A stretch of 64,000 bases of DNA, taken from the sequence record NZ_CP084508.1. The stretch is one strand, 5' to 3'. Position numbers and translations under genes: made by a program. Every line of letters begins with the position of its first letter. Positions within the stretch are counted from its first letter, which is position 1. This stretch comes from a plasmid. The notes below the pieces were generated by a model. That model ran no database searches. It was given only the letters and a program-made list of their open reading frames with translations, and had not been told where the DNA came from. Shown one piece after another: positions 1-64,000 of this stretch.

Positions 1-396
1 CAAGGCTTCCATATGTCAGTGGCGACCGGAACCGGATTTATTGCCCTCGCAGGCGTTGCGGCTGAATTTGGTGTAGTGATGCTGATGTATCTGCGTCATG
101 CCATTGAGGCTCACCCGGAGTTGTCCAGCCAAGAAACGTTCACCGCTGAAGGACTTGATGAGGCGCTGTACCATGGTGCGGTACTTCGTGTAAGACCAAA
201 AGCCATGACGGTGGCCGTTATTATCGCGGGTCTGTTACCTATACTGTGGGGAACCGGCGCGGGTTCTGAGGTGATGAGCCGTATAGCAGCACCGATGATT
301 GGTGGCATGATCACCGCCCCTCTGTTGTCTCTGTTCATCCTCCCAGCGGCTTATAAGTTGCTCTGGCTGCATAGACATAAGTCACTCAACGCCTGA
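1..396 (+). CDS. cusA: RND heavy-metal efflux pump CusA, C-terminal part; gene begins upstream of the window
   Basis: Frame 1 is open from base 1. The 127-aa tail ([30 protein letters not shown]...[12 protein letters not shown]) is near-identical to the E. coli CusA C-terminus as I recall it. Confidence 0.8.
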
Positions 397-403
397 ATCA
401 GAT

Positions 404-430
404 GGGGCGTCGAAGGACGGCGCCCCTGAT
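404..430 (+). terminator. Imperfect GC hairpin directly after the cusA stop; possible terminator
   Basis: ggggcgtcgaaggacggcgcccc forms a stem-loop 8 bp after the TGA; the T-run is weak. Confidence 0.35.
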
Positions 431-759
431 GTATTGTCCGTCCTGCCAGCTCTGGCACTGACGGGATCTTTAAGAGGAAAATATGAAAAAAAACTGTTAA
501 TGGCTGTTCTACTTACATCTCCTCTCCCGGCCTTTGCTGGCGACCAGGTGATTGATTTGTATAAATCGGTATACTACGTCTGCTGTTCTCTATGAGGTCA
601 GACGATGGAAAAGGAAGAATTTACTGTGAAAACGCATGTCGCGAGCAACTAGGTAGAGCGAACAAGTTGTTATATCGCTATGGCTGAGAAGCTGATTATT
701 GAAGGGCATGTTCCTGCGACGGTGATTCGCTAGACTTTGCAACCAGCCACGGAGCGACT

Positions 760-1165
760 ATCGATACCACAACAGCTGCTGGCAAGCTTATTTTGGGGAG
801 CTTTGCCGCGCTGGCCAAGTTTAGGCGTGAACTGATTGCCGAGCGAACAGTTGCAGGCCTAGCCTCAGCGAGATCTCACGGATGGAAAGGAAGCCACCCT
901 TTCACTAAGTTAGCGATCTGCATAAACAGGATATCCAGTTCAGGAGCCGCACCGACTCTTTTTCCATGTCATGACAAGCTTCGCAGAGATGGAACGAGAC
1001 CTGACCGTCGAACGAACCCGGGCTGGTCTAGAAGTTGCTAGACAGCTCGGCCGCAAAGGTGGCCACAAGCCAAAAATGACCAACAGTAAGAGCGAGTCAA
1101 CCAAGAACCTTGGCGTGTCCGTTCCTACGCTATGTCGCTGGATTCCAGCCTCTGAACTCGCTTAG
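760..1165 (+). pseudogene. Serine recombinase (resolvase/invertase) pseudogene: two frame-disrupted C-terminal fragments
   Basis: Two consecutive ORF fragments both carry the resolvase C-terminal motif FAExERxLxxERTxAGLxxAR..G.KGG (793..1041 and 971..1165). The second ends in an HTH (LGVSVPTLCRWI). Neither has the N-terminal catalytic domain. Confidence 0.6.
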
Positions 1166-1534
1166 CGTACGATTTTCCCGTTTCCCTAGGCCCCCCAATT
1201 AACTGAGGCGACAACCGCCTTGACACACACTGCCTTCTGCGAATCCCCATACACCACAAATAACCATAACTCTCTGAAACCGGGCAGAATCAACCCGTTT
1301 TTTTGACCACAAAATAAAACAATAACCTTATTATTCATAATGTGATTCTCATCTCACTTACACAAAACATACAATGTACTGATATATAAGGCTTATTTTA
1401 TAAGGGAGAAATTTATTCTCTGCCGCCTGCAGTTGCGGAATTTTTTTAGAAAATTTTTTTTGACTACCTGTGCCATTATCCGGTCATTACAATAACCATT
1501 AAATATTCATCGCATATTTTACAGGACACCAACT

Positions 1535-2680
1535 ATGAGTAAGAAAATTGCTACTGTGCTGATCCACGGTGGACAGCAGCAGGATAAAGTTAACCATGCT
1601 ATTTTTCCGGCGATCACAACCGCCAGTACTTTTGTACAAACCAGCCTGAGCGAACACGGTGAATACGTCTATTCCCGCGTCAGTAACCCGACCCGCCACA
1701 CCTATGAAACACTGCTTGCCGATATTGAGGAAGGCACTTACGCCACTGCAACCGCCTCCGGTGTGGCCGCCGCAGCACTGGTGCTGAATATCTTCCCGCA
1801 GGGCTCTCATATTATTGCGATGAAAGGTGTGTACGGTGGTACTTTCCGCCTGTTTGAACGCGTGGCAAAAGAAAACTGCGGCCATGAGTTTGATTATGTT
1901 GATCTTAATGATTTAGCGGCAGTACGCAACAAAATCAAAAATAATACCCGTCTGATCTGGATAGAAAGCCCGACCAACCCGTTACTTGAACTGGTTGATA
2001 TCGAAGCCATCTGCGGCCTGGCCAAAGAACACAATATCGTGACTTGTATTGATAATACCTTTGCGACACCGTGGAACCAGAAGCCACTGACCATGGGGGC
2101 GGATCTGATTATGGTTTCCTCCAGTAAATATATCGGCGGTCACTCTGATTTAATCGGCGGTGCAGTCATCACCAACCGTAACGACCTCGCAGAAAAACTG
2201 AATTTTCTGAAAACCACCACCGGCGCTATTGCCTCACCGTTTGATGCCTATCTAGCCCTGCGCGGCCTGAAAACCCTAGTACTGCGTATGGCGGCACAGT
2301 GCAGCAATGCACTGGCGGTGGCGGAATTCCTGTCCGGTCACGACAAAATTGAGAAGGTGTTTTACCCGGGCCTGAAAGATCACCCGCAGTATGCATTATG
2401 CAAAAAACAGATGCGCACCGGCGGTGCCGTAGTCACTATTCAGCTGAAAGGTGGCCTCGCAGAGGCCGAAGCCTTTGTGAAAAAGCTTCGCTATTTTGTG
2501 CTCGCCGAATCGCTGGGCGGCGTGGAAAGCATGGTGAATCACTCCGCGACTATGTCCCACGGCTCCATGACCCACGAAGAGCGCGAATCCATCGGTGTTT
2601 TTGACAGCACACTGCGTTTGTCTGTCGGCATCGAAGATATCGGCGATTTACTGGCTGACTTACAGCAGGCTTTGACCTGA
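1535..2680 (+). CDS. PLP-dependent Cys/Met-metabolism enzyme (methionine gamma-lyase / cystathionine gamma-synthase / beta-lyase family)
   Basis: 381 aa with the family hallmarks: N-terminal IHGG, the PLP-lysine motif SSSKYIGGHSD, and the ESLGGVES...HS segment. RBS-like caggacaccaact precedes the ATG at 1535. Confidence 0.8.
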   Translation: MSKKIATVLIHGGQQQDKVNHAIFPAITTASTFVQTSLSEHGEYVYSRVSNPTRHTYETLLADIEEGTYATATASGVAAAALVLNIFPQGSHIIAMKGVYGGTFRLFERVAKENCGHEFDYVDLNDLAAVRNKIKNNTRLIWIESPTNPLLELVDIEAICGLAKEHNIVTCIDNTFATPWNQKPLTMGADLIMVSSSKYIGGHSDLIGGAVITNRNDLAEKLNFLKTTTGAIASPFDAYLALRGLKTLVLRMAAQCSNALAVAEFLSGHDKIEKVFYPGLKDHPQYALCKKQMRTGGAVVTIQLKGGLAEAEAFVKKLRYFVLAESLGGVESMVNHSATMSHGSMTHEERESIGVFDSTLRLSVGIEDIGDLLADLQQALT

Positions 2681-2717
2681 CACAGCATCACTACCACAAT
2701 AATAAAAGAGAAAGCGT

Positions 2718-4163
2718 ATGCAGGGCTATGGTATCTGGACGGTCATTACCCCGGTCGTCACAATTATTCTGGCCATCTGTACCCGTCAGGTGATTTTATC
2801 ACTGCTGATCGGGATACTTGTTGGCTTTACTGTTATTCATGATCACAATCTATTACTGGGGATCCGCGCGACCCTCGAGGGGATTATTGATGTCTTTAAA
2901 TCATCAGGCAACGCCAATACCATCATCTTTATGCTGATGATTGGCGGGATCATACGGCTGGTCGTGGTGACCGGCGGTGTGCGGGCGCTTGTCTGCCTGC
3001 TGACCCACAAAACACAGATTATCAAAGACCGCAGAGGGGTACAGTTGCTGGCGGTGATTATCACCTCACTGACTTTTATCGAAAGTTCGATTAACCAGCT
3101 GGTTTCCGGTGCATCCACCAAAGCACTGGCGAAAAAATACGGCGTATCGCCGGAAAAAATGTCTTACCTCATCCAGACTGCCTGTGTGTCTGTTTGTTCT
3201 TCCGCCATGATCAATGGCTGGGGTGCAGCAATGATGGGGGTTATCGGTGTGCAGATCTCTCAGGGGCTGATCACTGGCGAACCGTTTGATATCCTGGCAC
3301 ATTCCATGATTTACAACATAATGGCCTGGTTCTCACTCGCCAGCATTTTGTTCTATATCTTCAGTAATGTCTCCTGGGGAGCGATGCGCAAAGCAGAAAT
3401 GCGTGCGCAGGCGCTTATCAGCTCAGTGGATGTTATCGCCAGCACCCCGGAAGAGACTCATGAAGAGCCGGAAGATGATAAAGACATTATCGATCATCCA
3501 AACTGCCATACTTCACTGAACTTCTTTATTCCGATCCTCTCTACCATTCTAATGGTGCCGGTGGCACTGTATATCACCGGAGACGGCGAGTTCAGTAAAG
3601 GCAGTGGTTCCACCTCGGTTTACTGGGGCGTGATGTTCGGTACGGCGGTGTCATTTGTCTGGTTCCTTGCGCGCCGTGTGATGAGTGTGGATACCTTCTT
3701 TAAAGAGCTTTATATCGGCTATGCCAATATGATTAAAATCAGTTCGGTTATGATCCTCGCCTTCCTGATGGGCTCAGTGTCTTCTGACCTCAACACCGGT
3801 GCCTACATTGCCCAGGTGACATCCGGCGTTATCGCACCAGGCTTCTCTGTCGGCTTTATCTTCCTGATCAGTGCCATTATGTCACTGGCAACAGGTACCT
3901 CCTGGGGCACATTCGCCATAATGATCCCAATTGGTGTGCAGCTGGGTCTGTCTGTCGGTATGCCGCCGGAATATATGATTGGTGCCGCTATCTCCGGGTC
4001 TATCTTTGGAGATATGACTTCCCCTATCTCCAGTGATGCCATTGTAGCATCGATGGCGACAGACTGTGACCATATTGAGCATATCCGTACCCAGATGCCG
4101 TATGCGGTATTAACCGCGAGTCTTGTGCTGGCCGTCTATCTCTGGTTAGGATTCACCTACTGA
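2718..4163 (+). CDS. Polytopic membrane transporter, NhaC Na+/H+ antiporter-like superfamily; probably a substrate permease for the adjacent lyase
   Basis: 481 aa with ~11-12 hydrophobic segments and a central hydrophilic acidic loop (TPEETHEEPEDDKD). Start is 38 bp after the lyase stop, suggesting an operon. Family assignment is from general resemblance only. Confidence 0.45.
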   Translation: MQGYGIWTVITPVVTIILAICTRQVILSLLIGILVGFTVIHDHNLLLGIRATLEGIIDVFKSSGNANTIIFMLMIGGIIRLVVVTGGVRALVCLLTHKTQIIKDRRGVQLLAVIITSLTFIESSINQLVSGASTKALAKKYGVSPEKMSYLIQTACVSVCSSAMINGWGAAMMGVIGVQISQGLITGEPFDILAHSMIYNIMAWFSLASILFYIFSNVSWGAMRKAEMRAQALISSVDVIASTPEETHEEPEDDKDIIDHPNCHTSLNFFIPILSTILMVPVALYITGDGEFSKGSGSTSVYWGVMFGTAVSFVWFLARRVMSVDTFFKELYIGYANMIKISSVMILAFLMGSVSSDLNTGAYIAQVTSGVIAPGFSVGFIFLISAIMSLATGTSWGTFAIMIPIGVQLGLSVGMPPEYMIGAAISGSIFGDMTSPISSDAIVASMATDCDHIEHIRTQMPYAVLTASLVLAVYLWLGFTY

Positions 4164-4471
4164 ATATGACTGCGAACTCAATAAAGATATGATATATCTT
4201 CTTCTATAATAAGCTTACGCTGGACATATTATCCATGAATGGTAATGGTTTTGTCGATGGGGAATATCTCACAAAAGTAACGCTGAACCACAAAATCGAA
4301 ATCATTTTCCTCGTTCTTTAGTGAAAAACGAAAGAAGGCGTGTTTGGCTTTGAAATACCCCGTCAGTAGGAGGCAATAAATTTGTACTTGTATTCCGGTA
4401 GCGTGTTTTGTCTGTGAACTAAGGCTGCCAGAACCGGGTTCACGACTGATGCATAATACACTTTTTCCGCT

Positions 4472-4640
4472 TCAGCCACTGGGGGGGGAGATATGACCGA
4501 GCCGCGCCATCAACCTGCGATTGTTGTACCAGTCCACCCAGGGCCAGCTTTACTTCCTGCCGGGTTTCCCAACTTTTTCGATGTATCACCTTCGCCTTGT
4601 ACAGGCTGTTGATGCTTTCCGGACCAACAGGAACATTTGC
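4472..4640 (-). pseudogene. IS3-family transposase (OrfB/integrase-core) 3'-terminal remnant, frameshifted
   Basis: Minus-strand translation gives ...ESINSLYKAKVIHRKSWETRQEVKLAL then, in another frame, DWYNNRRL..LGHISPPSG*, which is the conserved IS3 rve C-terminal DWYNxxRxHSxLGYxSP motif. A G8 homopolymer lies at 4481-4488. There is no N-terminal part. Confidence 0.5.
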
Positions 4641-4987
4641 GCAGAATCTTAAGGTTTGGAGAGCAACCCGGCAACCAGCTTAACGTGCTTTACTTTCTGT
4701 TTTCTGAGACAACCCGAGACAGACCACGGATCTGTTGACCCCGGTCGCGCTGTGAACACAGGCTTGCGCAGCCACATCACGCCAAGCCTCTGCTGCTGCG
4801 CAGAAATAGCCCTCTCGCTCGAGAATAACAGCGCGTCGTGCACGTTGCTGATGGGGAGATAAGGGGGTATACCGAGTATACACGATGAGGACCTCCTTGC
4901 GTCTTACTGTGTTTTTTCTGAGTTAGCCGGTCCCTCTCCCCAACAGTAAAGCAAGGGAGAGGAAAAATACCTCGGCGGCATATTATA

Positions 4988-5911
4988 TTAATGTCGAACC
5001 TGCTCGAGCTCAGCGGCTGTTAAACCGGTCACCTGCATAATCGTAGCGTGATCTATACCGATAGCCAGCATGTTGCGCGCCATTTCGCGCTGAGCCTCTT
5101 GGCGGCCTTCCTGACGGCCTTCCTGACGGCCTTTGTGAATGCCTTTCTGCATGCCTTTCTGTTCAAGTTGTTCAGCGATGGTCATCAGCGTGTCTCCATG
5201 TTGCGGCACTTGCGATGCCAGGGTGGTTAGCAGGGCCTCCGGGTTTTGTGTCTCCCCGACCTGGAACATGTAGTTCATCAGGGTGCGCACCTGCTTTTCG
5301 GTAGTGTAGCCTGCCAACAGTAATGTGACCACCTGGTTTAGCAACTCAGCCAGGTCACGCTGCCGGATATGCTTCTGCAGCAGCTCCAGCAAGGCGATGC
5401 GCTTGTGCTGCATGATCTCGTCATCCGGGATGACGGTGATATCCACCAACGGGAAATCACCGCAGTATAGCTGCCTGGCCAACGCCGGGTTGGCAAACTC
5501 CTGTAACCAGGACAGGCTGTAGGGATACGGTGACGTCTGCCCTTGGTAGAACAGGATGGGTATCACCAGAGGCAATGTGTCGTGGCCGGCATCGAGGTGT
5601 TGTTGCATGGCAGCAATCGCATAACGCATCAAGCGAAATGCCATGTGCTTGTCCGGTCGGGATTGATGCTCGATCAATGTATAGATAAAACCGTCCCCAC
5701 CCTGGGTCTTCAGGGTGTACAACACATCACTGTAATACGGGCGCAAGCTCTCTTCGACAAACGAACCGGGAGCCAGTTGCAGCGTATCGAGGTCACAGAT
5801 TTCCCGCAGTGCCGGCGGCAGATGAATAGACAGAAAATCCCGGGCGGTCTCGGGGTGAGTGAGGAACGCCTTGAATACGCTGTCGTGAGGAGTCGCTGGA
5901 TGTTTTTTCAT
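4988..5911 (-). CDS. Rpn-family recombination-promoting nuclease / putative transposase (YhgA-like, PD-(D/E)XK)
   Basis: 307 aa. The N-terminal HDSVFKAFL...DFLSIHLP and YSDVLYTLKTQGG.GFIYTLIEHQSRPDKHMAFRLMRY segments match Rpn/YhgA proteins. The tail contains a Q[KE]G[MIR] tetrapeptide repeat. Confidence 0.7.
   Translation of the reverse strand: MKKHPATPHDSVFKAFLTHPETARDFLSIHLPPALREICDLDTLQLAPGSFVEESLRPYYSDVLYTLKTQGGDGFIYTLIEHQSRPDKHMAFRLMRYAIAAMQQHLDAGHDTLPLVIPILFYQGQTSPYPYSLSWLQEFANPALARQLYCGDFPLVDITVIPDDEIMQHKRIALLELLQKHIRQRDLAELLNQVVTLLLAGYTTEKQVRTLMNYMFQVGETQNPEALLTTLASQVPQHGDTLMTIAEQLEQKGMQKGIHKGRQEGRQEGRQEAQREMARNMLAIGIDHATIMQVTGLTAAELEQVRH
5092..5163. repeat. 12-bp tandem repeat (ggccttcctgac x2 plus three degenerate units) inside the Rpn gene 3' end
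   Basis: Directly visible: ggccttcctgac ggccttcctgac ggcctttgtgaa tgcctttctgca tgcctttctg. It encodes QKGM-QKGI-HKGR-QEGR-QEGR-QEAQ. Confidence 0.9.
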
Positions 5912-6059
5912 TCAGGTATATTAACATTTTACCCTGCCTGCAGATAGCGGGCGGCCATATTATCAAACCCAAAAATCACAACGACCCGGACGAGCGAGCC
6001 ATCCTTTGGAGGGGGTAGCTCAGACCGCTACGACCTCTATCCGACTTAGAGTACGATTT

Positions 6060-6141
6060 TCTCCATTTTCCAAGCGGCCCCCAATACTCGATCATTGTTC
6101 GAACGATACCCTTCTATCTCACCATGTTGTGAATCCTATTT
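6060..6141 (-). pseudogene. Short stub of the colicin rRNase-domain 3' end (third, most degraded repeat unit)
   Basis: gaacgatacccttctatctcaccatg... aligns to 6735-6773 and to the colicin 3' end at 7352-7390. Homology stops below ~6088. Confidence 0.45.
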
Positions 6142-6324
6142 CTACTGGCACTTGATACCGGCCATATCAGAAGAGGATGATGGGGCTACCGTTCCTCCTT
6201 GAATATCATGAATATAGTTTGCCTGACAGGCTGAAAGAAGAAAACCTAACGTTGCAAATAATATAAAAAAATAAATTTCTTTTTTCTCATAAATTTCCTT
6301 ATTGATATAGCTACCAGCATTCAT
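6142..6324 (-). CDS. Bacteriocin release (lysis) lipoprotein, copy 2
   Basis: 60 aa with a signal peptide and lipobox LLSAC, then QANYIHDIQGGTVAPSSSS, the conserved core of colicin E-type lysis proteins. It is a paralog of 6774..6956. Confidence 0.75.
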   Translation of the reverse strand: MNAGSYINKEIYEKKEIYFFILFATLGFLLSACQANYIHDIQGGTVAPSSSSDMAGIKCQ

Positions 6325-6371
6325 CCTTGATTACTGGTAGCTTGCTCATCAATTATTAATTGCTAATGGGA

Positions 6372-6629
6372 TCACCAATTTCCATCCCGATAATCAAAAG
6401 CTATATAATAATTATCCAAATCAGGCTTTATTTGATTTTTAAAAAATGGCTGTAGTAAAGCAACCCATTCTTTCTTCAAATCAAACTCACCATTATTAAT
6501 ATTATCCTTTAAAGGCATCCCCAGACTTTCAATGACAGCCCCATCATCACCAAAATCTTTAGAATACTCCTCACCTTTAAAATCGCTTGTCTTCTTATCA
6601 AACCATGTCAAACGTAATTTAAGACCCAT
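6372..6629 (-). CDS. rRNase-colicin immunity protein (ImmE3 family), second (orphan) copy
   Basis: 85 aa [29 protein letters not shown]...FDYRDGNW, the same length and conserved blocks as the colicin E3 immunity protein. It diverges from copy 1 in the central specificity region. Confidence 0.8.
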
Positions 6630-6773
6630 ATTTACCTCTCAAAGATATTTTTTAATATTACGTTTAGGATCGGGAGACTTTAACTGCTTACCAGTCTTAT
6701 GGTCAAAAGAGCCTAAATGCTCACCATCGCTCGAACGATACCCTTCCATCTCACCATGCTGTGAATTCTATTT
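6630..6773 (-). pseudogene. Colicin 3'-end stub (last ~40 codons of the rRNase domain) fused upstream of the orphan immunity gene
   Basis: 6630-6745 aligns base-for-base, with a few mismatches, to 7262-7390, the colicin C-terminus plus the col-imm spacer. Homology breaks at caccatg and runs into the lysis-gene stop. Confidence 0.6.
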
Positions 6774-6956
6774 CTACTGGGACTTAATACCGGTAACAAC
6801 AGAAGAGGATGATGGGGCTACTGTTCCTCCTTGAATATCATGAATATAGTTTGCCTGACAAGCTGCAAGAAGAAATCCCAACATTATAAAAGATATAAAA
6901 AAACAACTTTCTTTTTCCTCATAAATCTCCTTATTAGTATAGCTACCAGCATTCAT
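6774..6956 (-). CDS. Bacteriocin release (lysis) lipoprotein, copy 1
   Basis: 60 aa MNAGSYTNKEIYEEKESCFFISFIMLGFLLAAC-QANYIHDIQGGTVAPSSSSVVTGIKSQ: lipobox plus the conserved colicin-lysis core. Confidence 0.8.
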   Translation of the reverse strand: MNAGSYTNKEIYEEKESCFFISFIMLGFLLAACQANYIHDIQGGTVAPSSSSVVTGIKSQ

Positions 6957-7003
6957 CCTTGATTACTGGTAGTTTGTTTATCAATTATTAATTACTAATA
7001 AGA

Positions 7004-7261
7004 TCACCAAACTCCATCTCGATATACAAAAGAGATAAAATAGTCAAATTGGTTAATATCAATTACATTTTTAAAATGTGGCTGCAATATTGAAACCCAT
7101 GACTGCTCAACATTAAACCATCCATTATTTATATTATCTTCCAAAGGGAGACCTAAACTCTCAATGATAGAACCATCATCACCAAAATCCTTTGAATACT
7201 CTCCCCCTTTAAACTCTTCTGTTTTTTTATCAAACCAATGAATATGTAATTTTAGTCCCAT
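7004..7261 (-). CDS. Cognate immunity protein of the rRNase bacteriocin (ImmE3/ImmE6 family)
   Basis: 85 aa [31 protein letters not shown]...YRDGVW. It starts 10 bp after the colicin stop, the classic col-imm arrangement. Confidence 0.85.
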
Positions 7262-7270
7262 AATTTCCTC

Positions 7271-9064
7271 TCAAAGATATTTTTTAATATTGCGTTTAGG
7301 ATCAGGAGATTTTAACTGTTTCCCTGTCTTATGATCAAAGGAGCCTAAGTGTTCACCATCACTGGCACGATATCCTTCTAACTCACCATGCCGAGAGTCC
7401 CATTCATAGATTTTACGCCCTTTATCGCCATACCACCTAGCTCGCTTCCCTCCTCCGTTTTGTTTTGGTGTTTTAGGTTTGCCCTCTTGCAATTCGCCTA
7501 ATCCATGAATATCTTTTGTTTCTGGATCAGGGTAATAATCATGACCATAATCCTTAAGCCCTTTTCGAGGTTTTTTCTTCTCCTCATTAACTTTATTTTC
7601 CGCAGCTTTTTTCTTCCCTTCCTTTTCTCTGCGATTCTCTAATGCATGAGATAACGCTTGCTCCGCTAATGTCAATTTATCCTTGGCAACAATTAACCTA
7701 TTTCGGATTTTTCCGTACTCGATTAATTGCCCTTCAAGAGCTTGTCGAGATGCCTCTCGTGAATCTTTATCAGGGTTACCTTCATTAAAATCCCACCCAA
7801 ATGCTTGCGCCCCTTGTGAGATCAGTTTATCACGATCTTGTATCGTATTAATCTGTCCAACAGTACGAATTGTGCCACTATAATACGATGTTTTAAAAGG
7901 AATTGTTCCTTCTGAAACAATGGGGTATTTTGATGGATCATTCCATGACTTTACATCAGGTTCATTTCTGACCCGCTCCAGTTCACGCTGTTGGCTAGTA
8001 ACATTCTCCCTTGCCCGACGAAGCTCATCATTTGCAATAGCCAGGTCATGCTTTGCGGCCTCAAGAGGATAAGATGCATTCCACATCTGTTGACGACGTC
8101 GATCTTCCGCCTCACGCAGTTTTACTTGTTCAGGTGTTAGCACATCTGATACGGAAACATAAATCGGTTTAACATTACTATTATCGGGAAAGCGGATCAC
8201 TGCATCATGGGTGTTCCCTCCCGCACTAAACCCCACAGCTTTTTCATCACCCCGTTCAGTAGGAATGCCTTTAGGCTGGCTAACGGATACAGGCGTATTA
8301 TTCTTAATACTCAGATGGATATCCGGCTTACCAGGTACAATACTGGCTATAAAAACACCAGGACGGGAGGTTGGCTTAGCTTCAACCACAGGGACACTCA
8401 TTGGTACACCAGCTACCACTGCCAGCTTTTGCTTTTCATCCTGAATGATATCCGCCACCCGATTTTTTACCCGAACAGTAGCCGGCTGTAGAGGTAATGA
8501 GGGTGCCAGTGGTGCATCTAACACTTTATCTGCCGGAAGAGATGTCATAATTTGAGACATCATATTAGGATCATCTTTTGCGATTTCAGAGGGGATTAAC
8601 ACACCAAAAGTTACCCCCATTAATCGCCCAGCATAAGGCAGACCTGCAACTAAACCCTGCTCCAGCTTTGCCATTGCGTCCAATAAAGCTTTCTGAATTG
8701 GTGCAGTACGAAACAGAGAAAATCCCCACATACCATCAATAAGAGAAATATTCATCGGCACGCCATAAGCGACATTGGCTTGAGCCTCAGGGAATAATGA
8801 CAGATTAACGCCAGAGCTAGCGTGATCTTTATCACCACCATTTCCACCCCGACTCCATCCGGCATCGGGACGTTCCCGTCCACCATAATGAGTAATAGAG
8901 CCTCGATGATCTGTTGTCGTTGAGGTACCATCACCATTATCACGAGTATGCCCGCCTAAATTCTTCCCATCGTACCCACCAGTGGACCCTCTATCTCCAC
9001 CACCAGGGTTTCGGCCTCCACCAAAAGCATTACCGTGAGCATTATTGCCCCCATTTCCACTCAT
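7271..9064 (-). CDS. Colicin E3 / cloacin DF13-type bacteriocin with a C-terminal 16S rRNA-specific RNase domain
   Basis: The Gly-rich N-terminus (MSGNGGNNAHGNAFGGGRNPGGG...) and central IAKDDPNMMSQIMTSLPAD...VPMSVPVVEAKPTSRPGVF match colicin E3. The C-terminus KPRKGLKDYGHDYYP...KTPKQNGGGKRARWYGDKGRKIYEWDSRHGELEGYRASDGEHLGSFD...KRNIKKYL is almost identical to the colicin E3 rRNase domain. Likely start is the ATG at 9062-9064, with a GGAG RBS. Confidence 0.85.
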   Translation of the reverse strand: MSGNGGNNAHGNAFGGGRNPGGGDRGSTGGYDGKNLGGHTRDNGDGTSTTTDHRGSITHYGGRERPDAGWSRGGNGGDKDHASSGVNLSLFPEAQANVAYGVPMNISLIDGMWGFSLFRTAPIQKALLDAMAKLEQGLVAGLPYAGRLMGVTFGVLIPSEIAKDDPNMMSQIMTSLPADKVLDAPLAPSLPLQPATVRVKNRVADIIQDEKQKLAVVAGVPMSVPVVEAKPTSRPGVFIASIVPGKPDIHLSIKNNTPVSVSQPKGIPTERGDEKAVGFSAGGNTHDAVIRFPDNSNVKPIYVSVSDVLTPEQVKLREAEDRRRQQMWNASYPLEAAKHDLAIANDELRRARENVTSQQRELERVRNEPDVKSWNDPSKYPIVSEGTIPFKTSYYSGTIRTVGQINTIQDRDKLISQGAQAFGWDFNEGNPDKDSREASRQALEGQLIEYGKIRNRLIVAKDKLTLAEQALSHALENRREKEGKKKAAENKVNEEKKKPRKGLKDYGHDYYPDPETKDIHGLGELQEGKPKTPKQNGGGKRARWYGDKGRKIYEWDSRHGELEGYRASDGEHLGSFDHKTGKQLKSPDPKRNIKKYL

Positions 9065-9099
9065 AACGATTCCTCTTTGACATATAAAAACCAAAAATC

Positions 9100-9137
9100 A
9101 ATACTGTACATAAACACATGTGTTTATGTACAGTATT
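9100..9137. promoter_or_regulatory. Perfect 38-bp palindrome carrying overlapping LexA (SOS) boxes; SOS-regulated bacteriocin promoter
   Basis: aatactgtacataaacacatgtgtttatgtacagtatt contains CTGT-N8/N9-ACAG half-site arrangements. It sits ~35 bp upstream of the colicin start, as in colicin operons with a dual LexA operator. Confidence 0.55.
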
Positions 9138-9595
9138 GATGCTAGCTCTACGATAGTTAGCTGTCAATGCAATTAATTTGATTGCAATCAAAATTTCAAC
9201 CGATGTGAATGGGAGGGAGCGTTCAGTCAACCCCTTGATCCAATGGGTGAGCCGTGCGCAAGTAGCATCTTTGAATGCCGCAAAGCGGCATGGAGGCGCC
9301 AACAGATGTTGAATAGAACACTGTCAGTGACTGGCGCCGTCGCCCGGCGCAGCCGGTTACTGTCTTGATAGGTTTCACCTTACCCATCCCTTGCCCTGTA
9401 AAGCCATAATCCGCTAACAGAGAGCGTAGATGTGAATGTGCGCCGTCGGAGTGGTCACGACAAGGCGTAGCCGTAGTCGGGGCGTATCTCCGCGTTAGCG
9501 GGCCGTTAGGGCCGCTTACGGGCGTGTTATACCGAACTTTTCAGGCGCAGTATTCCTAACAGCAGCGATTAATTTTAGTTACAACATCCATTATT

Positions 9596-9646
9596 AAAAG
9601 CGACATCATCCCGGCCCAGAGGGCCGGGGCGCCGTCGCTTTTCAGT
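9596..9646. terminator. Bidirectional rho-independent terminator-like hairpin
   Basis: aaaagcgacatcatcccggcccagagggccggggcgccgtcgcttttcag: a GC-rich stem flanked by A-run and T-run, so it reads as a hairpin plus U-tract on both strands. Confidence 0.4.
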
Positions 9647-10139
9647 GGTGGGATGGGCGTTGGTGTTTCTGCTGGGCGCGGTACTGATGGTGAGTTTGGC
9701 GGTGGTGTTTAGCTAGGCTGAGTTTGGGGCCCATCGCAACGCGATGGGAGGTACTTTTTAGATGTTGTTGCCGGTTGGCTTTGGTGTTGCCAGGGAAGGG
9801 TTTGTGCCCGAGTGAAACGAGGGAGCTACCATCGAGAGCAGCCGTAAGGCTAGCTCGATGCTTACTCCCTTTTTTAAAAAGGGCTTTTGTTCAGAAACAA
9901 CGTTCGAAATTAACGATGATATTGGGTACCTCTTCGAAGTTAATCTGTTACTTCGAATTTAACTGTTTATTTCCTGTGCTATAGGGGTAGGCCAAGTTGG
10001 CCATCACCGAAAATCTGTGAATATCGAAGAGAGAGGGGGTGAATAACGCTCAAAATCCGTGCTATTTATCAACTACAGGGCAAGCGAGGGCCTCGCGTTG
10101 ATAGACGAAAACTCGACGGATTAAAGGGGGGGGGAAGGT

Positions 10140-11072
10140 TTAGATTTTAAAGGCACCGGTACGCTCAAGCAGCAACTTGTAGAACGCCTCCGCGTCCTGC
10201 TGCAGCAGTCCAGGGTACTCACGTTTAAGGATTTCCTGTAGCTGCAGCAACTGGATTGGCGTCATCGCGCCGGTGATCGACCACTGCGTAAACTGCTGAT
10301 AGTAGCTGTGCGTTTTCCGCTTGGCCAGCTGCCGGATGTTCTGGTTGGTCTCATCCAATTGTTGCTCCAGCGCCGAGCGTTGCGCCAAGGTTTGCTCTAT
10401 CGTGGCCACAGCCTGAGCCTTATCCCGTGCCAAGTCCGGGCTGACCACCCAGCGCTTGATTTGGCGCAGCCGGTTACGCAATGAGTGACGGGATTTCAGG
10501 TCAATACCGATACGCTCAATGTGCACCAGGTGTTTTTCATAGCGTTGGCGCAGTGTCTCCGTCAGACCGTTCTTCATCGCCCAACGCTTGAATTTGCCCA
10601 GCCAGTCACGTATTTCATCGACCTGGATACCGCGCGAAGTAAAGAACGTCTCGGATAGCCAGATACGCAGCGGCTTGTTCTGGCCACTGTCGCTGTCCTG
10701 GGTATGCAGCACAATGACATAGCCCAGCTGCTCCATCACCGAGAGGGCATGCAAGGCAACGTCGTAAGCTTTGCGACCGCTCTCGTAAACGTGCAGTACC
10801 CCCATCGCCGAGGCGATTTGCTCAAACGGTACCATCACTTCGAAGGGATAGTCGCTATCCGGGTTGTAATCCGTGTGTGCAGCCAATGCCTGGGAGAGAA
10901 CCGTTAACGCTTCACGGCTCTCTGAGCGTGTGCTGATCCGCATCGGTTTGGGCACAAAATTCGGATCATGACGATAGGCATAGGGAATATATCCCCGCTG
11001 GCGCAGGGCAATCAGATCGCCATTGCGATTCCAATCGTGACGGCTAATCCGTGCCACGACTTTTGACGCCAT
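10140..11072 (-). CDS. repA: Plasmid replication initiator RepA (IncFII RepA-family fold); start codon uncertain, ORF open to 11216
   Basis: It lies directly downstream of finO, as the RepFII replicon does in F-like plasmids. The central winged-helix-like segment (FEQIASAMGVLHVYESGRKAYDVALHALSVMEQLGYV) and the basic C-terminal region resemble IncFII/pCD1-type RepA. The first 48 codons of the ORF probably overlap leader/antisense-RNA control sequences. Confidence 0.5.
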   Translation of the reverse strand: MASKVVARISRHDWNRNGDLIALRQRGYIPYAYRHDPNFVPKPMRISTRSESREALTVLSQALAAHTDYNPDSDYPFEVMVPFEQIASAMGVLHVYESGRKAYDVALHALSVMEQLGYVIVLHTQDSDSGQNKPLRIWLSETFFTSRGIQVDEIRDWLGKFKRWAMKNGLTETLRQRYEKHLVHIERIGIDLKSRHSLRNRLRQIKRWVVSPDLARDKAQAVATIEQTLAQRSALEQQLDETNQNIRQLAKRKTHSYYQQFTQWSITGAMTPIQLLQLQEILKREYPGLLQQDAEAFYKLLLERTGAFKI

Positions 11073-11623
11073 ACCACGCGAAACGGCACAACACAGTTTC
11101 GGCTGATAGCGGCGATGGATTTTAGGCTGTCCCTTACGGGCCGCATTGGCCGCACCCCGCCGATTTGGCGAGTGGGACAGGTTATCGGCAATCGACGGAG
11201 AAAGGTTGCTATACACCCCGCCCTGCGCTTATGTTGCGCGGACAGAGTACGGAGCACAGAAAGGATTGCAGTTTTCCGAGCATGGCTTTATACTCCCTGC
11301 ATAGAGCAACAGCTTCTATGCAGCATTGTAGTGAGCCCCGTTAGTCTTCTTCTAGTCGCCAAACCTGGGAAGATTATCGGGGTTTTCGCTTTTCTGGCGC
11401 GGAGTAACGTCCCCCTCACCAGCTCCCTGCCACCTTGCGGCGTGGCCCGCCATGAATTCGTCTGTCTGTATCCTGCCCTCGCCCCTCATCATCAGTGATG
11501 ATGAGGGGGCAGAAACAGCGCTTCTCGCAAGAATACTACAGACAACCCAAAAAATTAACCTGTTTTCGGTCTGTTTTGGCGTACAGACGGCAACAGGATC
11601 AGAATGATGCATAAAAGGCGGCA

Positions 11624-12157
11624 TCACCTGGCAGTCGTTCGAGCCTGAAGATAATGGTGTACATGCTGGACGAGTACCTCGGGATCATCTCCTCGCCATA
11701 ACGGTATCTGTGCCTGACGAAAAATTTCGTTGAGCACGATATCGCGCCGTATACGCTTTGCTTGTTGATGCGTTGCATCATCCAGCTCAATCGCCGCAAT
11801 AATGTGACCTGTTTTTCGCTCAATAACCACGACATCACAATGCCACTGTGAAATAAGCCGGAATAAACACCACCATTGACGGCTACCTTTTTTCCAGGTT
11901 GACGAAACCTCAACAATATCGGCGACACGAACCTGGAGACAAAAATACCAGTGATGTGCGCCAGTCGCCGGCGATAACGCGGAAAAGAAGGCATATTCAC
12001 GCGCGGTCATCAATTGTGGCTTGGCCGTAAAGGAACAGTAATCTATCCGATTCTTTCGGCTTGATACCCGCCGCCAGCAGAGCGCGTAATAAGGGATGAG
12101 CCTGCTTTCTGCCTTGCACCGATAGCCAGATGATAAATAATAAAATGAATAGGGCAA
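11624..12157 (-). CDS. DUF2726-family (NERD/PD-(D/E)XK-like) protein, apparently frameshifted away from its N-terminal TM segment
   Basis: KPQLMTAREYAFFSAL...VRVADIVEV...HCDVVVIERKTGHIIAAIELDDATHQQ..RIRRDIVLNEIFRQAQIPLWR matches the DUF2726 core. A typical N-terminal TM helix (IIVFFIFLGLALFILLFIIWLSV) is encoded in a different frame (ORF 11997..12281). Confidence 0.4.
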   Translation of the reverse strand: MPYSFYYLSSGYRCKAESRLIPYYALCWRRVSSRKNRIDYCSFTAKPQLMTAREYAFFSALSPATGAHHWYFCLQVRVADIVEVSSTWKKGSRQWWCLFRLISQWHCDVVVIERKTGHIIAAIELDDATHQQAKRIRRDIVLNEIFRQAQIPLWRGDDPEVLVQHVHHYLQARTTAR

Positions 12158-12399
12158 GCCCTAAGAAGATAAAAAACACGATTATTCTCCGATTGGCCAC
12201 TATTTGCATGCAGTCGCTATCTTGTCGCCAAATAATAAAGCGATAATGGCAACCATAAAATAACGGCAGTAATAATTTCATTATGAAAACTTACATTTTG
12301 TAAAATGCAAAAAGACTAACGCCCTGCGGTTGTTCAATTGCGTTCACTCCCCGATATAAAATCAGGGCGCGAACACAATTTTATAAAATATAAATAGAA

Positions 12400-13020
12400 C
12401 TAAATGCTGTTAGCAGGTGTTGATTTTCGCCGTTGATAGGATTCAATCCGGGCACACGCGTACTGTTGTTCCTCCTCCGTGATCGTGGCAACCGGCTGGC
12501 CATCAATGCCATAGCGGGAAGCTCCGACAACCATACTGCGCAAATAGGTCGTCGAGCGCGTAATACGTTTCAGGCAACGGCGCAGCTGTTTGCGTGACAA
12601 GGGCAGCGCGCGCGTAGCAATGTCGGCCAGCAACGCATCCCGTAACCCGACTTGCAGCAAACGCGGCTTGTCCCCCTCAAACAGCCCAGGCCAGTGGGGT
12701 TTCATCAGGGCAACGGCCTCCGCCAATGGCATCAATACCACCCCTTTCGGCGGCTTCGGTGGGCATTTTTTATCCTGCTTGGCCGGGGCTGCGGGTGGCG
12801 GGGTGAGAGTCGGCGCTTTTGCTGGCGCCCGTTTTGCCTCTTTCGCCTGCTTTTGTGCCGCCAGTTTCTGCTTCTTCACCTTCCAGGGAGGTGGCGTGTT
12901 CACCACCACCACTTTCTTACGATGGACAACCACCGGGGCGGTATCCGATGTCACTGCAGGTGTTTCTTCAACGGGTCGTTTACGCTTCAGACTCAATGTT
13001 GGCCGCTTCTCTGTATTCAT
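12400..13020 (-). CDS. finO: Fertility inhibition protein FinO (ProQ/FinO RNA chaperone)
   Basis: 206 aa with a basic N-terminus (PPPWKVKKQKLAAQKQAKEAKRA) and C-terminal MKPHWPGLFEGDKPRLLQVGLRDALLADIATRALPLSRKQLRRCLKRITRSTTYLRSMVVGASRYGIDG, colinear with F/R100 FinO. Confidence 0.85.
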   Translation of the reverse strand: MNTEKRPTLSLKRKRPVEETPAVTSDTAPVVVHRKKVVVVNTPPPWKVKKQKLAAQKQAKEAKRAPAKAPTLTPPPAAPAKQDKKCPPKPPKGVVLMPLAEAVALMKPHWPGLFEGDKPRLLQVGLRDALLADIATRALPLSRKQLRRCLKRITRSTTYLRSMVVGASRYGIDGQPVATITEEEQQYACARIESYQRRKSTPANSI

Positions 13021-13033
13021 CTTATCTCCCTGT

Positions 13034-13759
13034 TCACATCACACTGGCCACACAACTCAATACAGCCAGATGTACCGTATATGTCACCACAAAAAAATGT
13101 GAGGGCCAAAACCGCTCTTGACCAGACCATCGCAGGCCCCCCTGCGCGGCAGCTACACTCAGCACCAGGCCACTCACCGCCGCTGCCCAACTGATATTAA
13201 CATTCAACATCAGAACACTCAGTCCCCACAGCAGGGCAACCAGCCGGCGCTCCGCTGCCGCCATTGGCACAAAAAGGTAGCGGCAGGCCACTAACATCAC
13301 GACGCCCGCCAGATCATAGCTTGTCAGAGAGAAGGGAAGCCAAATCAGGGTAAGCCCTGTCGCTGCCAGTACCCCCTTGATCCCCTGTCGTTGCTCAAAC
13401 CAGCGTAAGGCTTGCCCGGTGACCGCGAACACAAACAGGATATTCCCTTGCCACCACGGGAACCCGGCCAACAGATACGCAGGTTGGGCGATCATCGCCC
13501 AACACCACAGGGCGTTGAGATTCGACTGGCGTATGCCGGCATGCCTGGCCAGATTGTACCCCCACACCAGCCCAAACAGCGGAAAGGCCCCGCGCCCCAG
13601 CCACAGCATGACCTCACTGTGCAAGCCAAAGATCTGGTTAGCATGGTCAAGCACCATCAACAATAATGCGACCCCTTTGAGCACATCACATTGCCCAGCA
13701 CTCCACTGCCAGCGACAGGCCAATCCCTGAAAAACTGACGGCATCACATCCACTCTCAT
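13034..13759 (-). CDS. traX: F-pilin N-acetyltransferase TraX
   Basis: Polytopic membrane protein with the TraX signature (VLKGVALLLMVLDHANQIF). It lies immediately downstream of traI, overlapping its 3' end. The start ATG at 13757-13759 has a GGAG RBS. Confidence 0.8.
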   Translation of the reverse strand: MRVDVMPSVFQGLACRWQWSAGQCDVLKGVALLLMVLDHANQIFGLHSEVMLWLGRGAFPLFGLVWGYNLARHAGIRQSNLNALWCWAMIAQPAYLLAGFPWWQGNILFVFAVTGQALRWFEQRQGIKGVLAATGLTLIWLPFSLTSYDLAGVVMLVACRYLFVPMAAAERRLVALLWGLSVLMLNVNISWAAAVSGLVLSVAAAQGGLRWSGQERFWPSHFFVVTYTVHLAVLSCVASVM

Positions 13760-13841
13760 TGAACGTCTCCTCTTGGCCTGGGGTGGCACCCTGATTTTAA
13801 TCGGGGTGTTTCCCCAGGCTGACAAACCGCATCGCGGTGCG

Positions 13842-16800
13842 TCAGTCCCCGGCCAGGGTCTTGTCGCGTACCAGCTCACGCTCCATCTGCTGTAAGCGCT
13901 CCCGCTGTAAATTCTCGGCAACCCGCTCAACGGCGGACTGTTGGTGATCCGGTAAGGTCGGCAGCGTATCCGCCGGGTGCCGTTCCTGTTCGACGCCGCC
14001 TTTGACCACCTCATCGACAATCTGCCGCATTTTCTCTGGCGCCACATCATCGGGCGTGGGCTTCTCTTTTTGCCCCAGCATTTCCCGCGCCGTTTTCTCG
14101 GCCTGCTTCTCCAGGGCGACCCGCGCGGCCTCCTCCGACTGGCGCAAGGCCAGGATCTCGGGCGCTAACCTGGCTGCTTCCCCCGATATGCCTTGTCCGG
14201 TTTCCCCCGCATCAGCCCAAACGCGCCCGCCGGTCATCGCCCCCGGATTCCAGGGAACCCCTTCCCCCTGCAGGCGAACCACAATGCCGTCATCAGGAAA
14301 GCGGGCGGCCAGCTTTACCCCCTCCTCAATGCCTGCGGCCAGTCGGCTCTCGCCATTTCGACTGGCCTGTAACGCGACAAACCGTGCCGCTGTACTGCCA
14401 AAAAGACGCCCCTCTCTCGGCAATACCACCGCAGCCGGTTTATCCCCTTGCGATAAAGAACTCAGCCAGGCGCCCGCCGCCTTGCCGTTTTCATCAAATG
14501 CCGGAAACGCCACATGGGGCTGCGGGTATTTTCGCCCGGGTGCGACAAACCTGGCCAATGAGGTGCCCGCATCCAATCCGTCCTGTTTCAAGACTGCGCG
14601 CCCTGCCGCCCCCGCAGACAACGGTACGGCCTGCGCGAGCAGGCGTGCCGCGTTATCGGCAGTACGCTCGCCACGGGGTTGTAAAATCTCATGTGCTGTT
14701 GCCCCGCGATCGGCTTTCTGGATAGCCGTTACCCACGCCTCACGGTTATCGGTATAAACCTGTACATGCTGCTTGGCGCGCGACAGGGCCACGTAAGCCG
14801 AAGCGTGGTTGACCATCTGCCGACGCCCGCCCGCTGTCCCCTCAAGGGCAATGGCAAAGGATTCACTCGCCCCTTGGGCACCATGTGCCGTGATGGCATA
14901 GGCCAGATCAATATGGCGCTCTGCCTGATCGATAGCAGGATGAACAACCCGCGTCGCATTGCCATTGGTCAAGGTGACACTGTCACCCTCTATCGCACTG
15001 ATCGTCCAGGTACTGTTGGCCACAAAGCCTCGCTCACTATCACTTTTTGAAAACCGCATACGATCACCGACGCTGACCGTGATCGTATCAGACCGGTAGA
15101 GCGTGACCCCCTCCCGTACCGCTTCCTGGGGGGAGAGGACGCGCTGACGCCCTGTCTCATCCTGCAAGGTCACCAACTGATTTTTTTCATCCACCTCAAC
15201 AATACGGTGATAGGTATTGTCCAGGAGCGGGCGCGTATCCTGATGCGTTTTCCAGGTGCTAAGACGCCGCAACGCTCCCTCCGGGATGTTGGCGCTCACC
15301 AGGATAGGCAGCGTTCGCTCTCCGCCCGATAGCTCCCCGCTGGCCACCCGCGCATCATGGATCAAGGCATTCACTGCGCGCCGATCCTGGTTCAAATGCG
15401 TGATGATCAACGTATTGTCTCGTGCCTGGGGTGTCCGGCCGAGATAGTCCGCCACAATGGCATCATGGAGCGTCGCCGGAACGGTTGGGGACAACGTTGC
15501 CGATACCACGTCAACGCCATCCGGTGATGCGTCAGGCTCTTTCTTTATCTCCATGACAGAGCTGGGCGGAAACCAGGCCTGCGCCTGGCGGGGGACCTGC
15601 TGTGGGCTAACCCGCTCTACCGTCTCCAATGCGCCCGCCACATCACGAGCAATCAGGCTATAGACCGCCGGCCGCAACTCGGGCGTTTGCCGCACAATCT
15701 CTTTCATGATGGCCACATCCGCCGCACTGCGCGTCTGTTGCAAATGAAACGGCTGTCCAGGTGCAATAGCCTGCAGCTGATCCGTATCACCACTGGCCAC
15801 TGCGCGTCCGCCCCCAGCGGCAATCAAGGCATAAGCGCTGGCCATATCGCTGTTACCCAGCATCGAGCTTTCATCGATCAAAAACAGCGTATTGGAAAAA
15901 TCCGCCACTTCACCTTGCTGTTGGGCCTGACGGGTATCAAACAGGAAGGAAGCCAGGGTTTGTGACTCAACGCCCGCCGCCAGCATCTCGCCCACCGCCC
16001 GATGCGTCGGCCCCAACCCCACCACCCGGGGGCGCGCCGTCTCCGGCAGAGTGGCGATGGCCGACATCACGGCGCGGAACTGGGTCGTTTTCCCGACGCC
16101 GGCATACCCTTGTACCACGGTAAAACGATCGGGTGTCTCCAGGATCATGCGGGTCGCCGCCTGTTGCCCCGCCGTCAGCCCCGCCAGATGTGACTCAGGG
16201 ACGTTAGCCATCAGCGGCGTCACCGCCGCTTTTCCCTCTGCAATATGGCGGAGAATACTTTTTTCCGCCTCAAACGTGGCGCGTGATACCAGCAAATCGT
16301 TCCCATGACCCGGCGCTGAATCCACCGATATCAAGGCCCCCTCCCGAATTTGCGTCTGGATAGTGTCCGCTAAAACGGAGAGAGGCACCTGCCCGCCCGC
16401 CACCTCCTGAGCCTGGGCCAATAGCGATACGCGAGAAAAGGCGAGTGATCCTCCTTCCCGCTCCAACACCGGAACCGCCAGATGGAGAGCCTGCTGTACC
16501 GGCGTATGCAGGGCTACCCGCTGACGGGTTAGGGCTTCCTCTAAACCTGCCTGGCCCGCGACCTGCTTGAGATGGGTTGTCACCGTAGAAAAAGCCGGGT
16601 GCCGCCCCAGGCGGGCAGCCACCTTATCTTCAGCCTGCGCGCTGTACAGGCGAATGCGGCTACCACTGCGCGCCAGGCGGTTCAGGGTGCCCTGATTCAA
16701 ATCATTGTGTGCCACTGCCGCCAATACCTGCGCCTTATCATTCACCGAGCGGCCCAGGCCCTCCACATAGCCGTATGCCACCTTGATAGCGGTAAAGGGG

Positions 16801-19079
16801 GTCTTCCCCACCGCCAGGCGCTGCATCTGCCCCTGACGTTCGACCTGTATTCCCGCCTCATCAGCCTGCTGTACCTGCAGACTGTCCCCCGCCCGCCAGG
16901 TCAGTCCCTCCATTTTCCCCAGCACGCGCAGTTGCTCCCCCGAACTGACCGCCAGCGTCTGCGGCTGATACAGTGACCAACGGCTGTCCAGGGATGAAAG
17001 ACGCAGCGTCTGCATCTCCCCCTGTTCATCCCGTAAGGTCAGGGTATGGCTGCGCGCGGTGACACGATCGATGACATAACGGGTCGCCGTTTTGCTCTCG
17101 GCATCCCAACGCTCCATCACCATTCCCGCGCGATAGGTGTCACGGGAAAGCCGGTTTTTGCTGTCCAGCCAGACCGGCTCAAGCGCCATCAATGTCGTGT
17201 CATTCTGGCCCAATGCACCCTGCGTTTTCATGGCACTGCGGATCGCCCGGGTAAGGTGTTGTTGATCGGTCGGCCCACTGACCTGTGCCACCACCGGATC
17301 ACCCGCTTGCCGTGCCGCCACGTAATCGTCGGCTAAACGAGCAAAGCGGGACGGTTTGTCAGGCTCACTCAGGATCTGCGTTTCCACGGGCGCCGTTTGC
17401 GCATAGTGCAGGGTATCAATACCGCTCTCGCGCAGTACACTCAAGGCATTGCCGGTCGCTTGCCGCTGGGCGGTATCGAGGATCAACAGTTGAACATTGT
17501 TGCGCAGCGCCCCATCCAGCAACGTGACGGTCTCTTTTAAGGTCAGCTTTTCCCCTTCCGTCACAATCAGGGTACTGTTTGGGGTAAATGCCATGCCGTC
17601 GTTGAGCACACGTTGCGGGAATATCGCCGCCTGGCCCAGCTCCGCATCCTGTTGTAAAAAACGCTGTGATTTGGCGTCGGATACCAGGATTTGCACCTCG
17701 CGTCCCAACGCCTGGGTCGCCTGCACCAACTCAGACACTCGCTGGCGCTGCACGCCGGCACCACCGGGACTGGCTAACATGGCGAGCGGAGGACGCTCGG
17801 TCATCACCTGTTGCGCCAGCGGACTGTAATCATGCCGGGAGGCCGATGACGCCATTGCGCCCACCGTAACGTGCCCTTGCTCCCCCAGGCTCTGGCCCAG
17901 CGTTCGCACGGAGAGCTCATCCAGCACATGAATATCGGAGGTGAATACCCCTTTTTCACGATCTAACGGAATGAGTTGCTGTTGCTCGATGGCGTGATCA
18001 ATACCGGCACGCGCCCGGGCAATCACCCCGTCGTTGGCGGGCAGGAGACTGACCGTGGCGGCCAGCATGTCCGAATAGGTAAACTGCACCTTACGCTCAC
18101 TGAGTTGGGATATCGCCTGGCGCACCGTTTTAGCCATATCAACAGCCGCAGGATCAGCGGGCGCAGGGACTTGCCCTTGCGTCACCCGTTGTGCTGCGGC
18201 CTCCCGATACCCCTGGATATCAAATCCGGTCGATTTGAGGGTCGCCATCCATTCCGCCATCTTCTCGGTCGGATCGATAGCCGTCTTCGCTTTACGGGTA
18301 TCGAGTGCGGCCACATCGCGGGATTTCAACGAGGCGTCCGCCCCGACCGCCTCCTGGATGGCCTGACTACGATGGGAGAAGGCTTCCACCGGCACATTTT
18401 TCATCTCCCACAGGCCATGTTTGCCGACCACCTCAACCTGATAGCCCATCGCCTCGACCTCGCTGCGCAAGGCCTGGTTATAGATCTTGCCAATCGCAAT
18501 CCGATTCGCCAGGATATTTTCAGAAAAACCAGTTTTCCCCACCGTATCACTGCTTAACGCCTGCCACTTATCACCATTTCGAGTCGCATTGAGCACCACA
18601 CTATGCGTATGCAGCTGTGGGTCCTGATCGCGCGAGGTGTCATGATTAAAGCGGGCAATGATAAGATTACCGGTGAGAACCGTCTCTGAGACGCCATCCC
18701 GCATTGAGCGCGTGGAAGCTAGGGCCTCCGCCTGCCTCAGGGCCACATCCACCGCCCGGTTATGGGCATCAATCAGGCGCCGATCGCCGCCCAGCATGGC
18801 CATCATCGAGACGCTTTTCGGCGCCGAGAAGGTCAGGTCATAACCGGGGCGATGTTTATTCACACCGTTCTCCAGGCGCGAGAGATCAGCACCATCGGGC
18901 AGCCGTCCGTGCAATAACTGGGTAAAAACCGCCTTATCGACAGCGCCTGATAGCCCCAGCTGTTTGGCCCCCTCGCCATACCAGTGGTCATCCATGCTGC
19001 CCAGCACGTAATAGTTATCTTTGTCGGTGTAATATCCGCTGGCATTGCTGGCTGATTTTACCTGGCTGAAGCTCATCAT
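13842..19079 (-). CDS. traI: Relaxase/helicase TraI (MOBF)
   Basis: 1745 aa, colinear with F TraI: N-terminal relaxase (MMSFSQVKSA.NASGYYTDKDNYYVLGS...HTHSVV), two helicase/Walker modules (GYAGVGKTT) and the C-terminal domain ending ERLQQMERELVRDKTLAGD. Confidence 0.95.
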   Translation of the reverse strand: MMSFSQVKSASNASGYYTDKDNYYVLGSMDDHWYGEGAKQLGLSGAVDKAVFTQLLHGRLPDGADLSRLENGVNKHRPGYDLTFSAPKSVSMMAMLGGDRRLIDAHNRAVDVALRQAEALASTRSMRDGVSETVLTGNLIIARFNHDTSRDQDPQLHTHSVVLNATRNGDKWQALSSDTVGKTGFSENILANRIAIGKIYNQALRSEVEAMGYQVEVVGKHGLWEMKNVPVEAFSHRSQAIQEAVGADASLKSRDVAALDTRKAKTAIDPTEKMAEWMATLKSTGFDIQGYREAAAQRVTQGQVPAPADPAAVDMAKTVRQAISQLSERKVQFTYSDMLAATVSLLPANDGVIARARAGIDHAIEQQQLIPLDREKGVFTSDIHVLDELSVRTLGQSLGEQGHVTVGAMASSASRHDYSPLAQQVMTERPPLAMLASPGGAGVQRQRVSELVQATQALGREVQILVSDAKSQRFLQQDAELGQAAIFPQRVLNDGMAFTPNSTLIVTEGEKLTLKETVTLLDGALRNNVQLLILDTAQRQATGNALSVLRESGIDTLHYAQTAPVETQILSEPDKPSRFARLADDYVAARQAGDPVVAQVSGPTDQQHLTRAIRSAMKTQGALGQNDTTLMALEPVWLDSKNRLSRDTYRAGMVMERWDAESKTATRYVIDRVTARSHTLTLRDEQGEMQTLRLSSLDSRWSLYQPQTLAVSSGEQLRVLGKMEGLTWRAGDSLQVQQADEAGIQVERQGQMQRLAVGKTPFTAIKVAYGYVEGLGRSVNDKAQVLAAVAHNDLNQGTLNRLARSGSRIRLYSAQAEDKVAARLGRHPAFSTVTTHLKQVAGQAGLEEALTRQRVALHTPVQQALHLAVPVLEREGGSLAFSRVSLLAQAQEVAGGQVPLSVLADTIQTQIREGALISVDSAPGHGNDLLVSRATFEAEKSILRHIAEGKAAVTPLMANVPESHLAGLTAGQQAATRMILETPDRFTVVQGYAGVGKTTQFRAVMSAIATLPETARPRVVGLGPTHRAVGEMLAAGVESQTLASFLFDTRQAQQQGEVADFSNTLFLIDESSMLGNSDMASAYALIAAGGGRAVASGDTDQLQAIAPGQPFHLQQTRSAADVAIMKEIVRQTPELRPAVYSLIARDVAGALETVERVSPQQVPRQAQAWFPPSSVMEIKKEPDASPDGVDVVSATLSPTVPATLHDAIVADYLGRTPQARDNTLIITHLNQDRRAVNALIHDARVASGELSGGERTLPILVSANIPEGALRRLSTWKTHQDTRPLLDNTYHRIVEVDEKNQLVTLQDETGRQRVLSPQEAVREGVTLYRSDTITVSVGDRMRFSKSDSERGFVANSTWTISAIEGDSVTLTNGNATRVVHPAIDQAERHIDLAYAITAHGAQGASESFAIALEGTAGGRRQMVNHASAYVALSRAKQHVQVYTDNREAWVTAIQKADRGATAHEILQPRGERTADNAARLLAQAVPLSAGAAGRAVLKQDGLDAGTSLARFVAPGRKYPQPHVAFPAFDENGKAAGAWLSSLSQGDKPAAVVLPREGRLFGSTAARFVALQASRNGESRLAAGIEEGVKLAARFPDDGIVVRLQGEGVPWNPGAMTGGRVWADAGETGQGISGEAARLAPEILALRQSEEAARVALEKQAEKTAREMLGQKEKPTPDDVAPEKMRQIVDEVVKGGVEQERHPADTLPTLPDHQQSAVERVAENLQRERLQQMERELVRDKTLAGD

Positions 19080-19193
19080 GATGGCAGCCCCCTCTCAAGG
19101 CGAGCAATCCTCCACCACGTATATCCCTTTGACATATCCAAAGAGATGCACCATAGTGGATATACATGAGGTATATCCATATGGAGGTGCACG

Positions 19194-19421
19194 ATGGAGA
19201 CAACCGTTTTTCTCAGTAACCGCAGCCAGGCAGTCAGATTGCCAAAGGCCGTTGCCTTGCCCGGTGATGTCAAGCGGGTTGATGTGGTTGCCGTAGGACG
19301 AGCCCGCATCATTACGCCTGCAGGAGAGTCCTGGGATAGCTGGTTTGAGGGTGAAGGCGTCAGTGCGGATTTTATGGCTAGCAGAGAGCAGCCCCAGGGA
19401 CAGGAGCGTGAAGAGTTCTGA
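19194..19421 (+). CDS. vapB: VapB antitoxin (AbrB/SpoVT-type)
   Basis: 75 aa METTVFLSNRSQAVRLPKAVALPGDVKRVDVVAVGRARIITPAG.SWDSWFEG. The stop overlaps the vapC start (ATGA). Confidence 0.75.
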   Translation: METTVFLSNRSQAVRLPKAVALPGDVKRVDVVAVGRARIITPAGESWDSWFEGEGVSADFMASREQPQGQEREEF

Positions 19422-19819
19422 TGCTGAAATACATGCTGGATACCAACATTTGCATCTTCACACTGAAAAACAGACCTGCTCAGGTTCGAGAGAAGTTTAA
19501 CTTGCACCATAATCAAATGTGCATCAGCTCGATTACCCTGATGGAACTGATCTATGGTGCGGAGAAAAGCCAATCCCCTGAGCGTAATCTGGCGGTTATT
19601 GACGGATTTATTGCTCGTTTGACTGTATTGAACTACGACGCACCGGCAGCAGCACACTCCGGCCAGCTGCGCGCAGAGCAAGCTAGATTGGGTCAACCGA
19701 TTGGCCCTTACGATCAGATGATCGCCGGACACGCTCGCAGCCAGGGATTGATTCTTGTCACCAATAATACCCGCGAATTTATGCGCGTCTCTGGGCTGAG
19801 AGTTGAAGATTGGGTATAG
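19421..19819 (+). CDS. vapC: VapC PIN-domain toxin
   Basis: 132 aa MLKYMLDTNICIF...LMELIYGAEKS...VTNNTREF with the PIN acidic residues. Confidence 0.85.
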   Translation: MLKYMLDTNICIFTLKNRPAQVREKFNLHHNQMCISSITLMELIYGAEKSQSPERNLAVIDGFIARLTVLNYDAPAAAHSGQLRAEQARLGQPIGPYDQMIAGHARSQGLILVTNNTREFMRVSGLRVEDWV

Positions 19820-19896
19820 CCTGTCACTCGGCATAGTCAGTACTCGGGCAGTATTCCCAGTCATACCGGTTACATTGCGTTGGTGGATATTCATCA

Positions 19897-22107
19897 TCAA
19901 AAACCATCCCCCAACTCTTCATCACTCACGACATGGCTGTGGTTAACGTTGACTTCCTCTTGGCGCTGTTTATCGCGTAATGTATGAGAGCCGGCTTGCC
20001 ACGCAGCATAGGCGTCGGGATCAACAACCTCACCCTGCACATCAATACCGGGGGGTAACACGTCCTCTTGATCTTGTTGTTCTGGCTGAGCGGATACCTG
20101 CAATTCCTGTAAATCACGCTCAACCCCACCGCCCATCGCGGCTACGGCATCCGTTCCCCCTTGCACAGCGGCAACCACAGCGGCTGCCGCTGTAGTCGCT
20201 GCCATCTTACGGGATACCGTATTGACGGGTTGGCTATCAACAGGCGTGACCGCAGGCTGAGAGGGCTGTACCCCAGCGGCCGCCTGGCTATCGCTTTCAA
20301 ATAAGCCATCGATACTGCGACCCTCTTCTTCTCGTGCCGCCAATACCGCACTCAGGCGCGCCTCGGCATCGGTATCGATCACCCGGGGAATGAACTCCTG
20401 AGCAATACGGGGGCGCGGCTGGTACTTCAACGCCAATTTAATAGCAGGATACGGCCCAGGCAGGGTGACAAAGCAGGTCAAGTCCGGCAGCGTCTGAATA
20501 TCGCTATAACTGACCAGTGTGACGCGCTCCATATCCTTACCAACGGATACCCCATCACGTACCGGATCAGCACCGTAGGAGTATTGCTCACTGGCTTTTT
20601 GGATCTCTTTCTCACCGATTTCCCCCGCCGCAAACTCGGCAATCTGTTTGCTGGGTGAGCGGAAAAAGGCCCGGGTGTTAAGCACATCAAACAGCGTGGC
20701 CGCCCCTTTGACGCCATAGATATCTTCCAGCTGGGCATAGGATTGGAATCCCAGGACATAGCAGCCCCCAAATTTGCGCGCTTCCGGCAGAATTTCGACC
20801 AAATCAGGCAACTTATACAGCGTCGGCAGCTCATCGGCAAAAATCCACACCCGGCGCTGGCGGTTCTCGCCCATCGCCAACAACCCCCGGATTGCGATGG
20901 ATAACCACATGGAGATCACCGGTTTCAGGGAGGCGTGGGTGTCTGCGTTAGAGGAAATGAACAACCAGCCATTCTGGCCATCCTCCCTGACACTGCGCAT
21001 CCAGTCGCGGATCGTGAAGGACTCGCCATTGCACTCGATACCCTGCAGGTAACGAATAGCTTTCACATAGTTGGTCAGTACGGCACGAATGGAGATAGCG
21101 GTCTTTTCAATTTTTTCTTCTACCAGGTTCGCCGCCGGCGAGGACTGCAAGTAGGCACGGAGCTTGTCGATCTTAATGGACAGTAAGGTATCAACCAGCT
21201 TGGCGTAACTACGATCATCGTCCTTACGCATCCGGTAAGCGGCCTCAGCAAAGATGGTTCGCCCCGACCCTTGCCAGAAGGGATCTTCACTGCTGCCCAT
21301 TGGGATCAACGTGTTGGCCACGTTATCGAAATCAGGCTGGGTTAAACATTCGCGCCACAAGTCCCAATTAGCGCAACGCACATCAAGGGGATTGAGAATT
21401 TTATCTTTGGCGGGGTCGTAGTAGCTTTTGACAAATTCACAGGAGCGGTCGTAGACGATAACCATATCGCCCCGCTGGCGGGCATGGTTCATCAGGCGGC
21501 GAATGAACTCCGATTTACCGGAGCCGACCGTACCATGTAAGCAAAAATTCTGGATCTCACTGTCCTTAATCAACGGCAATTTTTCGATTCGGATATCGGA
21601 TTGGCGACCATCTCGCTTTAGCATCGCCGCAACCTCTTTCGGATTATCGGTTAACTGGCGCCCGCCGGTGACTTCATCCTCACTCTGCTTCTTCCCCTGG
21701 TGGCCTAAAATCCAGGAGGCAACAAAGAAGGTAATAAGACAGGTAATACCGCCAATAATGGCCGCCAGAACAAAGCTGCTCCATAACTGCTCGCCACACC
21801 AGATGGTGTATTTATCCTGTAAGATTTGCTCAGCGTTATAGGCGAGCTTCCGGCCATAATATTCAATATGGTAAACCGGCTGCGACCGAAGCAAAGAGCG
21901 CATCGGGGCCAGAGTCTGGCACCACCAATACACGCAACCATTAACAAAGGTCTGCCAGGATAAGCGGGCCATCAACGTTAACGCAGCGATAACCCAAAAA
22001 AGCAGAAAAAGGCAATAAAAAATAATATTGGCAATTTGGCCAAACATGCGAAAACGCATAGAGGCGATCTGACCGCCCTGGGTCATATCTTTGGCATTAA
22101 AACTCAT
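19897..22107 (-). CDS. traD: Type IV coupling protein TraD
   Basis: 736 aa, nearly colinear with F TraD ([18 protein letters not shown]...; Walker [10 protein letters not shown]; acidic C-terminus ending EELGDGF). Confidence 0.95.
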
Positions 22108-22193
22108 AATATTATCTCTTAATCAGCAAGAGCGAAAAGGTCAAGCGTAGAGGAAGTATGCCGCCAGAGAATTACTGACGGCACAGATGCAAA

Positions 22194-22712
22194 TCAGGCG
22201 TTTTTCGAATCTTTAAAAGCACTAATAACGTTGGAGAAAGCGGCTAATTGATAACGACTAAAATCAATCATCATTACTGATATAAACAAAATTGTAAACA
22301 CTATCAAAAACACAAACCAAGAAAAATTAAAAACACCACAAACAATAGCCATAAAAAACAGCAAAATCAATGCTGAAACAGCATAATATTTAACCTTGGA
22401 ACCAACAAAATTATATATCAGTGACTTTTTCCTGAACTCATATGGAACCGACAAAAACAACCCTCGCGCATTCGATGAGCTCATCAATATCATGAAGCCA
22501 ATAATTCCTCCACCACCGACATACATAAGCAATACCATTTGTGATGCATAATCTGATATTGCATATGAAACAATCCCACACAATATCAACCAAGCTACAA
22601 ACAGCAACCCAGGCCACATACATTCCCACATTGTTGGTATTTCCATTTTTCCATTGGAAAGAATAACCTTTAACTCCTCTGTTTCATTTTTTATTTTTTC
22701 ATGTGTAATCAT
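22194..22712 (-). CDS. traS: Entry-exclusion inner-membrane protein at the TraS position
   Basis: 172-aa very hydrophobic, very AT-rich ORF between traG and traD, the locus of the hypervariable traS in F-like plasmids. Assignment is by position only. Confidence 0.4.
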   Translation of the reverse strand: MITHEKIKNETEELKVILSNGKMEIPTMWECMWPGLLFVAWLILCGIVSYAISDYASQMVLLMYVGGGGIIGFMILMSSSNARGLFLSVPYEFRKKSLIYNFVGSKVKYYAVSALILLFFMAIVCGVFNFSWFVFLIVFTILFISVMMIDFSRYQLAAFSNVISAFKDSKNA

Positions 22713-25564
22713 TTTTTATGCCCTCGAACATACTCATCTTGGAGCTTATTTGCCTTTTCTAATAATTCCTCTTTTGTATTCGCTCCGGGAATTAAATTCA
22801 TTCTATCTTTTGCTGATTGATAACCAACATGGTGTTTATCTTGTTGCTGCTTATACTCCTGCCCTAAGTGACTATATTCCCCTTTGACTTCAGATGACTG
22901 ATTATTGATCTCATTTTTAGCAGAATGCTGCCGGTTCTGGTTTTCATCGATCATGTGATCGACTTTACCTTGTACATTATGAGGAAGATCTGCCTGCTGA
23001 GTCTGACGTTCAATAGTCGCACTATTGGCTTGATAGTCCGCCATCACATCGGCCTGATTACCGCCCGCTGATACCACGCCCATCCCTTGCCCGGCCAGCT
23101 GACGACTATGCGCATACTCGCCATCAACACGCGGTGTGACTTGTTCACGCACAAACTCACGCGCCAGTTCTTCCCGCTGGGCGGCAACTTCAGGCGACGC
23201 AGTGTTGGTCAGGATAGCCTCCGCATTTTCTGGTGCACGTTGCTGCACAAAGCTCACAAACTGTTGTGTCAGGTTTTCACTCATCTGCCCACTCATGCTT
23301 TCAGTCCGAGAAGCCATTTCCGCATACTCATGGCTGCGAGTATTGCTGGCCGTATACTGGTCGTAACTGTTCTTGGCTGAACTCAGTGAAGCAGACAACT
23401 GATCCACGCGTGAGGCTGCATTATTCTCGGTATGGCTCCCTGACTGGCTAGTCCGGTGACTACTCAGATAATCCAGGCTCTCCTTAAAGTCCTGAGCTGC
23501 TTGAGCACTGCTACTTTGCCGGTTTTCATCTGTTTGGCGATGCCCATCTGTGATGCTGTCATTCGAACCATTACTACCGGACCATCCCAAACCTCCTTTT
23601 GCTCCGCCATACGCACTAAGGCCAGTTCCCCACTTGCCTAATTTTGTTGCTAGCATATCTCCAGAGTCCCACTTCCCTCCCAGATAAGCCTCTGCATTGG
23701 CTGTCCACCGGGAAGACTTATCCATCAACGTGTTAAATGCCTGCTCATTACTCATATTATGAGCTTTGGCATAGCTCTGCACCGCATTCCACATCTGGCC
23801 ACGTGCCATCGACTCCTGGGTATTTTGGGAATTATCTGCGCCACTGACATAACTGCTGCTACTTCCCATATTGGAGCCAAACTGCTTCAAGCTATTCCAG
23901 GCGCTGCTTACACTATTGGTATAACCTTGTAATGCACTTTCAGCCTGCACCGCTGACTCGCGCGCCATTTGCTGTTGCACACTGGCAATCTGCCGCGTCA
24001 CATTAATATCGACGGGCAGTTTCGACATGGCGCTACTGCTGTCATAAACCATATTGCCATCCCGCGTTTGTGTCGCCGTTCCCCCTGCGCCGGTTTGATG
24101 GGTCATTTGTCCAAACGACGTAGAGCTATTGGTATTCCAGCTATAACCGTTGACGTTTTCCGTCTGCATATTGCCAAACGCATAATTACCATCAACCGCA
24201 CTGGATGAGGCGGAGGTTGTTGAACTGAGCGAGGCTGACCCCAAGGATGAGCTGATACTTGAAAACACCTGTCCCAAACCCATGACCATTTTCCAGGAGA
24301 GGAACGGGATCATCATCGAGATATAGCCTGCAGTCGTGGCGATATCAGAATATTTCACCTGCACCTGTGACAGCTCAGATAATACAACCGGCACACCATT
24401 CTGTTTTGCATAATAGGTCATTGCACTATTGAGTATGGCATATAATAACGGCCATGTCTGTAGCCACATAAAAGTAAATAGATAACCTTTGAGCACCGTC
24501 ATGGTTATCATATTAAACATCCCTGCAATCATCATTACCGGGAATAATCCAATCAGTATTCCCATGATAATAACCTGCATCATGGGCAGTGATCGTAATG
24601 CCACCTGGCCGACAGACGCATGCGCCAAACGTTGTTTTTCTAGTGAGGAAGTCGTAGCTATATTCATCAGGCTGGCGGTATCGCCATTACGTGCAGCATA
24701 GCTGACAATCCCACCCCGTAATGCATTCAGGGTGACATTCTGGCGCAATATCTGTGCCGCATTTTTTGATGATCCGTAAAAATAATTGTAGCTATCGCCG
24801 ATCAATTGACTAAATAGTAAATCAGGATTAGGGCGCCCCCCAAAAAGCTGTTGAACATAATAGCGCCAAGTTGTCCCACCGGTTTTGCTGTCGAGCGCTA
24901 ACATCCCCTTTAGATAAACCGCAGCTTCGGCACAAGTACGGAAATTATTATCTTTGTCAAAAATACCTCGCAATGGACTTGGTTTAGAAAAAATAAGCGT
25001 ATACGGATCTGGGGAACTCATTAAATCTTCGAAAGTGTATTTGTGATTAAGGAAAATATCGCCCATCACACAGTTTTGCACATAGTCCGTAAACAGATTG
25101 GTCATTTCAGGATTACGGGATAAGAAATCCGTGCTACGCGCCACCAGATTCGCCCCGAACAACATCCCCGTCTTACTGTAGGTCACACTGTCGGGCTGGG
25201 CAAAGACCATCTCATACCCTCGTACCAAGGCATGGCCGATACGTGTTGTCAGGGAAGCCGGTAACGCTAATCCCACCGGGACATTATCGACCTGATAAAC
25301 ACGCATCATATCACTGGTATCGATGATCTGAATGGGCGAACGTATCCCCACCATCATCCAGATCACCGTAAGAGATACGGCCCAACCCAACATATCCATC
25401 ACGTTGTGCCGACGAACCCAGCTGATTGCCACCGCCAGGACCGAAAACAAAATCCCCATTCGCTGCAGCGTATTCCAGGTATCTGTACCCATAAAGGCCG
25501 CAATGGCGTTAAAGGTGCCGCGCAACCATTCACCACCGGCAATGGTATAAATCTCGAGCATCAC
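22709..25564 (-). CDS. traG: Mating-pair stabilisation / entry-exclusion protein TraG (VirB6-like N-terminus)
   Basis: 951 aa, colinear with F TraG (MLEIYTIAGGEWLRGTFNAIAAFMGT...; polytopic N-terminal half, Ser/Gln-rich periplasmic C-terminal half). Confidence 0.9.
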   Translation of the reverse strand: MMLEIYTIAGGEWLRGTFNAIAAFMGTDTWNTLQRMGILFSVLAVAISWVRRHNVMDMLGWAVSLTVIWMMVGIRSPIQIIDTSDMMRVYQVDNVPVGLALPASLTTRIGHALVRGYEMVFAQPDSVTYSKTGMLFGANLVARSTDFLSRNPEMTNLFTDYVQNCVMGDIFLNHKYTFEDLMSSPDPYTLIFSKPSPLRGIFDKDNNFRTCAEAAVYLKGMLALDSKTGGTTWRYYVQQLFGGRPNPDLLFSQLIGDSYNYFYGSSKNAAQILRQNVTLNALRGGIVSYAARNGDTASLMNIATTSSLEKQRLAHASVGQVALRSLPMMQVIIMGILIGLFPVMMIAGMFNMITMTVLKGYLFTFMWLQTWPLLYAILNSAMTYYAKQNGVPVVLSELSQVQVKYSDIATTAGYISMMIPFLSWKMVMGLGQVFSSISSSLGSASLSSTTSASSSAVDGNYAFGNMQTENVNGYSWNTNSSTSFGQMTHQTGAGGTATQTRDGNMVYDSSSAMSKLPVDINVTRQIASVQQQMARESAVQAESALQGYTNSVSSAWNSLKQFGSNMGSSSSYVSGADNSQNTQESMARGQMWNAVQSYAKAHNMSNEQAFNTLMDKSSRWTANAEAYLGGKWDSGDMLATKLGKWGTGLSAYGGAKGGLGWSGSNGSNDSITDGHRQTDENRQSSSAQAAQDFKESLDYLSSHRTSQSGSHTENNAASRVDQLSASLSSAKNSYDQYTASNTRSHEYAEMASRTESMSGQMSENLTQQFVSFVQQRAPENAEAILTNTASPEVAAQREELAREFVREQVTPRVDGEYAHSRQLAGQGMGVVSAGGNQADVMADYQANSATIERQTQQADLPHNVQGKVDHMIDENQNRQHSAKNEINNQSSEVKGEYSHLGQEYKQQQDKHHVGYQSAKDRMNLIPGANTKEELLEKANKLQDEYVRGHKK

Positions 25565-26928
25565 TGTACCCCGCTAAAGTGGTAGTTATTCTGATAACGC
25601 GTCATCATTCGGGCAGAAACCTGTTGGCGCATATAACTCATTTGGCGATCAATAACCAAGAGGGCATCTTGTTGAACCTGTACCCGTGACTGGAACGCGG
25701 CAATTTGTTGCGTTGCTTGGTTAAGGTTATCAATGACCTTATCCATGGCCGCCTCGTCATAATTACTCACCGCCAACGACGCACGGGCCTGCTGGATCAA
25801 CTCCTGAATGTACTGCAGCAAGATGTCATAGCCAATATAGTCGGTCAGTTGATACAGCAAACTGTTGGAGACACCCAGCATCTGCGGATCGACCAAATAT
25901 TTAAAAACGGGGATGGTGGTACTGGAGATAAATCCCTTCTCCTGATCCGTTAATTTATCATCCGTTATTGCTTTATTTTGGATACTTGTTAATAAATGGC
26001 GAATTTGTTCCTTAAACGCCCTATTCCGGCTGATCGTGACACTACTATTGGGCACGACCTTCAAGCATTTATCAGCATCATTACAGTGATAGATTTGTGC
26101 AGTCCCACCCTCCATCATCGCTTTAACCAAATCCCGATCGGTTGTTCTGGCAGGTAGTGGCGTTATTTCTCCATCGGGGCCAAACACCAGGGAGCCGGTC
26201 AGGGTCATGATGAACTCCTTCAACTCCTTGTTGCCATCGAACATGCGGTTTTTAGCCAGGGCATGCCAGATCAGATTCAAATTTTTAGTAACACGCTCCT
26301 TATCCTTATCCGAAGCCTTGTCGCGAACACTATCTAACTTTCCACCGACGGTACATCCCTGGCGTGATGCAGCCCAATCCGCAAAGATATTGCTCTCACC
26401 GGCAATATCCTGGCAGACCTTCTGTTGGGAGACCTGGGTTCGAGGAAGTAACCCACCGACGATGCCTTGTGCCGCCTGGCATGAGCTGAGGTTCATGCTG
26501 TTAATGTCATTAGCCATCTTCTGTAAAAAATCTTTGGCTTGTTTAATCTCCGGCACCGTAGTCTGCAATGCCAGGTCAAAAAAGTAGCCGGCTGCATTGG
26601 ACATAATTTGTTTAGCAAAACGTTGTAACTGTTCGCCGTTAATGAAACTGAATGCTCCCAAATAGGCATCAATCCCCCCACAACCCGTGTTAAGCCCTGG
26701 TACAGTCATCGAAATCAGCTGTATCTGTTTTACCTGTGTGCGTGCATACAGTGAGCCGCCAGATGCGTAGCCCGCCGCCTGCCCCTGCCAGACCTGGGGC
26801 TGGCTGGTATTGGACGCAAAACCGAGGCGGTTGAAGAAGTTGTTCATATCATTATTCACATCCGCTGTCGCCGCACAGGACAGACCGAATAATGTACCGC
26901 ACAAAAAAGCCACCTTACGCAGGGTCAT
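25561..26928 (-). CDS. traH: TraH pilus assembly / mating pair stabilisation protein
   Basis: 455 aa with a signal peptide and long identity runs to F TraH (ADVNNDMNNFFNRLGFASNT...YQLTDYIGYDILLQYIQELIQQARA...). Confidence 0.9.
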   Translation of the reverse strand: MTLRKVAFLCGTLFGLSCAATADVNNDMNNFFNRLGFASNTSQPQVWQGQAAGYASGGSLYARTQVKQIQLISMTVPGLNTGCGGIDAYLGAFSFINGEQLQRFAKQIMSNAAGYFFDLALQTTVPEIKQAKDFLQKMANDINSMNLSSCQAAQGIVGGLLPRTQVSQQKVCQDIAGESNIFADWAASRQGCTVGGKLDSVRDKASDKDKERVTKNLNLIWHALAKNRMFDGNKELKEFIMTLTGSLVFGPDGEITPLPARTTDRDLVKAMMEGGTAQIYHCNDADKCLKVVPNSSVTISRNRAFKEQIRHLLTSIQNKAITDDKLTDQEKGFISSTTIPVFKYLVDPQMLGVSNSLLYQLTDYIGYDILLQYIQELIQQARASLAVSNYDEAAMDKVIDNLNQATQQIAAFQSRVQVQQDALLVIDRQMSYMRQQVSARMMTRYQNNYHFSGVQ

Positions 26929-27464
26929 GGTTTTCGCTCCATCATGGTTTCCTGAAACACCGTATCAAGCCGGGTTAAAAACGCCTGACTATCGGTAGCC
27001 CCCTGTAACAGCGGCCAGGTCGCCAGCGTATTCACGTTCACCAGGAATGTTGTCGGGGTGGCGATCGGCATCGGCGCCGGAAAAAAGGCCTGCATCACCG
27101 CCACAGGGGCCGGTAACGCCGTGGGATAGGCCTCATCCCCCTGCCCATCGATGGTGTAGGGAAAAACCGATAACCCAATCTGTTCACTGAGGGACTTCAA
27201 CAGCGGATCAAAACGCTGGCAGTACGGGCAGTGCCCCTGCATGAATAACACCACCTTCCACTGGCTTAAATCGACACGCTGACCATTACTCAGGGTGTAC
27301 CAGCGTGCGGCCGGTCGAGAAGGCGCGGGATCTGCGGGTACGGCTTTATCGGCTGTCGCCAATCCCTTCGGGTTATAAAGTGCCGCCACATCATCGCGCA
27401 CCGACGCCTGGACGGCACCGACCATCAGCAGTGCCACGACAAGACTACGCATCGCCATTTTCAT
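26925..27464 (-). CDS. trbB: TrbB periplasmic thioredoxin-fold disulfide isomerase
   Basis: CPYC active-site motif (GHCPYCQRF), a signal peptide, and the position between traQ and traH. Confidence 0.8.
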   Translation of the reverse strand: MKMAMRSLVVALLMVGAVQASVRDDVAALYNPKGLATADKAVPADPAPSRPAARWYTLSNGQRVDLSQWKVVLFMQGHCPYCQRFDPLLKSLSEQIGLSVFPYTIDGQGDEAYPTALPAPVAVMQAFFPAPMPIATPTTFLVNVNTLATWPLLQGATDSQAFLTRLDTVFQETMMERKP

Positions 27465-27678
27465 CATGCTGACGCTCCTTACGCTCAATATCGGCCAGCC
27501 ATTTATTCAAAATCTTGTAGCCCCCCACGATCACCATCACCACGGCAATCAGTTCGGCCAGCTGGATAGCCATCACCGGCTGTTTGCGTACCAGGCGGGC
27601 AACAATATGAAACCAGGTACCCACGGCCACTACCCACATCCCGGTAATATCAATGTCAGGGAAACGAAATTTACGCAT
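27445..27678 (-). CDS. traQ: Pilin chaperone TraQ
   Basis: The GMWVVAVGTWFHIVARLV core matches F TraQ. Small inner-membrane protein after traF. Confidence 0.7.
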   Translation of the reverse strand: MRKFRFPDIDITGMWVVAVGTWFHIVARLVRKQPVMAIQLAELIAVVMVIVGGYKILNKWLADIERKERQHDENGDA

Positions 27679-27688
27679 ACAGGTCACC

Positions 27689-28441
27689 TTAGAAATTGGG
27701 TTTAAAATCGGTCGAGACATTCAGGAACTGCTTGGCCAAATCGTCCTGACTGATAAAGCCATAAGAGAGCGGTTTCACGGTGCCAGCACGCGGATCGACC
27801 AGCATCATGGCGGGGAAATAACGCACACCCAGCCGGGCGGCCTGCCCCTGATCCTGACGGGTATCGGGCAACAAGGGGCTGACAACGCCATCGACGGTCA
27901 CCGGAATAACACTGAGGTGATAGGTTTCGCGGAAATTTTTAATCACCTGTGCCAACTGGCCATCAATCGGCTCTTTCCCGCGATAAAACACCATCACGCC
28001 ATAATGCTGGCTGAGTTTTTCGATCGCCTCGCGTTGCTGGGCATAATCGGCCGCCAGCTGATTTTTAACGGTGCCGTTGTAGTGGCTGTATTTCAGGTTG
28101 TAATCCAGCTCCGGGTGCTCAAGCATGGCTTTTTTAGCACTCATGGAAAATAACCCTGCCTGCTGCGTCCAATAATTCTGTAGCTGGAAATAACGAACAA
28201 AGTGAGGCACGCTGGGATAAAGGATAGCGTTATATAAGGCTTCTTTTGTCCCAGCCTGTAATCGCGCCAACTTATCCATAATAGTAGCGTCTTGGGTAAT
28301 TTTTGGCTCAGGGGATGGTTTAGGCTTATCTTCATCCTGCTGTTTTACCGGTTCATTATACCACTGCCATCCCGCATCCTGCGCCAGAGAAACCACCGGC
28401 ATGATTAATGATAAACAAGCAACAAGCGTCAGAACACGCAT
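27689..28441 (-). CDS. traF: TraF thioredoxin-like pilus assembly protein
   Basis: DAGWQWYNEP... and C-terminal LSYGFISQDDLAKQFLNVSTDFKPNF are near-identical to F TraF. Confidence 0.85.
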   Translation of the reverse strand: MRVLTLVACLSLIMPVVSLAQDAGWQWYNEPVKQQDEDKPKPSPEPKITQDATIMDKLARLQAGTKEALYNAILYPSVPHFVRYFQLQNYWTQQAGLFSMSAKKAMLEHPELDYNLKYSHYNGTVKNQLAADYAQQREAIEKLSQHYGVMVFYRGKEPIDGQLAQVIKNFRETYHLSVIPVTVDGVVSPLLPDTRQDQGQAARLGVRYFPAMMLVDPRAGTVKPLSYGFISQDDLAKQFLNVSTDFKPNF

Positions 28442-28471
28442 GGCGTACTCCAATGGAAAATTAACAGAGAT

Positions 28472-30307
28472 TTATTTGGTAACGCGCTTCATCTTATCGG
28501 CGATCTGATCACGCACCCGATTTAATAACGCATCATGATTTGGCATTGACTGATTTTTCATTAAGTCCTCAGAGAAATCAGCAAAATCCAGGCGGTCAAA
28601 ATTAATTCGCTGTAACTCCTCTACGGTGATCCCCCGACAATCGGGACCGCTAGCATCACCGAACCCAACACCCAGCTGCCATTCCCGGCCTTGTTGCTGT
28701 ACTATTTTCGCCAGAATACTGTCAAACTGACAGTAGCTCCGTTTCTTTTCTACACAAACGCCCAAGACTTTCTTTGAACAAAACTCCCCGACGCTCACCG
28801 TCAGTTTTTTCGTCTTCGCTTTGGCCAAGGCTTTTTCTTCACTGCTGCAATGCGCCAAGCCTAAATCCTGTCCCCACCCCGAGTCGGTACAGCAATTACT
28901 GAACCCCACAGCAAACTTCTTGCAAAACTTGGGCTGGCCGGTAAAGGCACGCACATCAATGCCATTCATCGCGGCGATATCCTTACCGGCTGCCGCCACC
29001 GCCGCCAGCTCGGAAACAGCCTGAACAAAGTCATTCCCTTTCGTACCATTTTGGGTTTTGTCACAAGTCCCATCGAGGCAGAATACATCCCCTCCGCAGA
29101 TCATCATCTTTCCACTGGTCCGGGTTTCACAGGAAAAGGTGGCATTCTCATGCAAACAGATCCCCTCTTCAGAACTAAAGGCGCATTTGCGGGTCGCTAG
29201 CGTACAGGCCGGATTTTTCATATACGCATCACAGGTACCATTGTTGGCTGGCTGCGTCATATAGGTGTCTTTATATTGCCAACAGTCACTATAAAGCGAA
29301 TAGTTTTTCCCCTCTTGTTGAATGCTGCGCGTCCCGCCGGGAGAAATACATTCCTGTTTTAGCGGTTTTCCCTCTCGCTTATCAAAGGGGCAATTTTCCG
29401 TCCAGACAATACGTGGCTTAAATTCCTTTGAGCCGGTTTTAACATGCAGCGTGATAACAAAATACCCACTATGTCGATTGTAAAAATTAACCGTCATCCA
29501 GGGCATGCCAACATGGGAAGTAAACATCGTAATTTTTTGACCCGGTGAAATTCTGCCTTTAGGATAAAACGCATGCGTTCCCGAGTTCAGCGAAACCCAC
29601 GTCCCCAAGACGTTAAGTGTCATATCCGTCGTAAAATCCAACTGATTATGGGCCAGCTTTGCCCACATGATTTCGCCGCTCATCCCAGCAGGGACGGTAA
29701 AACGCACCTCAGCCCGATAGTGCCCCTCGGTAAAGGTCAATTTTCTGGAGTCGATAATAATATCCTGCTCAACCGTTGAATCGACCCAATCACCCACAAT
29801 CGAGGCCGTCCGGGTACAATATTGATCGACCTGGACATCCCGCTCACAGGTATAGTTGGTAAACTCACTGCGTGTAACCGTCTTGGCCTCACAAGCCATC
29901 TTGTCTTTGCCCACAATACTGTCAGCCCGCTTTTCCACATCCTGGGCTGCCTTAATAAAGGGGGCATCCGGCGAGATAGGCTCTTTGGGATTATTGAGCA
30001 CCGAGTCATTCACCGCTTTACCGACCTCACTTTTACTCCAGTGCTGTGATCCCTGGTTTTTTAGCGCACTGTCATCCGAGGCCGTCACACCACCGTAATA
30101 CGCTTGCTGAGGGGGTGTTGCCGTGTAATTGGGGATCGCTGCAGCCGGGTTGAAGTTCTTCAGTGTGCTATTCCCTTGCCCTTGTACCTGTTTGGCAAAA
30201 TCGGCCCCTGCCCGGTAATCGGTTTGGCCATCGGCCCACGCTGCCATCACAACGCCGATTAAGGTTAACGCGCCTAATCGACATCGCCATGCTGTCCCCT
30301 TAGCCAT
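28472..30307 (-). CDS. traN: Mating-pair stabilisation outer-membrane protein TraN
   Basis: Cys-rich C-terminal half (CAFSSEEGICLHENATFSCE...CGGDVFCLDGTCD...) colinear with F TraN. Confidence 0.9.
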   Translation of the reverse strand: MAKGTAWRCRLGALTLIGVVMAAWADGQTDYRAGADFAKQVQGQGNSTLKNFNPAAAIPNYTATPPQQAYYGGVTASDDSALKNQGSQHWSKSEVGKAVNDSVLNNPKEPISPDAPFIKAAQDVEKRADSIVGKDKMACEAKTVTRSEFTNYTCERDVQVDQYCTRTASIVGDWVDSTVEQDIIIDSRKLTFTEGHYRAEVRFTVPAGMSGEIMWAKLAHNQLDFTTDMTLNVLGTWVSLNSGTHAFYPKGRISPGQKITMFTSHVGMPWMTVNFYNRHSGYFVITLHVKTGSKEFKPRIVWTENCPFDKREGKPLKQECISPGGTRSIQQEGKNYSLYSDCWQYKDTYMTQPANNGTCDAYMKNPACTLATRKCAFSSEEGICLHENATFSCETRTSGKMMICGGDVFCLDGTCDKTQNGTKGNDFVQAVSELAAVAAAGKDIAAMNGIDVRAFTGQPKFCKKFAVGFSNCCTDSGWGQDLGLAHCSSEEKALAKAKTKKLTVSVGEFCSKKVLGVCVEKKRSYCQFDSILAKIVQQQGREWQLGVGFGDASGPDCRGITVEELQRINFDRLDFADFSEDLMKNQSMPNHDALLNRVRDQIADKMKRVTK

Positions 30308-30965
30308 GATGCCCCTCCTGCTGCAAAATCTGTTGTGCCTCGCCAGCACAGGTCCCTTGCTCCACCACTTTCTGTAACGCTAAATCCAGCCGCAGATTGC
30401 CCCGGATCACATCAAAGCCCTGCTCGCAACGCACGACCAGCGCCGGTACGCTGTTGATGCCGTACTGGCTGTAGAGCGTGGGGTCTATTTGAACGCCCTC
30501 CGTTGCGCCGTTTTGCACCAGCTGTGACACGGCGTCTACGGTTTGCTTCATGTCGTTATTCACCAAGCCGCGTAACGTCACCGGAATGGCATAGCGCCCT
30601 GCCTCTTGCAGCATGCGCTTGAGCCCGGTCTCGGGGATCGAGAACGACACAAAATAGAGGGCACCGGCTGCCGTTTTCTCCCCGGTACGCTGTTGTTGTT
30701 GCACCAGGCTCTCCAGATAGCGGCGATTGCCGGCATCCAATGGATTGTCCTGAACCTGTTTTTTTAACCACTGCTCCAGCTCAGGATGCGGCGTTTCCCG
30801 TAGACGCTGAGCGAAATCCTCCTGCTGTTTTAACCACTGGCGATCGGCCTCTGACGGTGCTCTTGATGCCATGGTCGAGGTATCTAGCTGTACGCTGGTA
30901 TTGGGTGACGCGATGGCTGCAAGGGGGGCAATCAGCGCGGCCAACGCCGTTTGTCGTAAATTCAT
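30300..30965 (-). CDS. trbC: TrbC periplasmic pilus-assembly protein
   Basis: Signal peptide plus position between traU and traN; size and composition as F TrbC. Confidence 0.75.
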   Translation of the reverse strand: MNLRQTALAALIAPLAAIASPNTSVQLDTSTMASRAPSEADRQWLKQQEDFAQRLRETPHPELEQWLKKQVQDNPLDAGNRRYLESLVQQQQRTGEKTAAGALYFVSFSIPETGLKRMLQEAGRYAIPVTLRGLVNNDMKQTVDAVSQLVQNGATEGVQIDPTLYSQYGINSVPALVVRCEQGFDVIRGNLRLDLALQKVVEQGTCAGEAQQILQQEGHHG

Positions 30966-30975
30966 GCGAGACTCC

Positions 30976-31986
30976 TTAGAGGAAAACACAGTTACGTTTA
31001 CGCCACATCAGGTAGCCGAAATTCTTCTTGCTGTTCGGGGCGTTATGCCCGGCCTCCCACCGCATGACGCTGCGGCCCATCGGGTGACAACGCGCGCTAT
31101 CCGGATACATGTTGACCATCTGATAGCGCCAGCGCTCCTTCGGGATAATGGGGGTGGGGTATTCATAGCAGACCGCCTTATCCTTACCGATGCTCTCCAT
31201 AATCTGCCCTTGCCGATGCAGCTTGAAGGCCATCCGCTCACTGACCAGCACCGAGGACTGCAACGGACTGAACTCATTACTGACCCAACCATTAAAGGGA
31301 TACATCGAGCCCTGGGCACCAGCGCACCAAAACAGCGGATCGAGGGGAAGATGGAATGCACTGGCCAACGCATCGGCCGCACAGGCGCCTTGTGCCAGCG
31401 GGTTGGCAAAAATCACGGCTTCCGGGTTCAGGATGGTCGTGAGACTGCTGTCCACCCAGGTCGGATCAATCTCGCTCAGGTAGGCAATATCGAGATCACC
31501 GCCCTCCAGGCATCCCACAGAGGTGATGATGTTCAGCCAATAGGTCAACGGGTATTTGTACCAGTGCACATGATAGAACGCCCCCGCCACATCCTTATCG
31601 CTCTGCCCCGCTGTACCGGTCCCGGTCTTACCGAGGTTGATACTGAATCCGCCCAGGTTCACCATGCAGCCCGGAGAGCGGGTGACATCGGTCAGGGCCA
31701 TCGGCTCCCAATAACCAATCGCCAATCCAGGGCGGATAAAAATCGGCGGTGGTGCGGGACAGAATTGCAGGGGAGAGCCGGGGTTCGCCGTATCGGGTGC
31801 CTCCCCGCTACCTCCGACTTTGATGCTGCCAATCGATAGGGGGAAAATACACTTCCAGCACACATCGGTGATCGGGTTGACAAAATGCCCTTCGCAGCTG
31901 GCATCGGCCTGTGCCGGTGCGACCGGTAGCCAGGCCGCCGCCAGAATGACCAAAGCTGCACCGACACGCGTATAAATGGGGTTCAT
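30976..31986 (-). CDS. traU: TraU
   Basis: 336 aa with a signal peptide and conserved Cys pattern (CEGHFVNPITDVCWKCIFPLSIG), as in F TraU. Confidence 0.9.
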   Translation of the reverse strand: MNPIYTRVGAALVILAAAWLPVAPAQADASCEGHFVNPITDVCWKCIFPLSIGSIKVGGSGEAPDTANPGSPLQFCPAPPPIFIRPGLAIGYWEPMALTDVTRSPGCMVNLGGFSINLGKTGTGTAGQSDKDVAGAFYHVHWYKYPLTYWLNIITSVGCLEGGDLDIAYLSEIDPTWVDSSLTTILNPEAVIFANPLAQGACAADALASAFHLPLDPLFWCAGAQGSMYPFNGWVSNEFSPLQSSVLVSERMAFKLHRQGQIMESIGKDKAVCYEYPTPIIPKERWRYQMVNMYPDSARCHPMGRSVMRWEAGHNAPNSKKNFGYLMWRKRNCVFL

Positions 31987-32618
31987 TGGCCAGTCTCCTC
32001 GGGTGCAAAGGTTTCAATATGCAGCCGTAACCCACTGGGTGCAGGTGTCACACGCGCCGGTACCGAGGTGATCCCCAGACGTTGGCATAATGCCCCGTTC
32101 TGGTCGAAATAGACCCGGCTATCCAAAGCCGCCGAGGCGGCGGGAATATCCCCCTTGATCAGAATAATCTTGAATAACAGCGTGGCGGGCTTCTGCCGCT
32201 TCATCCAGTCCACCTGCGCCGGTGAGTCGGCATCGATAAAGTAGAGTGTTTCCATGAACGGCACCGTCTTCAGCGGGTTAATCACCTCCCCCCGCCGGGC
32301 AAATAGCCGTCCCTGGTCATCACGCAGATCCTCAGAGAGCTGCACGCTTGGGTCGAAGTAGCGTGAAGCATAGTGTGTCGCCGTGGTGATCCCCTCGACA
32401 GGTACCGGACGCTGGCTATGTGTAATCACCCGCTTCTTGAAAGCCTGCATCTCCTTATCCCAGGCTCCCGACCTCTGTAGCTGTGCCAGACGCTGGGTGA
32501 TCAGCGTCAGCATATCCGGCTCGGCAACCGGATACAGATCGCCCCAGGTACCCAAATCGGCCGCACAGGCCACCTGGGCGCTCCAACAGATCCCTAACCA
32601 TCCCCAACGCCGACGCAT
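31983..32618 (-). CDS. traW: TraW
   Basis: AADLGTWGD..P...PDMLT.I.QRL...Q.SG....M.AFK.RVI matches F TraW. Start is taken at the internal MRRRWGWLG. Confidence 0.85.
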   Translation of the reverse strand: MRRRWGWLGICWSAQVACAADLGTWGDLYPVAEPDMLTLITQRLAQLQRSGAWDKEMQAFKKRVITHSQRPVPVEGITTATHYASRYFDPSVQLSEDLRDDQGRLFARRGEVINPLKTVPFMETLYFIDADSPAQVDWMKRQKPATLLFKIILIKGDIPAASAALDSRVYFDQNGALCQRLGITSVPARVTPAPSGLRLHIETFAPEETGQ

Positions 32619-32619
32619 A

Positions 32620-32991
32620 TTACCCTGCCTCCCGCATACGACGTGCGATATCTTGCTGGATAACACGGGTAATATCTGGCGCGCCCTGGACTACTGCCGG
32701 CGCCACCAAAATCAGAACATGGTGTTGCTGTTGATAGGTTTGCAGGCTTTGCTCCAGGGCCGCGTTAAAGCGTGCTGATAGCGCCCGGGTTTGCGCTTCC
32801 GAGAGTGTCTTCTGACTGGCGCTATCAAAAAACGCATCGACGGTTTGCTTCATATCAAAGGCCACGGCACGCGGGGCGCTGTAATGACCAATGCCCCAGG
32901 AAATGGCCGCATTGGCCAACAGCAGGCTGGCAAACAATACGCCCCACCCCAGGCGGCGTTTCCGTTGCGACGTTATTGGTGACGTTGTCAT
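32620..32991 (-). CDS. trbI: TrbI
   Basis: 123-aa bitopic protein between traC and traW, with size and position as F TrbI. Confidence 0.7.
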   Translation of the reverse strand: MTTSPITSQRKRRLGWGVLFASLLLANAAISWGIGHYSAPRAVAFDMKQTVDAFFDSASQKTLSEAQTRALSARFNAALEQSLQTYQQQHHVLILVAPAVVQGAPDITRVIQQDIARRMREAG

Positions 32992-35615
32992 ACTTCCTCC
33001 TGCTGATGTTCAGCTATCCAGGCTTCAAGGCTGGCCATCTCCTGGGGAAAGTTGCGGTAGGCCAGCGCATAGACCGCATCATGGATACCCACCCCCTCCC
33101 GGCGTTTTTGCTGGATAAACTCGAAGTCCGCCCCTCTTGAGGAGTACATGGCGCGACTGAGTGGATCGACAAACAATCGGTGCCAGGAGGAGTAGGCTTC
33201 CACCGATAACATGAACGAACTGAACCATTGCTCTTTGGCGGAGCCGAATTTACCGATCATGTCTTTCTCAAACCGGTTGAACTGATCGGGATAAAGCTGG
33301 TTGTATTTGGTAAAGGATTTCGTACTCTGCTTCAGAATGATTTTGTAAGAGGAGTTGCCCCAGGCGGCACGGGCGGCGCTGGAGGCATCCGGAGAGTCGA
33401 AATCGACGATGTTTTGGGTAATGGTGATGTAGGAGCCATTGTGGCGCCGGGCTGTCCGGTAGCCCTTTTCGATAAACGTCCCGACTTTTTCATTCTTGAA
33501 GTCCAACAGTTTCCAGCCTTCATCGATAACGTTCAGTTTTTTCAGGCTGCGTGGGGAGTGGTACATGCGGTTCTCGATATAGATAATGAGCGAGAACATC
33601 ACCGCAATCAGCAGCGAGGGACGGCTTTCCAGACCACCCAGCTCCAACACCACCATGCGGGCATCATCATGCAGCGACGGCTCATCGGAGTTGAAATACT
33701 CACCATAAATCCCCGCTGCCGTATACTGATCCAGCAGGATAATCATCTCGTCCAGGCGGCTACGAATGGTCGGTGAATCCCGGTATTGCTCACTGTTGCG
33801 GGCATCACTCAGGAAATTCACCACATCATCAATACGCGCCCGGTTTTTTTTGCTCAGCCACGCCGCTTTCACCGCCTGCATCAACAGCCCCTCATGCACC
33901 TCATCCAGGTTGCCGTTCGGGCTGGCCATCACCGATAACTGGTCGCGGATACGCTCGGCGGACAAGTCAATATCTTTCACGTTGGCAAAGGGGTTGAACT
34001 TCAGGGTGTCGCCATCGAGGTAAACGCCGCCCATGTTCTCGCACAGAGACTTGTAGCCATCCCCCATATCAAATACCCAGGCGAAACCACCGCTATCCAA
34101 CACACTGCGGATCAACGGTTGAATCAATCCGGTTTTCCCGGCACCCGACGTCCCGCATACCGCCATGTTGAAGTTGGTATTGTCCATCTTGTCGTAGAAC
34201 AGATCGATAAAGGCCAACTGGCCACGATATGTCGGTGCCAATAAGCCCGAGGGGGCGAGCGGATGATCCGCGACCAGCGGCATCAGATTGGCCACATTGA
34301 ATGATTCGGCACGGTGAACCACCCCAGCGGCCTGCAGCTCTTTGAAGAGTCCCTCTCCCGCCTTAAAGGGCAAGGCGGTGAGAAAATTACGCAACTGGTT
34401 AAAGCGTGGTGAGATGAGCTCGATCCCGTTTTTACGGTAGCTGTTAAGGATATCCTGCTCGTAGTCCAGGGCCTTCTCGTTATCGTCTTCACAAAAGGCC
34501 GTCAGATTCAGGAAATAGGAGACGATAGCGGACTGGTTGCTGCTCAGGCGCTGACGCAGCTCACCCCACTCTTTTGCCTGCTTCTCCACCCCAGGGAAGA
34601 ACTTGCCATACGAAGTCTTAGACTTTTTCTCACAGTCCAAAAACTTCAGATTGGCCTCTTGGTGGGCTTTCACCTGATCTTCCACCATCAGGGTCAGCGT
34701 CAGGATGAACGGACAGGAGATGGACAGCTCCGGGTTGAGCAGATTGCTGTAGTTATCCGCATTACTCCATAAGAAGGCCATCTCCGGGTTACGCTCCAGC
34801 TGAAAATTCAGTATCTGGGCCGTACTGGTTTTTTGGCTACGGCCATTGCGTAAACCGATGGTCAGGCTTTCGGCTTTCACCTTCAGATCAAAGGAGTCAT
34901 CCACACATTGGTAGTTCAGGTCGATATAGGGATCTAATGGCCGATCATTGGGGTATAACTGGCTTGGGTTGTGGTTAATCATCTCCCTGACAATATTGAT
35001 AAACGCCTGAGCATCGACAGGCTGGGTATAGATACGAGCCCCCTGGAGTGATGCCCGGATAACCTTGACCTTGTTCTCCAGCTCAATCATATCGGCTTTG
35101 CTTTTTTTCTTGCTGGGTACACAACAGGAGATAAATACCCGGTAATTTCGCAGGGTGAGTGGCAGGTCAAGTCCTTCAGGTAACGAGAAGCGTTGCTCGG
35201 CCGCACGCAGATAGTAGGCACGGGTAATGGCGTTAAACTTGTCGGCCTGTGGCCCCGACCAGGAGAACTCGCGTAGCCCGTAGTCCACCATCGCCCCAAC
35301 TTGCTTGCTGGACATCAGGTGAATCGACAACGGAATGCCGCGTGGCATTTTGGTGCGTAACAGACTTTCCAGGGCCAATACTACCTGCTCATTGGCGCCT
35401 GCGAGCGGTTGAGCCTCCAGCATAAAGCCAATGGTACTGGCATTAATAAATAACCCGGTTTCTGGATCATAATCTTTATACGGCAGAATTCGGCTAAACT
35501 GCGGAAAGGACAGATTCGCCAGAATCTGATTTGCCTGCGCAGATTCATCAGGCAGTTTGAGTGCAGTCAGTAACGAGTTGACCGTCTGAGTTACAACATC
35601 AAGAGGATTATTCAC
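32988..35615 (-). CDS. traC: TraC (VirB4-family ATPase)
   Basis: 875 aa, the same length as F TraC, with Walker A (GTSGAGKT) and the N-terminus MNNPLDVVTQTVNSLLTALKLPDESAQANQIL. Confidence 0.95.
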   Translation of the reverse strand: MNNPLDVVTQTVNSLLTALKLPDESAQANQILANLSFPQFSRILPYKDYDPETGLFINASTIGFMLEAQPLAGANEQVVLALESLLRTKMPRGIPLSIHLMSSKQVGAMVDYGLREFSWSGPQADKFNAITRAYYLRAAEQRFSLPEGLDLPLTLRNYRVFISCCVPSKKKSKADMIELENKVKVIRASLQGARIYTQPVDAQAFINIVREMINHNPSQLYPNDRPLDPYIDLNYQCVDDSFDLKVKAESLTIGLRNGRSQKTSTAQILNFQLERNPEMAFLWSNADNYSNLLNPELSISCPFILTLTLMVEDQVKAHQEANLKFLDCEKKSKTSYGKFFPGVEKQAKEWGELRQRLSSNQSAIVSYFLNLTAFCEDDNEKALDYEQDILNSYRKNGIELISPRFNQLRNFLTALPFKAGEGLFKELQAAGVVHRAESFNVANLMPLVADHPLAPSGLLAPTYRGQLAFIDLFYDKMDNTNFNMAVCGTSGAGKTGLIQPLIRSVLDSGGFAWVFDMGDGYKSLCENMGGVYLDGDTLKFNPFANVKDIDLSAERIRDQLSVMASPNGNLDEVHEGLLMQAVKAAWLSKKNRARIDDVVNFLSDARNSEQYRDSPTIRSRLDEMIILLDQYTAAGIYGEYFNSDEPSLHDDARMVVLELGGLESRPSLLIAVMFSLIIYIENRMYHSPRSLKKLNVIDEGWKLLDFKNEKVGTFIEKGYRTARRHNGSYITITQNIVDFDSPDASSAARAAWGNSSYKIILKQSTKSFTKYNQLYPDQFNRFEKDMIGKFGSAKEQWFSSFMLSVEAYSSWHRLFVDPLSRAMYSSRGADFEFIQQKRREGVGIHDAVYALAYRNFPQEMASLEAWIAEHQQEEV

Positions 35616-35743
35616 ACTGACACCTTTACCATTTCATGTTACATCCAGTACGCTACCGCCCATCCCTTTTTACGCTCAGGGCACTCGTAAAAAATACAGA
35701 ATAATAGACAGCCAATAACACGCTACGACCTCAGAAAACCCGA

Positions 35744-36316
35744 TTAGTGAATGCGGGGTTTTCCCCAATGTGACGGAGTAATAACAAACAACACCTGACT
35801 GGGTTGATGATAAACATCCTGCTTATCGATATAGGGCGCTATCCATAATTGTGCGACCTGCTCGCCGACACGTAATGGCCGAGGATAGCCTGACGCCACG
35901 GAAGACACCGGCATCGGTGCTGTTTTTACCGTCTGCATCGGGCTAATCGGACGGTTGGCCGGGGAGATCATTCGCTGCTCAACCGGTGTCGAACCCGTGC
36001 CAGTAAAGGGATTACGCGGCGCGGATGGGGCTATTGTGGTATGCACAATGGGTACCGGCGATACCGATGCAGCCGTCACGGCCAAAGGCACGGCTGTGGG
36101 CGCAAAACTCCCCTCAGCCAGGCGAGGCAATGCGGCTGCAACCGGCTTTGCGGCCTCCCCCTCCTCACTCAACTTGGCCTTTTCATTTGCCTGTTGCATC
36201 GTCATACAGGTATCCGATGTGGTGGCATTACATTCAAAATCGCTACTGGTTCCAGCGCATCCGCTTAATAACAGGGCGCTACCGAATACCGTGAAGATAA
36301 GACGCTGCATAGTCAC
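35744..36316 (-). CDS. traV: TraV outer-membrane lipoprotein (secretin-like core component)
   Basis: Lipobox LLLSGCAG followed by TSSDFECNATTSDTCMTMQQANEKAK and C-terminal LWIAPYIDKQDVYHQPSQVLFVI, as in F TraV. Confidence 0.85.
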   Translation of the reverse strand: MTMQRLIFTVFGSALLLSGCAGTSSDFECNATTSDTCMTMQQANEKAKLSEEGEAAKPVAAALPRLAEGSFAPTAVPLAVTAASVSPVPIVHTTIAPSAPRNPFTGTGSTPVEQRMISPANRPISPMQTVKTAPMPVSSVASGYPRPLRVGEQVAQLWIAPYIDKQDVYHQPSQVLFVITPSHWGKPRIH

Positions 36317-36321
36317 CCCCT

Positions 36322-36534
36322 TTAATGCTTAGGCGTAGGAAGAATAATTTTTCCCGTCGTATTTTTAAAAAAATGGTCAGGCAATAGCGGGTTATCAACA
36401 ATCGCTTGACGCAAGGCATTAACATCAGACATATCATTAAACCAGTGGGCGGTTTTCCCAGCCCCAGCTTTACCCCAAATAAGCACATGACCTGTTAGGG
36501 CGCAGAATGATTTTTGCTTATTAACGTTGCTCAT
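36322..36534 (-). CDS. Small protein at the trbD position carrying a P-loop-like motif
   Basis: 70 aa; WGKAGAGKT fits the GxxxxGK[ST] pattern. Lies between the traP-like ORF and traV. Confidence 0.3.
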   Translation of the reverse strand: MSNVNKQKSFCALTGHVLIWGKAGAGKTAHWFNDMSDVNALRQAIVDNPLLPDHFFKNTTGKIILPTPKH

Positions 36535-36902
36535 ACCCCTTTCTCCTCAGAGGTTATTTCCTGCATCCAACTCACAACAACCATAAAAACCAATCCAATC
36601 ACTATTCCACGCCAACCTATGCCTTCCATTAAAACCATATAGGTGGCATCAGCTTGAGATTGCGTCAAGGCAAGTGATGCAAAATCATGATGAAATTGCA
36701 CCGGATTAAAAACCAGGGCTGACAGCAGAAGCATACCCGATAAAAACCAGAGCAGAATATTATAGGCCGCTATCCCAATAGCAAAACGACGGAGAAGGAG
36801 CAGGGTAAAACCTCGCGGTTCAGCAACCCATTGCATTAAAATCCGCTGAAAAATAATCTGAGTCTTATCCTTAAAAGAAAGCTGACGTAGAGGACGCATC
36901 AT
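36531..36902 (-). CDS. Inner-membrane protein at the traP position
   Basis: 123 aa with 2-3 TM helices, immediately downstream of traB. Positional assignment only. Confidence 0.3.
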   Translation of the reverse strand: MMRPLRQLSFKDKTQIIFQRILMQWVAEPRGFTLLLLRRFAIGIAAYNILLWFLSGMLLLSALVFNPVQFHHDFASLALTQSQADATYMVLMEGIGWRGIVIGLVFMVVVSWMQEITSEEKGV

Positions 36903-38284
36903 TATTTTCCTCCCGGCATAAACTGATGTGGGTCGATATTTTTAAGTTGCTTCAGCATCTCATCGGTATTAAAACCATTGAGATTATCCGTAGAGGGCAT
37001 TGCCATTGACGGCGCTGACCGAGGCATCGTCTCCGTCTCGGCAGACTGACGCTGTTGCTTTTCAGCCTCCAGTTCGTCAACCGTCTTCAGCTGGAAACCA
37101 TCCTGAAACACCACCGTAATTTCATTGCCGGCACCAATCGGGATAACCGGATGATATTGCTCGGCCCGTTTGATGTAGTAGTCACTGAGTGTCTGTGCTG
37201 CTTTAGAAGAGACACCGCCAATACCGGACATCAGCACATCGGCACCGCTGACTGAGGCGGTCGCCCCTAGCCCTACCGCCGGTTGCGAAGCACGATTAAT
37301 GCCAGAGCCGATACCATCGACAAACCCCGCCCCCCAGGCCCAGCCAAGAATTTTTCCGTTACGCATCACGACTTCACCCTTGATGCCGTTTTTTCCCCGG
37401 AAATTAACGTGACCGGCGATCGGGAGATCAATCACCGCCTTCCCTTTGATACAGCTGAGTTTACGGGTACGCACAATGGCGCGTTCACTCGAGACATCAC
37501 CGTATGCCTCCAGGCCAACAAAACAGCCTGTCAGGTCATACGTTTTACTGTTCGGCATCTCCACACGGCCGGTGATCCGCAGCTGCATGGGCACCGTGGC
37601 TTCATTACCGGTCACGGACGCATTGGCATCGGCCCCTTCAATCAGCATGCCTTTGGCAAAGCTCCCAGAGGGGATATAGGGCAGCTTCAGTGCTGATTTC
37701 TCACCGCGCCCATACGTGAACGTCTTACGGCTTAACTGATTGGGAACCGGAATGGACTGATAGGTCACCTGGGGTGCCGGCGGTGTCCCCACACCCGGGT
37801 AAAATGCCGTGGGTGGCGGTACGCTGCCTTTCCCTTGAGGAGGAAAGGCCGTCGGCTGTGGCTCCCCCTCGGGTCCAGGTGCCGGTGTTGGCTCGGTGGA
37901 TGCGCTTGCCCCCACCTGAGCGAGTTTTTCTTTTAGTTGGGCATTCTCCTGTGCCAGCAGCTCCATGCGATGCTGATCTTCCACCCGTCCTTTACTCAGC
38001 AGATCGATCTCCTGCCGAATATGCTTAAACTCCTTGCGCATTTCCTGCTCGGTGACCTGCATCTCAGTCGTCGCGTGTTGCTGTACCTTGTCATCAAACG
38101 CGGTATCAACCACGCCCGTCATATCCGGTGCCGGCTCATGCGCATTGCCGGTCTGTGAGGCGCTATCAGAACGGAGATCCAGCTCTGAAAGATACAGTCC
38201 CCCGCCCACGGCCATCGCCACGACGACAACCACAATCCCCAGCCACAGATACTGTTTCCGCTTGACCAGTGCGTTAATATTCAT
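36902..38284 (-). CDS. traB: TraB (VirB10-like)
   Basis: 460 aa with an N-terminal TM segment, a Pro-rich linker and a C-terminal domain (GIKGEVVMRNGKILGWAWGAGF...) colinear with F TraB. Confidence 0.9.
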   Translation of the reverse strand: MNINALVKRKQYLWLGIVVVVVAMAVGGGLYLSELDLRSDSASQTGNAHEPAPDMTGVVDTAFDDKVQQHATTEMQVTEQEMRKEFKHIRQEIDLLSKGRVEDQHRMELLAQENAQLKEKLAQVGASASTEPTPAPGPEGEPQPTAFPPQGKGSVPPPTAFYPGVGTPPAPQVTYQSIPVPNQLSRKTFTYGRGEKSALKLPYIPSGSFAKGMLIEGADANASVTGNEATVPMQLRITGRVEMPNSKTYDLTGCFVGLEAYGDVSSERAIVRTRKLSCIKGKAVIDLPIAGHVNFRGKNGIKGEVVMRNGKILGWAWGAGFVDGIGSGINRASQPAVGLGATASVSGADVLMSGIGGVSSKAAQTLSDYYIKRAEQYHPVIPIGAGNEITVVFQDGFQLKTVDELEAEKQQRQSAETETMPRSAPSMAMPSTDNLNGFNTDEMLKQLKNIDPHQFMPGGK

Positions 38285-39015
38285 CAGCGCGCCTCCCCGG
38301 AGGTCGTTACATAAACCGACATCCGACCACCACCGATGATTTGCCTGGCCGGTCCGACAAACATGATGGCGCGGGTACCCGGCTGCCAGAAATCACGCTC
38401 ACTGACTGTTTTTGGGGTGTTACCCGGATTGATGACGGTATAACGCACTACTTTGAGGTGATGGCCAATCCAGACGTTATCAGCAACGCTCTGTAATCCC
38501 GCCGGCGTCGTCAAGGCCTCATTGGTCACCGGAATAGACTGCCAACCGGCAGGTAAGGCGTCCTCATGCACACCTTTATTGACCGCCACCAATAATGCCT
38601 CATAGGGTGTTGCCTCTTCCCACGCCTGGGGCGTCTCGCCGGTTCCCAGCAGATCACTCACCAGTTGGATAGTGCGCCCTTCCCCGGCACGCGGAACGGC
38701 GCGGATAGAGAAATTGAGACCGCGTTCAGTCTCTATGATGAAGGTAAAGGGTTTCTTGTTCAGCGTGGCAATCACAATTCCCCCGCTCGCGGTCTGCTCC
38801 TGGCGCGTCAGTTCACCCTCCAGACTGTTGATGGCGGTAATGCGATCACCGGCCACCGTGAACAGATTCGGATCGGTGTTACTCACGGCGATATTAGCCT
38901 GACCACCATTGCTCAAGGGCACCAGAGCCGGTGCCGTCCCTACCCGAATAGCCGCCTGGCTGTAACCGGCAAGCAGGAGGAGCCCCGCTAGTAATAACGG
39001 TTTATTTATTTTCAT
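38284..39015 (-). CDS. traK: TraK (VirB9-like)
   Basis: ...[73 protein letters not shown] is near-identical to F TraK. Confidence 0.9.
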
Positions 39016-39568
39016 CGTTAACCTCACCAAAACGTGTCAACCAGGTTGTCCCATCTTCACGCGCCATAATTAGGACGTAATGTTTAATTTCGCTGTAAGG
39101 CTGTGAGTTCCCAATCCAGGTTTTTAATTCACCCCGGATATCAACCCGCCCGGCCGCCGGGTAGACTTTCACACTGGTCTGATAAAAAGAGGAGTTCACG
39201 TTGTTGCTCTTAATCCGCTTGGCATCTTCTGCCAGTCGGATCTTCAGTTCGTTTTGAGCAGCGGGTTTTACAAACGCCAATAAGGCTTGATGGGAGGCAT
39301 CAACCGTTTCGGGTGTCACGTTCAAGCGCAGCGCAATAAAGGACAGCGCCATCTGCCGTAGGTAAGAGGCATCTGCCTGATTTTGTGAAACAGCAAAAGG
39401 TGCAGAGAACAGCATCGGTGTTACCACACTACGTTGCTCGTTCTGCAAACGGTAGTTATTTACTCCTTGAATAATATTCGCTGATAAAGAGAGGAGTAAA
39501 AATACCGCCATACCAATAAAACCGATGGCCAGTACGCGGCTGGTACTCAAACGGGCACTGTGTTTCAT
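39002..39568 (-). CDS. traE: TraE (VirB5/8-like pilus assembly)
   Basis: [18 protein letters not shown]...[12 protein letters not shown] is near-identical to F TraE. Confidence 0.9.
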
Positions 39569-39585
39569 TTTAACTCCTCTGTAAC

Positions 39586-39891
39586 CTACTTAATCCATTG
39601 CCGGAAACAGGAGTCTGGTACATCGTGAAAAACACCTTTGAGCAGCGAGGTTGGCATATACCAATAAATCAGATCACGTAACCAGGTACTTCCTCGCCCT
39701 TTCTTCAGTTTTTTCACACACCAGAAAACCAGAACCGCTGCGACAAGACCAAAAAGCTGCTTGTTAGCCCATAATCCCCAGCCAAGACAAATAGCCGCAG
39801 GGATAAGTTCATCAAGATAGAGCCCGAACCAGCGGTTCTGGTTGGTGAGTGTTTCCGGAAAACGGTAGCGACTTAAATCGTTTTCCGACAT
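39586..39891 (-). CDS. traL: TraL (VirB3-like)
   Basis: [29 protein letters not shown] and the C-terminal [12 protein letters not shown]...[14 protein letters not shown] match F TraL. Confidence 0.9.
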
Positions 39892-39906
39892 TGGGGAAAA
39901 ATCCTA

Positions 39907-40254
39907 TTAGTAGCCAGCAACCCCCATCCCGACGGCAATAAATACCGACAGGATGGCAAAACCGGCCAGGAATTTGATGTTTTTGGTCATCATATACATG
40001 ATGCCCCCAACCAACACTTCCGCCAGGACAACCCACTTAACGACACTGGAGCCGCTGCCGAAGGTCTTCTTGACGGTATCATCCCCGCCTGCCATCAGGT
40101 CTTTACCTGCAGCCAGCGCGACATCCGGTAGCAAGGTCGCGACAGCCGCCGCTGGCAGCGCAACCTTTAGCGCTTTGATCAGTCCCTTCTTGGAAAAGAG
40201 AGAGGATTTATTTTTAGATGCAGCAACCCCGTGAACACTTAATGAAGTATCCAT
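39907..40254 (-). CDS. traA: Propilin TraA (F-type pilin)
   Basis: Long leader, then AAGKDLMAGGDDTVKKTFGSGSSVVKWVVLAEVLVGGIMYMMTKNIKFLAGFAILSVFIAVGMGVAGY, matching mature F pilin. Confidence 0.9.
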   Translation of the reverse strand: MDTSLSVHGVAASKNKSSLFSKKGLIKALKVALPAAAVATLLPDVALAAGKDLMAGGDDTVKKTFGSGSSVVKWVVLAEVLVGGIMYMMTKNIKFLAGFAILSVFIAVGMGVAGY

Positions 40255-40325
40255 GATTTTTCCTTAAATTTAATTAAATAAGAAACGTTGTGAGAAACAA
40301 CGCCGTCGTCATTAGCGATAGAGAT

Positions 40326-40538
40326 CTAACGTTCTTCTTCCGGACTCTCCTCCACACTATCGGCATTATAAAAATCAGGAAACCGTTCAAGGTGATCAGT
40401 CAACCGCAGAACGGCCTCCATCGACTTAGGACGATTACTGCGTAGACACGCAGAGATCAATGACTCATTGGCTATATCGCTAAGGCGGATCGATACAGCT
40501 GGACCAGTCCCTATAGGACTGCGTTTTACTCTGGTCAT
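40326..40538 (-). CDS. traY: TraY (ribbon-helix-helix oriT-binding relaxosome accessory protein)
   Basis: 70 aa; SIRLSDIANESLISACLRSNRPKSMEAVLRLTDHLERFPDF matches the F TraY RHH repeat. Confidence 0.8.
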   Translation of the reverse strand: MTRVKRSPIGTGPAVSIRLSDIANESLISACLRSNRPKSMEAVLRLTDHLERFPDFYNADSVEESPEEER

Positions 40539-40630
40539 CCCTCCCCCATAACTATGATTAATTCATAATCATCGTCCCACCATTCTTATAAAATGTAAAA
40601 TCAAATGTTTGTTAAAATAAACATCCCTCA

Positions 40631-40653
40631 TAGGGTAAATTAATATTACCCTA
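40631..40653. promoter_or_regulatory. Dyad symmetry element TAGGGTAA-N7-TTACCCTA in the traY promoter region; candidate operator for the upstream LuxR-type regulator
   Basis: A perfect 8-bp inverted repeat with an AT-rich 7-bp spacer, ~95 bp upstream of the traY start. Position is analogous to the TraJ-binding site at P_Y in F. Confidence 0.35.
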
Positions 40654-40669
40654 CAAGGGAGGGTCTTTG

Positions 40670-41372
40670 TTACACTATGTTAACAACAGCACCACCAATA
40701 AACTCGCGCATTAGCAATATAATAAATTGCAAATTCTTATCATCAAGCAAATAGTATTTTAAAAGTGATGGATTACAGGCATAACCAACTTTGCAAACAA
40801 CACTCTTAACTCTCTTTTTGGTGGCATCTTCATTTATTTTTAATATCGCAGAAATTTCTTTCGCTCCACAACCAATAACAACAAAAGGGAATACAACTTT
40901 CTCTTTCTCAGTTAATTTAAAGAACACATCTTGAAAATTTATTGGCTTTTCTTTCGATAGCCCAATTAAATCAAAACGGCTAAGATCTTTTATAGGCTTA
41001 AACTTATTAAGTTGCCACAGATAATAAATAGAATCGAAACAAGTCAGCATTTCAATTCGAACTTGCCAAACAGCATCCCCTATAAGAATATTACGACACT
41101 GAACAAAATCATCTTTAACAAATGACACTTCAAACTCCAATTTGGTCAAATAAAAAGAAAGACCATTACTAAAGCAAAAGATATCATTTAAATGGATATC
41201 GGCATAAGACTTAGCATCACAGTTAAATTCTTTTGCAAAAGACAGGTTATAATAAACAAAGTCAGAATTTGCATTCCGAATACAAATAGGATATGGGGAT
41301 TGCTTAAACTGAGCACAATAAGAATCAAATTGACATGGAGGGTGTTTGTCTTTAGGATTGCGCATACACATA
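40670..41372 (-). CDS. LuxR/GerE-family HTH transcriptional regulator occupying the traJ position; ORF open to 41503 with a GTG
   Basis: The C-terminus LTEKEKVVFPFVVIGCGAKEISAILKINEDATKKRVKSVVCKVG is a canonical LuxR-type HTH. The sequence is very AT-rich compared with the flanking tra genes. A good RBS (agagg) precedes the ATG at 41370-41372; the longer form needs a GTG with a poor RBS. Confidence 0.6.
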
Positions 41373-41559
41373 GTGCCTCTAGCAAGGTTGCTATGGATAG
41401 CCGGTATAGCAGGGCGACATCCCTCTATATCGGCGCTTCTCAAATTTTTCAGAACAAAAGCTGTTCTAGATTCAATAATAAACCAATGATTAATTATTGT
41501 CACCTTATAAAGGTAGATAATTATTGCTTTGTTTTAGAATAAATAGATCATTATTCTAA

Positions 41560-41592
41560 TTAAAGATGGAGATGTATATCCCCATCTTTAAT
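41560..41592. terminator. Hairpin between traT and the regulator gene (terminator of the traM-traT unit, or part of a FinP-like antisense RNA)
   Basis: taaagatgg-agatgtatatcc-ccatcttta stem-loop 20 bp after the traT stop, followed by an AT-rich stretch. Confidence 0.35.
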
Positions 41593-41611
41593 TCAACATT
41601 AAATGGATATA

Positions 41612-42352
41612 TCAGAATATTCCTGCAATAGACTTAGCCAACTGAGCCTCTAAAACAGGACGTGCCTCATCAAATTTCAAATTAACTTTATTAGCACTTG
41701 AGACAATACGAGTTTGATATTTATATTGATCACCAAACGATATACTTGTCTGAACTTTGGCTCCTGACGTCCCCTGTCTTAAAGCTGCAACATTATCAGT
41801 ACGAACTTTATCTTTTGTGCGGGTCGCAACCTGAACATCGGTCACCATAGTGTAATTGACATCTTCAACCATAGCGTCTGCAGCCATCCCAATTAACCCG
41901 GCAGCTAAACCCACACCTAAAGTAGCACCGGCGGAGTTTGAATTATATGCGGTGATCCCTGCACCTAATGCCGCACCAGTAACAGCACCCTCATAGCCCT
42001 GATTCAGATACCCTTGCGCATCACGCAGATTCATTTTATCAGCTTTCAGAACGTTAGCTTGAATCCAGTAATGTGCTGTGTTGGCAGACGATGTAACTCG
42101 ATATCCTTTGGCCTCCATATCTCTTACAATCAAAGATTGCAATCCACTTAGATCTTTATCAGAGGTATTCTTCACCTGGATGAATACGGTTTTATCCCCC
42201 ATAGCCGCAGGATCTAACCAGATGGTCTGACTCATCTGTGTCTTCACTTCGAGATTACGTTTCTTAATGGCTGTTGACATCGCACCACAGCCAGACAGGA
42301 AAAACACAGAAAGGACAACTGCAACAGCTAAGGATTGAGTTTTTTTATACAT
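41612..42352 (-). CDS. traT: TraT surface-exclusion / complement-resistance outer-membrane lipoprotein
   Basis: Lipobox [28 protein letters not shown]...[12 protein letters not shown]...[38 protein letters not shown]...[15 protein letters not shown] is near-identical to F TraT along its length. Confidence 0.9.
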
Positions 42353-42408
42353 AAACACGATCTCTATATCTGAATCTAATACCAATACATGACATTTGTA
42401 CTACTTAA

Positions 42409-42795
42409 TCACTCATCATCATGCTCACTTGGAAAGAATTTTTCTATAATCTGGCGCACATCTTCAAGAATATCAGACTTCATATTACTATAGACAAACT
42501 TCTCCTTCCCTTGCACGTAAGGGCTTAATGACGCCATCCCCATCACTTTACATATCCCGAACTGTGTTTTAAGAACATTCTCCAACAGGATTTTATTAAA
42601 CTCCATTTGGTTAAACGCAGACTCTTTTCGTTCCATTTGGGCTTCATATACGCGCAACCCCAACTCTAACAGCATAGTAGATATGCTGGAAAAGCTAACA
42701 TCACGCTCTTTCGCCCCCTCTAATCGCCTTGCTTCTACAATCGCATTGATTTTATTAGTAACTTCATCACTTACATACGCCTGAATTTTTGCCAT
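42409..42795 (-). CDS. traM: TraM relaxosome accessory protein
   Basis: MAKIQAYVSDEVTNKINAIVEARRLEGAKERDVSFSS...LLELGLRVYEAQMERKESAFNQMEFNK matches F TraM (127 aa) closely. Confidence 0.9.
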   Translation of the reverse strand: MAKIQAYVSDEVTNKINAIVEARRLEGAKERDVSFSSISTMLLELGLRVYEAQMERKESAFNQMEFNKILLENVLKTQFGICKVMGMASLSPYVQGKEKFVYSNMKSDILEDVRQIIEKFFPSEHDDE

Positions 42796-43233
42796 AGTGA
42801 TAACCTATTTTAGTATCTATACAAAGACATATTTTTCGCCAACAAAAATGACGATTCATGAGCGATTCAATCCTAAAGTCGATTCTAGATTCACCATGCC
42901 AAAATTGCAATTCACTTGACGATTCACTATACGAATTGAATCTAGATTCGATTCGTCAGCAAACCCTTGCTACACCTGATTTGATTCATTTATGAATCGC
43001 TATAGATTCACCAACGAATCGCCAATGATTCATTAATGAATTGCTTTTTATTACATTTTATAAATTACACACTTTTTTCTACAGATAACACCCTGTATTT
43101 ACAGGAAAATCAGCAAAACTTTAGTTTTGCGTAGTGTGTGGTAAAAATGGTAGCAAGGAGCACATATTTAGTTGAGTAGAACATTGGCAGGGTTTACTCT
43201 ATTCAACGTGTCAGCTCATTTGAGAAAATCAAC
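42796..43233. other. oriT: oriT region: arrays of GATTCA/TGAATC repeats (TraM/TraY/IHF-type binding sites) and an F-like nic motif
   Basis: 42840-43075 holds more than 15 copies of gattca/tgaatc in direct and inverted orientation. 43126-43145 (tttgcgtagtgtgtggtaaa) resembles the F nic region TTTGCGTGGGGTGT^GGTGCTTT; the nick is predicted near 43139/43140. Lies between traM and the divergent gene X, as in F. Confidence 0.6.
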
Positions 43234-43707
43234 ATGAAGAAAACCGTCTTATTGGTATTCCTAGCACTCATATCCCCCCCCTCTTTAGCCAATGACTGCT
43301 TTGATCTCGCTGGACGTGACTACCGCATAGATCCTGACTTGTTACGCGCTATCGCCTGGAAAGAATCGAGGTTCAACCCCAGGGCGATTGGTCGTAGCCC
43401 TGATAAAAGTATTGATATTGGGCTTATGCAAATTAACTCTCAACATGCTGATACATTCCGGCCTTTAGGCATCAGCATGCAGCAACTGCATAATGACCCC
43501 TGCCTCAACATCTACACCGGCGCGTATGTCCTCGCTAAAGCCTTTAAAAAGTGGGGGGTGAACTGGAATGCTGTAGGTGCCTATAACGCTGGATTTAAAC
43601 AAACGCGTAAACAGGCCGAAAAACGATACCACTATGCTAAAGATATACATACTTATTACCTGGCCATTAAAAACAGCAAAAACCTCTTGGCCAAAAGCGA
43701 CAGATGA
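43234..43707 (+). CDS. Lytic transglycosylase (F orf169 / gene X / R1 P19 family)
   Basis: Signal peptide, catalytic AWKESRFNPRAIG...IGLMQIN SLT motif, and the YNAG motif. First gene of the leading region next to oriT. Confidence 0.85.
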   Translation: MKKTVLLVFLALISPPSLANDCFDLAGRDYRIDPDLLRAIAWKESRFNPRAIGRSPDKSIDIGLMQINSQHADTFRPLGISMQQLHNDPCLNIYTGAYVLAKAFKKWGVNWNAVGAYNAGFKQTRKQAEKRYHYAKDIHTYYLAIKNSKNLLAKSDR

Positions 43708-43871
43708 TAAAATGCAGCAACATCTGCTGGTCGAAGTTGAATTGACTCACTCACCAGAAACACGGCATCGCCCTTCTTAGCTCATTATCTTCTTCAGACT
43801 AGCTCACTGTCAGTCTGCAGATCATTTTATGATCGTGCACGATAAGTTTAGACAAAGAGAAACGCGTGAAC

Positions 43872-43991
43872 TTATCCACATATCCATAGGTAACAACGCC
43901 AGTGCTGTTTTTCCCCCGACCAGGGGAAAAACAAACGAGAGGCGGATTGATTCGGTAACGAATCAATGGCACCTGTGGAGATGTGGATAAG
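43872..43991. repeat. Inverted pair of perfect DnaA boxes (TTATCCACA) flanking a GC-rich hairpin core
   Basis: TTATCCACA at 43872-43880 and its reverse complement TGTGGATAA at 43983-43991, embedded in ~16-bp imperfect inverted repeats. The core holds the perfect palindrome ttgattcggtaacgaatcaa. Confidence 0.4.
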
Positions 43992-44169
43992 TTTGGAGTC
44001 ATTAGGGCGCCCCCTTTGGGGGCAGATGGGCGGATGCAAATTTATTTTGCATCCGGGTGGGCGGGGGAAATAAGCATTCACGCCTCGATGGTGTGAATGC
44101 TTATCAGGTCGCAAAAATCCGTTGCATCAAAATAAAAATAACATTAATCTAAATATTGAAACAGTAGTA

Positions 44170-44200
44170 ACCTCGCCCCGGATTTGATGGGCGTCAATCC
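44170..44200 (-). terminator. Rho-independent terminator downstream of ardC
   Basis: gccccggatt-tgatgggcgtca-atccggggc hairpin followed, on the minus strand, by a T/A-rich run, 12 bp after the ardC stop. Confidence 0.45.
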
Positions 44201-44211
44201 GGGGCAATATT

Positions 44212-45117
44212 TTATTGCGTTATATCTCTAAGATACTGATGTGCTTTTGATGCTGCACTTGCCGCTTTAAAGATAAAGCGCTTGTCGTTTTTTAACGCGG
44301 CCAACCAGGCGGCAATATAACTCTCATGTTGCACCTCTCCCGACACACCAAGATCAGCCATCAAGAACGCAGCACCTAACTCAGCGATCAACTCCTCATA
44401 AGCATAATCTTTCGACCCGAAGCCCCCTGTCATCTCTCGATTTAAGCGTGCTTTCCCTCCCGTCCAATGAATCAACTCATGTAACCCCGTCGCATAAAAG
44501 TTAGCTGCATCATTAAAACGATGCCGACTGGGTAAAACAATTTCGTCAGTTGATGGGCAAAAATAAGCAGCCGCACCATATTCACGAATACTCGCCCTCG
44601 TTGCTTTAAAAAAAAGCTCAACGTCATCGAACGGTTCAAAATTTTCTTTAGGTGTTTCCTGGGGCGCGATGGTTAAACCATCAACCTGTTCAATATTAAA
44701 GACAGTGAACGATTTCAACACGGGAAAGTTTTCAAGATCACCGTCTTGATTTTCCCTCTCCACCATGGAGTAGAAAAAGGCTGTTGTACCATGCTCACCT
44801 TTACGAACCTGTCCTCCCATTGCTTGCGCCTGCTTGTAGGTTAACCAACGCGTATCTGTATAACCGTTTTTTAATGCACTCCCCCACAGCAGCATAATAT
44901 TCATGCCACGGTATTGGCTGCCTGTCGTAAAATTAATAGGCAATCCTGAGACACCGCGCCTATCCCATGGACACACCCACGGCTTCACCCCCTTTTCAAG
45001 GGCGGCGATAATATTATCGGTGACACGTTGATAGAGGTCTTTTTTCTCACTGTTTCTTTTTTCCTGACATCTTTCAGTAGATTCAGAAGCGGCGGTGTTG
45101 ACGTTTTGTGTGTTCAT
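44212..45117 (-). CDS. ardC: ArdC-type antirestriction protein (N-terminal ssDNA-binding domain plus zincin-like metalloprotease domain)
   Basis: 301 aa with an N-terminal ArdC_N-like region (VTDNIIAALEKGVKPWVCPW) and a C-terminal HExxH (LHELIHWTG) metallopeptidase motif. Confidence 0.75.
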   Translation of the reverse strand: MNTQNVNTAASESTERCQEKRNSEKKDLYQRVTDNIIAALEKGVKPWVCPWDRRGVSGLPINFTTGSQYRGMNIMLLWGSALKNGYTDTRWLTYKQAQAMGGQVRKGEHGTTAFFYSMVERENQDGDLENFPVLKSFTVFNIEQVDGLTIAPQETPKENFEPFDDVELFFKATRASIREYGAAAYFCPSTDEIVLPSRHRFNDAANFYATGLHELIHWTGGKARLNREMTGGFGSKDYAYEELIAELGAAFLMADLGVSGEVQHESYIAAWLAALKNDKRFIFKAASAASKAHQYLRDITQ

Positions 45118-45593
45118 GCTGGGCTACTCCTTTGGATTATTTCAGTCATCTCTCAGTGAGTTCATCGCGGCAATGGGCGAAGGAGCGACGGCAGGCAGGG
45201 CATTGCAAGGGCGCCGTAGGCGTGCATTTCACCCTTGCAATGAACTGAATGACGGTGCTACGCCACGCCCACGCGAGAACACACTGAGTGATGACGTCAA
45301 CCCGACATGCACAGCATGAACACACTCGCCACGTCGAAACGACGTGGCGACCTTAGACGGTCGGCAGTTTTTCGCCGCGCGCCGTTTACGGCGCTGCAAG
45401 CGTGGGGTTTTCCAGCATCGGTTGGCACCCGCAGGGGCGGAGACACGCAAGCGTGGCTCCGTAAGACTTAGTCGGGCGGGTACAGCCCGGCTTAGTCGTT
45501 GCCAGGCGACAGCACGACCGCGTGCGGGCGAGCTGCCCTTGTGGTGCCCCAGGGGGGTAATGTTTTGCTGTTAAGCGGTAACAGGCACAGAGG

Positions 45594-45656
45594 CAGATAG
45601 AGCAGATAGAGCAGATAGAGCAGATAGAGCAGATAGAGCAGATAGAGCAGATAGAA
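45594..45656. repeat. 9-bp tandem repeat (cagatagag) x7
   Basis: Directly visible: six perfect units plus one variant (cagatagaa), non-coding, between psiA and ardC. Confidence 0.9.
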
Positions 45657-45785
45657 TAGCCATCAACACAAGATGGGACAAACGATACAGCCCCGACAGC
45701 AGCTAAATATCATCTGACAAGTCACGCGGATAGGAAAAAGCGGCGCGTCAGCGCCGCCTTGCCCTACGCACCAACGGTGCCGCGT

Positions 45786-46514
45786 TTATTTTGGGGCGTG
45801 CCTTTCCTCACCGTATATCAGTTTGTTCGGCACTATCCAGCGATCGATACCCTGGACAGTACGTGGTGCCGTTTTTGCCGTCTGAGCCATATCCTCCACC
45901 ACGCGCCACAGCGGCTCACCCGGCCAATTACGCCACGCTGACAATGAGGGGAAGCGGCGAGACCAACGCATCAACATACTCTCCAGCTCATACTCAGGCA
46001 CCCCACTGTCAGACCAGCGCGACAACCAGCTACTGACCGTCGCAGGCGTATGAAATGCCAGTGCTATCTCCGCCTGTGCGCCTAACGCCTGCAACGCCCG
46101 CTCATGCAATCTGGCTGCCTTACGACGCTGGCGGGTATATTTTTCGTCCTGCAGGTCATCCTGCCGGCGCTGGCGCTCCTGATGACTAAACGTTACTTCA
46201 GGGAACAGTGCCTGACCGGCATCCACCGGCAATGGTAACCAGCAACACGCGCCCCGGCTCTCAATCAACGTATCGATAGCCTGTAACCAGCGATCTTTCT
46301 GACCGCGTAACTCGCGCTCCGTCAGCACCGGCGCAAAGTACCGCAGTTCGCGCAGCGTGATACGGCGGACACCTCGGAGATGACGGAAAAACGCCTGTGC
46401 ATAGGGATATTTCCCCCGCCCCCGATATGCGCGGGACTCAACATCGGCAATGGCCTGCATGGCTGCCCGACGATCAGCCTGTAGCGGGACAAGCGCCTGA
46501 CTCGTCGCCATCAT
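45786..46514 (-). CDS. psiA: Plasmid SOS inhibition protein PsiA
   Basis: About 240 aa, directly downstream of psiB (overlapping stop/start). The N-terminus SQALVPL...AAM.A.A.V matches F PsiA. Confidence 0.75.
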   Translation of the reverse strand: MMATSQALVPLQADRRAAMQAIADVESRAYRGRGKYPYAQAFFRHLRGVRRITLRELRYFAPVLTERELRGQKDRWLQAIDTLIESRGACCWLPLPVDAGQALFPEVTFSHQERQRRQDDLQDEKYTRQRRKAARLHERALQALGAQAEIALAFHTPATVSSWLSRWSDSGVPEYELESMLMRWSRRFPSLSAWRNWPGEPLWRVVEDMAQTAKTAPRTVQGIDRWIVPNKLIYGEERHAPK

Positions 46515-46942
46515 AGCTCGCCCTCCATCGCCAACAAATCAATGATCGCATTGTGGGAATACCCCTCGGCATCGAGACGCACAATGAGGCCGAGTGTATG
46601 ATTGATAACCTCCGGGCTATAGGCCAGCAATGTGCGAACCACGGCAAAAGGGCGGCCACTGGCAGGGATAAACACCATCATCCAGACAGGGCTAACTTCC
46701 CCAGGGCTGCATACCGCGACATGAAACGCGCCATGAGTCGGGGTGAAACGGACTTGTACCGGGAAGAACCCGCCGAACTCACTGCGATACTCACCGCTCA
46801 TGCTCCACTGTGCTGGCGCGTTCAGGTCACGCATCACCGCATGAGTCAGCGCCCGTCGAAAATCCTCGCCGCTGGCGCGGTAATCTTCCCACTCTGACGG
46901 GATCATGGTTTTCAGGACATCGAGAGTAATAATATTACGCAT
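46511..46942 (-). CDS. psiB: Plasmid SOS inhibition protein PsiB
   Basis: HAVMR.L.AP..W.M.GEY.SEFGGFFPVQVRFTP.H..FH.A.CSPG.VS.VW is highly similar to F PsiB. Confidence 0.9.
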   Translation of the reverse strand: MRNIITLDVLKTMIPSEWEDYRASGEDFRRALTHAVMRDLNAPAQWSMSGEYRSEFGGFFPVQVRFTPTHGAFHVAVCSPGEVSPVWMMVFIPASGRPFAVVRTLLAYSPEVINHTLGLIVRLDAEGYSHNAIIDLLAMEGEL

Positions 46943-46986
46943 AGGTGCTCCTTATTGCCGCCCCGCTACCGGGGCGGCGCAGCAGA

Positions 46987-48951
46987 TCAGGCGGCATCAG
47001 CCGGGTGGATATCAACGTCAACGGCGGTGTCAGCCTTTTCCGGCGAGTGCATCCAACCGGGAACCCAGCGAGTCCCTGACAGCGCCTGTTCGGCGTGCTC
47101 AGCCGCATCGGACTTTTTCATTTTTTCCGCATCACGGGCAGCCCCTGACAGTCCCGCCTCGTTTAACAGGGCGATGATCGAGGGCTTGGGCATATGCATG
47201 AAAAAGTTATCCTTTGTCGGTTGCCACCAGTCGCGTAGATGAAAACCGATCGCCGACTCCAGCGGATCAAGGAGGCTGCGCGTGGTATGGCCATACTCAC
47301 GAGTCTGTACACCATCCACACTACAGGCCGTACAAAAACTCAGTAAGGCGAGTACGTCCTCGCCCGATAGCGAGAAGAACGACGTAACATCACGCTCCCA
47401 CCGTGGGGGTAAACGGCTGGCAAGACGTTCTTTCTCCTGCATCAGCGCCACAAATGCGGTACCGTCCTTTCCGCTGGGGGCGTCCTCCGTCAAACGGCTA
47501 TGGTGACAACTCAAGGAAACCTGAATTGCAGCGTTCCCCACGGTAAAGGCAAAAACACGACGGCACAGTGTCCACGCCAATACCGCAACCGCGCGCTCAG
47601 GCTGCTTCATCAATGCTGCTTGAACAGCCAGCGTTCTCTCCGATGACATTTTGGTAAGTAACGGAAGGCTAACCCCCTCGGCGACATCTGGAGCAGGGGG
47701 AAGAGAGACGAGATCACGGTCAGCATCAACGTCATTATCTCCCTCTTCTTTTAACTGCACTCCCCTCTGCACACAGAGTTGGCCATCAATCAGACTGACA
47801 ACGACACCAGAGGCCGCTTTTTGCTCCGGCGTCCACGCCCGGATTGCGGCGGCACTTTCGATATCCTCGATCAGCACCTGAATGGCCGCCTCGTCCTCAT
47901 ACGTTTCGGTGGCCACCTGTTTGGCATAGAGTTCATCCAGTTGCTGCTGTTCATCGGCGCTATACTGCCCCTCTGGCACGGGTAGCAACAGATACCGCTC
48001 ACGATCCTCGCCATAGTTTTTCAGCGGCATCTCGCGCGCCAGCGACCATGCCCACCCTTCATCCTGTTGAATAGCCTGTGCGGTTGCCGCCAGCTTTTCA
48101 TCGACCAAACGGTCGAGTAATCCCCGATCAGCCGTGCCGCTCCCCTCGATGGCGCTAAACAGATCTTCGCGCACCACCCCGCCCGCCGCTTCATATGCAT
48201 CTCGCCCGATAAGCACAAAACGGGGATCGCCAATGGAGATTTCGGTATCGATGATAGCCCGCTTTAACAAGTGTGCCGGGGCACGGCTGTATTCAGCTTT
48301 CACCTGCTGGTAAATCGCCACCTGACGCGCGGGATCACTCTCTAGACTCAGCGCCTGACACTGCTCCACGTCGATCGTGTTTTCGGCTAAGAGGGCGATA
48401 AGCTCCGGGGCAAGGTTGGCCAGTTTCAGCATGCGCTTGACGTGTAGCGAGCTATACCCCAGCTGGCCACCAATCTGCTCCGGGGTCTTCCCCTGCTCCG
48501 ATAGGGTACGAAACCCGATGATCTGTTCAGCAGGGTGCATCGCCACCCGCTGGCTGTTCTCGGCGACCGAGGCCACTGCCGCCAGTTCATCCGAGACCCG
48601 CTTAACCGCGACCCGGTAATCGGCATCGATACGCTGTTCAGCACACAACAGTTGCAGGGCGGTCAGGCGACGGCCTCCGGCAGCCACGCCCAACAGACCA
48701 TCGGGCAACGCGTGAACCACCAGATTTTGCAACAGCCCGATGGCGGCGATGGTGTCGGCCAGCTCACGTACACTCTCCACCGGATACGGGATGGTACGGA
48801 CGTTCAGCGGGGATTTGACCAGTGCCGACAGCGGCACCATTTCAATCTGCGCTGCCTCAAGGGCGGCTTTCAGGGCGGCAGCGTCGGCAGACTTGACGCT
48901 TTTTTTGCTGGCTCTGGCAGGGGATTTTGCTTTAGACTCGGTTACTGACAT
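46987..48951 (-). CDS. ParB-like nuclease-domain protein of the leading region
   Basis: The N-terminal ParB/Sulfiredoxin-type domain (VPLSALVKSPLNVR...GLLQNLVVHALPDG...GGRRLTALQL) is followed by an HTH-like segment and a long acidic C-terminal region. Start is chosen at the ATG at 48949-48951 with a GAGGAG RBS; the ORF is open to 49029. Confidence 0.65.
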   Translation of the reverse strand: MSVTESKAKSPARASKKSVKSADAAALKAALEAAQIEMVPLSALVKSPLNVRTIPYPVESVRELADTIAAIGLLQNLVVHALPDGLLGVAAGGRRLTALQLLCAEQRIDADYRVAVKRVSDELAAVASVAENSQRVAMHPAEQIIGFRTLSEQGKTPEQIGGQLGYSSLHVKRMLKLANLAPELIALLAENTIDVEQCQALSLESDPARQVAIYQQVKAEYSRAPAHLLKRAIIDTEISIGDPRFVLIGRDAYEAAGGVVREDLFSAIEGSGTADRGLLDRLVDEKLAATAQAIQQDEGWAWSLAREMPLKNYGEDRERYLLLPVPEGQYSADEQQQLDELYAKQVATETYEDEAAIQVLIEDIESAAAIRAWTPEQKAASGVVVSLIDGQLCVQRGVQLKEEGDNDVDADRDLVSLPPAPDVAEGVSLPLLTKMSSERTLAVQAALMKQPERAVAVLAWTLCRRVFAFTVGNAAIQVSLSCHHSRLTEDAPSGKDGTAFVALMQEKERLASRLPPRWERDVTSFFSLSGEDVLALLSFCTACSVDGVQTREYGHTTRSLLDPLESAIGFHLRDWWQPTKDNFFMHMPKPSIIALLNEAGLSGAARDAEKMKKSDAAEHAEQALSGTRWVPGWMHSPEKADTAVDVDIHPADAA

Positions 48952-49057
48952 GATTAAACTCCTCAGTTTTATGATTGTCCGCCGGACAGCCCACCTGTCC
49001 GGCACCTCTGCTAACTTACCCAGCCCCACAACTCGCGGGGTGTATTCATCAGGTCAT

Positions 49058-49603
49058 TCAGAACGGAATGTCATCTATCGGCGGATAATCCTGCTGTGAC
49101 GGCTGCGGCGCTTGCTGAGAGGGCGCAGCGCTCTGACGGCCTTTTTTACCCCCCTTTGCTTTCGTGGACTTTGTCGGGGCATCAACGGGTTGTGCCGGGG
49201 TTTGCTGTTGTGTGGACTGCTGCGAAGCCGTGCTTTGTGACTGGCCACCGTCACGACGACCGCCCAGCATCTGCATGGTTCCGCTCTGACTCACCACGAT
49301 CTCGGTAACATAGCGAGTCACGTTGCTATCATCCTGCCAGCTACGAGTACGCAACTGGCCCTCGATATAGATCTGCGCCCCTTTTTGTAAATATTCCCCA
49401 GCAATCTCCGCGAGATTGCCGAACACCACCACACGGTGCCATTCTGTTTTTTCACGCGTCTCTCCGGTCTGCTTGTCGCGCCACGTATCCGAAGTGGCCA
49501 GCGAGAGATTGGCGACTGCGCCCCCATTGGGCATATAGCGGATTTCGGGATCTTGTCCCAGATAGCCGACGAGGATGACTTTGTTGATGCCACGTACTGT
49601 CAT
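49058..49603 (-). CDS. ssb: Plasmid single-stranded DNA-binding protein SSB
   Basis: [84 protein letters not shown]...DIPF: an OB-fold with the acidic DIPF tail. Confidence 0.95.
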
Positions 49604-49636
49604 GATGAATCCCCTTCTGTTTGTTTTGCCTTTAAA

Positions 49637-50400
49637 AACCATCACCCGTTGAGTTACGAGAGCCGCGGTTTTGACGTTTTGCGGGAGCCTGCTGTTTTGT
49701 TCCCGGTGGTATGACCTTCACCCGTTTGAGAACCTTCGCCGCAAGGGCGTAAACGAGCACGGCCCGGCGCCGCTGTCCGGGGTGAGCGGTCAATTTTTTA
49801 CGGTCTAATGGAGCAACGCGGAATGGCCGGAGAAAATTTATCGCGAAAGGCGCTGCCGTCCCTGGACTGCAAGGCGGGTTGTGCTTGTCTCAGCCCAGGC
49901 GAAAGGGACTTAAACGGTGAAATGGCACCCGGAATGATAATGAGCAGGAGCCCGCCGCAACGACGGAGCGCGGCACGCGAAACGGCGTTGCCCCGAAGAA
50001 GCCCGGCAGGTTCACCGCCGGGCTGGTGAAAGCGGCGCGACCGAACAGGTCGCAGCAAGCGAGGTGTTGACGTTGCGACATGGGATGGAAACCCGCTGCC
50101 CCGCAGGGGCCGGGCAGAGACAGCGTAGCTGGCTCTGTGCGCAGCATGACAGCCCGGTTCCCGCAGGGAAGTCGCCCGGTGTTAATGGCGTTACAAAAGG
50201 AATTCGACTGAGAAGAATAAGCGCCGTAACCATAGTGGCCATAACCCGACGCAAAGAAACCGACGTAGCCAGCTCACCACCGATACAACGACACATTGCC
50301 AGCCCAGGAAACGGACGCGAACGGAGGGGAGCGGCGCGTAGCGCAGCACCCTCCGGCGCCGCAGGCGCGCGGCTTTTTGTGGCGCGGCCAGACAGAAACA
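49637..50400. repeat. GC-rich structured ssDNA-promoter (Frpo/ssi-type) element, copy A, immediately upstream of ssb
   Basis: A ~760-bp non-coding GC-rich segment, ~90% identical over most of its length to 52871-53565. It contains TTGACG -35-like hexamers (gaggtgttgacgttgcgacatgggatgg) inside long imperfect hairpins. Confidence 0.55.
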
Positions 50401-50429
50401 CCTGTGCTCCTGCCTGGCCCCTATGCCTA

Positions 50430-50993
50430 TCAAAGCCTTATTTTGATCAGGGAGGTTGAAACAGCAGTATAGGTAAACGTACCGCGCGGCAATGGCTCCC
50501 AGACATCACATAACGGTTGCAGGGTGCTCTGTTGTCGAGGCCCATTAAGGCAGATTGCGACGAGTACGCCGCCGGGGGCGAGCAACGTTACCGCGTGCTG
50601 TATGTGGCGGATATCCTGGGCATGATGAAACGGTGGATTCATCAGGATCTTGTTGTAGCGTGTTTCCGGTTGGTACGTCAGAAAATCACCGCACCAAACG
50701 TTAACGCCCGGAAAGCTCGCCCGTAGATGTGCGGCTAACGCCGCGTTAAGCTCCACGGCATCACACCGCGCCAGCGGAGCAGCCTCCCGGACAGCCCGCA
50801 AGATAGCGCCCGTTCCCGCGCTTGGCTCAAGAATGCTATCAGCCGCTGTAATCTCTGCCAGCTCGACAAGTTGATTACAGACCGGATCGGGCGTGACGAA
50901 AAGCTGTGAACTGGCCCCAATTTCGGTAACAGGGGATCGCCCGTCCAACCTGGCCCGCATTGCTTGAATACGGTGCCTCAATTCGCTATGCAT
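50430..50993 (-). CDS. SAM-dependent N6-adenine/N4-cytosine DNA (or rRNA) methyltransferase, orphan (NPPF motif)
   Basis: The SAM-binding motif I (ILEPSAGTGAILRA) is followed by the motif IV NPPF of N6-amino methyltransferases. No adjacent restriction gene. Confidence 0.6.
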   Translation of the reverse strand: MHSELRHRIQAMRARLDGRSPVTEIGASSQLFVTPDPVCNQLVELAEITAADSILEPSAGTGAILRAVREAAPLARCDAVELNAALAAHLRASFPGVNVWCGDFLTYQPETRYNKILMNPPFHHAQDIRHIQHAVTLLAPGGVLVAICLNGPRQQSTLQPLCDVWEPLPRGTFTYTAVSTSLIKIRL

Positions 50994-51041
50994 GGTGACA
51001 TCGTCCTTATCTCCCCGGCGATAAGCCGGGGAGCCTGATGG

Positions 51042-52418
51042 TTATTTTTGCGGGATTTCAACGAGTTTCATGTCGGTGATAAACACCGTCTCAAGCGTGC
51101 AGCCGCTGCCCAAAACACGGCGATAGCGGTAGGCCCCATGCTCGTCATTTTCCGCCACGCTCCGGACTCCTTTATAATCAGGCGGGGTTTTAGCCCATTC
51201 GGCCTTGGTCATCCCCCGGAAGCCCTCGCCCGGATAGTTGACGATGGGCGGCCGTTTTGCGGCGCTCTTCGCGGCGCTGGCCTCTTCAACCGATGGGGCT
51301 TTGTAGTCCGTAATGCGATCAGGGGTGAGTTTCATCGTTCCACCGTAACCAAGGAAGCGATAGCACGGCGTCTCCACGGAGCTGACTACCCCATTACGTT
51401 TATTGACCCGGATAATGCTCAGCCACTCACCCCGGCTCTGCACCTGCCCACCCACCTCGAACGCCTGCGCCTGAGAAACGACGCTACCGCTTTCATCCAG
51501 CATGGCACGCTCATAGGCCAGGCGATTACGGTAATGCGTCGCCCAGCGCTGCTGATGGCGGATCGTTCGCTCATGAACACGAACCGCAATAGTGCGGGCT
51601 TGCTCAAAAGTAATAATTTCCTCACCCAGCGCGGAATACAGGGACATTCGCCCCTCATACTGGCTTTTATCTGCCGGGCGTGGGTACTTGTCCAAGGTAA
51701 AACAGGCCGAGATATGATCGTGACTGCTGACAAGTCGCGCCATGTTGAGATCAAGCGTTTCCGCGCGCCACATCGTCAGATATTTCTGCGACTGAGCAAG
51801 GGTCTTTTCTACCTTGCGCAAGTCCGCCTCAATCTTTTTGATGCGGCGGTAGCGTACATCCGGGCGCTCTTTGTTTTTCGCATGAGCCAGAGACGCCCGC
51901 GCGCGATCTTCCCAATATTCGGCACGCTCAAACAGCATTACGGCGCGCTTCATTCCGTCTTCAATTTTTTTCGCATTCCGGCGCGCACGGCGTTCGCTGT
52001 GATGCCCGACCAGAATCGGCTGGCCGAATGGGATAGCCGATACCAGCGCATCAACCTGTGCGAGTACCTGCTCAGACTCACCGGCGCGCTTATCACTGTA
52101 ACCACTAAAACGCTCCGCCCGTTGCTGTTGACGGTCTAGCAAGGTGCTGTCCTCATCTTCAATATCTCCGGCCAACGATAAGAGCAGATCTTCACGGCAG
52201 GGCGTCCAAGCCGGCGCAACAAATAATTTCTGTTTCGGTGCCCAGCGGAAGCCCAGATCATGGAGTTTTTTATAGGTTTCCTCATCGAGGCGCTGCGTGG
52301 CATACAGGCGCAATTTGTTGTCGTCCGGGGAGTAGGTTGCACGGTAGGTCTGGCCGTAAACCTCTTCAGCAACAGCCTGGTGGATCATCTCGGCACTGCG
52401 TGCTGGTGCAGTGATCAT
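51042..52418 (-). CDS. Conserved leading-region hypothetical protein (possibly DUF3560-like), function unknown
   Basis: 458-aa hydrophilic protein with no recognisable catalytic motif. It is co-oriented with ssb and transcribed from the copy-B hairpin element. Confidence 0.35.
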   Translation of the reverse strand: MITAPARSAEMIHQAVAEEVYGQTYRATYSPDDNKLRLYATQRLDEETYKKLHDLGFRWAPKQKLFVAPAWTPCREDLLLSLAGDIEDEDSTLLDRQQQRAERFSGYSDKRAGESEQVLAQVDALVSAIPFGQPILVGHHSERRARRNAKKIEDGMKRAVMLFERAEYWEDRARASLAHAKNKERPDVRYRRIKKIEADLRKVEKTLAQSQKYLTMWRAETLDLNMARLVSSHDHISACFTLDKYPRPADKSQYEGRMSLYSALGEEIITFEQARTIAVRVHERTIRHQQRWATHYRNRLAYERAMLDESGSVVSQAQAFEVGGQVQSRGEWLSIIRVNKRNGVVSSVETPCYRFLGYGGTMKLTPDRITDYKAPSVEEASAAKSAAKRPPIVNYPGEGFRGMTKAEWAKTPPDYKGVRSVAENDEHGAYRYRRVLGSGCTLETVFITDMKLVEIPQK

Positions 52419-52469
52419 GATTTTTTCTCCTTCCTGCGGTTGCCGCCCCTTAAGGGGCGGCTCACCTCA

Positions 52470-52700
52470 TCAGTTAAATGCGCGTTTCAGTTCAAGGGTG
52501 CGGAGCAGCTGCCCAAAGGCCGCGTTATTCATCGCGGGGATGTGTACCCCGCGCCCCTTGCGGATACGTTTTGCGATATGCCGCCCGAAAGCCTTTACGG
52601 CGGGGTCGATCTCCGGTGCGGAAATATCGGCCCGCTTGATACGCCTATGACGACGGGGCTTTACAGTCCCGGCGGAAGGTGAAATAATGCTTAATGTCAT
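52470..52700 (-). CDS. Small basic hypothetical protein (76 aa)
   Basis: ORF directly downstream of Frpo-like copy B, ending ~50 bp before the 51042..52418 start. Basic composition (many R/K). Confidence 0.3.
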   Translation of the reverse strand: MTLSIISPSAGTVKPRRHRRIKRADISAPEIDPAVKAFGRHIAKRIRKGRGVHIPAMNNAAFGQLLRTLELKRAFN

Positions 52701-52870
52701 ATAGTTAACTCCTAGTAGTTAATGAAGCTGTGAACACCGCTGGAACGGTTTTCACGACGTGGATTAAGCAGGGGTTTCCCCTGCTTTTTTCATATCTACG
52801 GTTTACGCTGTGGGTTGTCTGCCTCCTTAACGCTGATCGCGTTCCTCTGTTTTCTCTCAAGTTTTTAAAG

Positions 52871-53565
52871 AACATCACCCGTTGAGTTACGGGAGCCGCG
52901 GTGTTGACGTTTCGCGGGGGCCTGCTGGTTGTTCCCTCCGGTACTACCATCACCCGTTTGAGAACCTTCGCCGCAAGGGCGTAAACGATCACGGGCGATG
53001 GCCGCTGTCTAGGGCGCGGTTTACCGCGTGCTATTTACCCTGGACAGCGGATAGCGACTGTGATTGTCTCAGCCCAGGCGAAAGGGGCTTAAACGGGGGA
53101 GAGGCACCGATGCGGCAACGAGCAGGAGCCCGCCGCAACGACGGAGCGCGGCACGCGAAACGGCGTTGCCCTGAAGAAGCCCGGCAGGTTCACCGCCGGG
53201 CTGGTGAAAGCGGCGCGACCGAACAGGTCGCAGCAAGCGAGGTGTTGACGTTGCGACATGGGATGGAAACCCGCTGCCCCGCAGGGGCCGGGCAGAGACA
53301 GCGTAGCTGGCTCTGTGCGTAGCATGACAGCCCGGTTCCCGTAGGGAAGTCGCCCGGTGTTAGTGGCGCCACAAAGGGAATTCAGCCGACAGGAGCAAGC
53401 ACCATAGTGGCCATAACCCGATTCAAAGAAACCGACGTAGCCAGATCACCGCCGATACAATGACACATTGCCAGCACAGGAAACGGACGCGAACGGAAGG
53501 GAGCGGCGCGTAGCGCGGCACCCTCCGGCGCCGCAGGCGCGCGGTCTTTTGTGGCACGGCGAAAC
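52871..53565. repeat. GC-rich structured ssDNA-promoter (Frpo/ssi-type) element, copy B
   Basis: Homologous to 49637-50400: the same ends (aacatcacccgttgagttacg... to ...ccctccggcgccgcaggcgcgcgg) and the same TTGACG-containing hairpin core. Confidence 0.55.
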
Positions 53566-53598
53566 AGGGGAAGATGGCCTCCCCCCGCAGTCACTAAC

Positions 53599-54027
53599 TT
53601 AATCGAGCGCAGCATAAATAGCGTCACATTCGGGATGGAACTCGATATAGCTCCAAAGCTGGGTATCCCGCTGTATATACAGCTCGGTCAGCGCGGTATT
53701 ACCGCAATCGTGCTGTGTCCAGCAACGGCGATTGATGGCAAGAGATGTCAGGATGATACCCGCCGCCTCGGCACTAATGGTACGATCAAACCAGTTTTCG
53801 CCGTTGATCATATGCACCTTGCCGCAATCCGGCATCATGAAGCCGCCCCCGTCAGGCAAGCGGATAAAGTGCCAGAATCCCCCCTCATATTCCGGTATCA
53901 GCTTTCTGGCCAGTGCGTACACCTGCAATTCAGCCAGCATGAAATCATCGCCGAACAGATACGGCAGGAAAGACAAACGGTCGGACTCTTCGACGTTCAG
54001 GGTGTGCCGATAGGCTGCATACTGCAT
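53599..54027 (-). CDS. Antirestriction-family protein (ArdB/KlcA/Antirestrict-like) of the leading region
   Basis: 143-aa acidic protein (MQYAAYRHT...) in the position occupied by antirestriction genes in IncF leading regions. Start is the ATG at 54025-54027 with a strong GGAGG RBS. The family call is tentative. Confidence 0.45.
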   Translation of the reverse strand: MQYAAYRHTLNVEESDRLSFLPYLFGDDFMLAELQVYALARKLIPEYEGGFWHFIRLPDGGGFMMPDCGKVHMINGENWFDRTISAEAAGIILTSLAINRRCWTQHDCGNTALTELYIQRDTQLWSYIEFHPECDAIYAALD

Positions 54028-54059
54028 GATAAACCTCCGCAATCACAAATGACGCGACA

Positions 54060-54300
54060 CCGGGCGGTGCCGTGCATCCATAACAGCCGGGTGAAAAAGC
54101 CGGGGATACAAGGGCGCTAGGGAAGCCGCAGCCTGACGCGCACGGCAGACGGGAGCTGGAGGGTGAGGCCGCGAAACCTGAACGGACGAACGACCGGAAG
54201 ATCACGGCAGACGTGAAGGAAGGACCGGGTGACCGCAGCGGCGTTAGCGAACCCTTGTATCCACGGTGGCCCGGCTACGATGGATGCACGGCACAGCCCG
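54060..54300. repeat. Long imperfect inverted repeat (about 55-bp arms, ~125-bp spacer) upstream of the antirestriction gene; third ssDNA-promoter-like hairpin
   Basis: ggcggtgccgtgcatccataacagccgggtg...ggggatacaagggcgct pairs with agcgaacccttgtatccacggtggcccggctacgatggatgcacggcacagcccg, a near-perfect reverse complement. Confidence 0.4.
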
Positions 54301-54474
54301 CAGACGGCACCGGGTCGGCAGAGTGGAAAATCATCAGGCAACGTCCTACAGGGACGGGGCCGCCAAAAAAGCGGAGCTGGCGACATCCTTCGAGTATTGG
54401 GAGGATTCAGGGGATCGCCCCCCGGCAGTTGACTACGGGGGGCTGGATCACACCGCCGGCGCGGCGTGGGGATT

Positions 54475-54894
54475 TCAGTTTTTCAGTAAAGCGCGCACTT
54501 TAGCCGCATCAGCCAAGCGACGGGTAACACTTTCCGGCACTGGATGGTTATTATCCCGAGCCGCCCACTCTCTGCACCGTAGAGCCTGTTCTGCGGTCGT
54601 CAGCAGGGTTTCAAGCAAGTCAGCCGGTACCATCACCGCCGGAACAGCCTGTTTCACCTGATCGATCAGCTCCATTACCGCCTCGCAAGACACGCCAGAT
54701 TCAAGCAGCTGCTCTTCTGATATGGTATCAATGCGCTCCAGTACCTCCCTAATGGCTTGTTTAGAAAGGGCATAGTCCATTCCGTCGATCAGCGCTTCGA
54801 TATTCTCCGGGGACCAGACAATCAGGTTCAGAGGGGTTTCAGCGGGATATTGCTCTTTCAGCAGCCGGCAAAGGGTTTCACGAGTTCCAAACAT
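54475..54894 (-). CDS. Hypothetical acidic protein (139 aa), leading region
   Basis: ORF with a plausible start; no recognisable motifs. Sits between the DPPY methyltransferase and the antirestriction gene. Confidence 0.35.
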
Positions 54895-54951
54895 ACTTTC
54901 TCTCCGTTGATTCTGTCATGCGGCACTGCCGCCCAAGGTCAGATCAGCGTC

Positions 54952-55632
54952 TCACGCCGCCTCTGGATAAAAGACGTCATTGGCGGCCGGGCGCTGTATG
55001 GCTCGCTGTACGGCTGACAAGCGCTCAATGCCGGCTTTGTGGTACTGCTCCATCAGCTCGATACCGATATAACGGCGGCCTGACTGGAGGGCCGCCACGC
55101 AGGTAGAGCCTGAGCCAGCAAAGGGGTCGAGAACAATGGCGTTCGGACGTGTGAGCGACTCAATCAGTGGTTGCAGGCTGGTAACGGGCTTCTCGGTCGG
55201 GTGGTGACGGTTGCCTGAATATTTCCAGCCCAACACATCCGGTAGTGGGTTTTGGGGTAGTGATGGGCGGCCTTTCGCCAGAACATAAGCACATTCATGG
55301 CGATAACCGACATAAACGGTTTTCGATGTGTAGGTTTTGGTGAACACCAGATGCCCGACAACGCTAAATCCGGCTGCTTTCCATGCTGCCATAAAGCGAT
55401 CGATGTGGTTCCAGCCGTAGAAGCTGACCATCAGCGCGTCTTTTTTCAGTACGCGATACATCTCATGGCAGGCGGGTTGCAGCCATTCATCGGTTTTGTC
55501 ACCGGCAATAGTACGCCCGGAACGGTCACAAAACCCCACTAGATACGGTGGGTCAGTCAAGATGAAATCGACGGCGGCCGCAGGAAAACCGGCCATAATA
55601 TCGACGCAATTCCCCAGAATAAAACGGGACAT
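54952..55632 (-). CDS. Orphan DNA N6-adenine (or N4-cytosine) methyltransferase with a DPPY motif
   Basis: FILTDPPYLVGF (motif IV DPPY) near the N-terminus and DPFAGSGSTCVAA (motif I) near the C-terminus, a beta-class amino-MTase arrangement. No cognate restriction gene. Confidence 0.75.
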   Translation of the reverse strand: MSRFILGNCVDIMAGFPAAAVDFILTDPPYLVGFCDRSGRTIAGDKTDEWLQPACHEMYRVLKKDALMVSFYGWNHIDRFMAAWKAAGFSVVGHLVFTKTYTSKTVYVGYRHECAYVLAKGRPSLPQNPLPDVLGWKYSGNRHHPTEKPVTSLQPLIESLTRPNAIVLDPFAGSGSTCVAALQSGRRYIGIELMEQYHKAGIERLSAVQRAIQRPAANDVFYPEAA

Positions 55633-56306
55633 AAGGACACCTCGCAGGTACAAGGGGCATCCAGGAGGGCGCCACCACGGTGCCCGTTCCCTGCTGCCCG
55701 TAGCCTGTACGCCGCGACCGGCAACGGGTCAAGCTGACCGTGGAATATCGCAACCGTCGGTATTTTGACGGCGAGAATATGCCGCGAAAGCGGCTTGAAG
55801 GGCATTCCTTAAAAGGCGAGTGGACGGCGTAAAATTACACCGACGCCGGACAGGAGCGGAAAAGTCGCCCGCCCCGTGTCCGTCCGGTCGAGGCAGACTG
55901 GCTACGGGCAGTGGATATCCCCGCGCAACACGCGGCATGAATGAGGAGCCATGCAACAACATCCTAGCGTGACTGCTCCCTGCCCTGTCGGGCGAGGGTT
56001 TACGGCGTTTTTCGCTCATTAAAGAGATAGGAATCAATATTCGCGACTATTGCTGGATGACTGAGCAAAAAGCATCCGAGAATGAGATAAGATATTTAAT
56101 TATATTAGATAAATACTTGAACTAAGCATTATCATCTCTGCCTTGCAGAAGGCAATCATTGACTATATTCACACTGTCAAATGTTAATCCTTACCTATTG
56201 TATAAATTGCTAATATATTGACATAATTACAAGAATGTAGACTTTACAGTAAAACACCTGTAACTCATTAGTTATCATTTGTTAAACAATAGGAGGTTTT
56301 CATACT

Positions 56307-59300
56307 ATGGTTAAATCAAACATAACTAATATATTTGCCCTTAGTGTTATCGCTATGAGCATACAAATAGCCATTGCCGAGCCAATTACTTTTTCTGATG
56401 GGGGAAATCATAAGCTTATCAATCAGGATATAAATAATAAAGGTTATGATTATAAAAACGTATTAGACATCAGTAATGGTACAACAGTTTCACTGGATGA
56501 TTCAAATGTCACAGTTTCTGGTGTTTACTCCAAAGGGGTAAATACCACATCAGGAGCCCATACACAGATAAATAACTCCTATTTGGTTAGCCAAGGTCAA
56601 GGGAGTTTTTCTGTAAGTTCAATGGATGGTGGACATACTACGATAAAAAATGCCACGATCGCCTCTAAGGATAATGGATATGGCGGACTTTTGAGTAATG
56701 GGAAAAACTCCACTATCAACGTTGATCTTAGCATAGTATCAGTCACATCATCCGGTCAAGAAACAGTAAACACTGCGGGAGCTATTGCCGAAAATAATGG
56801 CAAACTATCAATTAATATTAGTGATGTAAAAACAAAAGGTAATTATTCATCAGCACTATTTGCTCAATCGACAGGAAAAATAGCAGCTCAATTAACAAAC
56901 TTAGAAACACAAGGTGACTATAGTTCTACTATTGCGGCGAATACAAACAGCAACATTTCAATAGTAACAGGTAGTATTTTAACTAATGGAAATGAATCTC
57001 ATGGTGCTATTGCTACAAGTGGTAGTTCAGTATCATTAACTAATGCGGAGATAAAAACAACCGGGGCTAGTCACGGCATTTATTCCATTGGCCCCAAAAC
57101 TAAAGTGATACTCGATAACAGCCAAGTCAGTACTGAGCATCAACTCTCTAGTGCCATTGCGATCCAGGATGGTGGTAATCTAATTAGTAATAATAGTAAT
57201 ATATCCACCCAAGGAAATGGTAGCTATGGGGTATTGGCTCGTGGGAAAAACTCTTCAGCAGAGCTGAAGAATATACAGATCTCAACAAAGGGCAATACTC
57301 ATAACGACGTTTCAGCTAACGCTATTGTTAGTGAGTTCGGGAGCCATATAGATCTTAATGGTCAAAATCGAATACAAACACATGGTACATCTGCTTACGG
57401 AATTCTCGCTCAGTTATCGGGTAATAGTGGTGATACATCAGTCACTGTTCAAGGCCACTCTGATATTATTACTCATGGTGAGCATGCCTCTGCCCTATCC
57501 TCTTGCGCGTTAACTGGTGGCCGAGATTGTACAACCGCCTTTAATCATGGCATTGACGGAACAAATTCTGTAGATAATGCATTGATCGTAGGGTCAGGAA
57601 TTAATGCGCTCACAGAAGGGAAAGATGCACATGGTGCTTATGTTAATGGTAAACAAGCCAAGATTACTCTCGAGAATAGTGTGCTAAAAACACGCGGTGT
57701 CGGTGGGCATGGCGTAGCTATTCGAGGTGGTGAAGGAATTATTTCACATTCTACTATCCATGCTGGCGGTGATGATGCCCACGGCGTTGCCTTTTATAAT
57801 GGAGGTAGTCTGAAATTATCGGATGCATCTGTCATATCCCAGAGAGGCAGCGCTCTTCACATTAATGGAGATCTGAGTAGTGCTACTGCAGATATCACTA
57901 TCAGTAATAGTAATATCAGGGGTAAAGATAATGCCATTAATGCGAAATCAGGAAAAACCAATATTGCTTTGTCTCAATCCAACCTATCTGCGGAAGATAA
58001 CACTCTAATTAATACAGACAAAGGAGATGTATCTGTCCATGCAGAAGAAAGTTTATTGAATGGCAAAGCATTAAGCTTAGGCAGTGGACATCTTAACATG
58101 GCTCTAACTCAGAATAGCCAGTGGGAAAATGCAGCTGGATCTTTTATAAGTGGTCTGAGTTTAGTTAATAGTGACCTACATTTTTCTACGAGAGATACTT
58201 CTACCCCCAATGGTAATGTAACCGTTGATGGTAATCTATACGTTAATAATGGTACACTTTATTTTAATGGCGTATTAAATGGTGATGACTCAGCAGTAAA
58301 TAAACTTATTGTTCGAGGAAATAGTGATGGTAAGGGATGGGTTAATGTCACCAATGTTGGCGGAGTTGGAGAGAAGACTATTAATGGGATTGAGCTAATA
58401 AAAGTTGAAGGAAACTCCTCTGCTGATTTTCAGCAAACAGGTCGTATTATCTCTGGGGCATATGACTATCATTTAAACCGTGGTCAAGGGAAAAACCAAT
58501 CTAACTGGTATCTGACGAACACTTTAGAACCAGGAGGAGATGCGATCGTTCGTCCAGAAGGTGGTAGCTACATAGCTAATATTGCTGCAGCCAACACGTT
58601 ATTTAATATGTCATTACATGATCGACTTGGGGAAACTGAGTATGTCAATGCTTTTACTGGAGAAAAGCATGCGACAAGTCTATGGTTACGCCAAGTCGGT
58701 GGGCATACTGCAGCAAAGGACAGTTCCGGACAATTAGATATTCAGAGCAACCGCTATTTAATTCAATTAGGTAGCGATCTTGCACACTGGTTCGGTCCAA
58801 ATCAGCAACGTTATCACTTAGGTGTAATGGGTGGCTATGGATATAGCCATAGCAATACACAGTCAACAAAATCAGGATATCAGGCTAAAGGCTCTGTTAA
58901 TGGCTATAGTGTAGGACTATATGGTTCATGGTTTGAAAATGGGAAAAATAAACCAGGTGCTTATTTAGATAGTTGGTTACAATATAGTTGGTTTAACAAC
59001 CAAGTGAAGGGGGAACAAACCTCCCCTCAAAATTACCATACTCATGGTTGGAGTGCATCATTAGAAAGTGGTTATACATTAAACTTGGCTAATTATCATA
59101 CTGAATATGGTAGCGTAAATAGTTGGTATCTACAGCCACAAGCTCAAATAACCTGGATGGGTATTAAGCAAGGTCGTCTACAAGAAGAGAATGGTACAAC
59201 CATAAACCATGCTAATACGAACAATATCCAAACACGTTTGGGGGTAAGAACTTTCTGGAGAGGGCATAGTATTCATGATCAAGGAAAAGATCGTGAGTTT

Positions 59301-59525
59301 GAACCATTTGTCGAAGCAAACTGGATTCATAATACTCAACGTTTTGGCGTAGAGATGAATAATGAGCGTGTTTATCTAGGTAACAAAGACCTAGCTGAGA
59401 TTAAGTTGGGGGTAGAGGGTAAGATTAGTAAGAGCATTAATTTATGGGCAAACACAGCTGTTCGGCTAGGTAAAGAACAGTATAACGATACGCAAGGTAT
59501 CATCGGTGTGAAATACGTATTTTAA
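56307..59525 (+). CDS. Autotransporter (type Va) adhesin-like protein with C-terminal beta-barrel translocator
   Basis: 1072 aa with a signal peptide, a long Gly/Ser/Thr/Asn-rich passenger made of ~19-residue beta-helix-like repeats (pertactin/AIDA-type), and a C-terminal region of alternating aromatic/hydrophobic residues ending GVKYVF. Strong AGGAGG RBS; very AT-rich. Confidence 0.8.
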   Translation: MVKSNITNIFALSVIAMSIQIAIAEPITFSDGGNHKLINQDINNKGYDYKNVLDISNGTTVSLDDSNVTVSGVYSKGVNTTSGAHTQINNSYLVSQGQGSFSVSSMDGGHTTIKNATIASKDNGYGGLLSNGKNSTINVDLSIVSVTSSGQETVNTAGAIAENNGKLSINISDVKTKGNYSSALFAQSTGKIAAQLTNLETQGDYSSTIAANTNSNISIVTGSILTNGNESHGAIATSGSSVSLTNAEIKTTGASHGIYSIGPKTKVILDNSQVSTEHQLSSAIAIQDGGNLISNNSNISTQGNGSYGVLARGKNSSAELKNIQISTKGNTHNDVSANAIVSEFGSHIDLNGQNRIQTHGTSAYGILAQLSGNSGDTSVTVQGHSDIITHGEHASALSSCALTGGRDCTTAFNHGIDGTNSVDNALIVGSGINALTEGKDAHGAYVNGKQAKITLENSVLKTRGVGGHGVAIRGGEGIISHSTIHAGGDDAHGVAFYNGGSLKLSDASVISQRGSALHINGDLSSATADITISNSNIRGKDNAINAKSGKTNIALSQSNLSAEDNTLINTDKGDVSVHAEESLLNGKALSLGSGHLNMALTQNSQWENAAGSFISGLSLVNSDLHFSTRDTSTPNGNVTVDGNLYVNNGTLYFNGVLNGDDSAVNKLIVRGNSDGKGWVNVTNVGGVGEKTINGIELIKVEGNSSADFQQTGRIISGAYDYHLNRGQGKNQSNWYLTNTLEPGGDAIVRPEGGSYIANIAAANTLFNMSLHDRLGETEYVNAFTGEKHATSLWLRQVGGHTAAKDSSGQLDIQSNRYLIQLGSDLAHWFGPNQQRYHLGVMGGYGYSHSNTQSTKSGYQAKGSVNGYSVGLYGSWFENGKNKPGAYLDSWLQYSWFNNQVKGEQTSPQNYHTHGWSASLESGYTLNLANYHTEYGSVNSWYLQPQAQITWMGIKQGRLQEENGTTINHANTNNIQTRLGVRTFWRGHSIHDQGKDREFEPFVEANWIHNTQRFGVEMNNERVYLGNKDLAEIKLGVEGKISKSINLWANTAVRLGKEQYNDTQGIIGVKYVF

Positions 59526-59721
59526 TAACGAATATTGCCGGATTTATCCGGCAATATTGCGTATATAAGAATACTGAAAAGTGGCAGTCATTGACATTCT
59601 CCCCGTCCTGAAGGCCGGGGTTTTACGGCGCACTAGATAATTTATCTGAACTGTGCATTGTGTTCAGAGCGCAGGGCAGCCAAGCTACTATTTTTAAAAA
59701 TAGATACGGTTCGATGACCTC

Positions 59722-60114
59722 CTAGATAAGCCCCGCGAGCTTGTTTCTTGCCTCCCGCAATGCCAAAGACTCTTGATCCATATCTCTCTGTATGGCTTGG
59801 GCCTTCTCTTGCTTTGGGATAGCACCGAGGATATCTAGCACCATTTTGATATCGGCTTCAGATGGGCGCCATCCTGTGGTTTGGCTAATAGCACTAACGA
59901 CCTGATCACTATTCAGATTTTCTGTAAATAACGCTGTCAGCAACGCTGGCAGGCGACCATCCAAATGATAAAGAGCAATACCAGCAATGAGCGCTTGTCT
60001 ATAGAGATCACCCCGCGCAGAACGCCCTACTGAATCAATCACCGCCAGAGCTTGACGATCCGCATTCCTATCGGGATGCAGATAGACAGTGAATTTCTTG
60101 CGCTCATCGCTCAC
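59722..60114 (-). CDS. parR: ParR/StbB centromere-binding protein of a type II partition system
   Basis: 130 aa immediately downstream of parM. The N-terminus KKFTVYLHPDRNADRQALAVIDSVGRSARGDLYRQALIAGIALY parallels R1 ParR / R100 StbB. Confidence 0.65.
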   Translation of the reverse strand: MSDERKKFTVYLHPDRNADRQALAVIDSVGRSARGDLYRQALIAGIALYHLDGRLPALLTALFTENLNSDQVVSAISQTTGWRPSEADIKMVLDILGAIPKQEKAQAIQRDMDQESLALREARNKLAGLI

Positions 60115-60115
60115 A

Positions 60116-61084
60116 TCATACCCCTTTGAACTCAGCTATAGCCCGAACCAACGCAGTCTGAGGATTTTCCAGTGTTACCACTTTATCCCCTAAGTGATTC
60201 CAGGCCTCTTTGACCGCATCTGAAATCAGCGACGCCCCACCCCCGACAATGTACACACGATTAACATGTCGAAAACTGGCCAACTCATCAACAACTCGGG
60301 ACCCTAACTCCTCGATTGCCGTATTCATTGTCTCCATTACCGATTGGATCTTTGAGCTATCATTTACAACCTGACGTACAAAATCATTTTGGTTACGACG
60401 CTTAATTAACTCATCTGTAACGAGAGGACTGGTCTCTGAATCAGCCATTTTTAGGGCAAATTGCGTGGCCTTTGTCACTGAGGATACACCAATGTTCGGG
60501 TTGCCATGTATAGCCGTAATACCATCAAACTGACCAGTGATCACCCCCGCATCCAGTGTAGTGCCGCCCAAATCAATCACTAGCGACTTTTCAAATGATC
60601 CGACGTTGTCCTGTACCAACCGGGTGAAAACTGCTGGTAACGACTCTGGCATCACCTCCACGCTCTCGATCTTAAATGCAGTCGCTTTGTTGATGGAAAC
60701 AGTCCGCAGCAAGTTATCAATTTTACGTTGGATGTTTCGCTCATTTTTTTGGCAATCGGGTTGATAGAACTCGCTAATGGGCAATGTCACGGTTAGTGAT
60801 ACTGCCTGTGGCTCAAGACCACTGGAAAGCAAAGCGTGATGAACAGCTAACACGTTAACATCTGAATACTGGTACTCAATATGAGTCGTAGCAATCGCAG
60901 CTGTACTCACTGGATCATAGGTGTACTTCTTCCCATCCAGCTCATAATTAAATGCACGATTTCCCAGCCCTTCAACCTGCCAACCGGAACGAAAACTGTT
61001 TGTGGATACAAGCGTTTTAACCTCTGTACCCTCGTGCCATGCCAGCTTTACGTTAGTAGAACCATCATCGCAAAAAATTTTCAT
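60116..61084 (-). CDS. parM: ParM/StbA actin-like partition ATPase
   Basis: MKIFCDDGSTNVKLAWHE...YSDVNVLAVHHALLSSGL...VMPESLPA...IDLGGTTLD...VYIVGGGA contains the actin-fold phosphate-1 and adenosine motifs as in R1 ParM. Start is at the internal MKIF. Confidence 0.85.
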   Translation of the reverse strand: MKIFCDDGSTNVKLAWHEGTEVKTLVSTNSFRSGWQVEGLGNRAFNYELDGKKYTYDPVSTAAIATTHIEYQYSDVNVLAVHHALLSSGLEPQAVSLTVTLPISEFYQPDCQKNERNIQRKIDNLLRTVSINKATAFKIESVEVMPESLPAVFTRLVQDNVGSFEKSLVIDLGGTTLDAGVITGQFDGITAIHGNPNIGVSSVTKATQFALKMADSETSPLVTDELIKRRNQNDFVRQVVNDSSKIQSVMETMNTAIEELGSRVVDELASFRHVNRVYIVGGGASLISDAVKEAWNHLGDKVVTLENPQTALVRAIAEFKGV

Positions 61085-61089
61085 GCCAA

Positions 61090-61380
61090 CCTCTCTGGTA
61101 AACAAAGACCAAAACCTCAATTTGAGTAACAGAATCACAAAGTTACTCAATCTGAGTCATTCAACTCAGTGTAATCTCAAGTTATACTCAAAATCAAATT
61201 ATTTTAAAATTATTTTAATATTAAAACGATATCATATCAATATCTATAGTGTAGATAGTCAATCCCATCACCACCTCCCTACACCTTACATGATACTCAA
61301 ACTGAGTAAGTCAACAGAGTCACTACTAATCACAAATACTCATTCTGAGTATTTATGATTGGTATCCACTGGGCAATCAA
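61090..61380. promoter_or_regulatory. parC: parC-like centromere/promoter: repeated ACTCA-N-TGAGT iterons upstream of parM
   Basis: At least six copies of TACTCAAAnTGAGTa-like units (ttgagtaacag, ttactcaatctgagtca, tcaactcagtg, tatactcaaaatc, atactcaaactgagtaag, tactcattctgagtat). Confidence 0.5.
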
Positions 61381-61556
61381 ATAGAGAGGCACCAGCGGTA
61401 CGCTGGCTTACGGATCGCCACCATCAGAGGCTTTTCGCCTCGGTAAAATAATATTATTTTAATATTAAAACAATTTAATCTATCGGCTGTTTTGTGTGTT
61501 GACAAACGCTTATGGTTAACTATCATGTTAATATTATATTAATATTAAGGCTCGGT

Positions 61557-62210
61557 ATGATACTCACGATTGCGAATACCAAAGGCGGCGTAGGTAAGTC
61601 AACCTTAGCCGTGAATATTGCAGCAGCAAGGGCTCTTCAAGGGCGCAAGGTTTGGCTTGTTGATGGTGATAAACAAGGATCGTCTCAAACAGCTATTTTG
61701 GTCAGATCTGAATCAGGCGTTACTCCAGGTATAGCCTGTTCACACTATCCTGATGGGGCTGTATTGCGCAGCCAAGTACTCCTACAAAAAGACGGATTCG
61801 ATGATGTTATCATTGAGTGTGGGGGGAGAGACTCAACAGCAATGCGTGCTGCTTTAACACTGACTGACGTATTCCTATGCCCAACAGCACCAGGGAGCTT
61901 TGAAGCGTGGGCTATGGATGCCAATAGAGATCTCGTCAGAGAGGCAAGAAGTATCCGAGATGGACTCGTCTGTTACGCGTTACTCAATAAGGCTGATACT
62001 CATCCGAAAGCATCAGACAATGCAGAAATGCTAGAGATGATGGAAGAGTATAAAGATGACATGCCAATACTCAACACCACTATCTACTCGAGAAAAGCTT
62101 TCTCTAATGCAGCGGGTAGTGGCAGGACAGTAAAAGAGTTGAAGCTACGCTCACGAGAAAAAGTGGCCATTGACGAGTTGGATAAACTTATTTCGATGTT
62201 ATTTGAATAG
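61557..62210 (+). CDS. parA: ParA/ParF-type (type Ib) partition ATPase
   Basis: Deviant Walker A KGGVGKST at the N-terminus; ~217 aa, with no N-terminal HTH extension. Confidence 0.8.
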   Translation: MILTIANTKGGVGKSTLAVNIAAARALQGRKVWLVDGDKQGSSQTAILVRSESGVTPGIACSHYPDGAVLRSQVLLQKDGFDDVIIECGGRDSTAMRAALTLTDVFLCPTAPGSFEAWAMDANRDLVREARSIRDGLVCYALLNKADTHPKASDNAEMLEMMEEYKDDMPILNTTIYSRKAFSNAAGSGRTVKELKLRSREKVAIDELDKLISMLFE

Positions 62211-62255
62211 CTTTTTAATACTCATTTAATATTAAAACAATATTAAGGTAATATT

Positions 62256-62531
62256 ATGGCAATCCAAAAAAAACCCCAATCTATAGTAACGACGACTGAT
62301 TCAGCTGTAGAGAAATTCATAAATGCAGCTCCTGATGGTCAAAGCAAGAAAGGTGTTATAAAAGGTAAGAAGCAACAAATCACCATTACGATGGAGCCGT
62401 CACTCATAGAACAGATTGATGCTGCGGCAGCAGAAAACGGTCAATCAAGAGCCGCGTTCATTAACATGTCTTGCATCAATGCCCTCGAAAACGGTGTCCA
62501 AATAGGTGGCCGAAAGAAGTATCAAAACTAG
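62256..62531 (+). CDS. parG: ParG-like ribbon-helix-helix centromere-binding protein
   Basis: 91 aa with a flexible basic N-terminal tail, then an RHH (QITITMEPSLIEQIDAAAAENGQSRAAFINMSC). Immediately downstream of the ParA-type gene. Confidence 0.6.
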   Translation: MAIQKKPQSIVTTTDSAVEKFINAAPDGQSKKGVIKGKKQQITITMEPSLIEQIDAAAAENGQSRAAFINMSCINALENGVQIGGRKKYQN

Positions 62532-62538
62532 CAGAAAG

Positions 62539-62579
62539 TAATATGACAGTGAAATCATAAACATATCATTGTCATATTA
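62539..62579. repeat. Inverted repeat taatatgacagtga-N13-tcattgtcatatta between the parG and recombinase stops
   Basis: 13/14-bp arms. Candidate recombination site for the adjacent tyrosine recombinase, or a bidirectional terminator. Confidence 0.3.
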
Positions 62580-63410
62580 AACTGATACTAAAATAATATT
62601 ACTTTGATATTTTACATTACAGCCTGATTTTCTCAAGATAGCTACGGCATCTGTTTCCGACATCGAAAAATTCACACGCTGTTTAGCGGCGACATCGAGC
62701 GCAAAAATCCGTGTGTAGACCTCTGTCGATTTTAAACTTTTGTGCCCCAGTAGTCCCTGCAGAACCTTAATAGGGACCCCCGCGTAGATCATATGCATCG
62801 CGTAGGAGTGCCGGAACGTGTGGGGCGTGACTGGCACGCTAAATGTCACCCCGTCGGCAGCCGCCCGGGCAACCGCATCATTTAGCCAGGTTCGCACTGT
62901 GCGATCGGTAACCTCCCAAATTCTGGCCGGGGCCATCCTTCCCGTGCGGCGCTCTTTACGCTCCATTGGTATGCGCAGTGTCGCAATCATCGTTTGCAGT
63001 TGTTCTATATAGTGCGGATCGGACAGCGGAACTAGCCGGTTAGTCACGCTATTTCGGGCAGGCGCGCCGGGACCGCGTAGGGCTTTTTCCTGGCGTTGTT
63101 TGAGCGTGGCCAGTGATACATACGGATACGGCCCCGAAAACGAAAAGTCGCGACGGCACAACGATAACGCTTCATTGATCCGCGCGCCGGTATTCCATAG
63201 TGTGGCGATGAGGGTTTTCTGGTACAGGTCGGGGATATAGTGCAGCAGAGCGCTGATCTCCACGGCCAGCAGGTATTTGGGATAGTCATCGTGAGCCAGG
63301 GCCAACTGGCGCAATGCCAAGGCCACTGGGTAGTCGATAGAGACTGGTAAGGTAGGCGACGTAATCAAGGGCGATTCGTTATAGCGTTGCGGATAGTGAT
63401 CGCCATTCAT
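62577..63410 (-). CDS. Tyrosine site-specific recombinase (Xer/ResD-like; probable multimer resolvase)
   Basis: The C-terminus HTFRHSYAMHMIYAGVPIKVLQGLLGHKSLKSTEVYTRIF carries the R...HxxR...Y catalytic box. Start is chosen at the ATG at 63408-63410, which overlaps the upstream stop as ATGA; the ORF is open to 63545. Confidence 0.75.
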   Translation of the reverse strand: MNGDHYPQRYNESPLITSPTLPVSIDYPVALALRQLALAHDDYPKYLLAVEISALLHYIPDLYQKTLIATLWNTGARINEALSLCRRDFSFSGPYPYVSLATLKQRQEKALRGPGAPARNSVTNRLVPLSDPHYIEQLQTMIATLRIPMERKERRTGRMAPARIWEVTDRTVRTWLNDAVARAAADGVTFSVPVTPHTFRHSYAMHMIYAGVPIKVLQGLLGHKSLKSTEVYTRIFALDVAAKQRVNFSMSETDAVAILRKSGCNVKYQSNIILVSV

Positions 63411-64000
63411 GCCGCCGCCCCTTGGCATGAACTGACCGCCGGCAACAACATGATTTCCAAAAATCCGGCCCTCTGCACCGGCGAGGAGATACGTATGTGG
63501 CATTGTTGGCATAGCGTTGTCACCCCACTGGCTTGTTCTCCACATAACCGCAGCACTATCGGCGCAATCTGGCGTTGCTCCTCATCAAAGCTCTCCTGCA
63601 ACTGTGATTTTCGCATGTAGAGCGCATGATTCGAGTTTTCAATCACCTGATTGTCCCATTCGTCGTCGCTCACCAAAAAATTTAGCCACCCCATGCCCTT
63701 CATTGTTTCAACGAGGTAGGTCAACCGAAACAGATCGCTTTGCTCAGCCAGCTGGCCAGTACCGGAGCTGTAGATATACTCTACCTTTTGACGCAATTTG
63801 GCTGCGAATCCATATTTTTTGCCCTGAGCCTGTAACCACAAAATGTCTGGAGCCCTCTCTTTCGGAAACACCTTGTGCTTCTGGGCATTCGCTAACCAGC
63901 GCATGATAAACAGGTGGGTATGTAGAGGTGTGCTGATCTGCCCATCGCGCTCGGCAAGGCGGATAGCCACCAACAGGCACCAAGCCAAATGAGTCAGCCC
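63407..64000 (-). CDS. Hypothetical protein, translationally coupled to the recombinase; extends beyond the window end
   Basis: More than 190 aa of open frame from the window edge to the stop at 63407; no recognised motifs. Confidence 0.3.
   Translation of the reverse strand, partial: GLTHLAWCLLVAIRLAERDGQISTPLHTHLFIMRWLANAQKHKVFPKERAPDILWLQAQGKKYGFAAKLRQKVEYIYSSGTGQLAEQSDLFRLTYLVETMKGMGWLNFLVSDDEWDNQVIENSNHALYMRKSQLQESFDEEQRQIAPIVLRLCGEQASGVTTLCQQCHIRISSPVQRAGFLEIMLLPAVSSCQGAAA

Follow-up and report, generated by a model that had tools for sequence, protein, structure and literature searches.

The 145.8-kb F-type plasmid of Edwardsiella tarda ATCC 15947 carries a group A-type rRNase colicin operon, followed by a toxin-less immunity-lysis module and by the start of a third module which is cut by a transposon end. 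We estimate a probability of about 0.75 that this array originated through recombination between colicin operons and that its second immunity gene would protect the host against a toxin encoded elsewhere.

Organization of the colicin locus

All positions refer to the window, i.e. the whole 64,000-nucleotide stretch of plasmid DNA that was analysed. The order on the minus strand is colicin, imm1, lys1, a 132-nt stub of the colicin 3' end (stub1), imm2, lys2 and a 56-nt stub (stub2). This order had been proposed in a first-pass annotation of the sequence, and every element was recovered on the minus strand at or near its expected place. The same annotation described the colicin as cargo of an F-like conjugative plasmid, in agreement with the presence of the conjugation genes traI, traD, traG, traN and traH.

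7271..9064, minus strand: resident colicin, 597 aa (Pfam PF03515, PF06958, PF09000)
7004..7261, minus strand: imm1, cognate immunity gene, 85 aa, W47 (PF03513, E 7e-45)
6774..6956, minus strand: lys1, lysis lipoprotein gene (PF02402; mature part and lipobox LLAAC intact)
6639..6770, minus strand: stub1, last 43 colicin codons and stop, 132 nt (PF09000; junction alignment)
6372..6629, minus strand: imm2, intact second immunity gene, 85 aa, E47 (PF03513, E 1e-38)
6142..6324, minus strand: lys2, second lysis gene copy (PF02402)
6083..6138, minus strand: stub2, first ~56 nt of a third colicin stub (junction alignment)
6082..6045, minus strand: solo Tn3-family terminal inverted repeat (Aeromonas plasmid match)
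6017..6082, minus strand: inverted repeat and ~28-nt tnpA 3' remnant, array truncation point
4988..5911, minus strand: Rpn/YhgA-family (Transposase_31) gene, distal flank (PF04754, E 9e-88)

The array has a repeat period of 632 bp, and the unit is repeated about 2.1 times. Repeat search gave an 88% match between 6093-6392 and 6725-7024 and a 78% match between 6430-6729 and 7062-7361, while a 38-nt junction motif is present in three copies at a spacing of exactly 632 bp. An assembly artefact or a recent amplification was ruled out, since the units are 12-22% diverged from each other and the same structure was found in two independent assemblies (UFYK01000002.1 and CP082940.1). PGAP annotates the parts of the locus separately and leaves the array, the stubs, the transposon cut and the lys frameshifts unremarked.

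The array is interrupted at its distal end by a stretch of 54 nt that matches Aeromonas plasmids at the tnpA 3' end and inverted repeat; 30/38 positions of the repeat agree by manual count. A degenerate pattern of this repeat, covering the window and Aeromonas versions, was matched once in the 64-kb window and never in shuffled sequences. Stub2 is the start of a third module, truncated by this solo Tn3-family inverted repeat; it had been regarded as a further scar of unequal crossing-over of ~45 bp, a reading which is replaced by the truncation, as the stub runs on to 6083 (~56 nt). The Rpn gene adjoins the array in 6/6 Edwardsiella loci, in either orientation. A candidate terminator 3' of the array (6003..5980) was discarded, being no better than shuffled sequence (z = -0.7).

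Resident colicin and its promoter

9104..9167, minus strand: SOS promoter (-35 TTGACA at 9167-9162; -10 TAGCAT at 9144-9139)
9133..9104, minus strand: two overlapping LexA-type boxes CTGTACATAAACACATGTGTTTATGTACAG, inside a 44-nt palindrome

The promoter scan gave a 10/12 match directly upstream of a palindrome (9140..9097) which folds with z = -6.9. Within it, a CTGT-N8-ACAT/ATGT-N8-ACAG palindrome at 9133..9104 lies 3' of the -35/-10 match (9167..9139), and from the CTGT-N8-ACAG consensus we take both boxes to be LexA sites. Such overlapping boxes ahead of the colicin gene are the arrangement of a group A SOS operon. An Rfam scan of 4800-9500 returned spurious microRNA matches on the LexA palindrome and nothing else.

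The first-pass assignment to an E3-type rRNase colicin locus was confirmed by Pfam domains (Cloacin PF03515, E 9e-68; Cytotoxic PF09000, E 9e-32) and by alignment with PDB colicin E3 (E 9e-131), in which only residues 15-366 and 460-597 are aligned. The protein consists of an E3-like translocation domain (PF03515), which aligns with colicin E3 residues 6-349, a receptor-binding segment of its own (~367-459) and an rRNase domain (~500-597). The latter matches the PDB E3 rRNase domain with E 1e-47, and its identity to E3 is 79% across the ~112 C-terminal residues. Its motif WDSRHGELEGYR aligns with WDSQHGELEGYR of E3, and the E3 residues D510, H513 and E517 are kept. As in other members of the family, a cognate 85-aa immunity gene follows: imm1 starts 10 nt past the colicin stop on the same strand. 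By its domains the colicin would thus belong to the E3/cloacin DF13 family of rRNase bacteriocins, and its predicted activity is the family trait, i.e. cleavage at the 16S rRNA A-site, inhibited by Imm.

Residues 367-459 did not align to E3, so that no counterpart of the BtuB-type receptor domain (E3 ~350-415) was found there, and this segment also differs among the Edwardsiella colicins. Therefore, the colicin is E3-like in its toxin and translocation domains, yet judged by its receptor segment it is not an E colicin in the strict sense (E3, E4, E6).

Colicin stubs and their junction

Pairwise alignment upheld the earlier claim that the stubs correspond to the last ~40 codons of the intact colicin, with the length of stub1 corrected from ~110 bp to 132 nt. 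Stub1 reads W>stop, D>N, then SQHGEMEGYRSS...KYL*, and lacks the first ~56 residues of the rRNase domain; its last 36 codons match PF09000 positions 49-80 (E 7e-10). The tail peptide of the stubs, SFDHKTGKQLKSPDPKRNIKKYL, is of the resident type. Stub1 is 86% identical to the resident tail at the nucleotide level, with 13.5 synonymous and 2.5 nonsynonymous differences, and both nonsynonymous changes are located in the junction-proximal part common to other stubs. This pattern rules out a neutral decay of stub1 after duplication in situ. To explain the near-lack of nonsynonymous change, one must further assume that a functional colicin recently overwrote the stub or that a diverged allele replaced the resident operon.

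The lys-to-stub junctions were compared in six Edwardsiella loci. One sequence, CAGTAGAAAnnG(G/A)ATTCACA(G/A)CATGGT..GA(T/A)..GGTATCGTTCG, is present at both junctions of the window, at two loci of pEtSC002-2, in pEtSC002-4 and in pEh-Pc1. The junction of stub2 is that of stub1 and of the stubs of loci L001, L002, L007 and L003, and stub2 itself is 96% conserved in pEh-Pc1. All stubs are therefore paralogues that go back to one founding junction, from which the arrays probably grew, and not independent captures. The repeated unequal recombination proposed at first holds insofar as the second module was built by recombination, while independent captures are contradicted by the single junction.

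Immunity genes

The two immunity proteins share 65% amino acid identity, with W47 in Imm1 and E47 in Imm2. Residue 47 is the E3/E6 specificity determinant. The differences had been placed mainly in the central segment, but they are concentrated in the C-terminal half (20/39 positions at residues 47-85, against 10/46 at residues 1-46). imm1 is 98% identical to the gene following the colicin in pEtSC002-2, 96% to that of pEtSC002-4 and 89% to the Imm carried by a large set of Klebsiella plasmids. imm2 is 93% identical to the Imm of common Klebsiella plasmids of 10-12 kb, on which these genes follow full bacteriocins. It is also 99% identical in amino acids (~98% in DNA) to the immunity gene behind a full-length colicin on a 2-kb SRA contig (L012). 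The proposal that imm2 is of a different specificity type is thus supported by its 65% identity to imm1, by residue 47 and by the occurrence of a cognate full-length colicin elsewhere. No second full rRNase domain was found in the 64-kb window; the locus thus holds imm2 as an intact orphan immunity gene without its cognate toxin.

Mosaic origin of the second module

The full-length colicin of L012 has a translocation domain 92.5% identical in nucleotides to that of the window, while its rRNase domain shares 95% amino acid identity with the Klebsiella type and 84% with the resident colicin. In a three-way comparison, the identity of the imm2 region to L012 begins abruptly at the colicin stop codon, with 74/100 matches before it and 299/306 after it (Fisher p = 1e-11), though transfer between L012-type operons and the array could in principle have run either way. 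The stub and the adjacent immunity gene, which the first reading had seen as captured together, hence differ in their likeness to this donor-type operon (74% against about 98%), and the three-way alignment rules out that stub1 is the tail of the cognate colicin of imm2. The mosaic nature of module 2, supported by this breakpoint, also follows from the synonymous divergence, which is about 1.5 (saturated; 71% nucleotide identity) between imm1 and imm2 and 0.24 (87%) between lys1 and lys2. Against the Klebsiella genes, dS is 0.43 for imm2 (91% nucleotide identity, dN 0.04) and 1.3 for lys2.

The founding event would have been one illegitimate join of sequence just past the lys stop to codon W/D of the ...YEWDSQHGE... 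tail. Growth and remodelling of the array would then have followed from homologous recombination, in which colicin operons paired at two conserved segments: the colicin tail with the imm ribosome-binding site, and the T1 hairpin with lys. In this way, the immunity cassette at position 2 may have been replaced by that of a sister Edwardsiella colicin with a Klebsiella-type rRNase domain. The stubs would yield no active toxin and would be recombination scars doubling as upstream homology arms.

A tandem duplication in situ of the 632-bp segment (colicin tail, imm and lys), after which imm diversified without foreign DNA, would account for the exact register and the common junctions, for the resident-type tail peptide of the stubs and for the closeness of lys1 and lys2. 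We consider it unlikely as an explanation of the whole array, as divergence in place cannot yield the near-identity of imm2 to the gene of a different complete operon, with its abrupt breakpoint, nor a gene closer to Klebsiella imm than to imm1, from which it is saturated in dS. The founding duplication itself may well have occurred in situ, and an old duplication of this kind with later lys gene conversion could account for some of the pattern without import of imm.

Module 2 could also be what remains of a complete second operon whose colicin gene was reduced by deletion to the final 43 codons. ColE9-J has exactly such a partial second operon, the colicin genes of sister plasmids are decaying through an IS110 insertion and deletions, and a progressive deletion fits pEtSC002-2, which carries elsewhere the imm2 module as a colicin-less remnant with a longer, 65-codon stub of the Klebsiella type. 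However, the stub upstream of imm2 is of another lineage than the cognate tail, and its junction is common to stubs preceding a different immunity type; imm2 therefore appears to have arrived in a pre-existing stub-flanked slot, which makes the loss of a toxin from this module improbable.

Lysis genes

6943..6972, minus strand: T1-type attenuator hairpin between imm1 and lys1, GGA in the loop (RNA fold z = -5.2)
6309..6342, minus strand: second T1-type hairpin, between imm2 and lys2 (RNA fold z = -3.9)

Both copies of the T1 hairpin are conserved, and the position and GGA motif of the imm1-lys1 hairpin match the T1/CsrA site of ColE7 (PMC2896534). Two lysis genes had been called atypical for one locus. 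The arrangement is unusual indeed, but neither copy has the ATG of its basic MRKKK n-region in frame, although PF02402 and the lipobox are present. The canonical ATG of lys1 (6922) and that of lys2 (6290) are separated from their frames by a T7 tract (A7 at 6897-6903 and 6265-6271 on the plus strand), where relatives have T8 in the alignment of lys alleles; T7 was found in both assemblies. PGAP gives lys1 an ATT start. With both copies frameshifted at the tract, the output of lysis protein is probably low or off.

A less likely reading is that the T7/T8 tract acts as a reversible switch or is a site of recoding. The sequence T TTT TTA lies in the correct frame for a -1 slippery heptamer; one U added by transcriptional slippage would also restore the lys frame. 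If this is true, switch or slippage would hold the output of the lethal lysis protein low on a large conjugative plasmid.

Expected function of the second module

6677..6706, minus strand: candidate constitutive imm2 promoter in stub1, TTGACC-18-TAAAGT (promoter scan 9/12)
7338..7309, minus strand: candidate counterpart for imm1 (9/12), exactly 632 bp from that of imm2

Colicin operons can have internal imm promoters. The two matches above are weak, positional evidence, as the regional total of internal matches is not above chance. Transcription of the whole array would start at the SOS promoter, with a possible contribution from the weak promoter in the colicin tail and stub1. Imm1 would neutralise the resident colicin, and Imm2 would bind the sister colicin's rRNase domain, and probably also that of the common Klebsiella cloacin-like bacteriocin, so that the host would be immune to a toxin which it does not make. 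This predicted function draws on three features of imm2: it is intact, it is under purifying selection, and it is paired with a toxin elsewhere.

That imm2 and lys2 are unexpressed debris, merely not yet degraded, would suit the frameshifts in both lys copies and the transposon cut, but is unlikely given that imm2 is intact with its own ribosome-binding site and shows dN/dS of 0.09 against Klebsiella and 0.07 against the pEtSC002-2 copy, that the scan reported no terminator-like site between lys1 of the SOS-driven operon and imm2, and that true decay at these loci takes the form of stops and frameshifts, as in the neighbouring stubs and the imm3 copy of L007.

Comparison with known systems

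ColE9-J of E. coli (colE9, immE9, then a partial second operon colE5*, immE5 and lys; pO111_4 is similar) is the closest precedent, and the layout is not new in kind. Both have a full SOS operon and, downstream on the same strand, a colicin 3' fragment, an intact second imm and lys, with lysis-gene sequence present twice. In ColE9-J, the join is inside the first lys, which is left as a signal peptide, whereas here it lies a few nt past an otherwise complete lys. The 92-codon stub of ColE9-J comes from a different class of toxin, the E5 tRNase, and fits its own imm, while the rRNase tails that form the Edwardsiella stubs have no relation to the imm next to them. The Edwardsiella array is moreover periodic (632 bp, ~2.1 repeats), polymorphic between plasmids and situated on a 146-kb F-type plasmid.

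Operons of the ColE3-CA38 type (col, immE3, extra DNase-type imm, lys), checked on E. coli plasmid NZ_CP031901, whose Imm is the PDB ImmE3 sequence, also combine an rRNase colicin of the same family with a non-cognate imm. There, the extra gene belongs to the DNase Im family and is placed between imm and a single lys, without an upstream colicin stub. Cloacin DF13 and the Klebsiella cloacin-like ColRNAI plasmids share the col-imm-lys operon, and imm1 and imm2 resemble the Imm of two different common sets (89% and 93%); these are single modules on small mobilisable plasmids, and the Edwardsiella colicin differs by its own receptor-binding segment, with only about 51% overall identity.

Tandem modules of a 3' toxin fragment with an intact imm, downstream of a full toxin-immunity pair, are also known from polyimmunity or orphan arrays (CDI cdiA-CT/cdiI orphans, Rhs). 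Such arrays are regarded as products of recombination that broaden protection (PMC3482391; PMC12546727), and orphan colicin immunity genes on E. coli plasmids are a further related class (PMC12546727). The Edwardsiella locus differs in that the toxin is a diffusible colicin and not contact-dependent, and in that the modules carry lysis genes. Its stubs also lack the N-terminal, Imm-binding part of the rRNase domain, which makes them too short to rebuild a new toxin specificity through recombination.

Among Edwardsiella plasmids, position 2 of pEtSC002-2 and pEtSC002-4 is occupied by a third imm type, 68% identical to imm2. Stub-imm modules also follow rRNase toxins in Morganella, and are present in Yersinia, Tenebrionibacter, Rouxiella, Photorhabdus and one Enterobacteriaceae metagenome-assembled genome. 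In our literature search, the Edwardsiella locus was undescribed beyond the word 'cloacin' in a genomic-island table.

Biological significance

It is possible, though doubtful, that the stub-imm-lys unit is a cassette platform specific to Edwardsiella F-type plasmids, combined with a T7/T8 switch or recoding site in lys. One founding junction and conserved flanks would then allow the immunity genes of rival colicins to be swapped in repeatedly, and such a platform would be the diffusible-toxin counterpart of the CDI/Rhs orphan arrays, built by gain of immunity and not by loss of toxin.

The locus leaves the current understanding of colicin biology unchanged, its layout being known from other colicin plasmids. 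It may serve as a clean natural example of colicin plasmids widening their immunity range without the cost of a second toxin. The breakpoint at the stop codon and the common founding junction allow immunity gain to be distinguished from toxin loss, a question left open by a recent survey of E. coli plasmids (PMC12546727). E. tarda strains with this plasmid should resist two types of rRNase bacteriocin, and this predicted double resistance would be relevant to any planned use of such bacteriocins against Edwardsiella or Klebsiella.

Organization of the array

Two parts of the colicin align with colicin E3, namely its translocation domain and its last 138 residues; the receptor-binding part, residues 367-459, gave no alignment. 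The colicin gene is followed by imm1, lys1 and stub1, then by imm2, lys2 and stub2, and the array ends at a transposon remnant.

Features of the colicin array and its flanks (all on the minus strand)
9167..9139: promoter TTGACA-17-TAGCAT, then a 44-nt palindrome
9133..9104: two overlapping CTGT-N8-ACAG-type boxes inside the palindrome
9064..7271: colicin, 597 aa; Pfam Cloacin, Pyocin_S and Cytotoxic domains
~7690-7965: receptor-binding segment (colicin residues ~367-459), without counterpart in colicin E3
7261..7004: imm1, immunity gene, 85 aa, PF03513
6956..6774: lys1, lysis lipoprotein gene, PF02402, 3' of a T1-type hairpin
6897-6903: T7 tract in lys1 (A7 on the plus strand)
6770..6639: stub1, colicin codons W-D-S-Q-H-G-E...K-Y-L-stop, the W codon now TAG
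6629..6372: imm2, 85 aa, PF03513
6324..6142: lys2, PF02402, 3' of a T1-type hairpin
6265-6271: T7 tract in lys2 (A7 on the plus strand)
to 6083: stub2, same start as stub1
6082..6045: solo 38-bp Tn3-family terminal inverted repeat GGGGGCCGCTTGGAAAATGGAGAAAATCGTACTCTAAG, outer end at the exact end of stub2
6017-6082: inverted repeat with tnpA remnant (~28 nt of the tnpA 3' end, inward of the repeat)
5911..4988: Rpn/YhgA gene (recombination-promoting nuclease, Transposase_31), distal to the array

The duplicated imm-lys modules with colicin stubs reported in the first-pass annotation were confirmed. A repeat search returned a 632-bp period, with 88% identity in the lys half and 78% in the imm half, and the junction motif occurs three times, at spacings of 632 and 632 bp, in agreement with pairwise alignment. 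The interpretation given there was largely right as well, with corrections concerning the origin of stub1, the shared founding junction, the nature of stub2 and the frameshifts in the lysis genes. The remainder of the window is occupied by a type-F transfer region (traI, traD, traG, traN, traH and others) that is 93-94% identical to other Edwardsiella IncF-type plasmids, and the bacteriocin was therefore correctly described as cargo on a conjugative F-like plasmid.

Two public assemblies of about 145.76 kb each were compared with the window region: UFYK01000002.1 is byte-identical, and CP082940.1 differs by 1 nt near 9070. This 1-nt indel, just 5' of the colicin ATG, separates the two assemblies and lengthens the called colicin from 597 to 613 aa. 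The receptor segment also varies among Edwardsiella colicins with a common translocation domain, the window and the plasmid pEtSC002-2 carrying one form and the plasmid pEtSC002-4 and the SRA contig L012 another, which looks like modular receptor-domain swapping.

Junctions, stubs and the distal end

A colicin 3' fragment lies immediately 3' of each lys stop codon. Alignment of the junctions of the window (both), pEtSC002-2 (two loci), pEtSC002-4 and the Edwardsiella plasmid pEh-Pc1 revealed one sequence common to all, including the odd codons GAG-ATG/ATA-GAA-GGG/TGG-TAT-CGT-TCG. The simplest reading is that all of them would descend from one founding illegitimate join. Its 5' edge, GGATTCACAG (coding for D-S-Q), is nearer to the D-S-Q codons of the L012/Klebsiella-type tail than to the resident GACTCTCGG.

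Between stub1 and the resident colicin tail, 13.5 synonymous and 2.5 nonsynonymous changes were counted (dS 1.1, dN 0.03), and both amino-acid changes fall in the junction-proximal part common to all stubs. Since nonsynonymous changes are so few, while the counterpart stub 5' of a third immunity type has decayed through stop codons and frameshifts, the 3' two-thirds of stub1 probably stood in a working colicin gene until recently, or were overwritten from one.

Stub2 had been taken for a further product of unequal recombination, a reading ruled out by its exact end at the Tn3-family inverted repeat. This repeat shares 30 of its 38 positions (manual count) with the one adjoining tnpA on Aeromonas plasmids, and a degenerate pattern built from the window and Aeromonas repeats matched only once in the 64-kb window, with no second copy. 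Because stub2 stops precisely at this repeat, it is the start of a third module, truncated by a transposon that later lost its body. In each of the six Edwardsiella loci examined, the array is flanked distally by an Rpn gene, in varying orientation; besides the window these are L001 (1917-2852), L002 (561-1484), L003 (2027-2962), L004 (2039-2962) and the pEtSC002-2 locus L007 (5975-6886).

Immunity genes and probable exchange of the imm cassette

The two immunity proteins are 65% identical. Their divergence had been placed mainly in a central segment; instead it is concentrated in residues 47-85, with 20 mismatches in 39 positions against 10 in 46 for residues 1-46. Residue 47, reportedly the E3/E6 specificity determinant according to Masaki and co-workers in 1991, is W in imm1, E in imm2, C in ImmE3 and G in the third Edwardsiella type. 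The cognate type for the resident colicin is imm1, which is 98% and 96% identical to the post-colicin genes of pEtSC002-2 and pEtSC002-4, respectively.

For imm2, the relatives lie elsewhere. The Imm of Klebsiella ColRNAI plasmids of 10,060/11,970 bp has 93% protein identity to it; such plasmids are very common (378 PLSDB records at 90-95%), and on them the gene sits 3' of a full-length bacteriocin. On the 2-kb contig L012, the gene directly 3' of a full-length colicin is 99% identical to imm2. The L012 colicin has a translocation domain of Edwardsiella type (92.5% nucleotide identity to the window), and a receptor segment differing from that of the window. Its rRNase domain shares 95% identity with the Klebsiella type and only 84% with the resident one, most of the differences falling near the N-terminus of the domain and in its ...AFDPKTGKQVKG... 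tail. A toxin cognate to imm2 therefore exists in the same plasmid world, and no other finding speaks more strongly for the view that imm2 may protect against a non-self colicin. Short contigs in Actinomadura, Arthrobacter, Streptomyces, Limoniibacter and Pedobacter assemblies (L014-L018) also carry the imm of the Klebsiella cloacin-like plasmids (93% identity to imm2), with the bacteriocin 5' of it; as these hosts are so unrelated, the contigs are almost certainly contamination.

The claim that imm2 was captured together with its stub did not hold. Compared with L012, unit B (imm2/lys2) has only 74 matches in the initial 100 nt of its stub; in the interval that begins where the colicin ORF ends and includes imm2, 299 of 306 nt match (Fisher p = 1e-11). 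This jump in identity argues for exchange of the imm cassette, with an upstream crossover probably located in the conserved ...AAAAAATATCTTTGAGAGG... segment. Between unit A (imm1/lys1) and unit B, dS is saturated in imm (1.5) and low in lys (0.24); against the Klebsiella genes, dS is 1.3 for lys2 and 0.43 for imm2 (dN 0.04).

The second array position is polymorphic: imm2 occupies it in the window, and both pEtSC002-2 and pEtSC002-4 have the third type there, which shares 68% identity with imm2. A colicin-less locus of pEtSC002-2 (52.4-53.6 kb of the record), adjoining an HlyD/ABC-transporter pair, comprises a 65-codon Klebsiella-type stub, imm2, a lys gene (T7), a degenerate stub, an imm3 pseudogene and Rpn. 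With this remnant included, the plasmid carries four imm-like sequences of three types. Decay of the colicin was seen in sister plasmids, through an IS110 insertion and an internal deletion in pEh-Pc1 and a deletion across 6023-8477 in E. hoshinae.

Lysis genes

Conserved hairpins with GGA in the loop follow imm1 and imm2 (RNA fold z = -5.2 and -3.9), resembling in position and form the ColE7 T1 attenuator with its CsrA site (PMC2896534). The colicin-linked lys genes of pEtSC002-2 and pEtSC002-4 begin ATG AGG AAA AA(T/G) AAA GTT GTT TTT TTT ATA, with a T8 tract, and encode MRK(N/K)KVVFFI. A T7 tract is found in both window genes, on which both assemblies of the plasmid concur, and in the colicin-less pEtSC002-2 copy. 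With T7 instead of T8, the canonical ATG, which has an AAGGAG ribosome-binding site, and the basic n-region are out of frame, and a stop follows after 12-14 codons. Only two starts then leave the mature frame open, an ATT codon, which PGAP chose (MYEEKES or MYEKKEI), and an ATG in the T1 loop; either start gives an acidic or neutral n-region in place of MRKKK.

All five copies have the same mature part, CQANY(I/V)HDIQGGTVAPSSSS, and two T7 copies differ by 5 nonsynonymous and 6 synonymous substitutions (synonymous bias P = 0.03 under neutrality). The nearest relative of window lys1 (T7) is the pEtSC002-4 copy (T8), at 95.4%; this independence of tract length from relatedness suggests recurrent homopolymer slippage. 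The -1 slippery heptamer T TTT TTA occurs here in the right frame, and it can be hypothesized that such slippage, or an extra U added by RNA polymerase, restores the frame. The sober reading is that both window lysis genes are attenuated or off. A combined reading, in which the locus serves as a dedicated platform for cassette exchange and slippage controls its lysis gene, is considered improbable, at about one chance in five.

Comparison with known systems

ColE9-J carries "a second, partial colicin operon" (PMC6856555), and the order in its record is colE9, immE9, a truncated lys reduced to the signal peptide, a 92-codon colE5 fragment, immE5 and an intact lys. In a ColE3-type E. coli plasmid, lys is preceded by col, ImmE3 and a DNase-type immunity gene, in that order and without a stub. 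Among E. coli plasmids, orphan colicin immunity genes are widespread; the survey behind this lists pore-forming, microcin, peptidoglycan-inhibiting, tRNase and DNase types and has no rRNase category (PMC12546727). In polymorphic toxin systems, "polyimmunity loci" are likewise recognised (PMC3482391).

The scan of GTDB species representatives for PF03513 yielded 54 loci, including toxin, imm, 30-codon stub and imm in Morganella psychrotolerans, stub-imm modules in Yersinia, Tenebrionibacter, Rouxiella and Photorhabdus cinerea, and toxin-imm-imm in several Pseudomonas loci. An Enterobacteriaceae metagenome-assembled genome has a chromosomal island of 5 kb (CANRKT010000016.1, L011/L019, 1-5000), adjoining glutamate synthase genes, in which toxin stubs of 34-56 codons and remnants of lysis genes are scattered among four rRNase-type (PF03513) and five DNase-type (PF01320) immunity genes. 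Such a mixture makes it a polyimmunity array of both types.

Given ColE9-J, the orphan and polyimmunity loci and the related GTDB layouts, the Edwardsiella array adds one more case, well preserved, to a known phenomenon. It is distinguished by a periodic unit with lys in it, by the one founding junction that the alignment suggests, by a stub that does not match its cassette, and by the frameshifts in its lysis genes.

Follow-up and report, generated by a model that had tools for sequence, protein, structure and literature searches.

TraJ, the activator of the F-like tra operon, has already been called LuxR-like (Fernandez-Lopez et al. 2016, PMC5102898), and its two parts are a PAS domain at the N-terminus and an HTH at the C-terminus (PMC5102898; PMC7555446). 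In R1, the TraJ-binding site (jbs) is the dyad CGCCAATTTTGGCG, which lies 8 nt past the ArcA site and abuts the −35 region (Bischof et al. 2020, PMC7303359). Footprinting and specificity-switch mutagenesis established this dyad (−51 to −38) as the TraJ site, and TraJ specificity depends on it alone, with ArcA binding at −76 to −60 (PMC7303359). In vitro, R1 TraJ displays low DNA-binding specificity (PMC7303359).

Here, we analysed a window of 64,000 nt from a plasmid (record NZ_CP084508.1), the window being the whole stretch of DNA under study, and compared its traJ locus with these systems. Like the R1/pSLT locus, it has an AT-rich gene in the slot upstream of traY, encoding a PAS N-terminus and a C-terminal HTH and associated with FinP/FinO, and it has an ArcA-type repeat over the traJ stop, followed by 8 nt, a dyad at the tip of a terminator-like hairpin and a T-rich −35 region. 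The protein is only 24% identical to R1/pSLT TraJ, from which its recognition helix differs, and 21% identical to F TraJ, with which the locus shares architecture, genomic context, FinP and the leader. With a probability of roughly 0.6, we read this locus as a divergent traJ under FinP/FinO control, in which the dyad would serve as the TraJ site and its hairpin as the traJ terminator.

The traJ slot, its leader and the encoded protein

The start of an F-type tra region lies on the minus strand within 36.9–43.7 kb of the window, in the order lytic transglycosylase gene/traM/traT/traJ/traY/traA/traL/traE/traK/traB, and traG, traD, traI, traX and finO are also present further along the window. 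The lytic transglycosylase (SLT) gene occupies 43234–43707 on the plus strand, traM 42409–42795 (minus strand; Pfam Tra_M, 1.9e-54), traT, encoding the surface exclusion lipoprotein, 41612–42352 (minus strand; Pfam TraT, 1.6e-78; NCBIfam TraT, 4.8e-129), and traY, the first gene of the tra operon, 40326–40538 (minus strand; Pfam TraY, 2.5e-14). A CopA-like RNA in the window points to an IncFII-type replicon, and the nearest records to the window are plasmids of Edwardsiella tarda, piscicida and anguillarum. The preliminary description had placed an AT-rich gene in the slot between traT and traY, and such a gene is indeed present as an open reading frame at 40670–41503. It sits where traJ is expected, directly ahead of traY in the same orientation, and downstream of traM and oriT. 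The sole departure from the expected order is the unusual placement of traT, a single-copy gene in the window, between traM and traJ, an insertion that sets the locus apart from R1/pSLT.

Read from its GTG, the long open reading frame on the minus strand encodes 277 aa. The sequence features nevertheless place the real traJ start at the ATG at 41371 rather than at the GTG at 41503, giving a predicted protein of 233 aa (40670–41371, minus strand), because GAGG stands 4 nt upstream of this ATG, the Rfam traJ 5′ untranslated region model places its AUG there (41371–41369), the NCBIfam TraJ alignments begin at about residue 43 of the long frame, and homologues measure 229–235 aa. In the extra 132 nt of the long frame lie the traJ leader and the promoter-like hexamer pair GTGACA-17-TATTAT; the first three bases of GTGACA are the GTG codon at 41503.

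The region around this start codon carries the elements of FinP control. The finP antisense RNA gene (Rfam RF00107) is found at 41365–41440 on the plus strand with 46.4 bits against a gathering score of 45, both in the scan of the sub-region and in that of the whole window, and FinP spans the ribosome-binding site and start codon of traJ. A candidate FinP promoter, TTGACA-17-TAGGAT (41330–41358, plus strand; 10 of 12 consensus matches), ends 7 nt short of the FinP 5′ end. The 5′ untranslated leader of traJ, the presumed target of FinP, covers 41372–41467 on the minus strand; the Rfam model traJ_5 (RF00243) matches over its full length at 41366–41467, with 30.6 bits and an E value of 0.044 that fall below the gathering score. 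The −10 hexamer of a candidate traJ promoter P_J, the GTGACA-17-TATTAT mentioned above (41475–41503, minus strand; likewise 10 of 12 in the consensus scan), ends 8 nt ahead of the start of this match. The RNA chaperone partner of FinP is encoded by an intact finO at 12400–13020 on the minus strand (Pfam ProQ/FinO, 6.4e-21; FinO_N, 5e-8). The FinP/FinO circuit, by which traJ control is defined, is intact here. It speaks for the gene being traJ because a displacing gene would not be expected to keep this pair of leader and antisense RNA joined to its start codon.

The protein itself belongs to the TraJ family. It matches the NCBIfam TraJ model NF010274 with an E value of 3.8e-14 over model positions 19–199 of 228. 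At 52.7 bits, this best NCBIfam TraJ score lies far below the cut-off of that model (349 bits) and of the curated set as a whole (252–445 bits), which are allele-specific; by its profile scores, the protein falls in none of the five named alleles NF010272–NF010276 and within the wider TraJ family only. This assignment is further strengthened by structure. Residues 23–125 align by phmmer to PDB 4EW7, the crystal structure of the pSLT TraJ PAS domain (E 9.1e-8), and 4EW7 ranks first (E 6e-8) when the AlphaFold model of the protein (pLDDT 79 overall) is compared with the PDB by Foldseek, which also matches F TraJ (4KQD) with a TM score of 0.77–0.80 normalised to the target. We therefore assign the N-terminal PAS domain, found by both phmmer and Foldseek, to 41000–41308 (minus strand). 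The C-terminal LuxR/GerE-type HTH domain (40748–40936, minus strand) is formed in the model by helices within residues 147–209 with pLDDT values of 80–94, and it is also suggested by Foldseek, a sub-threshold GerE match and a weak PDB match to 6JQS, a response-regulator DNA-binding domain. Taken with the slot and the leader, these matches make it almost certain that this gene is a rare, highly divergent allele of traJ and not a foreign replacement.

The traJ and dyad module upstream of traY

How traJ and its 3′ flank vary between plasmids was examined by comparing alleles at eight loci from PLSDB, Logan and ENA, with the F-type traJ locus of CP123595, which is 100% identical to F, as the F reference. 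Against the loci L001 and L002, blastn homology holds at 98% from traL to 40623, one base past the hairpin described below, then vanishes, and resumes at about 85% at 41321–41346. The TraJ proteins of these two loci are 33–34% identical to the one studied here and have a different recognition helix, and at the position of the dyad they carry another hairpin, CCGGAA-N6/7-TTCCGG followed by T7. Homology to L003, L008 and L009 stops at 40599, where an F-like dyad, GAC-N5-GTCTAT, is fused to TTTACA. Across the comparison, the recognition-helix region falls into four classes that coincide with four dyad classes, and within an HTH class the dyad is retained despite large overall divergence of TraJ, as in F and L008, whose TraJ proteins are 26% identical overall and 52% identical in the HTH and which both carry GAC-N5-GTCTAT. 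By these alignments, traJ and the dyad behave as one exchangeable specificity module set between a conserved FinP/leader and a conserved P_Y core. The idea that the content of the slot had been acquired survives in this restricted form, as a swap of the traJ and dyad block relative to the nearest plasmids; replacement by an unrelated family does not.

The P_Y core (40571–40623, minus strand) shares 98% identity with L001/L002 and 100% with L006/L007. Since this core is common to plasmids with different recognition helices, any allele-specific operator must lie upstream of 40623. Between the dyad and traY, the minus strand yielded no promoter in a consensus scan, and comparison with F and pSLT suggests two non-canonical arrangements, namely, an extended −10-like TGaTTTTAC at 40603–40595 and an F/L008-like TTTACA-N17-(TGg)GACGAT at 40599–40571, either of which fits by analogy. 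The TGn of the extended −10-like motif lies 20 nt past the 3′ edge of the dyad (F, 19 nt; pSLT, 22 nt), and the centre of the dyad would lie near −78 if TTTACA-N17-GACGAT is the promoter and at about −54 otherwise. A further inverted repeat, TGTTT-N8-AAACA (40623–40606), was considered as a TraJ site and set aside: it lies in DNA common to plasmids with unrelated recognition helices, and it is not kept in L001/L002.

Upstream of this core lies the perfect dyad TAGGGTAA-N7-TTACCCTA (40631–40653), as the preliminary description had reported, and its 8-mer occurs in the window in just these two copies. A direct repeat resembling an ArcA box, TGTTAacatagTGTAAc (40669–40685, minus strand; read by comparison as TGTTA-N6-TGTAA), overlaps the traJ stop, and its 11-bp spacing and overlap with the stop are the same as in F (CGTTAataaggTGTTA) and pSLT (TGTTAagtgaaTGTTA). 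The local order is the putative ArcA repeat, 8 nt, the dyad hairpin and TGTTTATTTT, and pSLT reads TGTTAagtgaaTGTTA, 8 nt, CGCCATTTTTGGCG and TGTTTTTTTTT. The dyad thus occupies the position of the TraJ site in R1, pSLT and F. The designs differ in that the dyad here is of the form 8-N7-8 inside a 37-nt hairpin against 6-N2-6 in R1/pSLT, and the ArcA-like repeat lies about 21–23 bp further from the promoter; in F, the dyad is ATAGAC-N5-GTCTAT, of other sequence and spacing, and forms a weak 6-bp hairpin that directly overlaps the −35 region. On the strength of its position, its co-segregation with traJ and the match of dyad to HTH classes, we consider it rather probable that the dyad is the cognate TraJ operator (jbs) of this allele. 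The earlier proposal of an operator at P_traY is accordingly plausible, but for TraJ and not for a foreign regulator.

The same dyad also lies within a hairpin of 37 nt (40624–40660, minus strand), identified by a terminator scan as a candidate traJ terminator. On the traJ-sense strand, the stem counts 15 pairs, with two G.U pairs and 6 G-C pairs, around a 7-nt loop, against a stem of only 8 pairs on the plus strand, and the RNA has a minimum free energy of −24.7 kcal/mol (z = −5.55); a 15-pair stem was reached in 4 of 5000 shuffles. The hairpin begins 9 nt past the traJ stop, occupies 37 of the 46 non-coding nucleotides between that stop and 40623, and runs into a U-rich tail, UGUUUAUUUU. With a G+C-containing stem-loop and a U-rich tract 3′ of the stop, the element has the makings of a Rho-independent terminator, and our comparisons lean toward its terminating or stabilising the traJ mRNA in a manner compatible with an operator role. 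A literature search for a described traJ terminator or an Edwardsiella traJ returned nothing specific.

The most serious alternative is that the dyad is only an intrinsic terminator or 3′ stabiliser of the divergent traJ, with TraJ binding elsewhere, for example in the 3′ end of its own coding sequence, or only weakly together with ArcA. The marks of selection at the RNA level, namely, the G.U pairs, the U-run and the strand asymmetry whereby the 15-pair stem followed by UGUUUAUUUU exists on the traJ-sense strand alone, could by themselves account for the dyad. The relatives provide a similar indication. The dyad is conserved in two independent relatives, L006 and L007, and L007, whose TraJ is 83–84% identical, has two substitutions in the stem that are both pairing-neutral (A-U to G.U and U.G to U-A), one of which disrupts the perfect 8-mer of the DNA. 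In L001/L002, moreover, the same place holds a textbook bidirectional terminator, CCGGAA-loop-TTCCGG with T7, with loops differing by 1 nt. The half-sites here are 15 bp apart from centre to centre, or about 1.5 helical turns, which is atypical for a LuxR-type dimer and exceeds the spacing of 8 bp in R1 and of 11 bp in F. The low in vitro specificity of R1 TraJ (PMC7303359) would also suit this alternative.

Several observations nonetheless keep this alternative well behind the operator reading, and we regard it as possible but doubtful. The dyad of R1/pSLT, at the same position, is a proven TraJ site even though it looks like a terminator; a terminator-like look is no argument against an operator because the jbs of pSLT/R1 is likewise the tip of a hairpin (11 bp, then U9). 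L006 and L007 show no change in the loop (the spacer of the dyad) or in the inner half-sites, whereas the 8 nt between stop and hairpin, directly adjacent, differ at 3–4 positions. Nor is there further allele-specific non-coding sequence upstream of P_Y in which another operator might lie, and the dyad classes follow the HTH classes.

In the preferred reading, with the dyad as operator of a divergent TraJ, FinP, aided by FinO, would pair with the leader of traJ and with its ribosome-binding site and start codon, and so keep TraJ translation low. By analogy with R1, we infer that a TraJ dimer would bind the allele-specific dyad just 3′ of its own stop codon and, together with host ArcA at the TGTTA-N6-TGTAA repeat, would relieve H-NS silencing of the AT-rich region, so that P_Y would be activated and the genes from traY to traI transcribed. 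The RNA hairpin and its U-rich run would probably end or stabilise the traJ transcript and insulate P_Y from read-through.

A more ambitious form of this proposal, which we rate as unlikely, makes the 37-nt element a bifunctional switch, at once RNA terminator and DNA operator, that couples traJ transcription to P_Y, with a displaced ArcA site and a PAS domain possibly sensing a new signal. If this were true, occupancy by TraJ or read-through from P_J would couple transcription of traJ to the firing of P_Y, the extended arms would shift the ArcA site upstream by two helical turns relative to R1 and thereby produce a differently wired P_Y, and the PAS domain of this allele could sense a signal that F or R1 TraJ does not. 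That the dyad is instead a functionless chance repeat in AT-rich intergenic DNA is very improbable, for although 3.2% of shuffles of the 131-nt intergenic region contain a perfect inverted repeat of 8 bp with a spacer no longer than 12, and such repeats occur about 1.4 times per kb in the window, fewer than 0.1% of shuffles produce a stem of 15 pairs (z −5.55), the dyad is kept in L006 and L007 while the neighbouring spacer diverges, and at this place other alleles carry a different hairpin and F, R1 and pSLT carry the jbs.

Family relationships and distribution of the allele

The preliminary description had read the slot otherwise, with traJ replaced by an independently acquired, unrelated regulator of the LuxR/GerE family that would act at a lux-box-like operator and perhaps answer a different signal. 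We judge this highly improbable, as the profile and structure comparisons have already refuted it: the profile comparison proposed there identifies the protein as a divergent TraJ (NF010274, E 3.8e-14), the TraJ profile matches run the full length of the protein, and the PAS domain is that of TraJ by both sequence and fold. The C-terminal HTH on which that description was built is present, but it is not the unambiguous LuxR-type domain it was taken for, since Pfam GerE (PF00196) gives only 14.2 bits (E 0.035) against a gathering score of 23.5. The foreign-regulator reading can point to this weak match and to weak NarL/NarP matches; F TraJ, however, produces a GerE signal that is stronger while also sub-threshold (18.0 bits, E 0.0023). 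A Pfam scan of the protein found neither an Autoind_bind nor a Response_reg domain, and the lack of an autoinducer-binding domain also weighs against a foreign regulator, as does the contiguity of the gene with an intact FinP/traJ leader/FinO circuit. A PAS domain joined to a LuxR-like HTH is the make-up of classical TraJ, and the HTH does not set the protein apart.

The same holds for composition. The GC content of traJ (32.1%) is, as had been noted, much lower than that of the remaining operon (traY, 48%; traA, 52%; traK/traB, 55–56%) and of the window on average (50.8%). Low GC had been taken as a sign of independent acquisition and remains a point in favour of a foreign origin, yet F traJ (33.8%), pSLT traJ (34.9%) and the Edwardsiella alleles (29.5–34.5%) are equally AT-rich. 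Low GC is a family trait of traJ, common to all traJ alleles examined, and the AT-richness fits the known H-NS silencing of the traJ–P_Y region (PMC7303359).

Beyond TraJ, the AlphaFold model aligns along its full length with VqmA and EL222, which combine PAS/LOV domains with a LuxR-HTH, over about 200–211 columns in Foldseek. These proteins (VqmA, 6UGL and 7DWM; EL222, 3P7N) share the two-domain fold, with E values of 1.6e-7 to 2e-6, but they are 13–16% identical, show no sign of common ligand or chromophore residues, and have no tie to conjugation genes or FinP control. The likeness to VqmA and EL222 is one of architecture and not of family membership, and likeness to the LuxR/GerE family in general exists at the level of the fold only.

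The closest TraJ proteins in PLSDB are those of F-like plasmids of Edwardsiella (e.g., CP090963 and CP116678), with 36.2% identity at best in tblastn and 33–34% in global alignment. These plasmids share with the window the order traM-traT-traJ-traY, 98% DNA identity over traY-traA-traL and about 85% over traT/traM/FinP, and a hairpin with T-run at the same position; they differ in the TraJ protein and in the dyad (CCGGAA-N6/7-TTCCGG). The traJ alleles of CP090963 and CP116678 are annotated as “hypothetical protein.”

More broadly, tblastn against 72,556 plasmids gave matches at the traJ slot in 2360 F-like plasmids; none reached 60% identity, the best value was 36%, and the matched genes were annotated as traJ or as “PAS domain-containing protein.” Among 1.84 billion representatives, an exhaustive HMMER search retrieved only 12 proteins. 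Eight of the 10 distant representatives that were scanned (P0003–P0012, all but P0006 and P0012, which matched none) match NCBIfam TraJ models, likewise below the curated cut-offs. A word-indexed search of 5.8 billion proteins returned 2 close relatives only, and the close relatives are confined to one ENA and one Logan assembly. The allele was not found in PLSDB, a single-protein scan found no relatives of the protein in GTDB representative genomes, and exact scans of genome and metagenome contigs did not find the conserved P_Y core TTGATTTTACATTTTATAAGAATG. The absence of the allele from PLSDB and GTDB representative genomes, together with a block non-homologous in DNA to the traJ of the nearest plasmids, is the remaining support for a foreign regulator; against the TraJ profile, fold and leader evidence, we interpret it as the rarity of an allele.

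The locus thus holds a new and rare allele for TraJ specificity, while both the regulator and its circuit are well known. The locus reveals no new kind of regulation, and its value is modest; it adds a TraJ specificity type so far without a name, together with the operator presumed to belong to it, and it clearly displays the exchange of traJ and dyad as a module in Edwardsiella-type IncFII plasmids. Such information may be of use in predicting cross-activation among F-like plasmids and in annotating traJ genes that are now labelled “hypothetical protein.”

Replicon context

A CopA-like antisense RNA was identified at 11301-11391 on the plus strand (Rfam, 74.2 bits), adjoining a 358-aa open reading frame on the minus strand (10140-11216), an arrangement that indicates an IncFII-type replicon. 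An ORF with a DUF2726 domain (11624-12157) lies between this replicon and finO.

Relatives of the TraJ regulator

The nearest relative of the window's traJ was found in a Logan assembly contig from ERR6046187 (L006, 6001-6453), with 96% identity over the aligned part. Its product was called at 150 aa and ends before the HTH, and despite this shortening both the dyad and P_Y, the traY promoter, are identical to those of the window. The short gene is probably either a transfer-defective derivative or the result of an assembly frameshift. In the PLSDB records (L001, L002, L003, L008 and L009), the traJ homologues of Edwardsiella plasmids are labelled "hypothetical protein," and many from E. coli and Klebsiella carry just the label "PAS domain-containing protein." A "non-mobilizable" typing is given to several of these plasmids even though their MPF_F set is complete.

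Architecture upstream of traY

At the loci encoding F-like TraJ alleles (L008, 537-660; L009; L003), the dyad is joined directly to TTTACA. By comparison, the window (40599-40623) and the two loci with the closest backbone (L001 and L002) carry ~25 additional bases, TGTTTATTTTAACAAACATTTGAT, separating the hairpin from TTTACA, so that two overlapping non-canonical promoter arrangements are possible in the window. A second small stem, ACCCT-N7-AGGGT (40648-40664, minus strand), shares bases with the left arm of the 15-pair hairpin, and the two structures would be mutually exclusive.

Placement and probable insulation of traT

While traT lies between traS and traD in the F plasmid, the single copy in the window (41612-42352, minus strand) lies between traM and traJ, matching the order traM-traT-traJ annotated in the Edwardsiella plasmids. 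In the traG-traD region of the window (19897-25564), the two genes are separated by just one ORF of 172 aa (22194-22712), for which a Pfam search returned no significant match (best E 0.66). About 20 nt past the traT stop codon, an inverted repeat, AAAGATGGaGA-N-cCCCATCTTT (41558-41593), is kept in L002, L006, L009 and L010, and is likely the traT terminator, setting this gene apart from the traJ promoter. The TraT of E. tarda is reportedly an anti-complement factor. Placed between traM and traJ, traT would be expressed independently of P_Y.

Follow-up and report, generated by a model that had tools for sequence, protein, structure and literature searches.

What does the first DNA of a conjugative plasmid bring into a recipient, and do the uncharacterised genes among it encode new inhibitors of host defence? 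We analysed a 64,000-nucleotide stretch (the window) of a plasmid (NZ_CP084508.1) with a replicon that is 94% identical to Edwardsiella tarda pEh-Pc1 and is typed IncFII / MPF_F. Positions 43234-55653 are the leading region, the part transferred first, of an Edwardsiella conjugative plasmid of the F type, and the location behind oriT proposed by an earlier sequence-only reading was borne out: traM is directly left of the region, and the nic motif GCGTAGTGTGT^GGT at 43129-43142 aligns with F oriT (kept are ACGCAAAA..TTTTGCTGATTTT..GTGTTAT). We take the nick to fall at 43139/43140 (GTGT^GG), the known position of the F nick in this motif. As the oriT nick is on the + strand, the + strand is the transferred strand, and its part to the right of the predicted nick would go into the recipient first.

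Twelve of the 13 genes in 43234-55653 are on the - strand, templated by the transferred strand. The sequence-only reading had put every gene on the same strand, but the first ORF of the range, encoding an SLT transglycosylase, is on the + strand, and it is likewise in the opposite orientation in F and in pEh-Pc1. There are five transcription units, every one preceded by a hairpin of the Frpo/ssi type on the transferred strand. The gene classes named earlier are all present according to Pfam (ArdC, PsiA, PsiB, ParB-like, SSB, NPPF methyltransferase, Antirestrict/KlcA and DPPY methylase; Table 1), and establishment and anti-restriction functions do dominate the region.

Table 1. Features in and beside the leading region, in window coordinates. 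Starts were corrected by alignment with F proteins; for SSB the N-terminus was read instead, and MTVRGINKV is the probable true start.
Feature	Position	Strand	Evidence or context
traM	42409-42795	-	Pfam Tra_M 1.9e-54
oriT nick region	43113-43148	+	inverted repeat GCAAAACTAAAGTTTTGC, then GCGTAGTGTGT^GGTAAAAATGG; traM adjoining
SLT lytic transglycosylase (F orf169 / gene 19 equivalent)	43234-43707	+	Pfam SLT 4.1e-28
Branched DnaA-box hairpin	43869-43993	+	inverted repeat; 13-bp perfect outer stem
ArdC	44212-45117	-	Pfam ArdcN 7.8e-42, MPTase-PolyVal 4e-45
Compact Frpo-type hairpin upstream of ArdC	45107-45325	+ (transferred)	dG -86.8 kcal/mol, z -10.3
Perfect tandem repeat (GCAGATAGA) x7	45593-45655		Tandem Repeats Finder; between ArdC hairpin and psiA end
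psiA	45786-46514	-	Pfam PsiA 3.9e-29; SOS inhibition
psiB	46511-46942	-	Pfam PsiB 2.5e-50; SOS inhibition
ParB-like YfjB/HerB homologue	46987-48951 (listed ORF to 49029)	-	Pfam ParB_N, HTH_ParB
Plasmid SSB	49058-49603 (listed ORF to 49645)	-	Pfam SSB 4.1e-39
Frpo/ssp1-type element, copy 1	49631-50395	+	main hairpin ~49653-49985; upstream of ssb - herB-like - psiB - psiA
NPPF class-I, TaqI-like N6-adenine methyltransferase, 187 aa	50430-50993	-	Pfam MTS/N6_Mtase
DUF3560 protein, 458 aa	51042-52418	-	Pfam DUF3560 4.3e-37
YdaB-family protein, 76 aa, basic	52470-52700	-	strong ribosome-binding site (AGGAG)
AS-pc01-like antisense small RNA	52695-52789	+	Rfam RF02875, full-length 1-99, E 5e-11
Frpo/ssp1-type element, copy 2	52864-53567	+	main hairpin ~52889-53175; upstream of ydaB - DUF3560 - NPPF methylase
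KlcA/ArdB-type antirestriction protein	53599-54027 (listed ORF to 54042)	-	Pfam Antirestrict 6.8e-29
ssp2-type (class 2) hairpin	54061-54300	+	upstream of klcA/ardB; inverted repeat; fold z -5.8
DUF1380 protein, 139 aa	54475-54894	-	Pfam DUF1380 5.8e-73
DPPY N6-adenine DNA methylase	54952-55632 (listed ORF to 55653)	-	Pfam N6_N4_Mtase 8.8e-39
ssp3-type (class 3) hairpin	55694-55911	+	upstream of DPPY methylase; inverted repeat; fold z -5.2

This layout is well known from the F plasmid, and the region is a good but ordinary example of it; both the architecture and these gene families have been published, which leaves no new variant here. The F leading region (NC_002483, ~53.8-66.2 kb; Frpo1/Frpo2 = ssp1a/b, ssp2, ssp3) is likewise beside oriT/traM, follows the same orientation rule with SLT as the single exception, and shares the order methylase - DUF1380 - KlcA/ArdB - [Frpo] - SSB - YfjB/HerB - PsiB - PsiA - [Frpo] - ... 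- SLT. The leading proteins are 53-86% identical between the two, and all three hairpin classes are found at equivalent places. An F-like architecture with a different gene complement had been suggested: the layout is of the F type, but F has counterparts of eight of the 13 genes, and their order is kept. The differences from F are ArdC in place of flm (hok/sok), ygeA and ygeB (DUF932), an extra Frpo-driven ydaB - DUF3560 - NPPF methylase unit between klcA and ssb, the lack of DUF905/yfjA, a single DUF1380 copy, and a putative oriT-proximal promoter that is a compact ~215-nt Frpo variant.

Folded as ssDNA, the + strand is far more stable than shuffles in the stretches ahead of the units (z -8.6 for 45118-45785, -4.0 for 49646-50429, -7.1 for 52701-53598, -5.8 for 54043-54474 and -5.2 for 55654-56100), in agreement with the long hairpins reported earlier, and at all these peaks it is stabler than the - strand in a 300-nt sliding scan. 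The two Frpo copies share 82% identity with each other over ~760 nt, and their identity to F Frpo1/Frpo2 is ~70% (350-400 nt, E 1e-36 to 1e-45); ssb together with its upstream Frpo (49264-49994) has 72% DNA identity to the corresponding F stretch. The Frpo copy upstream of ssb reaches -62 to -70 in 300-nt windows, just short of the -75 kcal/mol criterion (PMC12672017). The class 2 hairpin (ssp2, as defined in PMC12672017) has 84% mean column identity with the region upstream of the F klcA homologue; for class 3 the value against the F counterpart is 77% over the whole alignment and clearly higher in the hairpin core. Class 2 and class 3 promoters have been mapped in pESBL by 5' RACE and are conserved in F (PMC12672017). 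Judged by these alignments, the hairpins of the window are homologous to experimentally validated F single-strand promoters (PMC9849209, PMC12672017). Linear scanning of the transferred strand gave no canonical -35/-10 pair in the Frpo elements of either the window or F, so promoter blocks in the window hairpins were assigned by conservation only.

The hairpin upstream of ArdC contains the ArdC start codon and ribosome-binding site in its 5' arm and, in its 3' arm, the conserved CACCCTTGCAA (-35-like) and GGTGCTAC (TG + -10-like), ~18 nt apart. It is conserved in 10 plasmids from eight genera (91.6% of cells paired), and shows strong covariation, with double changes in 22 out of 56 pairs compared with 11.3 +/- 1.8 in shuffles (0 out of 500 shuffles reach 22). 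Its blocks resemble the class-1 Frpo blocks; by sequence it is a compact Frpo relative, with a putative promoter role for the blocks. The protein itself consists of an ssDNA-binding N-domain and a zincin metallopeptidase with HELIH, and matches the R388 ArdC structures 6I89/6SNA (E 1.7e-66) in an alignment that begins at query residue 24; the 23-aa N-terminal extension is a shared leader, MNTQNVNTAASESTER, according to a leader comparison. We also observed a portable putative promoter plus 16-codon leader that is common to unrelated proteins. Positions 43708-44211 fold strongly as well (z -8.3), and the outer stem of the branched hairpin found there carries both perfect DnaA boxes (TTATCCACA) of the window, a DnaA-box search giving no others. 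This hairpin may be an 'A-site', a single-strand initiation signal at which the complementary strand is primed; the ABC primosome provides a precedent (PMC6127211).

In the unit led by ssb, psiB and psiA overlap by 4 nt. The ParB-like protein, earlier taken for a nuclease, is 654 aa long when counted from Met27 of the listed ORF and is 53% identical to F YfjB over the full length; its PDB matches are Spo0J/Noc/ParB N-domains, and GGRRLTAL is presumably its CTP-binding box, going by ParB proteins in general. F YfjB was recently described as HerB, a ParB-like factor that binds CTP and reprograms the transcription of the host; it is not a nuclease (PMC13370423). HerB, SSB and PsiAB are establishment/host-physiology factors rather than defence inhibitors; 'anti-defence' has been demonstrated in the literature for some of the families only (ArdC, KlcA/ArdB and orphan methylases). 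The KlcA/ArdB protein is 73% identical to its F homologue (named yfgB in bioRxiv 10.64898/2026.01.09.698686). The DPPY methylase (NCBIfam PRK13699, 471 bits; 86% identity to the F protein) is homologous to the M.EcoGIX-type methylase in the leading regions of F / pESBL, and the co-oriented DUF1380 gene begins 57 nt past its stop. The class 3 hairpin is the distal boundary of the island: G+C drops from ~0.57 to ~0.34 past about 56050, and an unrelated low-G+C autotransporter gene adjoins.

Three ORFs had been listed as hypothetical; the ORFs are there but belong to families (DUF3560, DUF1380 and YdaB), which are families 28, 7 and 1, respectively, of a leading-region-enriched list (Samuel & Burstein 2024 Supplementary Table 1, PMC11541004). 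The AlphaFold2 model of DUF3560 (pLDDT 81.9) shows a helical-hairpin core with small alpha/beta and beta-rich domains on its flanks and has no solved-structure match other than generic coiled coils, and that of DUF1380 (pLDDT 57; a family of 442 database clusters) is too poor for use. In 101 out of 149 family representatives, DUF3560 is part of a fusion protein with a domain that is a homologue of the NPPF methylase of the window; these include 92 of the 94 representatives with at least 600 aa, and 95 of the 101 fusions have NPPF. The NPPF methylase of the window has the catalytic domain only (EPSAGTG, NPPF) and lacks a target-recognition domain; its best PDB match is M.TaqI residues 22-109, and its PHROG matches are methylase domains within giant polyvalent proteins. 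It is of the same TaqI/EcoKI-like adenine methylase type as the polyvalent-protein methylase modules and phage P1 DarB (Iyer et al. 2017, PMC5512222). Large polyvalent proteins have an uncharacterised domain fused N-terminally to such a methylase; in the window, by contrast, there is no helicase partner and the enzyme is split over two genes. DUF3560 matches no LPD family in Pfam; one DUF3560 relative carries the polyvalent-protein domain LPD29. The reading that we favour makes the DUF3560 protein the non-catalytic part of a methyltransferase split in two, with the downstream NPPF methylase as the other part.

The YdaB family has 154 cluster representatives, nearly all exactly 76 aa long (70-100% identity among those listed), with a highly conserved C-terminal half that carries a weak HU-domain-1-like signature: 27 out of 29 members match PF14908 (HU-CCDC81) weakly (best 1.1e-5), the window protein with 23.2 bits against a cut-off of 26.1 bits. 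The AS-pc01-like RNA (63.4 bits, under the Rfam gathering score of 79 bits) overlaps the ydaB start codon, ribosome-binding site and 5' UTR, and a promoter/terminator scan gives it its own sigma-70-like promoter (52660-52688) and terminator (52766-52786).

Very likely, the leading region of this F-like Edwardsiella plasmid (IncFII, MPF_F) serves as a cassette for zygotic induction. Nicking at 43139/43140 would send the + strand into the recipient, 5' end leading, and five stretches of it would fold into long imperfect hairpins that mimic double-stranded sigma-70 promoters. Host RNA polymerase would initiate on them and read towards oriT, giving five transcripts before the complementary strand is made: M.EcoGIX-like methylase with DUF1380; KlcA/ArdB alone; YdaB with DUF3560 and the TaqI-like methylase; SSB with HerB-like ParB, PsiB and PsiA; and ArdC alone. 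In the recipient, the products would coat the entering DNA or methylate it, prevent type I restriction, keep SOS induction down and adjust the physiology of the host. Second-strand synthesis, possibly primed with the aid of the DnaA-box hairpin, would abolish the hairpins and turn the genes off. At ydaB, a conventional double-strand promoter would then drive the antisense RNA and silence the gene.

The promoter activity and timing that we infer for the hairpins have a rival, in our judgement improbable, in which the hairpins are priming sites, replication roadblocks, terminators or recombination hot-spots and the genes use double-strand promoters. The missing sigma-70 hexamer pair agrees with it, the window resembles a recombination product of two hairpin copies when compared with pEh-Pc1, and in F the Frpo transcripts can prime DNA synthesis and ssp2 is a replication roadblock (bioRxiv 10.64898/2026.01.09.698686). 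However, such roles in F add to the promoter function, deletion of Frpo1 or Frpo2 having abolished early expression; a promoter scan found no convincing - strand sigma-70 promoter ahead of the units; and the ArdC-type hairpin has two invariant blocks at promoter-like spacing in the would-be non-template arm, the -10-like block adjoining an internal loop. It is very improbable that the region has decayed into a non-functional leftover on a plasmid that has lost conjugation: each of the 13 ORFs is intact and has the full length of its homologues, hairpin pairing is retained, and traM is intact, as are the signals for FinP and traJ and the motifs of oriT. Speaking for decay are the typing of the closest relative as non-mobilizable, the loss of the DUF905/yfjA gene and a 122-aa gene relative to pEh-Pc1, and the unrelated autotransporter gene.

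The sequence-only reading had made the three ORFs strong candidates for new anti-defence functions by association. We consider it rather unlikely that each of them is by itself a new inhibitor of restriction, CRISPR or SOS. In favour of this, their families rank with the most abundant of the leading-region-enriched ones, all three are on the transferred-strand template behind putative single-strand promoters, with known anti-restriction or anti-SOS factors as neighbours, and none has a solved or annotated homologue; against it, we found no similarity of any of the three to a known Acr or Ard. For DUF3560, association is too coarse a guide: since it is normally one polypeptide with the adjacent methyltransferase, as in two thirds of the representatives, it is better explained as part of that methyltransferase than as a stand-alone inhibitor, and these fusions, with an NPPF methylase that has no DNA-recognition domain, point to one two-part enzyme. 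DUF1380 is behind the methylase both here and in F, which an accessory role would fit equally well, and YdaB (76 aa, basic, with an HU-like half-domain and an antisense RNA dedicated to its control) is more suggestive of nucleic-acid binding or of regulation. Overall, the earlier observation is partly confirmed and its interpretation partly supported.

Anti-defence islands (Samuel & Burstein, Nature 2024, PMC11541004) resemble the region in that genes for anti-restriction, SOS inhibition, orphan methylases and SSB are grouped together, templated by the transferred strand and equipped with Frpo-like promoters; the region differs in having no recognisable anti-CRISPR, toxin-antitoxin or umuDC boundary and in terminating at a sharp G+C drop beside an autotransporter gene. 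Closest are pEh-Pc1 (NZ_CP023707) and ~91-kb plasmids of E. anguillarum, with the same genes and 93-95% nucleotide identity across the entire island. Two things in pEh-Pc1 are absent from the window: between ArdC and psiA, a second copy of the hairpin-leader cassette, which drives a 122-aa gene, and DUF905, located between ssb and the ParB-like gene. MOB-suite types pEh-Pc1 as 'non-mobilizable', so transfer proficiency of the plasmid lineage is not guaranteed. In the pEh-Pc1 record, DUF3560 is unannotated.

More than 5000 plasmid records match the region behind oriT (43234–55653). The highest-ranking is the IncFII/MPF_F plasmid pEh-Pc1 of Edwardsiella tarda (NZ_CP023707), 94% identical along the entire region, followed by plasmids of E. 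anguillarum and E. piscicida. Our analysis supports the sequence-only reading of this region as a leading-region island of establishment and anti-defence genes, an observation that was largely correct. The gene classes it named (ArdC, PsiA, PsiB, ParB-like, SSB, both methylases and an antirestriction protein) were all found with Pfam, which also identified an SLT transglycosylase as the first ORF; this gene is on the + strand, so the proposed common orientation holds for 12 out of the 13 genes (plasmid F, NC_002483, also has SLT as the opposite-strand exception). Several of the called ORFs begin too early: judged by alignment with F proteins, the true starts are 48951 (ParB-like), 54027 (KlcA) and 55632 (DPPY methylase), and the SSB start was read from its N-terminus at 49603. 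Long + strand ORFs antisense to these genes (e.g. 51048–52139 and 53551–54120) have no Pfam matches and were rejected as spurious.

The traM gene and FinP/traJ signals lie to the left of the island. Between traM and the first ORF is a 438-nt gap that can be aligned with F oriT across the inverted repeat near nic and the conserved block next to it. From the established position of the F nick in this motif, we take the nick to lie on the + strand, between 43139 and 43140. That strand would then be the one transferred, with the sequence to the right of the nick entering first: the island adjoins the nick on the first-transferred side, with the 5'→3' direction of the + strand leading from the nick into it, and the transferred strand is the template for the 12 genes on the – strand. 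We place the distal end of the island near 56050, where G+C drops from ∼0.57 to 0.34 and an autotransporter gene begins.

The gene complement had been described as different from that of F. F has counterparts of eight of the 13 genes, arranged in the same order (methylase, DUF1380, KlcA/ArdB, SSB, YfjB, PsiB, PsiA and SLT; amino-acid identity is 86% for the methylase, 73% for KlcA/ArdB and 53% for YfjB), so the difference stands for ArdC, found where F has flm, ygeA and ygeB, and for an extra Frpo-driven unit, ydaB–DUF3560–NPPF methylase. Unlike F, the window has no DUF905 gene; in pEh-Pc1, DUF905/yfjA is located between the ParB-like gene and ssb (window 49009–49035 versus 9815–10094 of the pEh-Pc1 locus, L001). 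Published work already covers the architecture, the promoter classes and the 'unknown' families, and the region as a whole is one more Edwardsiella example of that architecture. Its practical value is that of a compact catalogue, with all three known single-strand promoter classes in 12.5 kb and clear cargo for each. The leads to follow are the link between DUF3560 and the methylase, antisense control of ydaB and a promoter–leader cassette; they overturn no current view, and would fill gaps in our knowledge of plasmid establishment, a matter relevant to how antibiotic resistance spreads.

Features of the leading region and its surroundings (window coordinates unless a locus is named; L001 is the pEh-Pc1 locus, other L numbers are other plasmid loci)
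Feature	Coordinates	Strand	Remarks
traM	42409–42795	–	directly left of island; Pfam Tra_M, 1.9e-54
nic-region motif GCGTAGTGTGT^GGT	43129–43142		within traM–SLT gap; aligns with F oriT
Branched hairpin	43869–43993	+	strand fold; ∼730–850 nt from nick
Leader/hairpin site	45070–45325		ArdC start 45117, – strand
Leader/hairpin sites in other loci	L001 3980–4885, 5557–5925; L003 2144–2518; L004 1111–1518; L006 1054–1518; L007–L011		L007–L011: genes ending at locus position 1218
Compact hairpin before ArdC	45107–45325	+	fold, covariation
Cassette-copy comparison	45068–45593 versus L001 4850–5377 and 5876–6400
Tandem repeat (GCAGATAGA)x7	45593–45655		perfect; between ArdC hairpin and psiA end
Motif GCGGTKTTGACGTTT	45092–45106, 49665–49679, 50061–50075, 52898–52912, 53239–53253	+	five copies
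DUF3560 protein	51042–52418		family 28 of Samuel & Burstein 2024
Small perfect G+C hairpin GCCGCCCCTTAAGGGGCGGC	52440–52465	–	in 51-nt ydaB–DUF3560 spacer
YdaB	52470–52700	–	76 aa; strong ribosome-binding site
AS-pc01-like RNA promoter	52660–52688		good sigma-70-like promoter, TTTACA-17-AATAAT with TG; –10 at 52683–52688
AS-pc01-like RNA	52695–52789	+	over ydaB start codon and ribosome-binding site
AS-pc01-like RNA terminator	52766–52786		stem intact
DUF1380	54475–54894		family 7 of Samuel & Burstein 2024
AIDA-type autotransporter	56307–59525	+	1072 aa; Autotransporter beta-domain and autochaperone; G+C 0.34–0.43

That a hairpin precedes each transcription unit is confirmed by folding of the + strand as single-stranded DNA: each of the five intergenic gaps is much more stably folded than its dinucleotide shuffles (z between –4.0 and –8.6; –10.3 for 45070–45370 alone). 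In a 300-nt sliding scan, four regions fall below –75 kcal/mol, a threshold taken from PMC12672017, and the ssb-proximal element reaches only –62 to –70 kcal/mol. The + strand fold is favoured over that of the – strand at each peak, the difference ranging from a few to ∼17 kcal/mol; selection for G–T pairs on the transferred strand would produce such a bias. Two of the elements (49631–50395 and 52864–53567) are 82% identical to each other and share ∼70% identity over 350–400 nt with Frpo1/Frpo2, the validated class 1 (Frpo/ssi) leading-region hairpins of F (E-values from 1e-36 to 1e-45). The other two with F counterparts are 54043–54474 (84% mean column identity with the F region upstream of the klcA/ardB homologue) and 55654–56150 (77%, upstream of the F methylase), i.e. 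the class 2 (klcA/ardA-type) and class 3 (M.EcoGIX-type) hairpins are present at the same positions as in F. Hairpins of the klcA and methylase types have been defined as class 2 and class 3 single-strand promoters, respectively, with start sites mapped in pESBL and both classes conserved in F (PMC12672017); they have been renamed ssp2 and ssp3, and ssp2 also stalls second-strand synthesis (bioRxiv 10.64898/2026.01.09.698686). A linear search of the transferred strand found no canonical –35/–10 pair conserved across all four Frpo elements, those of F and those of the window, and a general promoter scan gave 13 hits, not above the shuffle expectation (10.2 ± 3.6). The motif GCGGTKTTGACGTTT is found five times in the window against 0.18 expected, solely on the + strand and solely inside Frpo-type elements; at the two large copies it is part of the 5' UTR, at ArdC of the coding leader.

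ArdC itself has an ArdC-N ssDNA-binding domain and a C-terminal zincin metallopeptidase domain (Pfam) with HELIH (HExxH) in the translation, and it matches the structure of R388 ArdC (6I89) with an E-value of 1.7e-66. Relatives of the compact hairpin before this gene are found in 398 plasmid records. When ten of them, from eight genera, are aligned, 91.6% of cells pair, and compensatory double changes are seen in 22 out of 56 pairs, compared with 11.3 ± 1.8 after shuffling (0/500 shuffles reach 22) and 6–9 in slid controls. We considered whether it represents a fourth promoter class. It has in common with the class-1 Frpo the blocks GTGCATTTCACCC-TTGCAA (TGGACA in Frpo) and GGTGCTAC, the flanking GCGGTKTTGACGTTT and, in some relatives, an A/T-rich apical palindrome; given these shared features (GGTG-CT among them), a fourth class was rejected and the hairpin is treated as a compact class-1 variant. 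The two conserved blocks are ∼18 nt apart on the 3' arm, the second abutting an internal loop, and could be read as a –35 and a TG-extended –10 on the non-template arm. Transcription from this hairpin would yield a 55–65-nt leader containing ArdC's AAGGAG ribosome-binding site.

Downstream of the compact hairpin, unrelated proteins share their first ∼16 residues (MNTQNVNTAASESxERW; consensus M-N/H-T-Q-N-V-N/K-(V-K)-T-A-A-x-E-S-x-x-R-W), and their genes also have the ribosome-binding site and the upstream Frpo-type hairpin in common. The leader is carried by ArdC in the window, by ArdC and a 122-aa protein in pEh-Pc1, and by further proteins of 90–330 aa in Rahnella, Enterobacter, Serratia, Pantoea, Arsenophonus, Erwinia and Klebsiella. 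These belong to at least six unrelated families on plasmids of at least nine enterobacterial genera, and tblastn finds the leader in ∼496 plasmid records (individual E-values are weak). R388 ArdC lacks this N-terminal extension, and the start of F YgeA, MSTRNIHVNTAS, is a diverged version with different codons. It is possible, if on balance somewhat doubtful, that hairpin, ribosome-binding site, start codon and ∼16 codons form a portable cassette placed before at least six families, in which the leader is both a functional module and a recombination joint. If so, the leader might be, e.g. a translation-initiation enhancer for transcripts made from ssDNA or a common N-terminal tag, and would be the joint through which leading regions swap cargo. 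In pEh-Pc1 two cassette copies flank the gene for the 122-aa protein. Only one copy is present in the window and the gene is missing, the outcome that recombination between copies would give.

Three ORFs had been singled out as hypothetical proteins and candidates for new anti-defence functions. All three are conserved and widespread, and their families are already catalogued: YdaB is family 1, DUF1380 family 7 and DUF3560 family 28 (Samuel & Burstein 2024, Supplementary Table 1, PMC11541004), among the largest uncharacterised leading-region families in that study. None of the three ORFs obtained an informative annotation when searched by sequence against PDB, NCBIfam and PHROGs. Structure prediction, also proposed for them, gave a confident model for DUF3560 (AlphaFold2, pLDDT 81.9) and an unusable one for DUF1380 (pLDDT 57), a failure we attribute to all available homologues being ≥76% identical.

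YdaB is the largest of the unexplained leading-region families. Its 154 cluster representatives are nearly all exactly 76 aa long; the C-terminal half is invariant, and 27 out of 29 members have a weak HU-domain-1-like signature. The window's protein matches residues 18–56 of the HU-CCDC81 domain-1 profile below threshold (23.2 bits versus a cut-off of 26.1), a search of PDB with the YdaB profile found no HU/IHF, and the protein is too short for the beta-arms; we did not file YdaB as an HU/IHF (DNABII) protein. The only Rfam family found in the island (no hok/sok, STAXI or other family) is AS-pc01 (RF02875), an antisense RNA family named for plasmid pHK01. The match is full-length with an E-value of 5e-11 and scores 63.4 bits, below the gathering threshold of 79; we treat it as a diverged AS-pc01 homologue. 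The template for the antisense RNA is the strand made only in the recipient, so this RNA could shut ydaB off and may act as its switch after conversion, which would be a second off-switch for zygotic induction. The small hairpin GCCGCCCCTTAAGGGGCGGC downstream of ydaB may serve as an attenuator or to stabilise the RNA.

DUF3560 ranks among the most common unexplained proteins of leading regions. It has 2645 database relatives, and its model shows a long helical hairpin (the Pfam domain) flanked by small alpha/beta and beta-rich domains. The methylase encoded next to it, a TaqI-like (gamma-type) N6-adenine DNA methyltransferase, has SAM motif I (EPSAGTG) and catalytic motif IV (NPPF) in its translation and matches M.TaqI. 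At 187 aa it aligns in PDB with residues 22–109 of the 421 of M.TaqI, the catalytic half only; the comparison shows that the target-recognition domain is absent. In a set of 149 DUF3560 representatives, one for each 50%-identity cluster, 101 have at their C-terminus a domain homologous to the NPPF methylase of the window. Of the 94 representatives of ≥600 aa, 92 are among these 101, and NPPF is present in 95 of the 101. Fused forms also occur among close relatives (e.g. representative P0062, 63% identical to the window's methylase). This domain fusion is the decisive clue for reading DUF3560 and the methylase as one enzyme: they are probably two halves of a split orphan adenine methylase. As the methylase has no target-recognition domain of its own, we propose DUF3560 as the missing partner, probably supplying DNA binding, targeting or oligomerisation. 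Methylase modules found in giant polyvalent proteins, which have an uncharacterised domain on their N-terminal side (PMC5512222), are also similar to the NPPF methylase.

The third ORF, DUF1380, has 442 relatives and follows the DPPY methylase both in the window and in F. The DPPY methylase belongs to the N6_N4 type and its gene sits in the distal part of the leading region, behind the class 3 hairpin; on sequence grounds it would be an M.EcoGIX-type single-strand DNA methylase. An accessory role for it and an activity as an independent inhibitor are equally likely for DUF1380.

The ParB-like protein aligns with F YfjB over its full length (53% identity over 652 aa) and has the ParB N-domain, HTH and long C-terminal module of YfjB. 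The GGRRLTAL box (GxxRxxA) is conserved, and we take it to be the CTP-binding motif from general knowledge of ParB proteins. Recent work identified YfjB as HerB, which is ParB-like, binds CTP and the recipient chromosome, and reprograms transcription (PMC13370423), so the earlier label of 'ParB-like nuclease' is probably misleading.

Near oriT, the branched hairpin contains a perfect 13-bp stem with the only two perfect DnaA boxes (TTATCCACA) of the 64-kb window, i.e. TTATCCACA is present as a duplex in the stem of a single-strand hairpin. This is the A-site arrangement, which assembles the ABC primosome (DnaA–DnaB–DnaC) on single-stranded DNA (PMC6127211), and the resemblance makes the hairpin a candidate DnaA-dependent priming signal for the complementary strand.

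At the other end, the autotransporter gene directly abuts the distal end of the leading region; in pEh-Pc1 this position is taken by parA-family genes.

Follow-up and report, generated by a model that had tools for sequence, protein, structure and literature searches.

Organization of the locus

The window, a stretch of 64,000 nucleotides from a plasmid (NZ_CP084508.1), has two intergenic repeats on either side of a methyltransferase unit. Copy A (49631-50395, + strand) was delimited by direct-repeat families and pairwise alignment and is flanked by the stop of the methyltransferase gene (50430) on one side and the start of ssb (49603) on the other. The gene ssb (49058-49603, - strand; Pfam SSB 3e-39) is the first in the copy A unit, which continues through a ParB-like gene, psiB and psiA down to 45786. 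These genes were assigned by Pfam (SSB, PsiA, ParB_N/HTH_ParB) and by synteny with Edwardsiella, Klebsiella and F. Copy B (52864-53567, + strand), for which gene content was also considered, is located upstream of a second unit on the - strand (50430-52700; Pfam). This unit encodes a 76-aa ORF (52470-52700), a DUF3560 protein (51042-52418; Pfam) and a class I SAM methyltransferase (50430-50993; Pfam). An earlier reading of the sequence alone had placed each repeat exactly at the 5' end of a minus-strand unit. This is accurate for copy A, where 28 nt separate the element from the ssb start codon (49603), and inaccurate for copy B, which ends 164 nt from the ATG at 52700. An antisense-RNA gene sits in the 164-nt gap.

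Every leading gene (ssb, psiB, psiA and those for the methyltransferase and antirestriction proteins) is encoded on the - strand, as is traM. FinP maps to the + strand, which also carries a nic-like motif, GCGTAGTGTGTGG, at 43129-43141. The motif is an R100-like variant that was found by reading the sequence; a search for the F-type nic sequence with 3 mismatches allowed gave no match. The + strand is the transferred strand and the template for the minus-strand genes. The orientation first proposed for these units agrees with the F-like nic motif on this strand.

Copies A and B are 82% identical with gaps counted over ~767 alignment columns, and the column identity is 88%. The blocks at 49939-50228 and 50229-50395 share 94% and 92% identity with the corresponding parts of copy B. 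The copies differ by indels of 1, 49, 5, 1, 1 and 6 nt, and their ends are near-identical, not identical as had been claimed. The GC content is 0.61 in copy A and 0.63 in copy B, compared to 0.51 in the whole window. The nearest relatives are Edwardsiella plasmids (96%).

Neither copy behaves as protein-coding sequence with regard to open frame, codon periodicity or family match. No frame is open through both A and B, and the indels disrupt the reading frame. The 79 substitutions between the copies have no 3-periodicity, with modulo-3 counts of 22/13/18 in the proximal part and 8/11/7 in the distal part. Pfam gives no match at E<=0.1 for the eight ORFs inside the copies. The alignment, the base composition and these coding tests together bear out the earlier description of a paralogous, GC-rich, non-coding pair.

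Proximal hairpins

The proximal parts of both copies contain a class-1 (Frpo/ssp1-type) hairpin on the + strand. The hairpin of copy A (49653-49995) is supported by homology to F, an nhmmer profile, folding and covariation, and that of copy B (52886-53173) by nhmmer and folding. In blastn the proximal parts are ~70% identical to F Frpo2 and Frpo1/ssiD over 340-408 nt (E 1e-36 to 1e-44); the copy A hairpin matches these two at ~70% with E values of 1e-42 and 1e-36, respectively. The ssiD sequence, taken from supplement file 4 of PMC11541004, matches the window at E 1e-34 to 1e-35. The class-1 nhmmer profile scores copy A at E 1.6e-108 and copy B at E 1.5e-82. The element occurs at 17,251 sites distributed over at least 5000 plasmid records. 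Neither copy matches the F ssp2 or ssp3 regions. Frpo1/ssiD and Frpo2 of F are experimentally characterised, and their homology to the proximal parts upholds the proposal that A and B are single-strand promoters. Frpo1/ssiD is the element that Masai and Arai reportedly studied in vitro in 1997.

Folding of the transferred strand with DNA parameters gives a stable long hairpin in both copies. Copy A folds at -80.7 kcal/mol (z -3.5) on the + strand and at -61.7 kcal/mol (z -0.05) on the complement. The values for copy B are -83.6 kcal/mol (z -6.5) and -68.2 kcal/mol (z -4.0). The transferred-strand hairpins are thus 15-19 kcal/mol more stable than their complements. Across 8 homologues, 94.4% of the cells in the consensus pairing are paired, compared to 41-48% in controls with slid partners. 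Compensatory changes occur in 15 base pairs in these homologues, compared to 1-4 in the slid controls. There are 61 G-T pairs and 10 A-C juxtapositions. Copy B lacks 49 nt at the apex relative to copy A. This segment includes an A/T-rich stem in copy A, F and Klebsiella; since copy B is without it, copy B may be weaker.

The long hairpin is confined to ~340 nt in copy A and ~290 nt in copy B. The view of the repeats as hairpin elements of ~700 bp therefore stands for the proximal parts only, and small hairpins are clustered in the distal ~400 nt. A and B are composite, with a promoter hairpin and a distal module, rather than a single 700-bp hairpin.

Candidate promoter boxes

The promoter is tentatively placed at a duplex TGGACW and a 4-nt bubble that follows it. 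In copy A, a candidate -35-like hexamer TGGACT (49863-49868, + strand) is base-paired on the 3' arm according to the pairing table. The sequence TGT and a 4-nt internal loop, CTCA (49886-49893, + strand), form a candidate pre-melted -10 that lies 17 nt past the hexamer. The CTCA loop faces GTAAA at 49749-49752. Copy B has a putative counterpart in the fully paired hexamer TGGACA (53041-53046, + strand) and in TGT with the CTCA bubble (53065-53071, + strand). The TGGACW duplex matches TTGACA at 4-5 of 6 positions and the bubble lies 20 nt downstream; both are conserved. The two occur together in 10 class-1 elements that represent four lineages, ssi1-3 of ColIb-P9 among them. This placement of the boxes draws on their conservation, the boundary of the Frpo2 construct (PMC11541004) and the structure of copy B, where any other -35 would fall in the apical loop. 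The candidate -10 (TGTCTC and the bubble) is without the usual A at -11, and no canonical -10 or TATAAT-like hexamer is found in the hairpin stem of A or B. In the papers examined, the published -35, -10 and start-site positions appear in figures only and are absent from the text and supplements.

Other placements were considered and either rejected or judged less likely. The motif TTGACG-N17-TAnnnT, which the stem had been expected to present, has 0 matches in the whole window by pattern search. A basal TTGACG is present on the 5' arm of copy A (49671-49676, + strand; alignments and pattern search) and is invariant among F-type copies. As a -35 it would be followed by GTTTTG, GGTTGT or GGGCTA, none of which is -10-like. 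It was rejected as the -35 of the downstream unit because in copy C, a third class-1 copy, the motif is inside the ArdC-like coding sequence. The GTTGACGTTGCGACATGGGATGG core (50066-50088) was rejected as a promoter: its TTGACG is missing in both F copies, and the core is outside of ssiD. TTGAGA-N18-TAAACG on the 5' arm would send transcription toward the loop. It is less likely since the Frpo2 rescue construct (PMC11541004) is without the partner strand of TTGAGA. TTGYGG beside the apical A/T stem would, as a -35, land in the apical loop of copy B. In 49604-50430 and 52701-53600, a crude consensus scan found no sigma-70 site on the minus strand.

Distal module

The distal module spans 49996-50395 in copy A and 53174-53567 in copy B (both + strand), and the two are 92-94% identical. 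In copy A it is defined by its fold, compensatory changes and terminator-like hairpins. Small conserved hairpins are located at 50000-50025, 50032-50056 and 50115-50137, together with a purine-rich spacer and terminal GC hairpins (50323-50378). The module also holds the GTTGACGTTGCGACATGGGATGG core, which had been described as part of a conserved core of the repeats. The core does occur once per copy (50066-50088 and 53244-53266); its position is outside of the Frpo hairpin. The module has a fold z-score of -3.8 on the + strand and -1.7 on the - strand, and 11 of 41 consensus pairs have compensatory changes. The terminator-like hairpins of copy A are on the + strand at 50356-50373. The first ~200 nt of the module are also duplicated with both F copies and are present in the aligned Klebsiella, Pluralibacter and Salmonella copies. 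No description of the module was found in the literature examined. This string of small GC-rich hairpins, duplicated along with each Frpo hairpin, is rather unlikely to have a function of its own on the transferred strand beyond that of a spacer and terminator. If it does, it could mark a boundary or block polymerase and so hold the promoter hairpin in single-stranded form, or else provide a second signal for priming.

Interpretation and alternatives

The best explanation is that A and B are class-1 ssDNA promoters (Frpo/ssi/ssp1) of an F-like conjugative plasmid, each with a conserved distal module, to which we give a probability of roughly 85%. This is supported by the homology to F, the identity of the + strand as the transferred strand, the orientation of the genes, the strand-specific hairpin and the compensatory changes. 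We infer the bases of the boxes, the start sites and the activity of A and B themselves. For homologues in F and IncI1 plasmids, SSB-stimulated transcription of the single strand by sigma-70 RNA polymerase, early zygotic induction and primer RNA are described (PMC9849209, PMC12672017, bioRxiv 10.64898/2026.01.09.698686). Mapped transcription start sites are available for class-1 promoters (PMC12672017), and in vivo the class-1 transcripts serve as primers for synthesis of the second strand (bioRxiv 10.64898/2026.01.09.698686).

In the proposed mechanism, the + strand would enter the recipient 5' end first from a nick near 43139/43140. While it is single-stranded, 49653-49995 and 52886-53173 would fold as long imperfect hairpins. 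The stem would mimic a promoter, with TGGACW on the 3' arm, a mostly paired spacer of 17-18 nt and the bubble as a melted -10. Sigma-70 RNA polymerase of the host would then use the 5' arm as its template and proceed toward lower coordinates. Transcription from copy A would run into ssb, the ParB-like gene, psiB and psiA, and from copy B into the 76-aa ORF and the DUF3560 and methyltransferase genes. The transcript may also prime synthesis of the complementary strand. Once the second strand is made, the hairpin would be gone and the promoter would be off.

Alternatively, copy B may be a passive by-product of recombination at a cassette junction, with the methyltransferase unit expressed by read-through from an upstream promoter. 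Recombination between such repeats has been proposed for IncI plasmids (PMC3817090). The single copy in a Pluralibacter plasmid corresponds to the first Klebsiella copy, upstream of ssb (Kp_a), in columns 1-171 and to the second, upstream of the methyltransferase unit (Kp_b), in columns 172-368. That plasmid is without the cassette between the Kp_a and Kp_b positions. Since the Pluralibacter copy is a mosaic and the cassette is absent, recombination between copies clearly occurs. Within the window, 49950-50140 is near-100% identical to copy B, which suggests gene conversion, and the 49 apical nt lost from copy B include the A/T-rich stem. However, copy B retains a long hairpin, and the z-score of this hairpin (-6.5) is the stronger of the two. 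Copy B also retains the fully paired TGGACA and the same bubble. The short-apex form is also kept in a related Edwardsiella plasmid (L002, 12245-12552, E 4.6e-79), and a Klebsiella plasmid has a full-length class-1 copy at the same place, followed by the same three genes (76-aa ORF, DUF3560 and methyltransferase). Therefore, a passive origin of copy B is improbable.

The structure could also act in RNA, either as the 5' leader of the minus-sense ssb or methyltransferase mRNA or in a long RNA of + sense (non-coding or antisense). Transcription of the 5' arm as a leader is certain, and in copy C this arm carries the RBS and ATG of the ArdC-like gene; nevertheless, minus-sense copy A folds like its shuffles (z -0.05), which argues against a structure in the mRNA leader. 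The excess of G-T pairs is equally compatible with a + sense RNA and with the transferred strand, a hairpin followed by a T run is present on the + strand at the distal ends of both copies (50356-50378 and 53528-53549), and a weak promoter-like site is found on the + strand at 49305-49332. This site, the only one nearby on that strand, is however a 9/12 match from a scan at chance level (8 found, 5.8 expected). With no Rfam family inside A or B on either strand at the gathering threshold or even at E<=1, and with the F homologues experimentally shown to be ssDNA promoters, an RNA-level role is very improbable.

Comparison with known systems

The promoter hairpins of A and B are of a known kind; they are copies of the well-studied Frpo ssDNA promoter and involve no new principle. 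Copy A is most comparable to F Frpo2 (ssp1b), which is directly upstream of ssb, the ParB-like gene, psiB and psiA in the same transferred-strand orientation. The two share the long imperfect hairpin, with ~70% identity over ~400 nt, and part of the distal module. The two copies in F itself are repeated across 559 bp with 89% identity. Sequence divergence from Frpo2 is evident, and closer matches (84%) are found in the IncFII(K)-type copies of Klebsiella. The distal module of the window is longer and has GTTGACGTTGCGACAT, the TTGACG of which is missing from F. F Frpo1/ssiD (ssp1a) is also homologous to A and B and has the TGGACT motif, the bubble and the GC clamp in the same layout. Frpo1 adjoins oriT upstream of ygeA/ygeB, a place taken here by copy C and the ArdC-like gene. 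Unlike Frpo1, copy B is located beyond ssb, upstream of the methyltransferase unit.

The ssi1-3 elements of ColIb-P9/pESBL (IncI1) are likewise dispersed direct repeats, with one before each operon of the leading region. They share the central hairpin, CTGTCCGGGG...CCCCTGGACW, and the bubble layout. BLAST aligns no more than ~80-130 nt of them, with matches restricted to the F and Salmonella copies, and the elements are without the basal stem and TTGACG motif of the F-type copies. The class-2 (ssp2) and class-3 (ssp3, M.EcoGIX-type) elements have the same role and region as A and B but no sequence similarity to them. In F and pESBL an N6_N4 DNA methylase is under class 3, whereas here an unrelated SAM methyltransferase is under a class-1 copy. 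The sso elements of rolling-circle plasmids also use a folded single strand and host RNA polymerase to produce a primer RNA (reviewed in PMC7690428). They have no homology to A or B. The sso elements are not known to direct the synthesis of mRNA from genes downstream.

Frpo-type promoters allow SSB, SOS inhibitors, methyltransferases and antirestriction proteins to be made before the defences of the recipient act, and this early protective expression makes them relevant to the spread of antibiotic resistance. Here a class-1 copy serves a methyltransferase/DUF3560 cassette that can be gained or lost through recombination between copies. The window is a compact, Edwardsiella-type F-like example, with three classes of ssDNA-promoter-like hairpin, five hairpins in all, within 11 kb. 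Copy C, which the sequence-only reading missed, is divergent and located at ~45060-45780, upstream of the ArdC-like gene. Farther along the transferred strand than A and B, a class-2 (ssp2) homologue is found at 54043-54310 (87% identity to F) and a class-3 (ssp3) homologue at 55654-55911 (79% identity to F). An AS-pc01-like antisense RNA is also present within the leading region.

Plasmid context

The window is a portion of an F-like conjugative plasmid, and the closest records are Edwardsiella plasmids (96% identity). Rfam identifies CopA (11301-11391, +) and FinP (41365-41440, +). An R100/F-like nic motif (GCGTAGTGTGTGG, 43129-43141, +), similar to the F-family nic sequence, lies in an AT-rich oriT region between traM (42409-42795, -) and the transglycosylase gene. 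The minus strand carries all of the leading-region genes beyond this motif. Those assigned by Pfam are an ArdC-like gene (44212-45117), psiA (45786-46514), psiB (46511-46942), a ParB-like gene (46987-49029), ssb (49058-49603), a class I SAM methyltransferase (50430-50993), a DUF3560 protein (51042-52418), an ArdB/KlcA-type antirestriction gene (53599-54042), a DUF1380 protein (54475-54894) and an N6_N4 DNA methylase (54952-55653). The methyltransferase unit starts with a 76-aa ORF (52470-52700, -; start codon at 52700). Since the nic motif is on the plus strand and the leading genes are on the minus strand, the plus strand is the one transferred and serves as template for these genes.

Paralogous elements upstream of ssb and the methyltransferase unit

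The sequence-only reading described two paralogous, GC-rich, non-coding elements, and this observation is confirmed. Copy A (49631-50395, upstream of ssb) and copy B (52864-53567, upstream of the methyltransferase unit) are 82% identical with gaps counted and 88% by column, with indels of 1, 49, 5, 1, 1 and 6 nt. Their GC contents are 0.61 and 0.63, compared to 0.51 for the window. No reading frame stays open through both copies, the 79 substitutions are even across codon positions, and eight internal ORFs have no match in Pfam. The core sequence quoted in that reading occurs once per copy (50066-50088 and 53244-53266).

The proximal parts, which form the hairpin, are homologous to Frpo2 (before ssb) and Frpo1 (before ygeA) of F, with approximately 70% identity and E values of 1e-36 to 1e-44. 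The published ssiD/Frpo sequence (PMC11541004 supplement) maps to 49637-~49998 in copy A and 52871-~53176 in copy B. A class-1 profile made from eight homologues scores copy A at E 1.6e-108 and copy B at 1.5e-82. The element occurs at no fewer than 17,251 places in at least 5000 plasmid records; among the matches listed, most are conjugative plasmids of Klebsiella, Escherichia and Salmonella. The arrangement is the same in Klebsiella IncFII(K)-type plasmids, where one copy precedes ssb and another a hypothetical/DUF3560/methyltransferase unit. The element type is already known and very widespread, which makes the finding ordinary.

It is possible that copy B is a mere recombination scar, since it lacks 49 apical nt and recombination between copies is evident from a chimera. 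A Pluralibacter plasmid has one class-1 copy, which matches the Klebsiella copy upstream of ssb (Kp_a) in alignment columns 1-171 and the copy upstream of the methyltransferase unit (Kp_b) in columns 172-368 (L003 10001-13751 compared with L004 10001-10361). Against this, copy B has retained the hairpin, TGGACA and the bubble, and a related Edwardsiella plasmid conserves its short form. The chimera-bearing plasmid lacks the methyltransferase/DUF3560 cassette; the flanked cassette appears to be gained or lost through recombination between Frpo repeats.

Hairpin on the transferred strand

Structure prediction on the plus strand gives a single long imperfect hairpin for the proximal part of each copy. 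Copy A has a fold of -80.7 kcal/mol (z -3.5) on the plus strand and -61.7 (z -0.05) on the complement; the values for copy B are -83.6 (z -6.5) and -68.2 (z -4.0). Eight copies from four plasmid lineages were aligned, and their consensus hairpin has 93 pairs; 94.4% of cells are paired, compared to 41-48% after sliding the partners by 1-3 columns. Compensatory changes occur in 15 pairs, while the slid controls have 1-4. There are 61 G-T pairs to 10 A-C juxtapositions, a count biased by predicting the structure on this same strand; the energy asymmetry between strands is independent of it. These results place the hairpin on the transferred strand and not in the mRNA. A function at the RNA level is unlikely, since copy A in the mRNA sense folds no better than shuffled sequences, nothing was found in Rfam, and the F homologues are directly supported by experiment as DNA elements.

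Proposed promoter anatomy and mechanism

The F homology and the transferred-strand hairpin support the earlier Frpo/ssi reading of copies A and B, but its anatomy needs correcting. The stem pattern it proposed to look for, TTGACG-N17-TAnnnT, has zero matches within the window, and the TTGACG of its core is missing from F. A basal TTGACG (49671-49676 and 52904-52909), invariant among F-type copies, was rejected as the -35 box of the downstream unit; it has no -10 partner and is within coding sequence in copy C, a third, divergent class-1-like element between psiA and the ArdC-like gene (45060-45780). Ten class-1 elements, including ColIb-P9 ssi1-3, have a common motif series on the 3' arm. An internal loop and CCC(C) come first, then a base-paired TGGACW (49863-49868 in copy A, 53041-53046 in copy B), a mostly paired spacer of 17-21 nt, TGT or TTA with a 3-5-nt bubble after it, and finally a GC clamp. 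The bubble is CTCA in both copies (49889-49892 and 53068-53071) and lies opposite GTAAA of the 5' arm. We infer that the promoter boxes correspond to TGGACW and the bubble. The 3' arm would then be non-template, with the 5' arm read outwards by the polymerase, in the direction of ssb for copy A; the predicted leaders are ~140 nt from copy A and ~275 nt from copy B. The Frpo2 fragment of the rescue experiment in PMC11541004 ends right after the bubble in transferred-strand terms, which agrees with this placement.

Their homology to the F and IncI1 elements (PMC9849209, PMC12672017, bioRxiv 10.64898/2026.01.09.698686; Masai and Arai 1997, cited in those papers) implies that copies A and B should act as ssDNA promoters. 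The hairpins on the incoming single strand would recruit sigma-70 polymerase, drive an expression burst of the downstream units and also supply primer RNA, until complementary-strand synthesis silences them. A consensus scan of the minus strand upstream of both units found no ordinary promoter, which fits this mechanism as weak evidence.

Distal module

The remaining ~400 nt of each copy extend beyond ssiD, and no description of this module was found in the literature searched. Its first ~200 nt are duplicated in F as well (559-bp repeat, 89% identity) and conserved in the other aligned plasmids. Small hairpins with compensatory changes (50000-50025, 50032-50056 and 50115-50137) are followed by a purine-rich spacer and terminal GC hairpins. 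In the aligned sequences of copy C and F, the terminal hairpins look like an intrinsic terminator of the upstream operon in the mRNA sense; in copies A and B they are followed by a T run on the plus strand. The module folds moderately better than chance on the plus strand (z -3.8, compared to -1.7 on the minus strand).

Other elements of the window

Copy C has a very stable hairpin at about 45089-45385 (-180 kcal/mol and z -11.4 for a 751-nt stretch), and the class-1 profile matches it at 45079-45193 (E 1.7e-6). The TGGACW position is taken by TTGCAA (45235-45240), and the 5' arm encloses the RBS and ATG (45117) of the ArdC-like gene. Only 18 plasmid records, all from Edwardsiella, match copy C over its full length; two copies are present in the related plasmid pEh-Pc1. 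Within the spacer of copy C, the 9-nt unit GCAGATAGA occurs seven times in perfect tandem (45593-45655); F has a purine-rich GAAGAG-type run in the equivalent place.

Directly upstream of the ArdB/KlcA-type gene is a long hairpin (54043-54310; 31-nt arms 54061-54091 and 54270-54300; z -5.8). It shares 87% identity with the F sequence preceding that plasmid's antirestriction gene, a sequence taken to be the published class-2 promoter ssp2, for which a replication-roadblock action has been reported. The hairpin upstream of the N6_N4 DNA methylase (55654-55911; arms 55694-55721 and 55884-55911; z -6.3) has 79% identity to its counterpart ahead of the DNA methylase in F, which is taken to be the class-3 (ssp3, M.EcoGIX-type) ssDNA promoter.

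An AS-pc01-like antisense RNA (52660-52795, +) overlaps start codon 52700 of the methyltransferase unit, within the predicted copy B leader. Rfam RF02875 matches 52695-52789 with 63.4 bits (E 1.9e-9), below the gathering score of 79. On the plus strand the RNA has its own promoter-like site at 52660-52688 (TTTACA-17-AATAAT with a TG); a T run follows its terminator hairpin at 52766-52786. The region 61191-62610 contains eight copies of the AT-rich repeat TTTTAATATTAAAAC.ATAT in three groups with 11-bp spacing, which may be iterons or a partition site.
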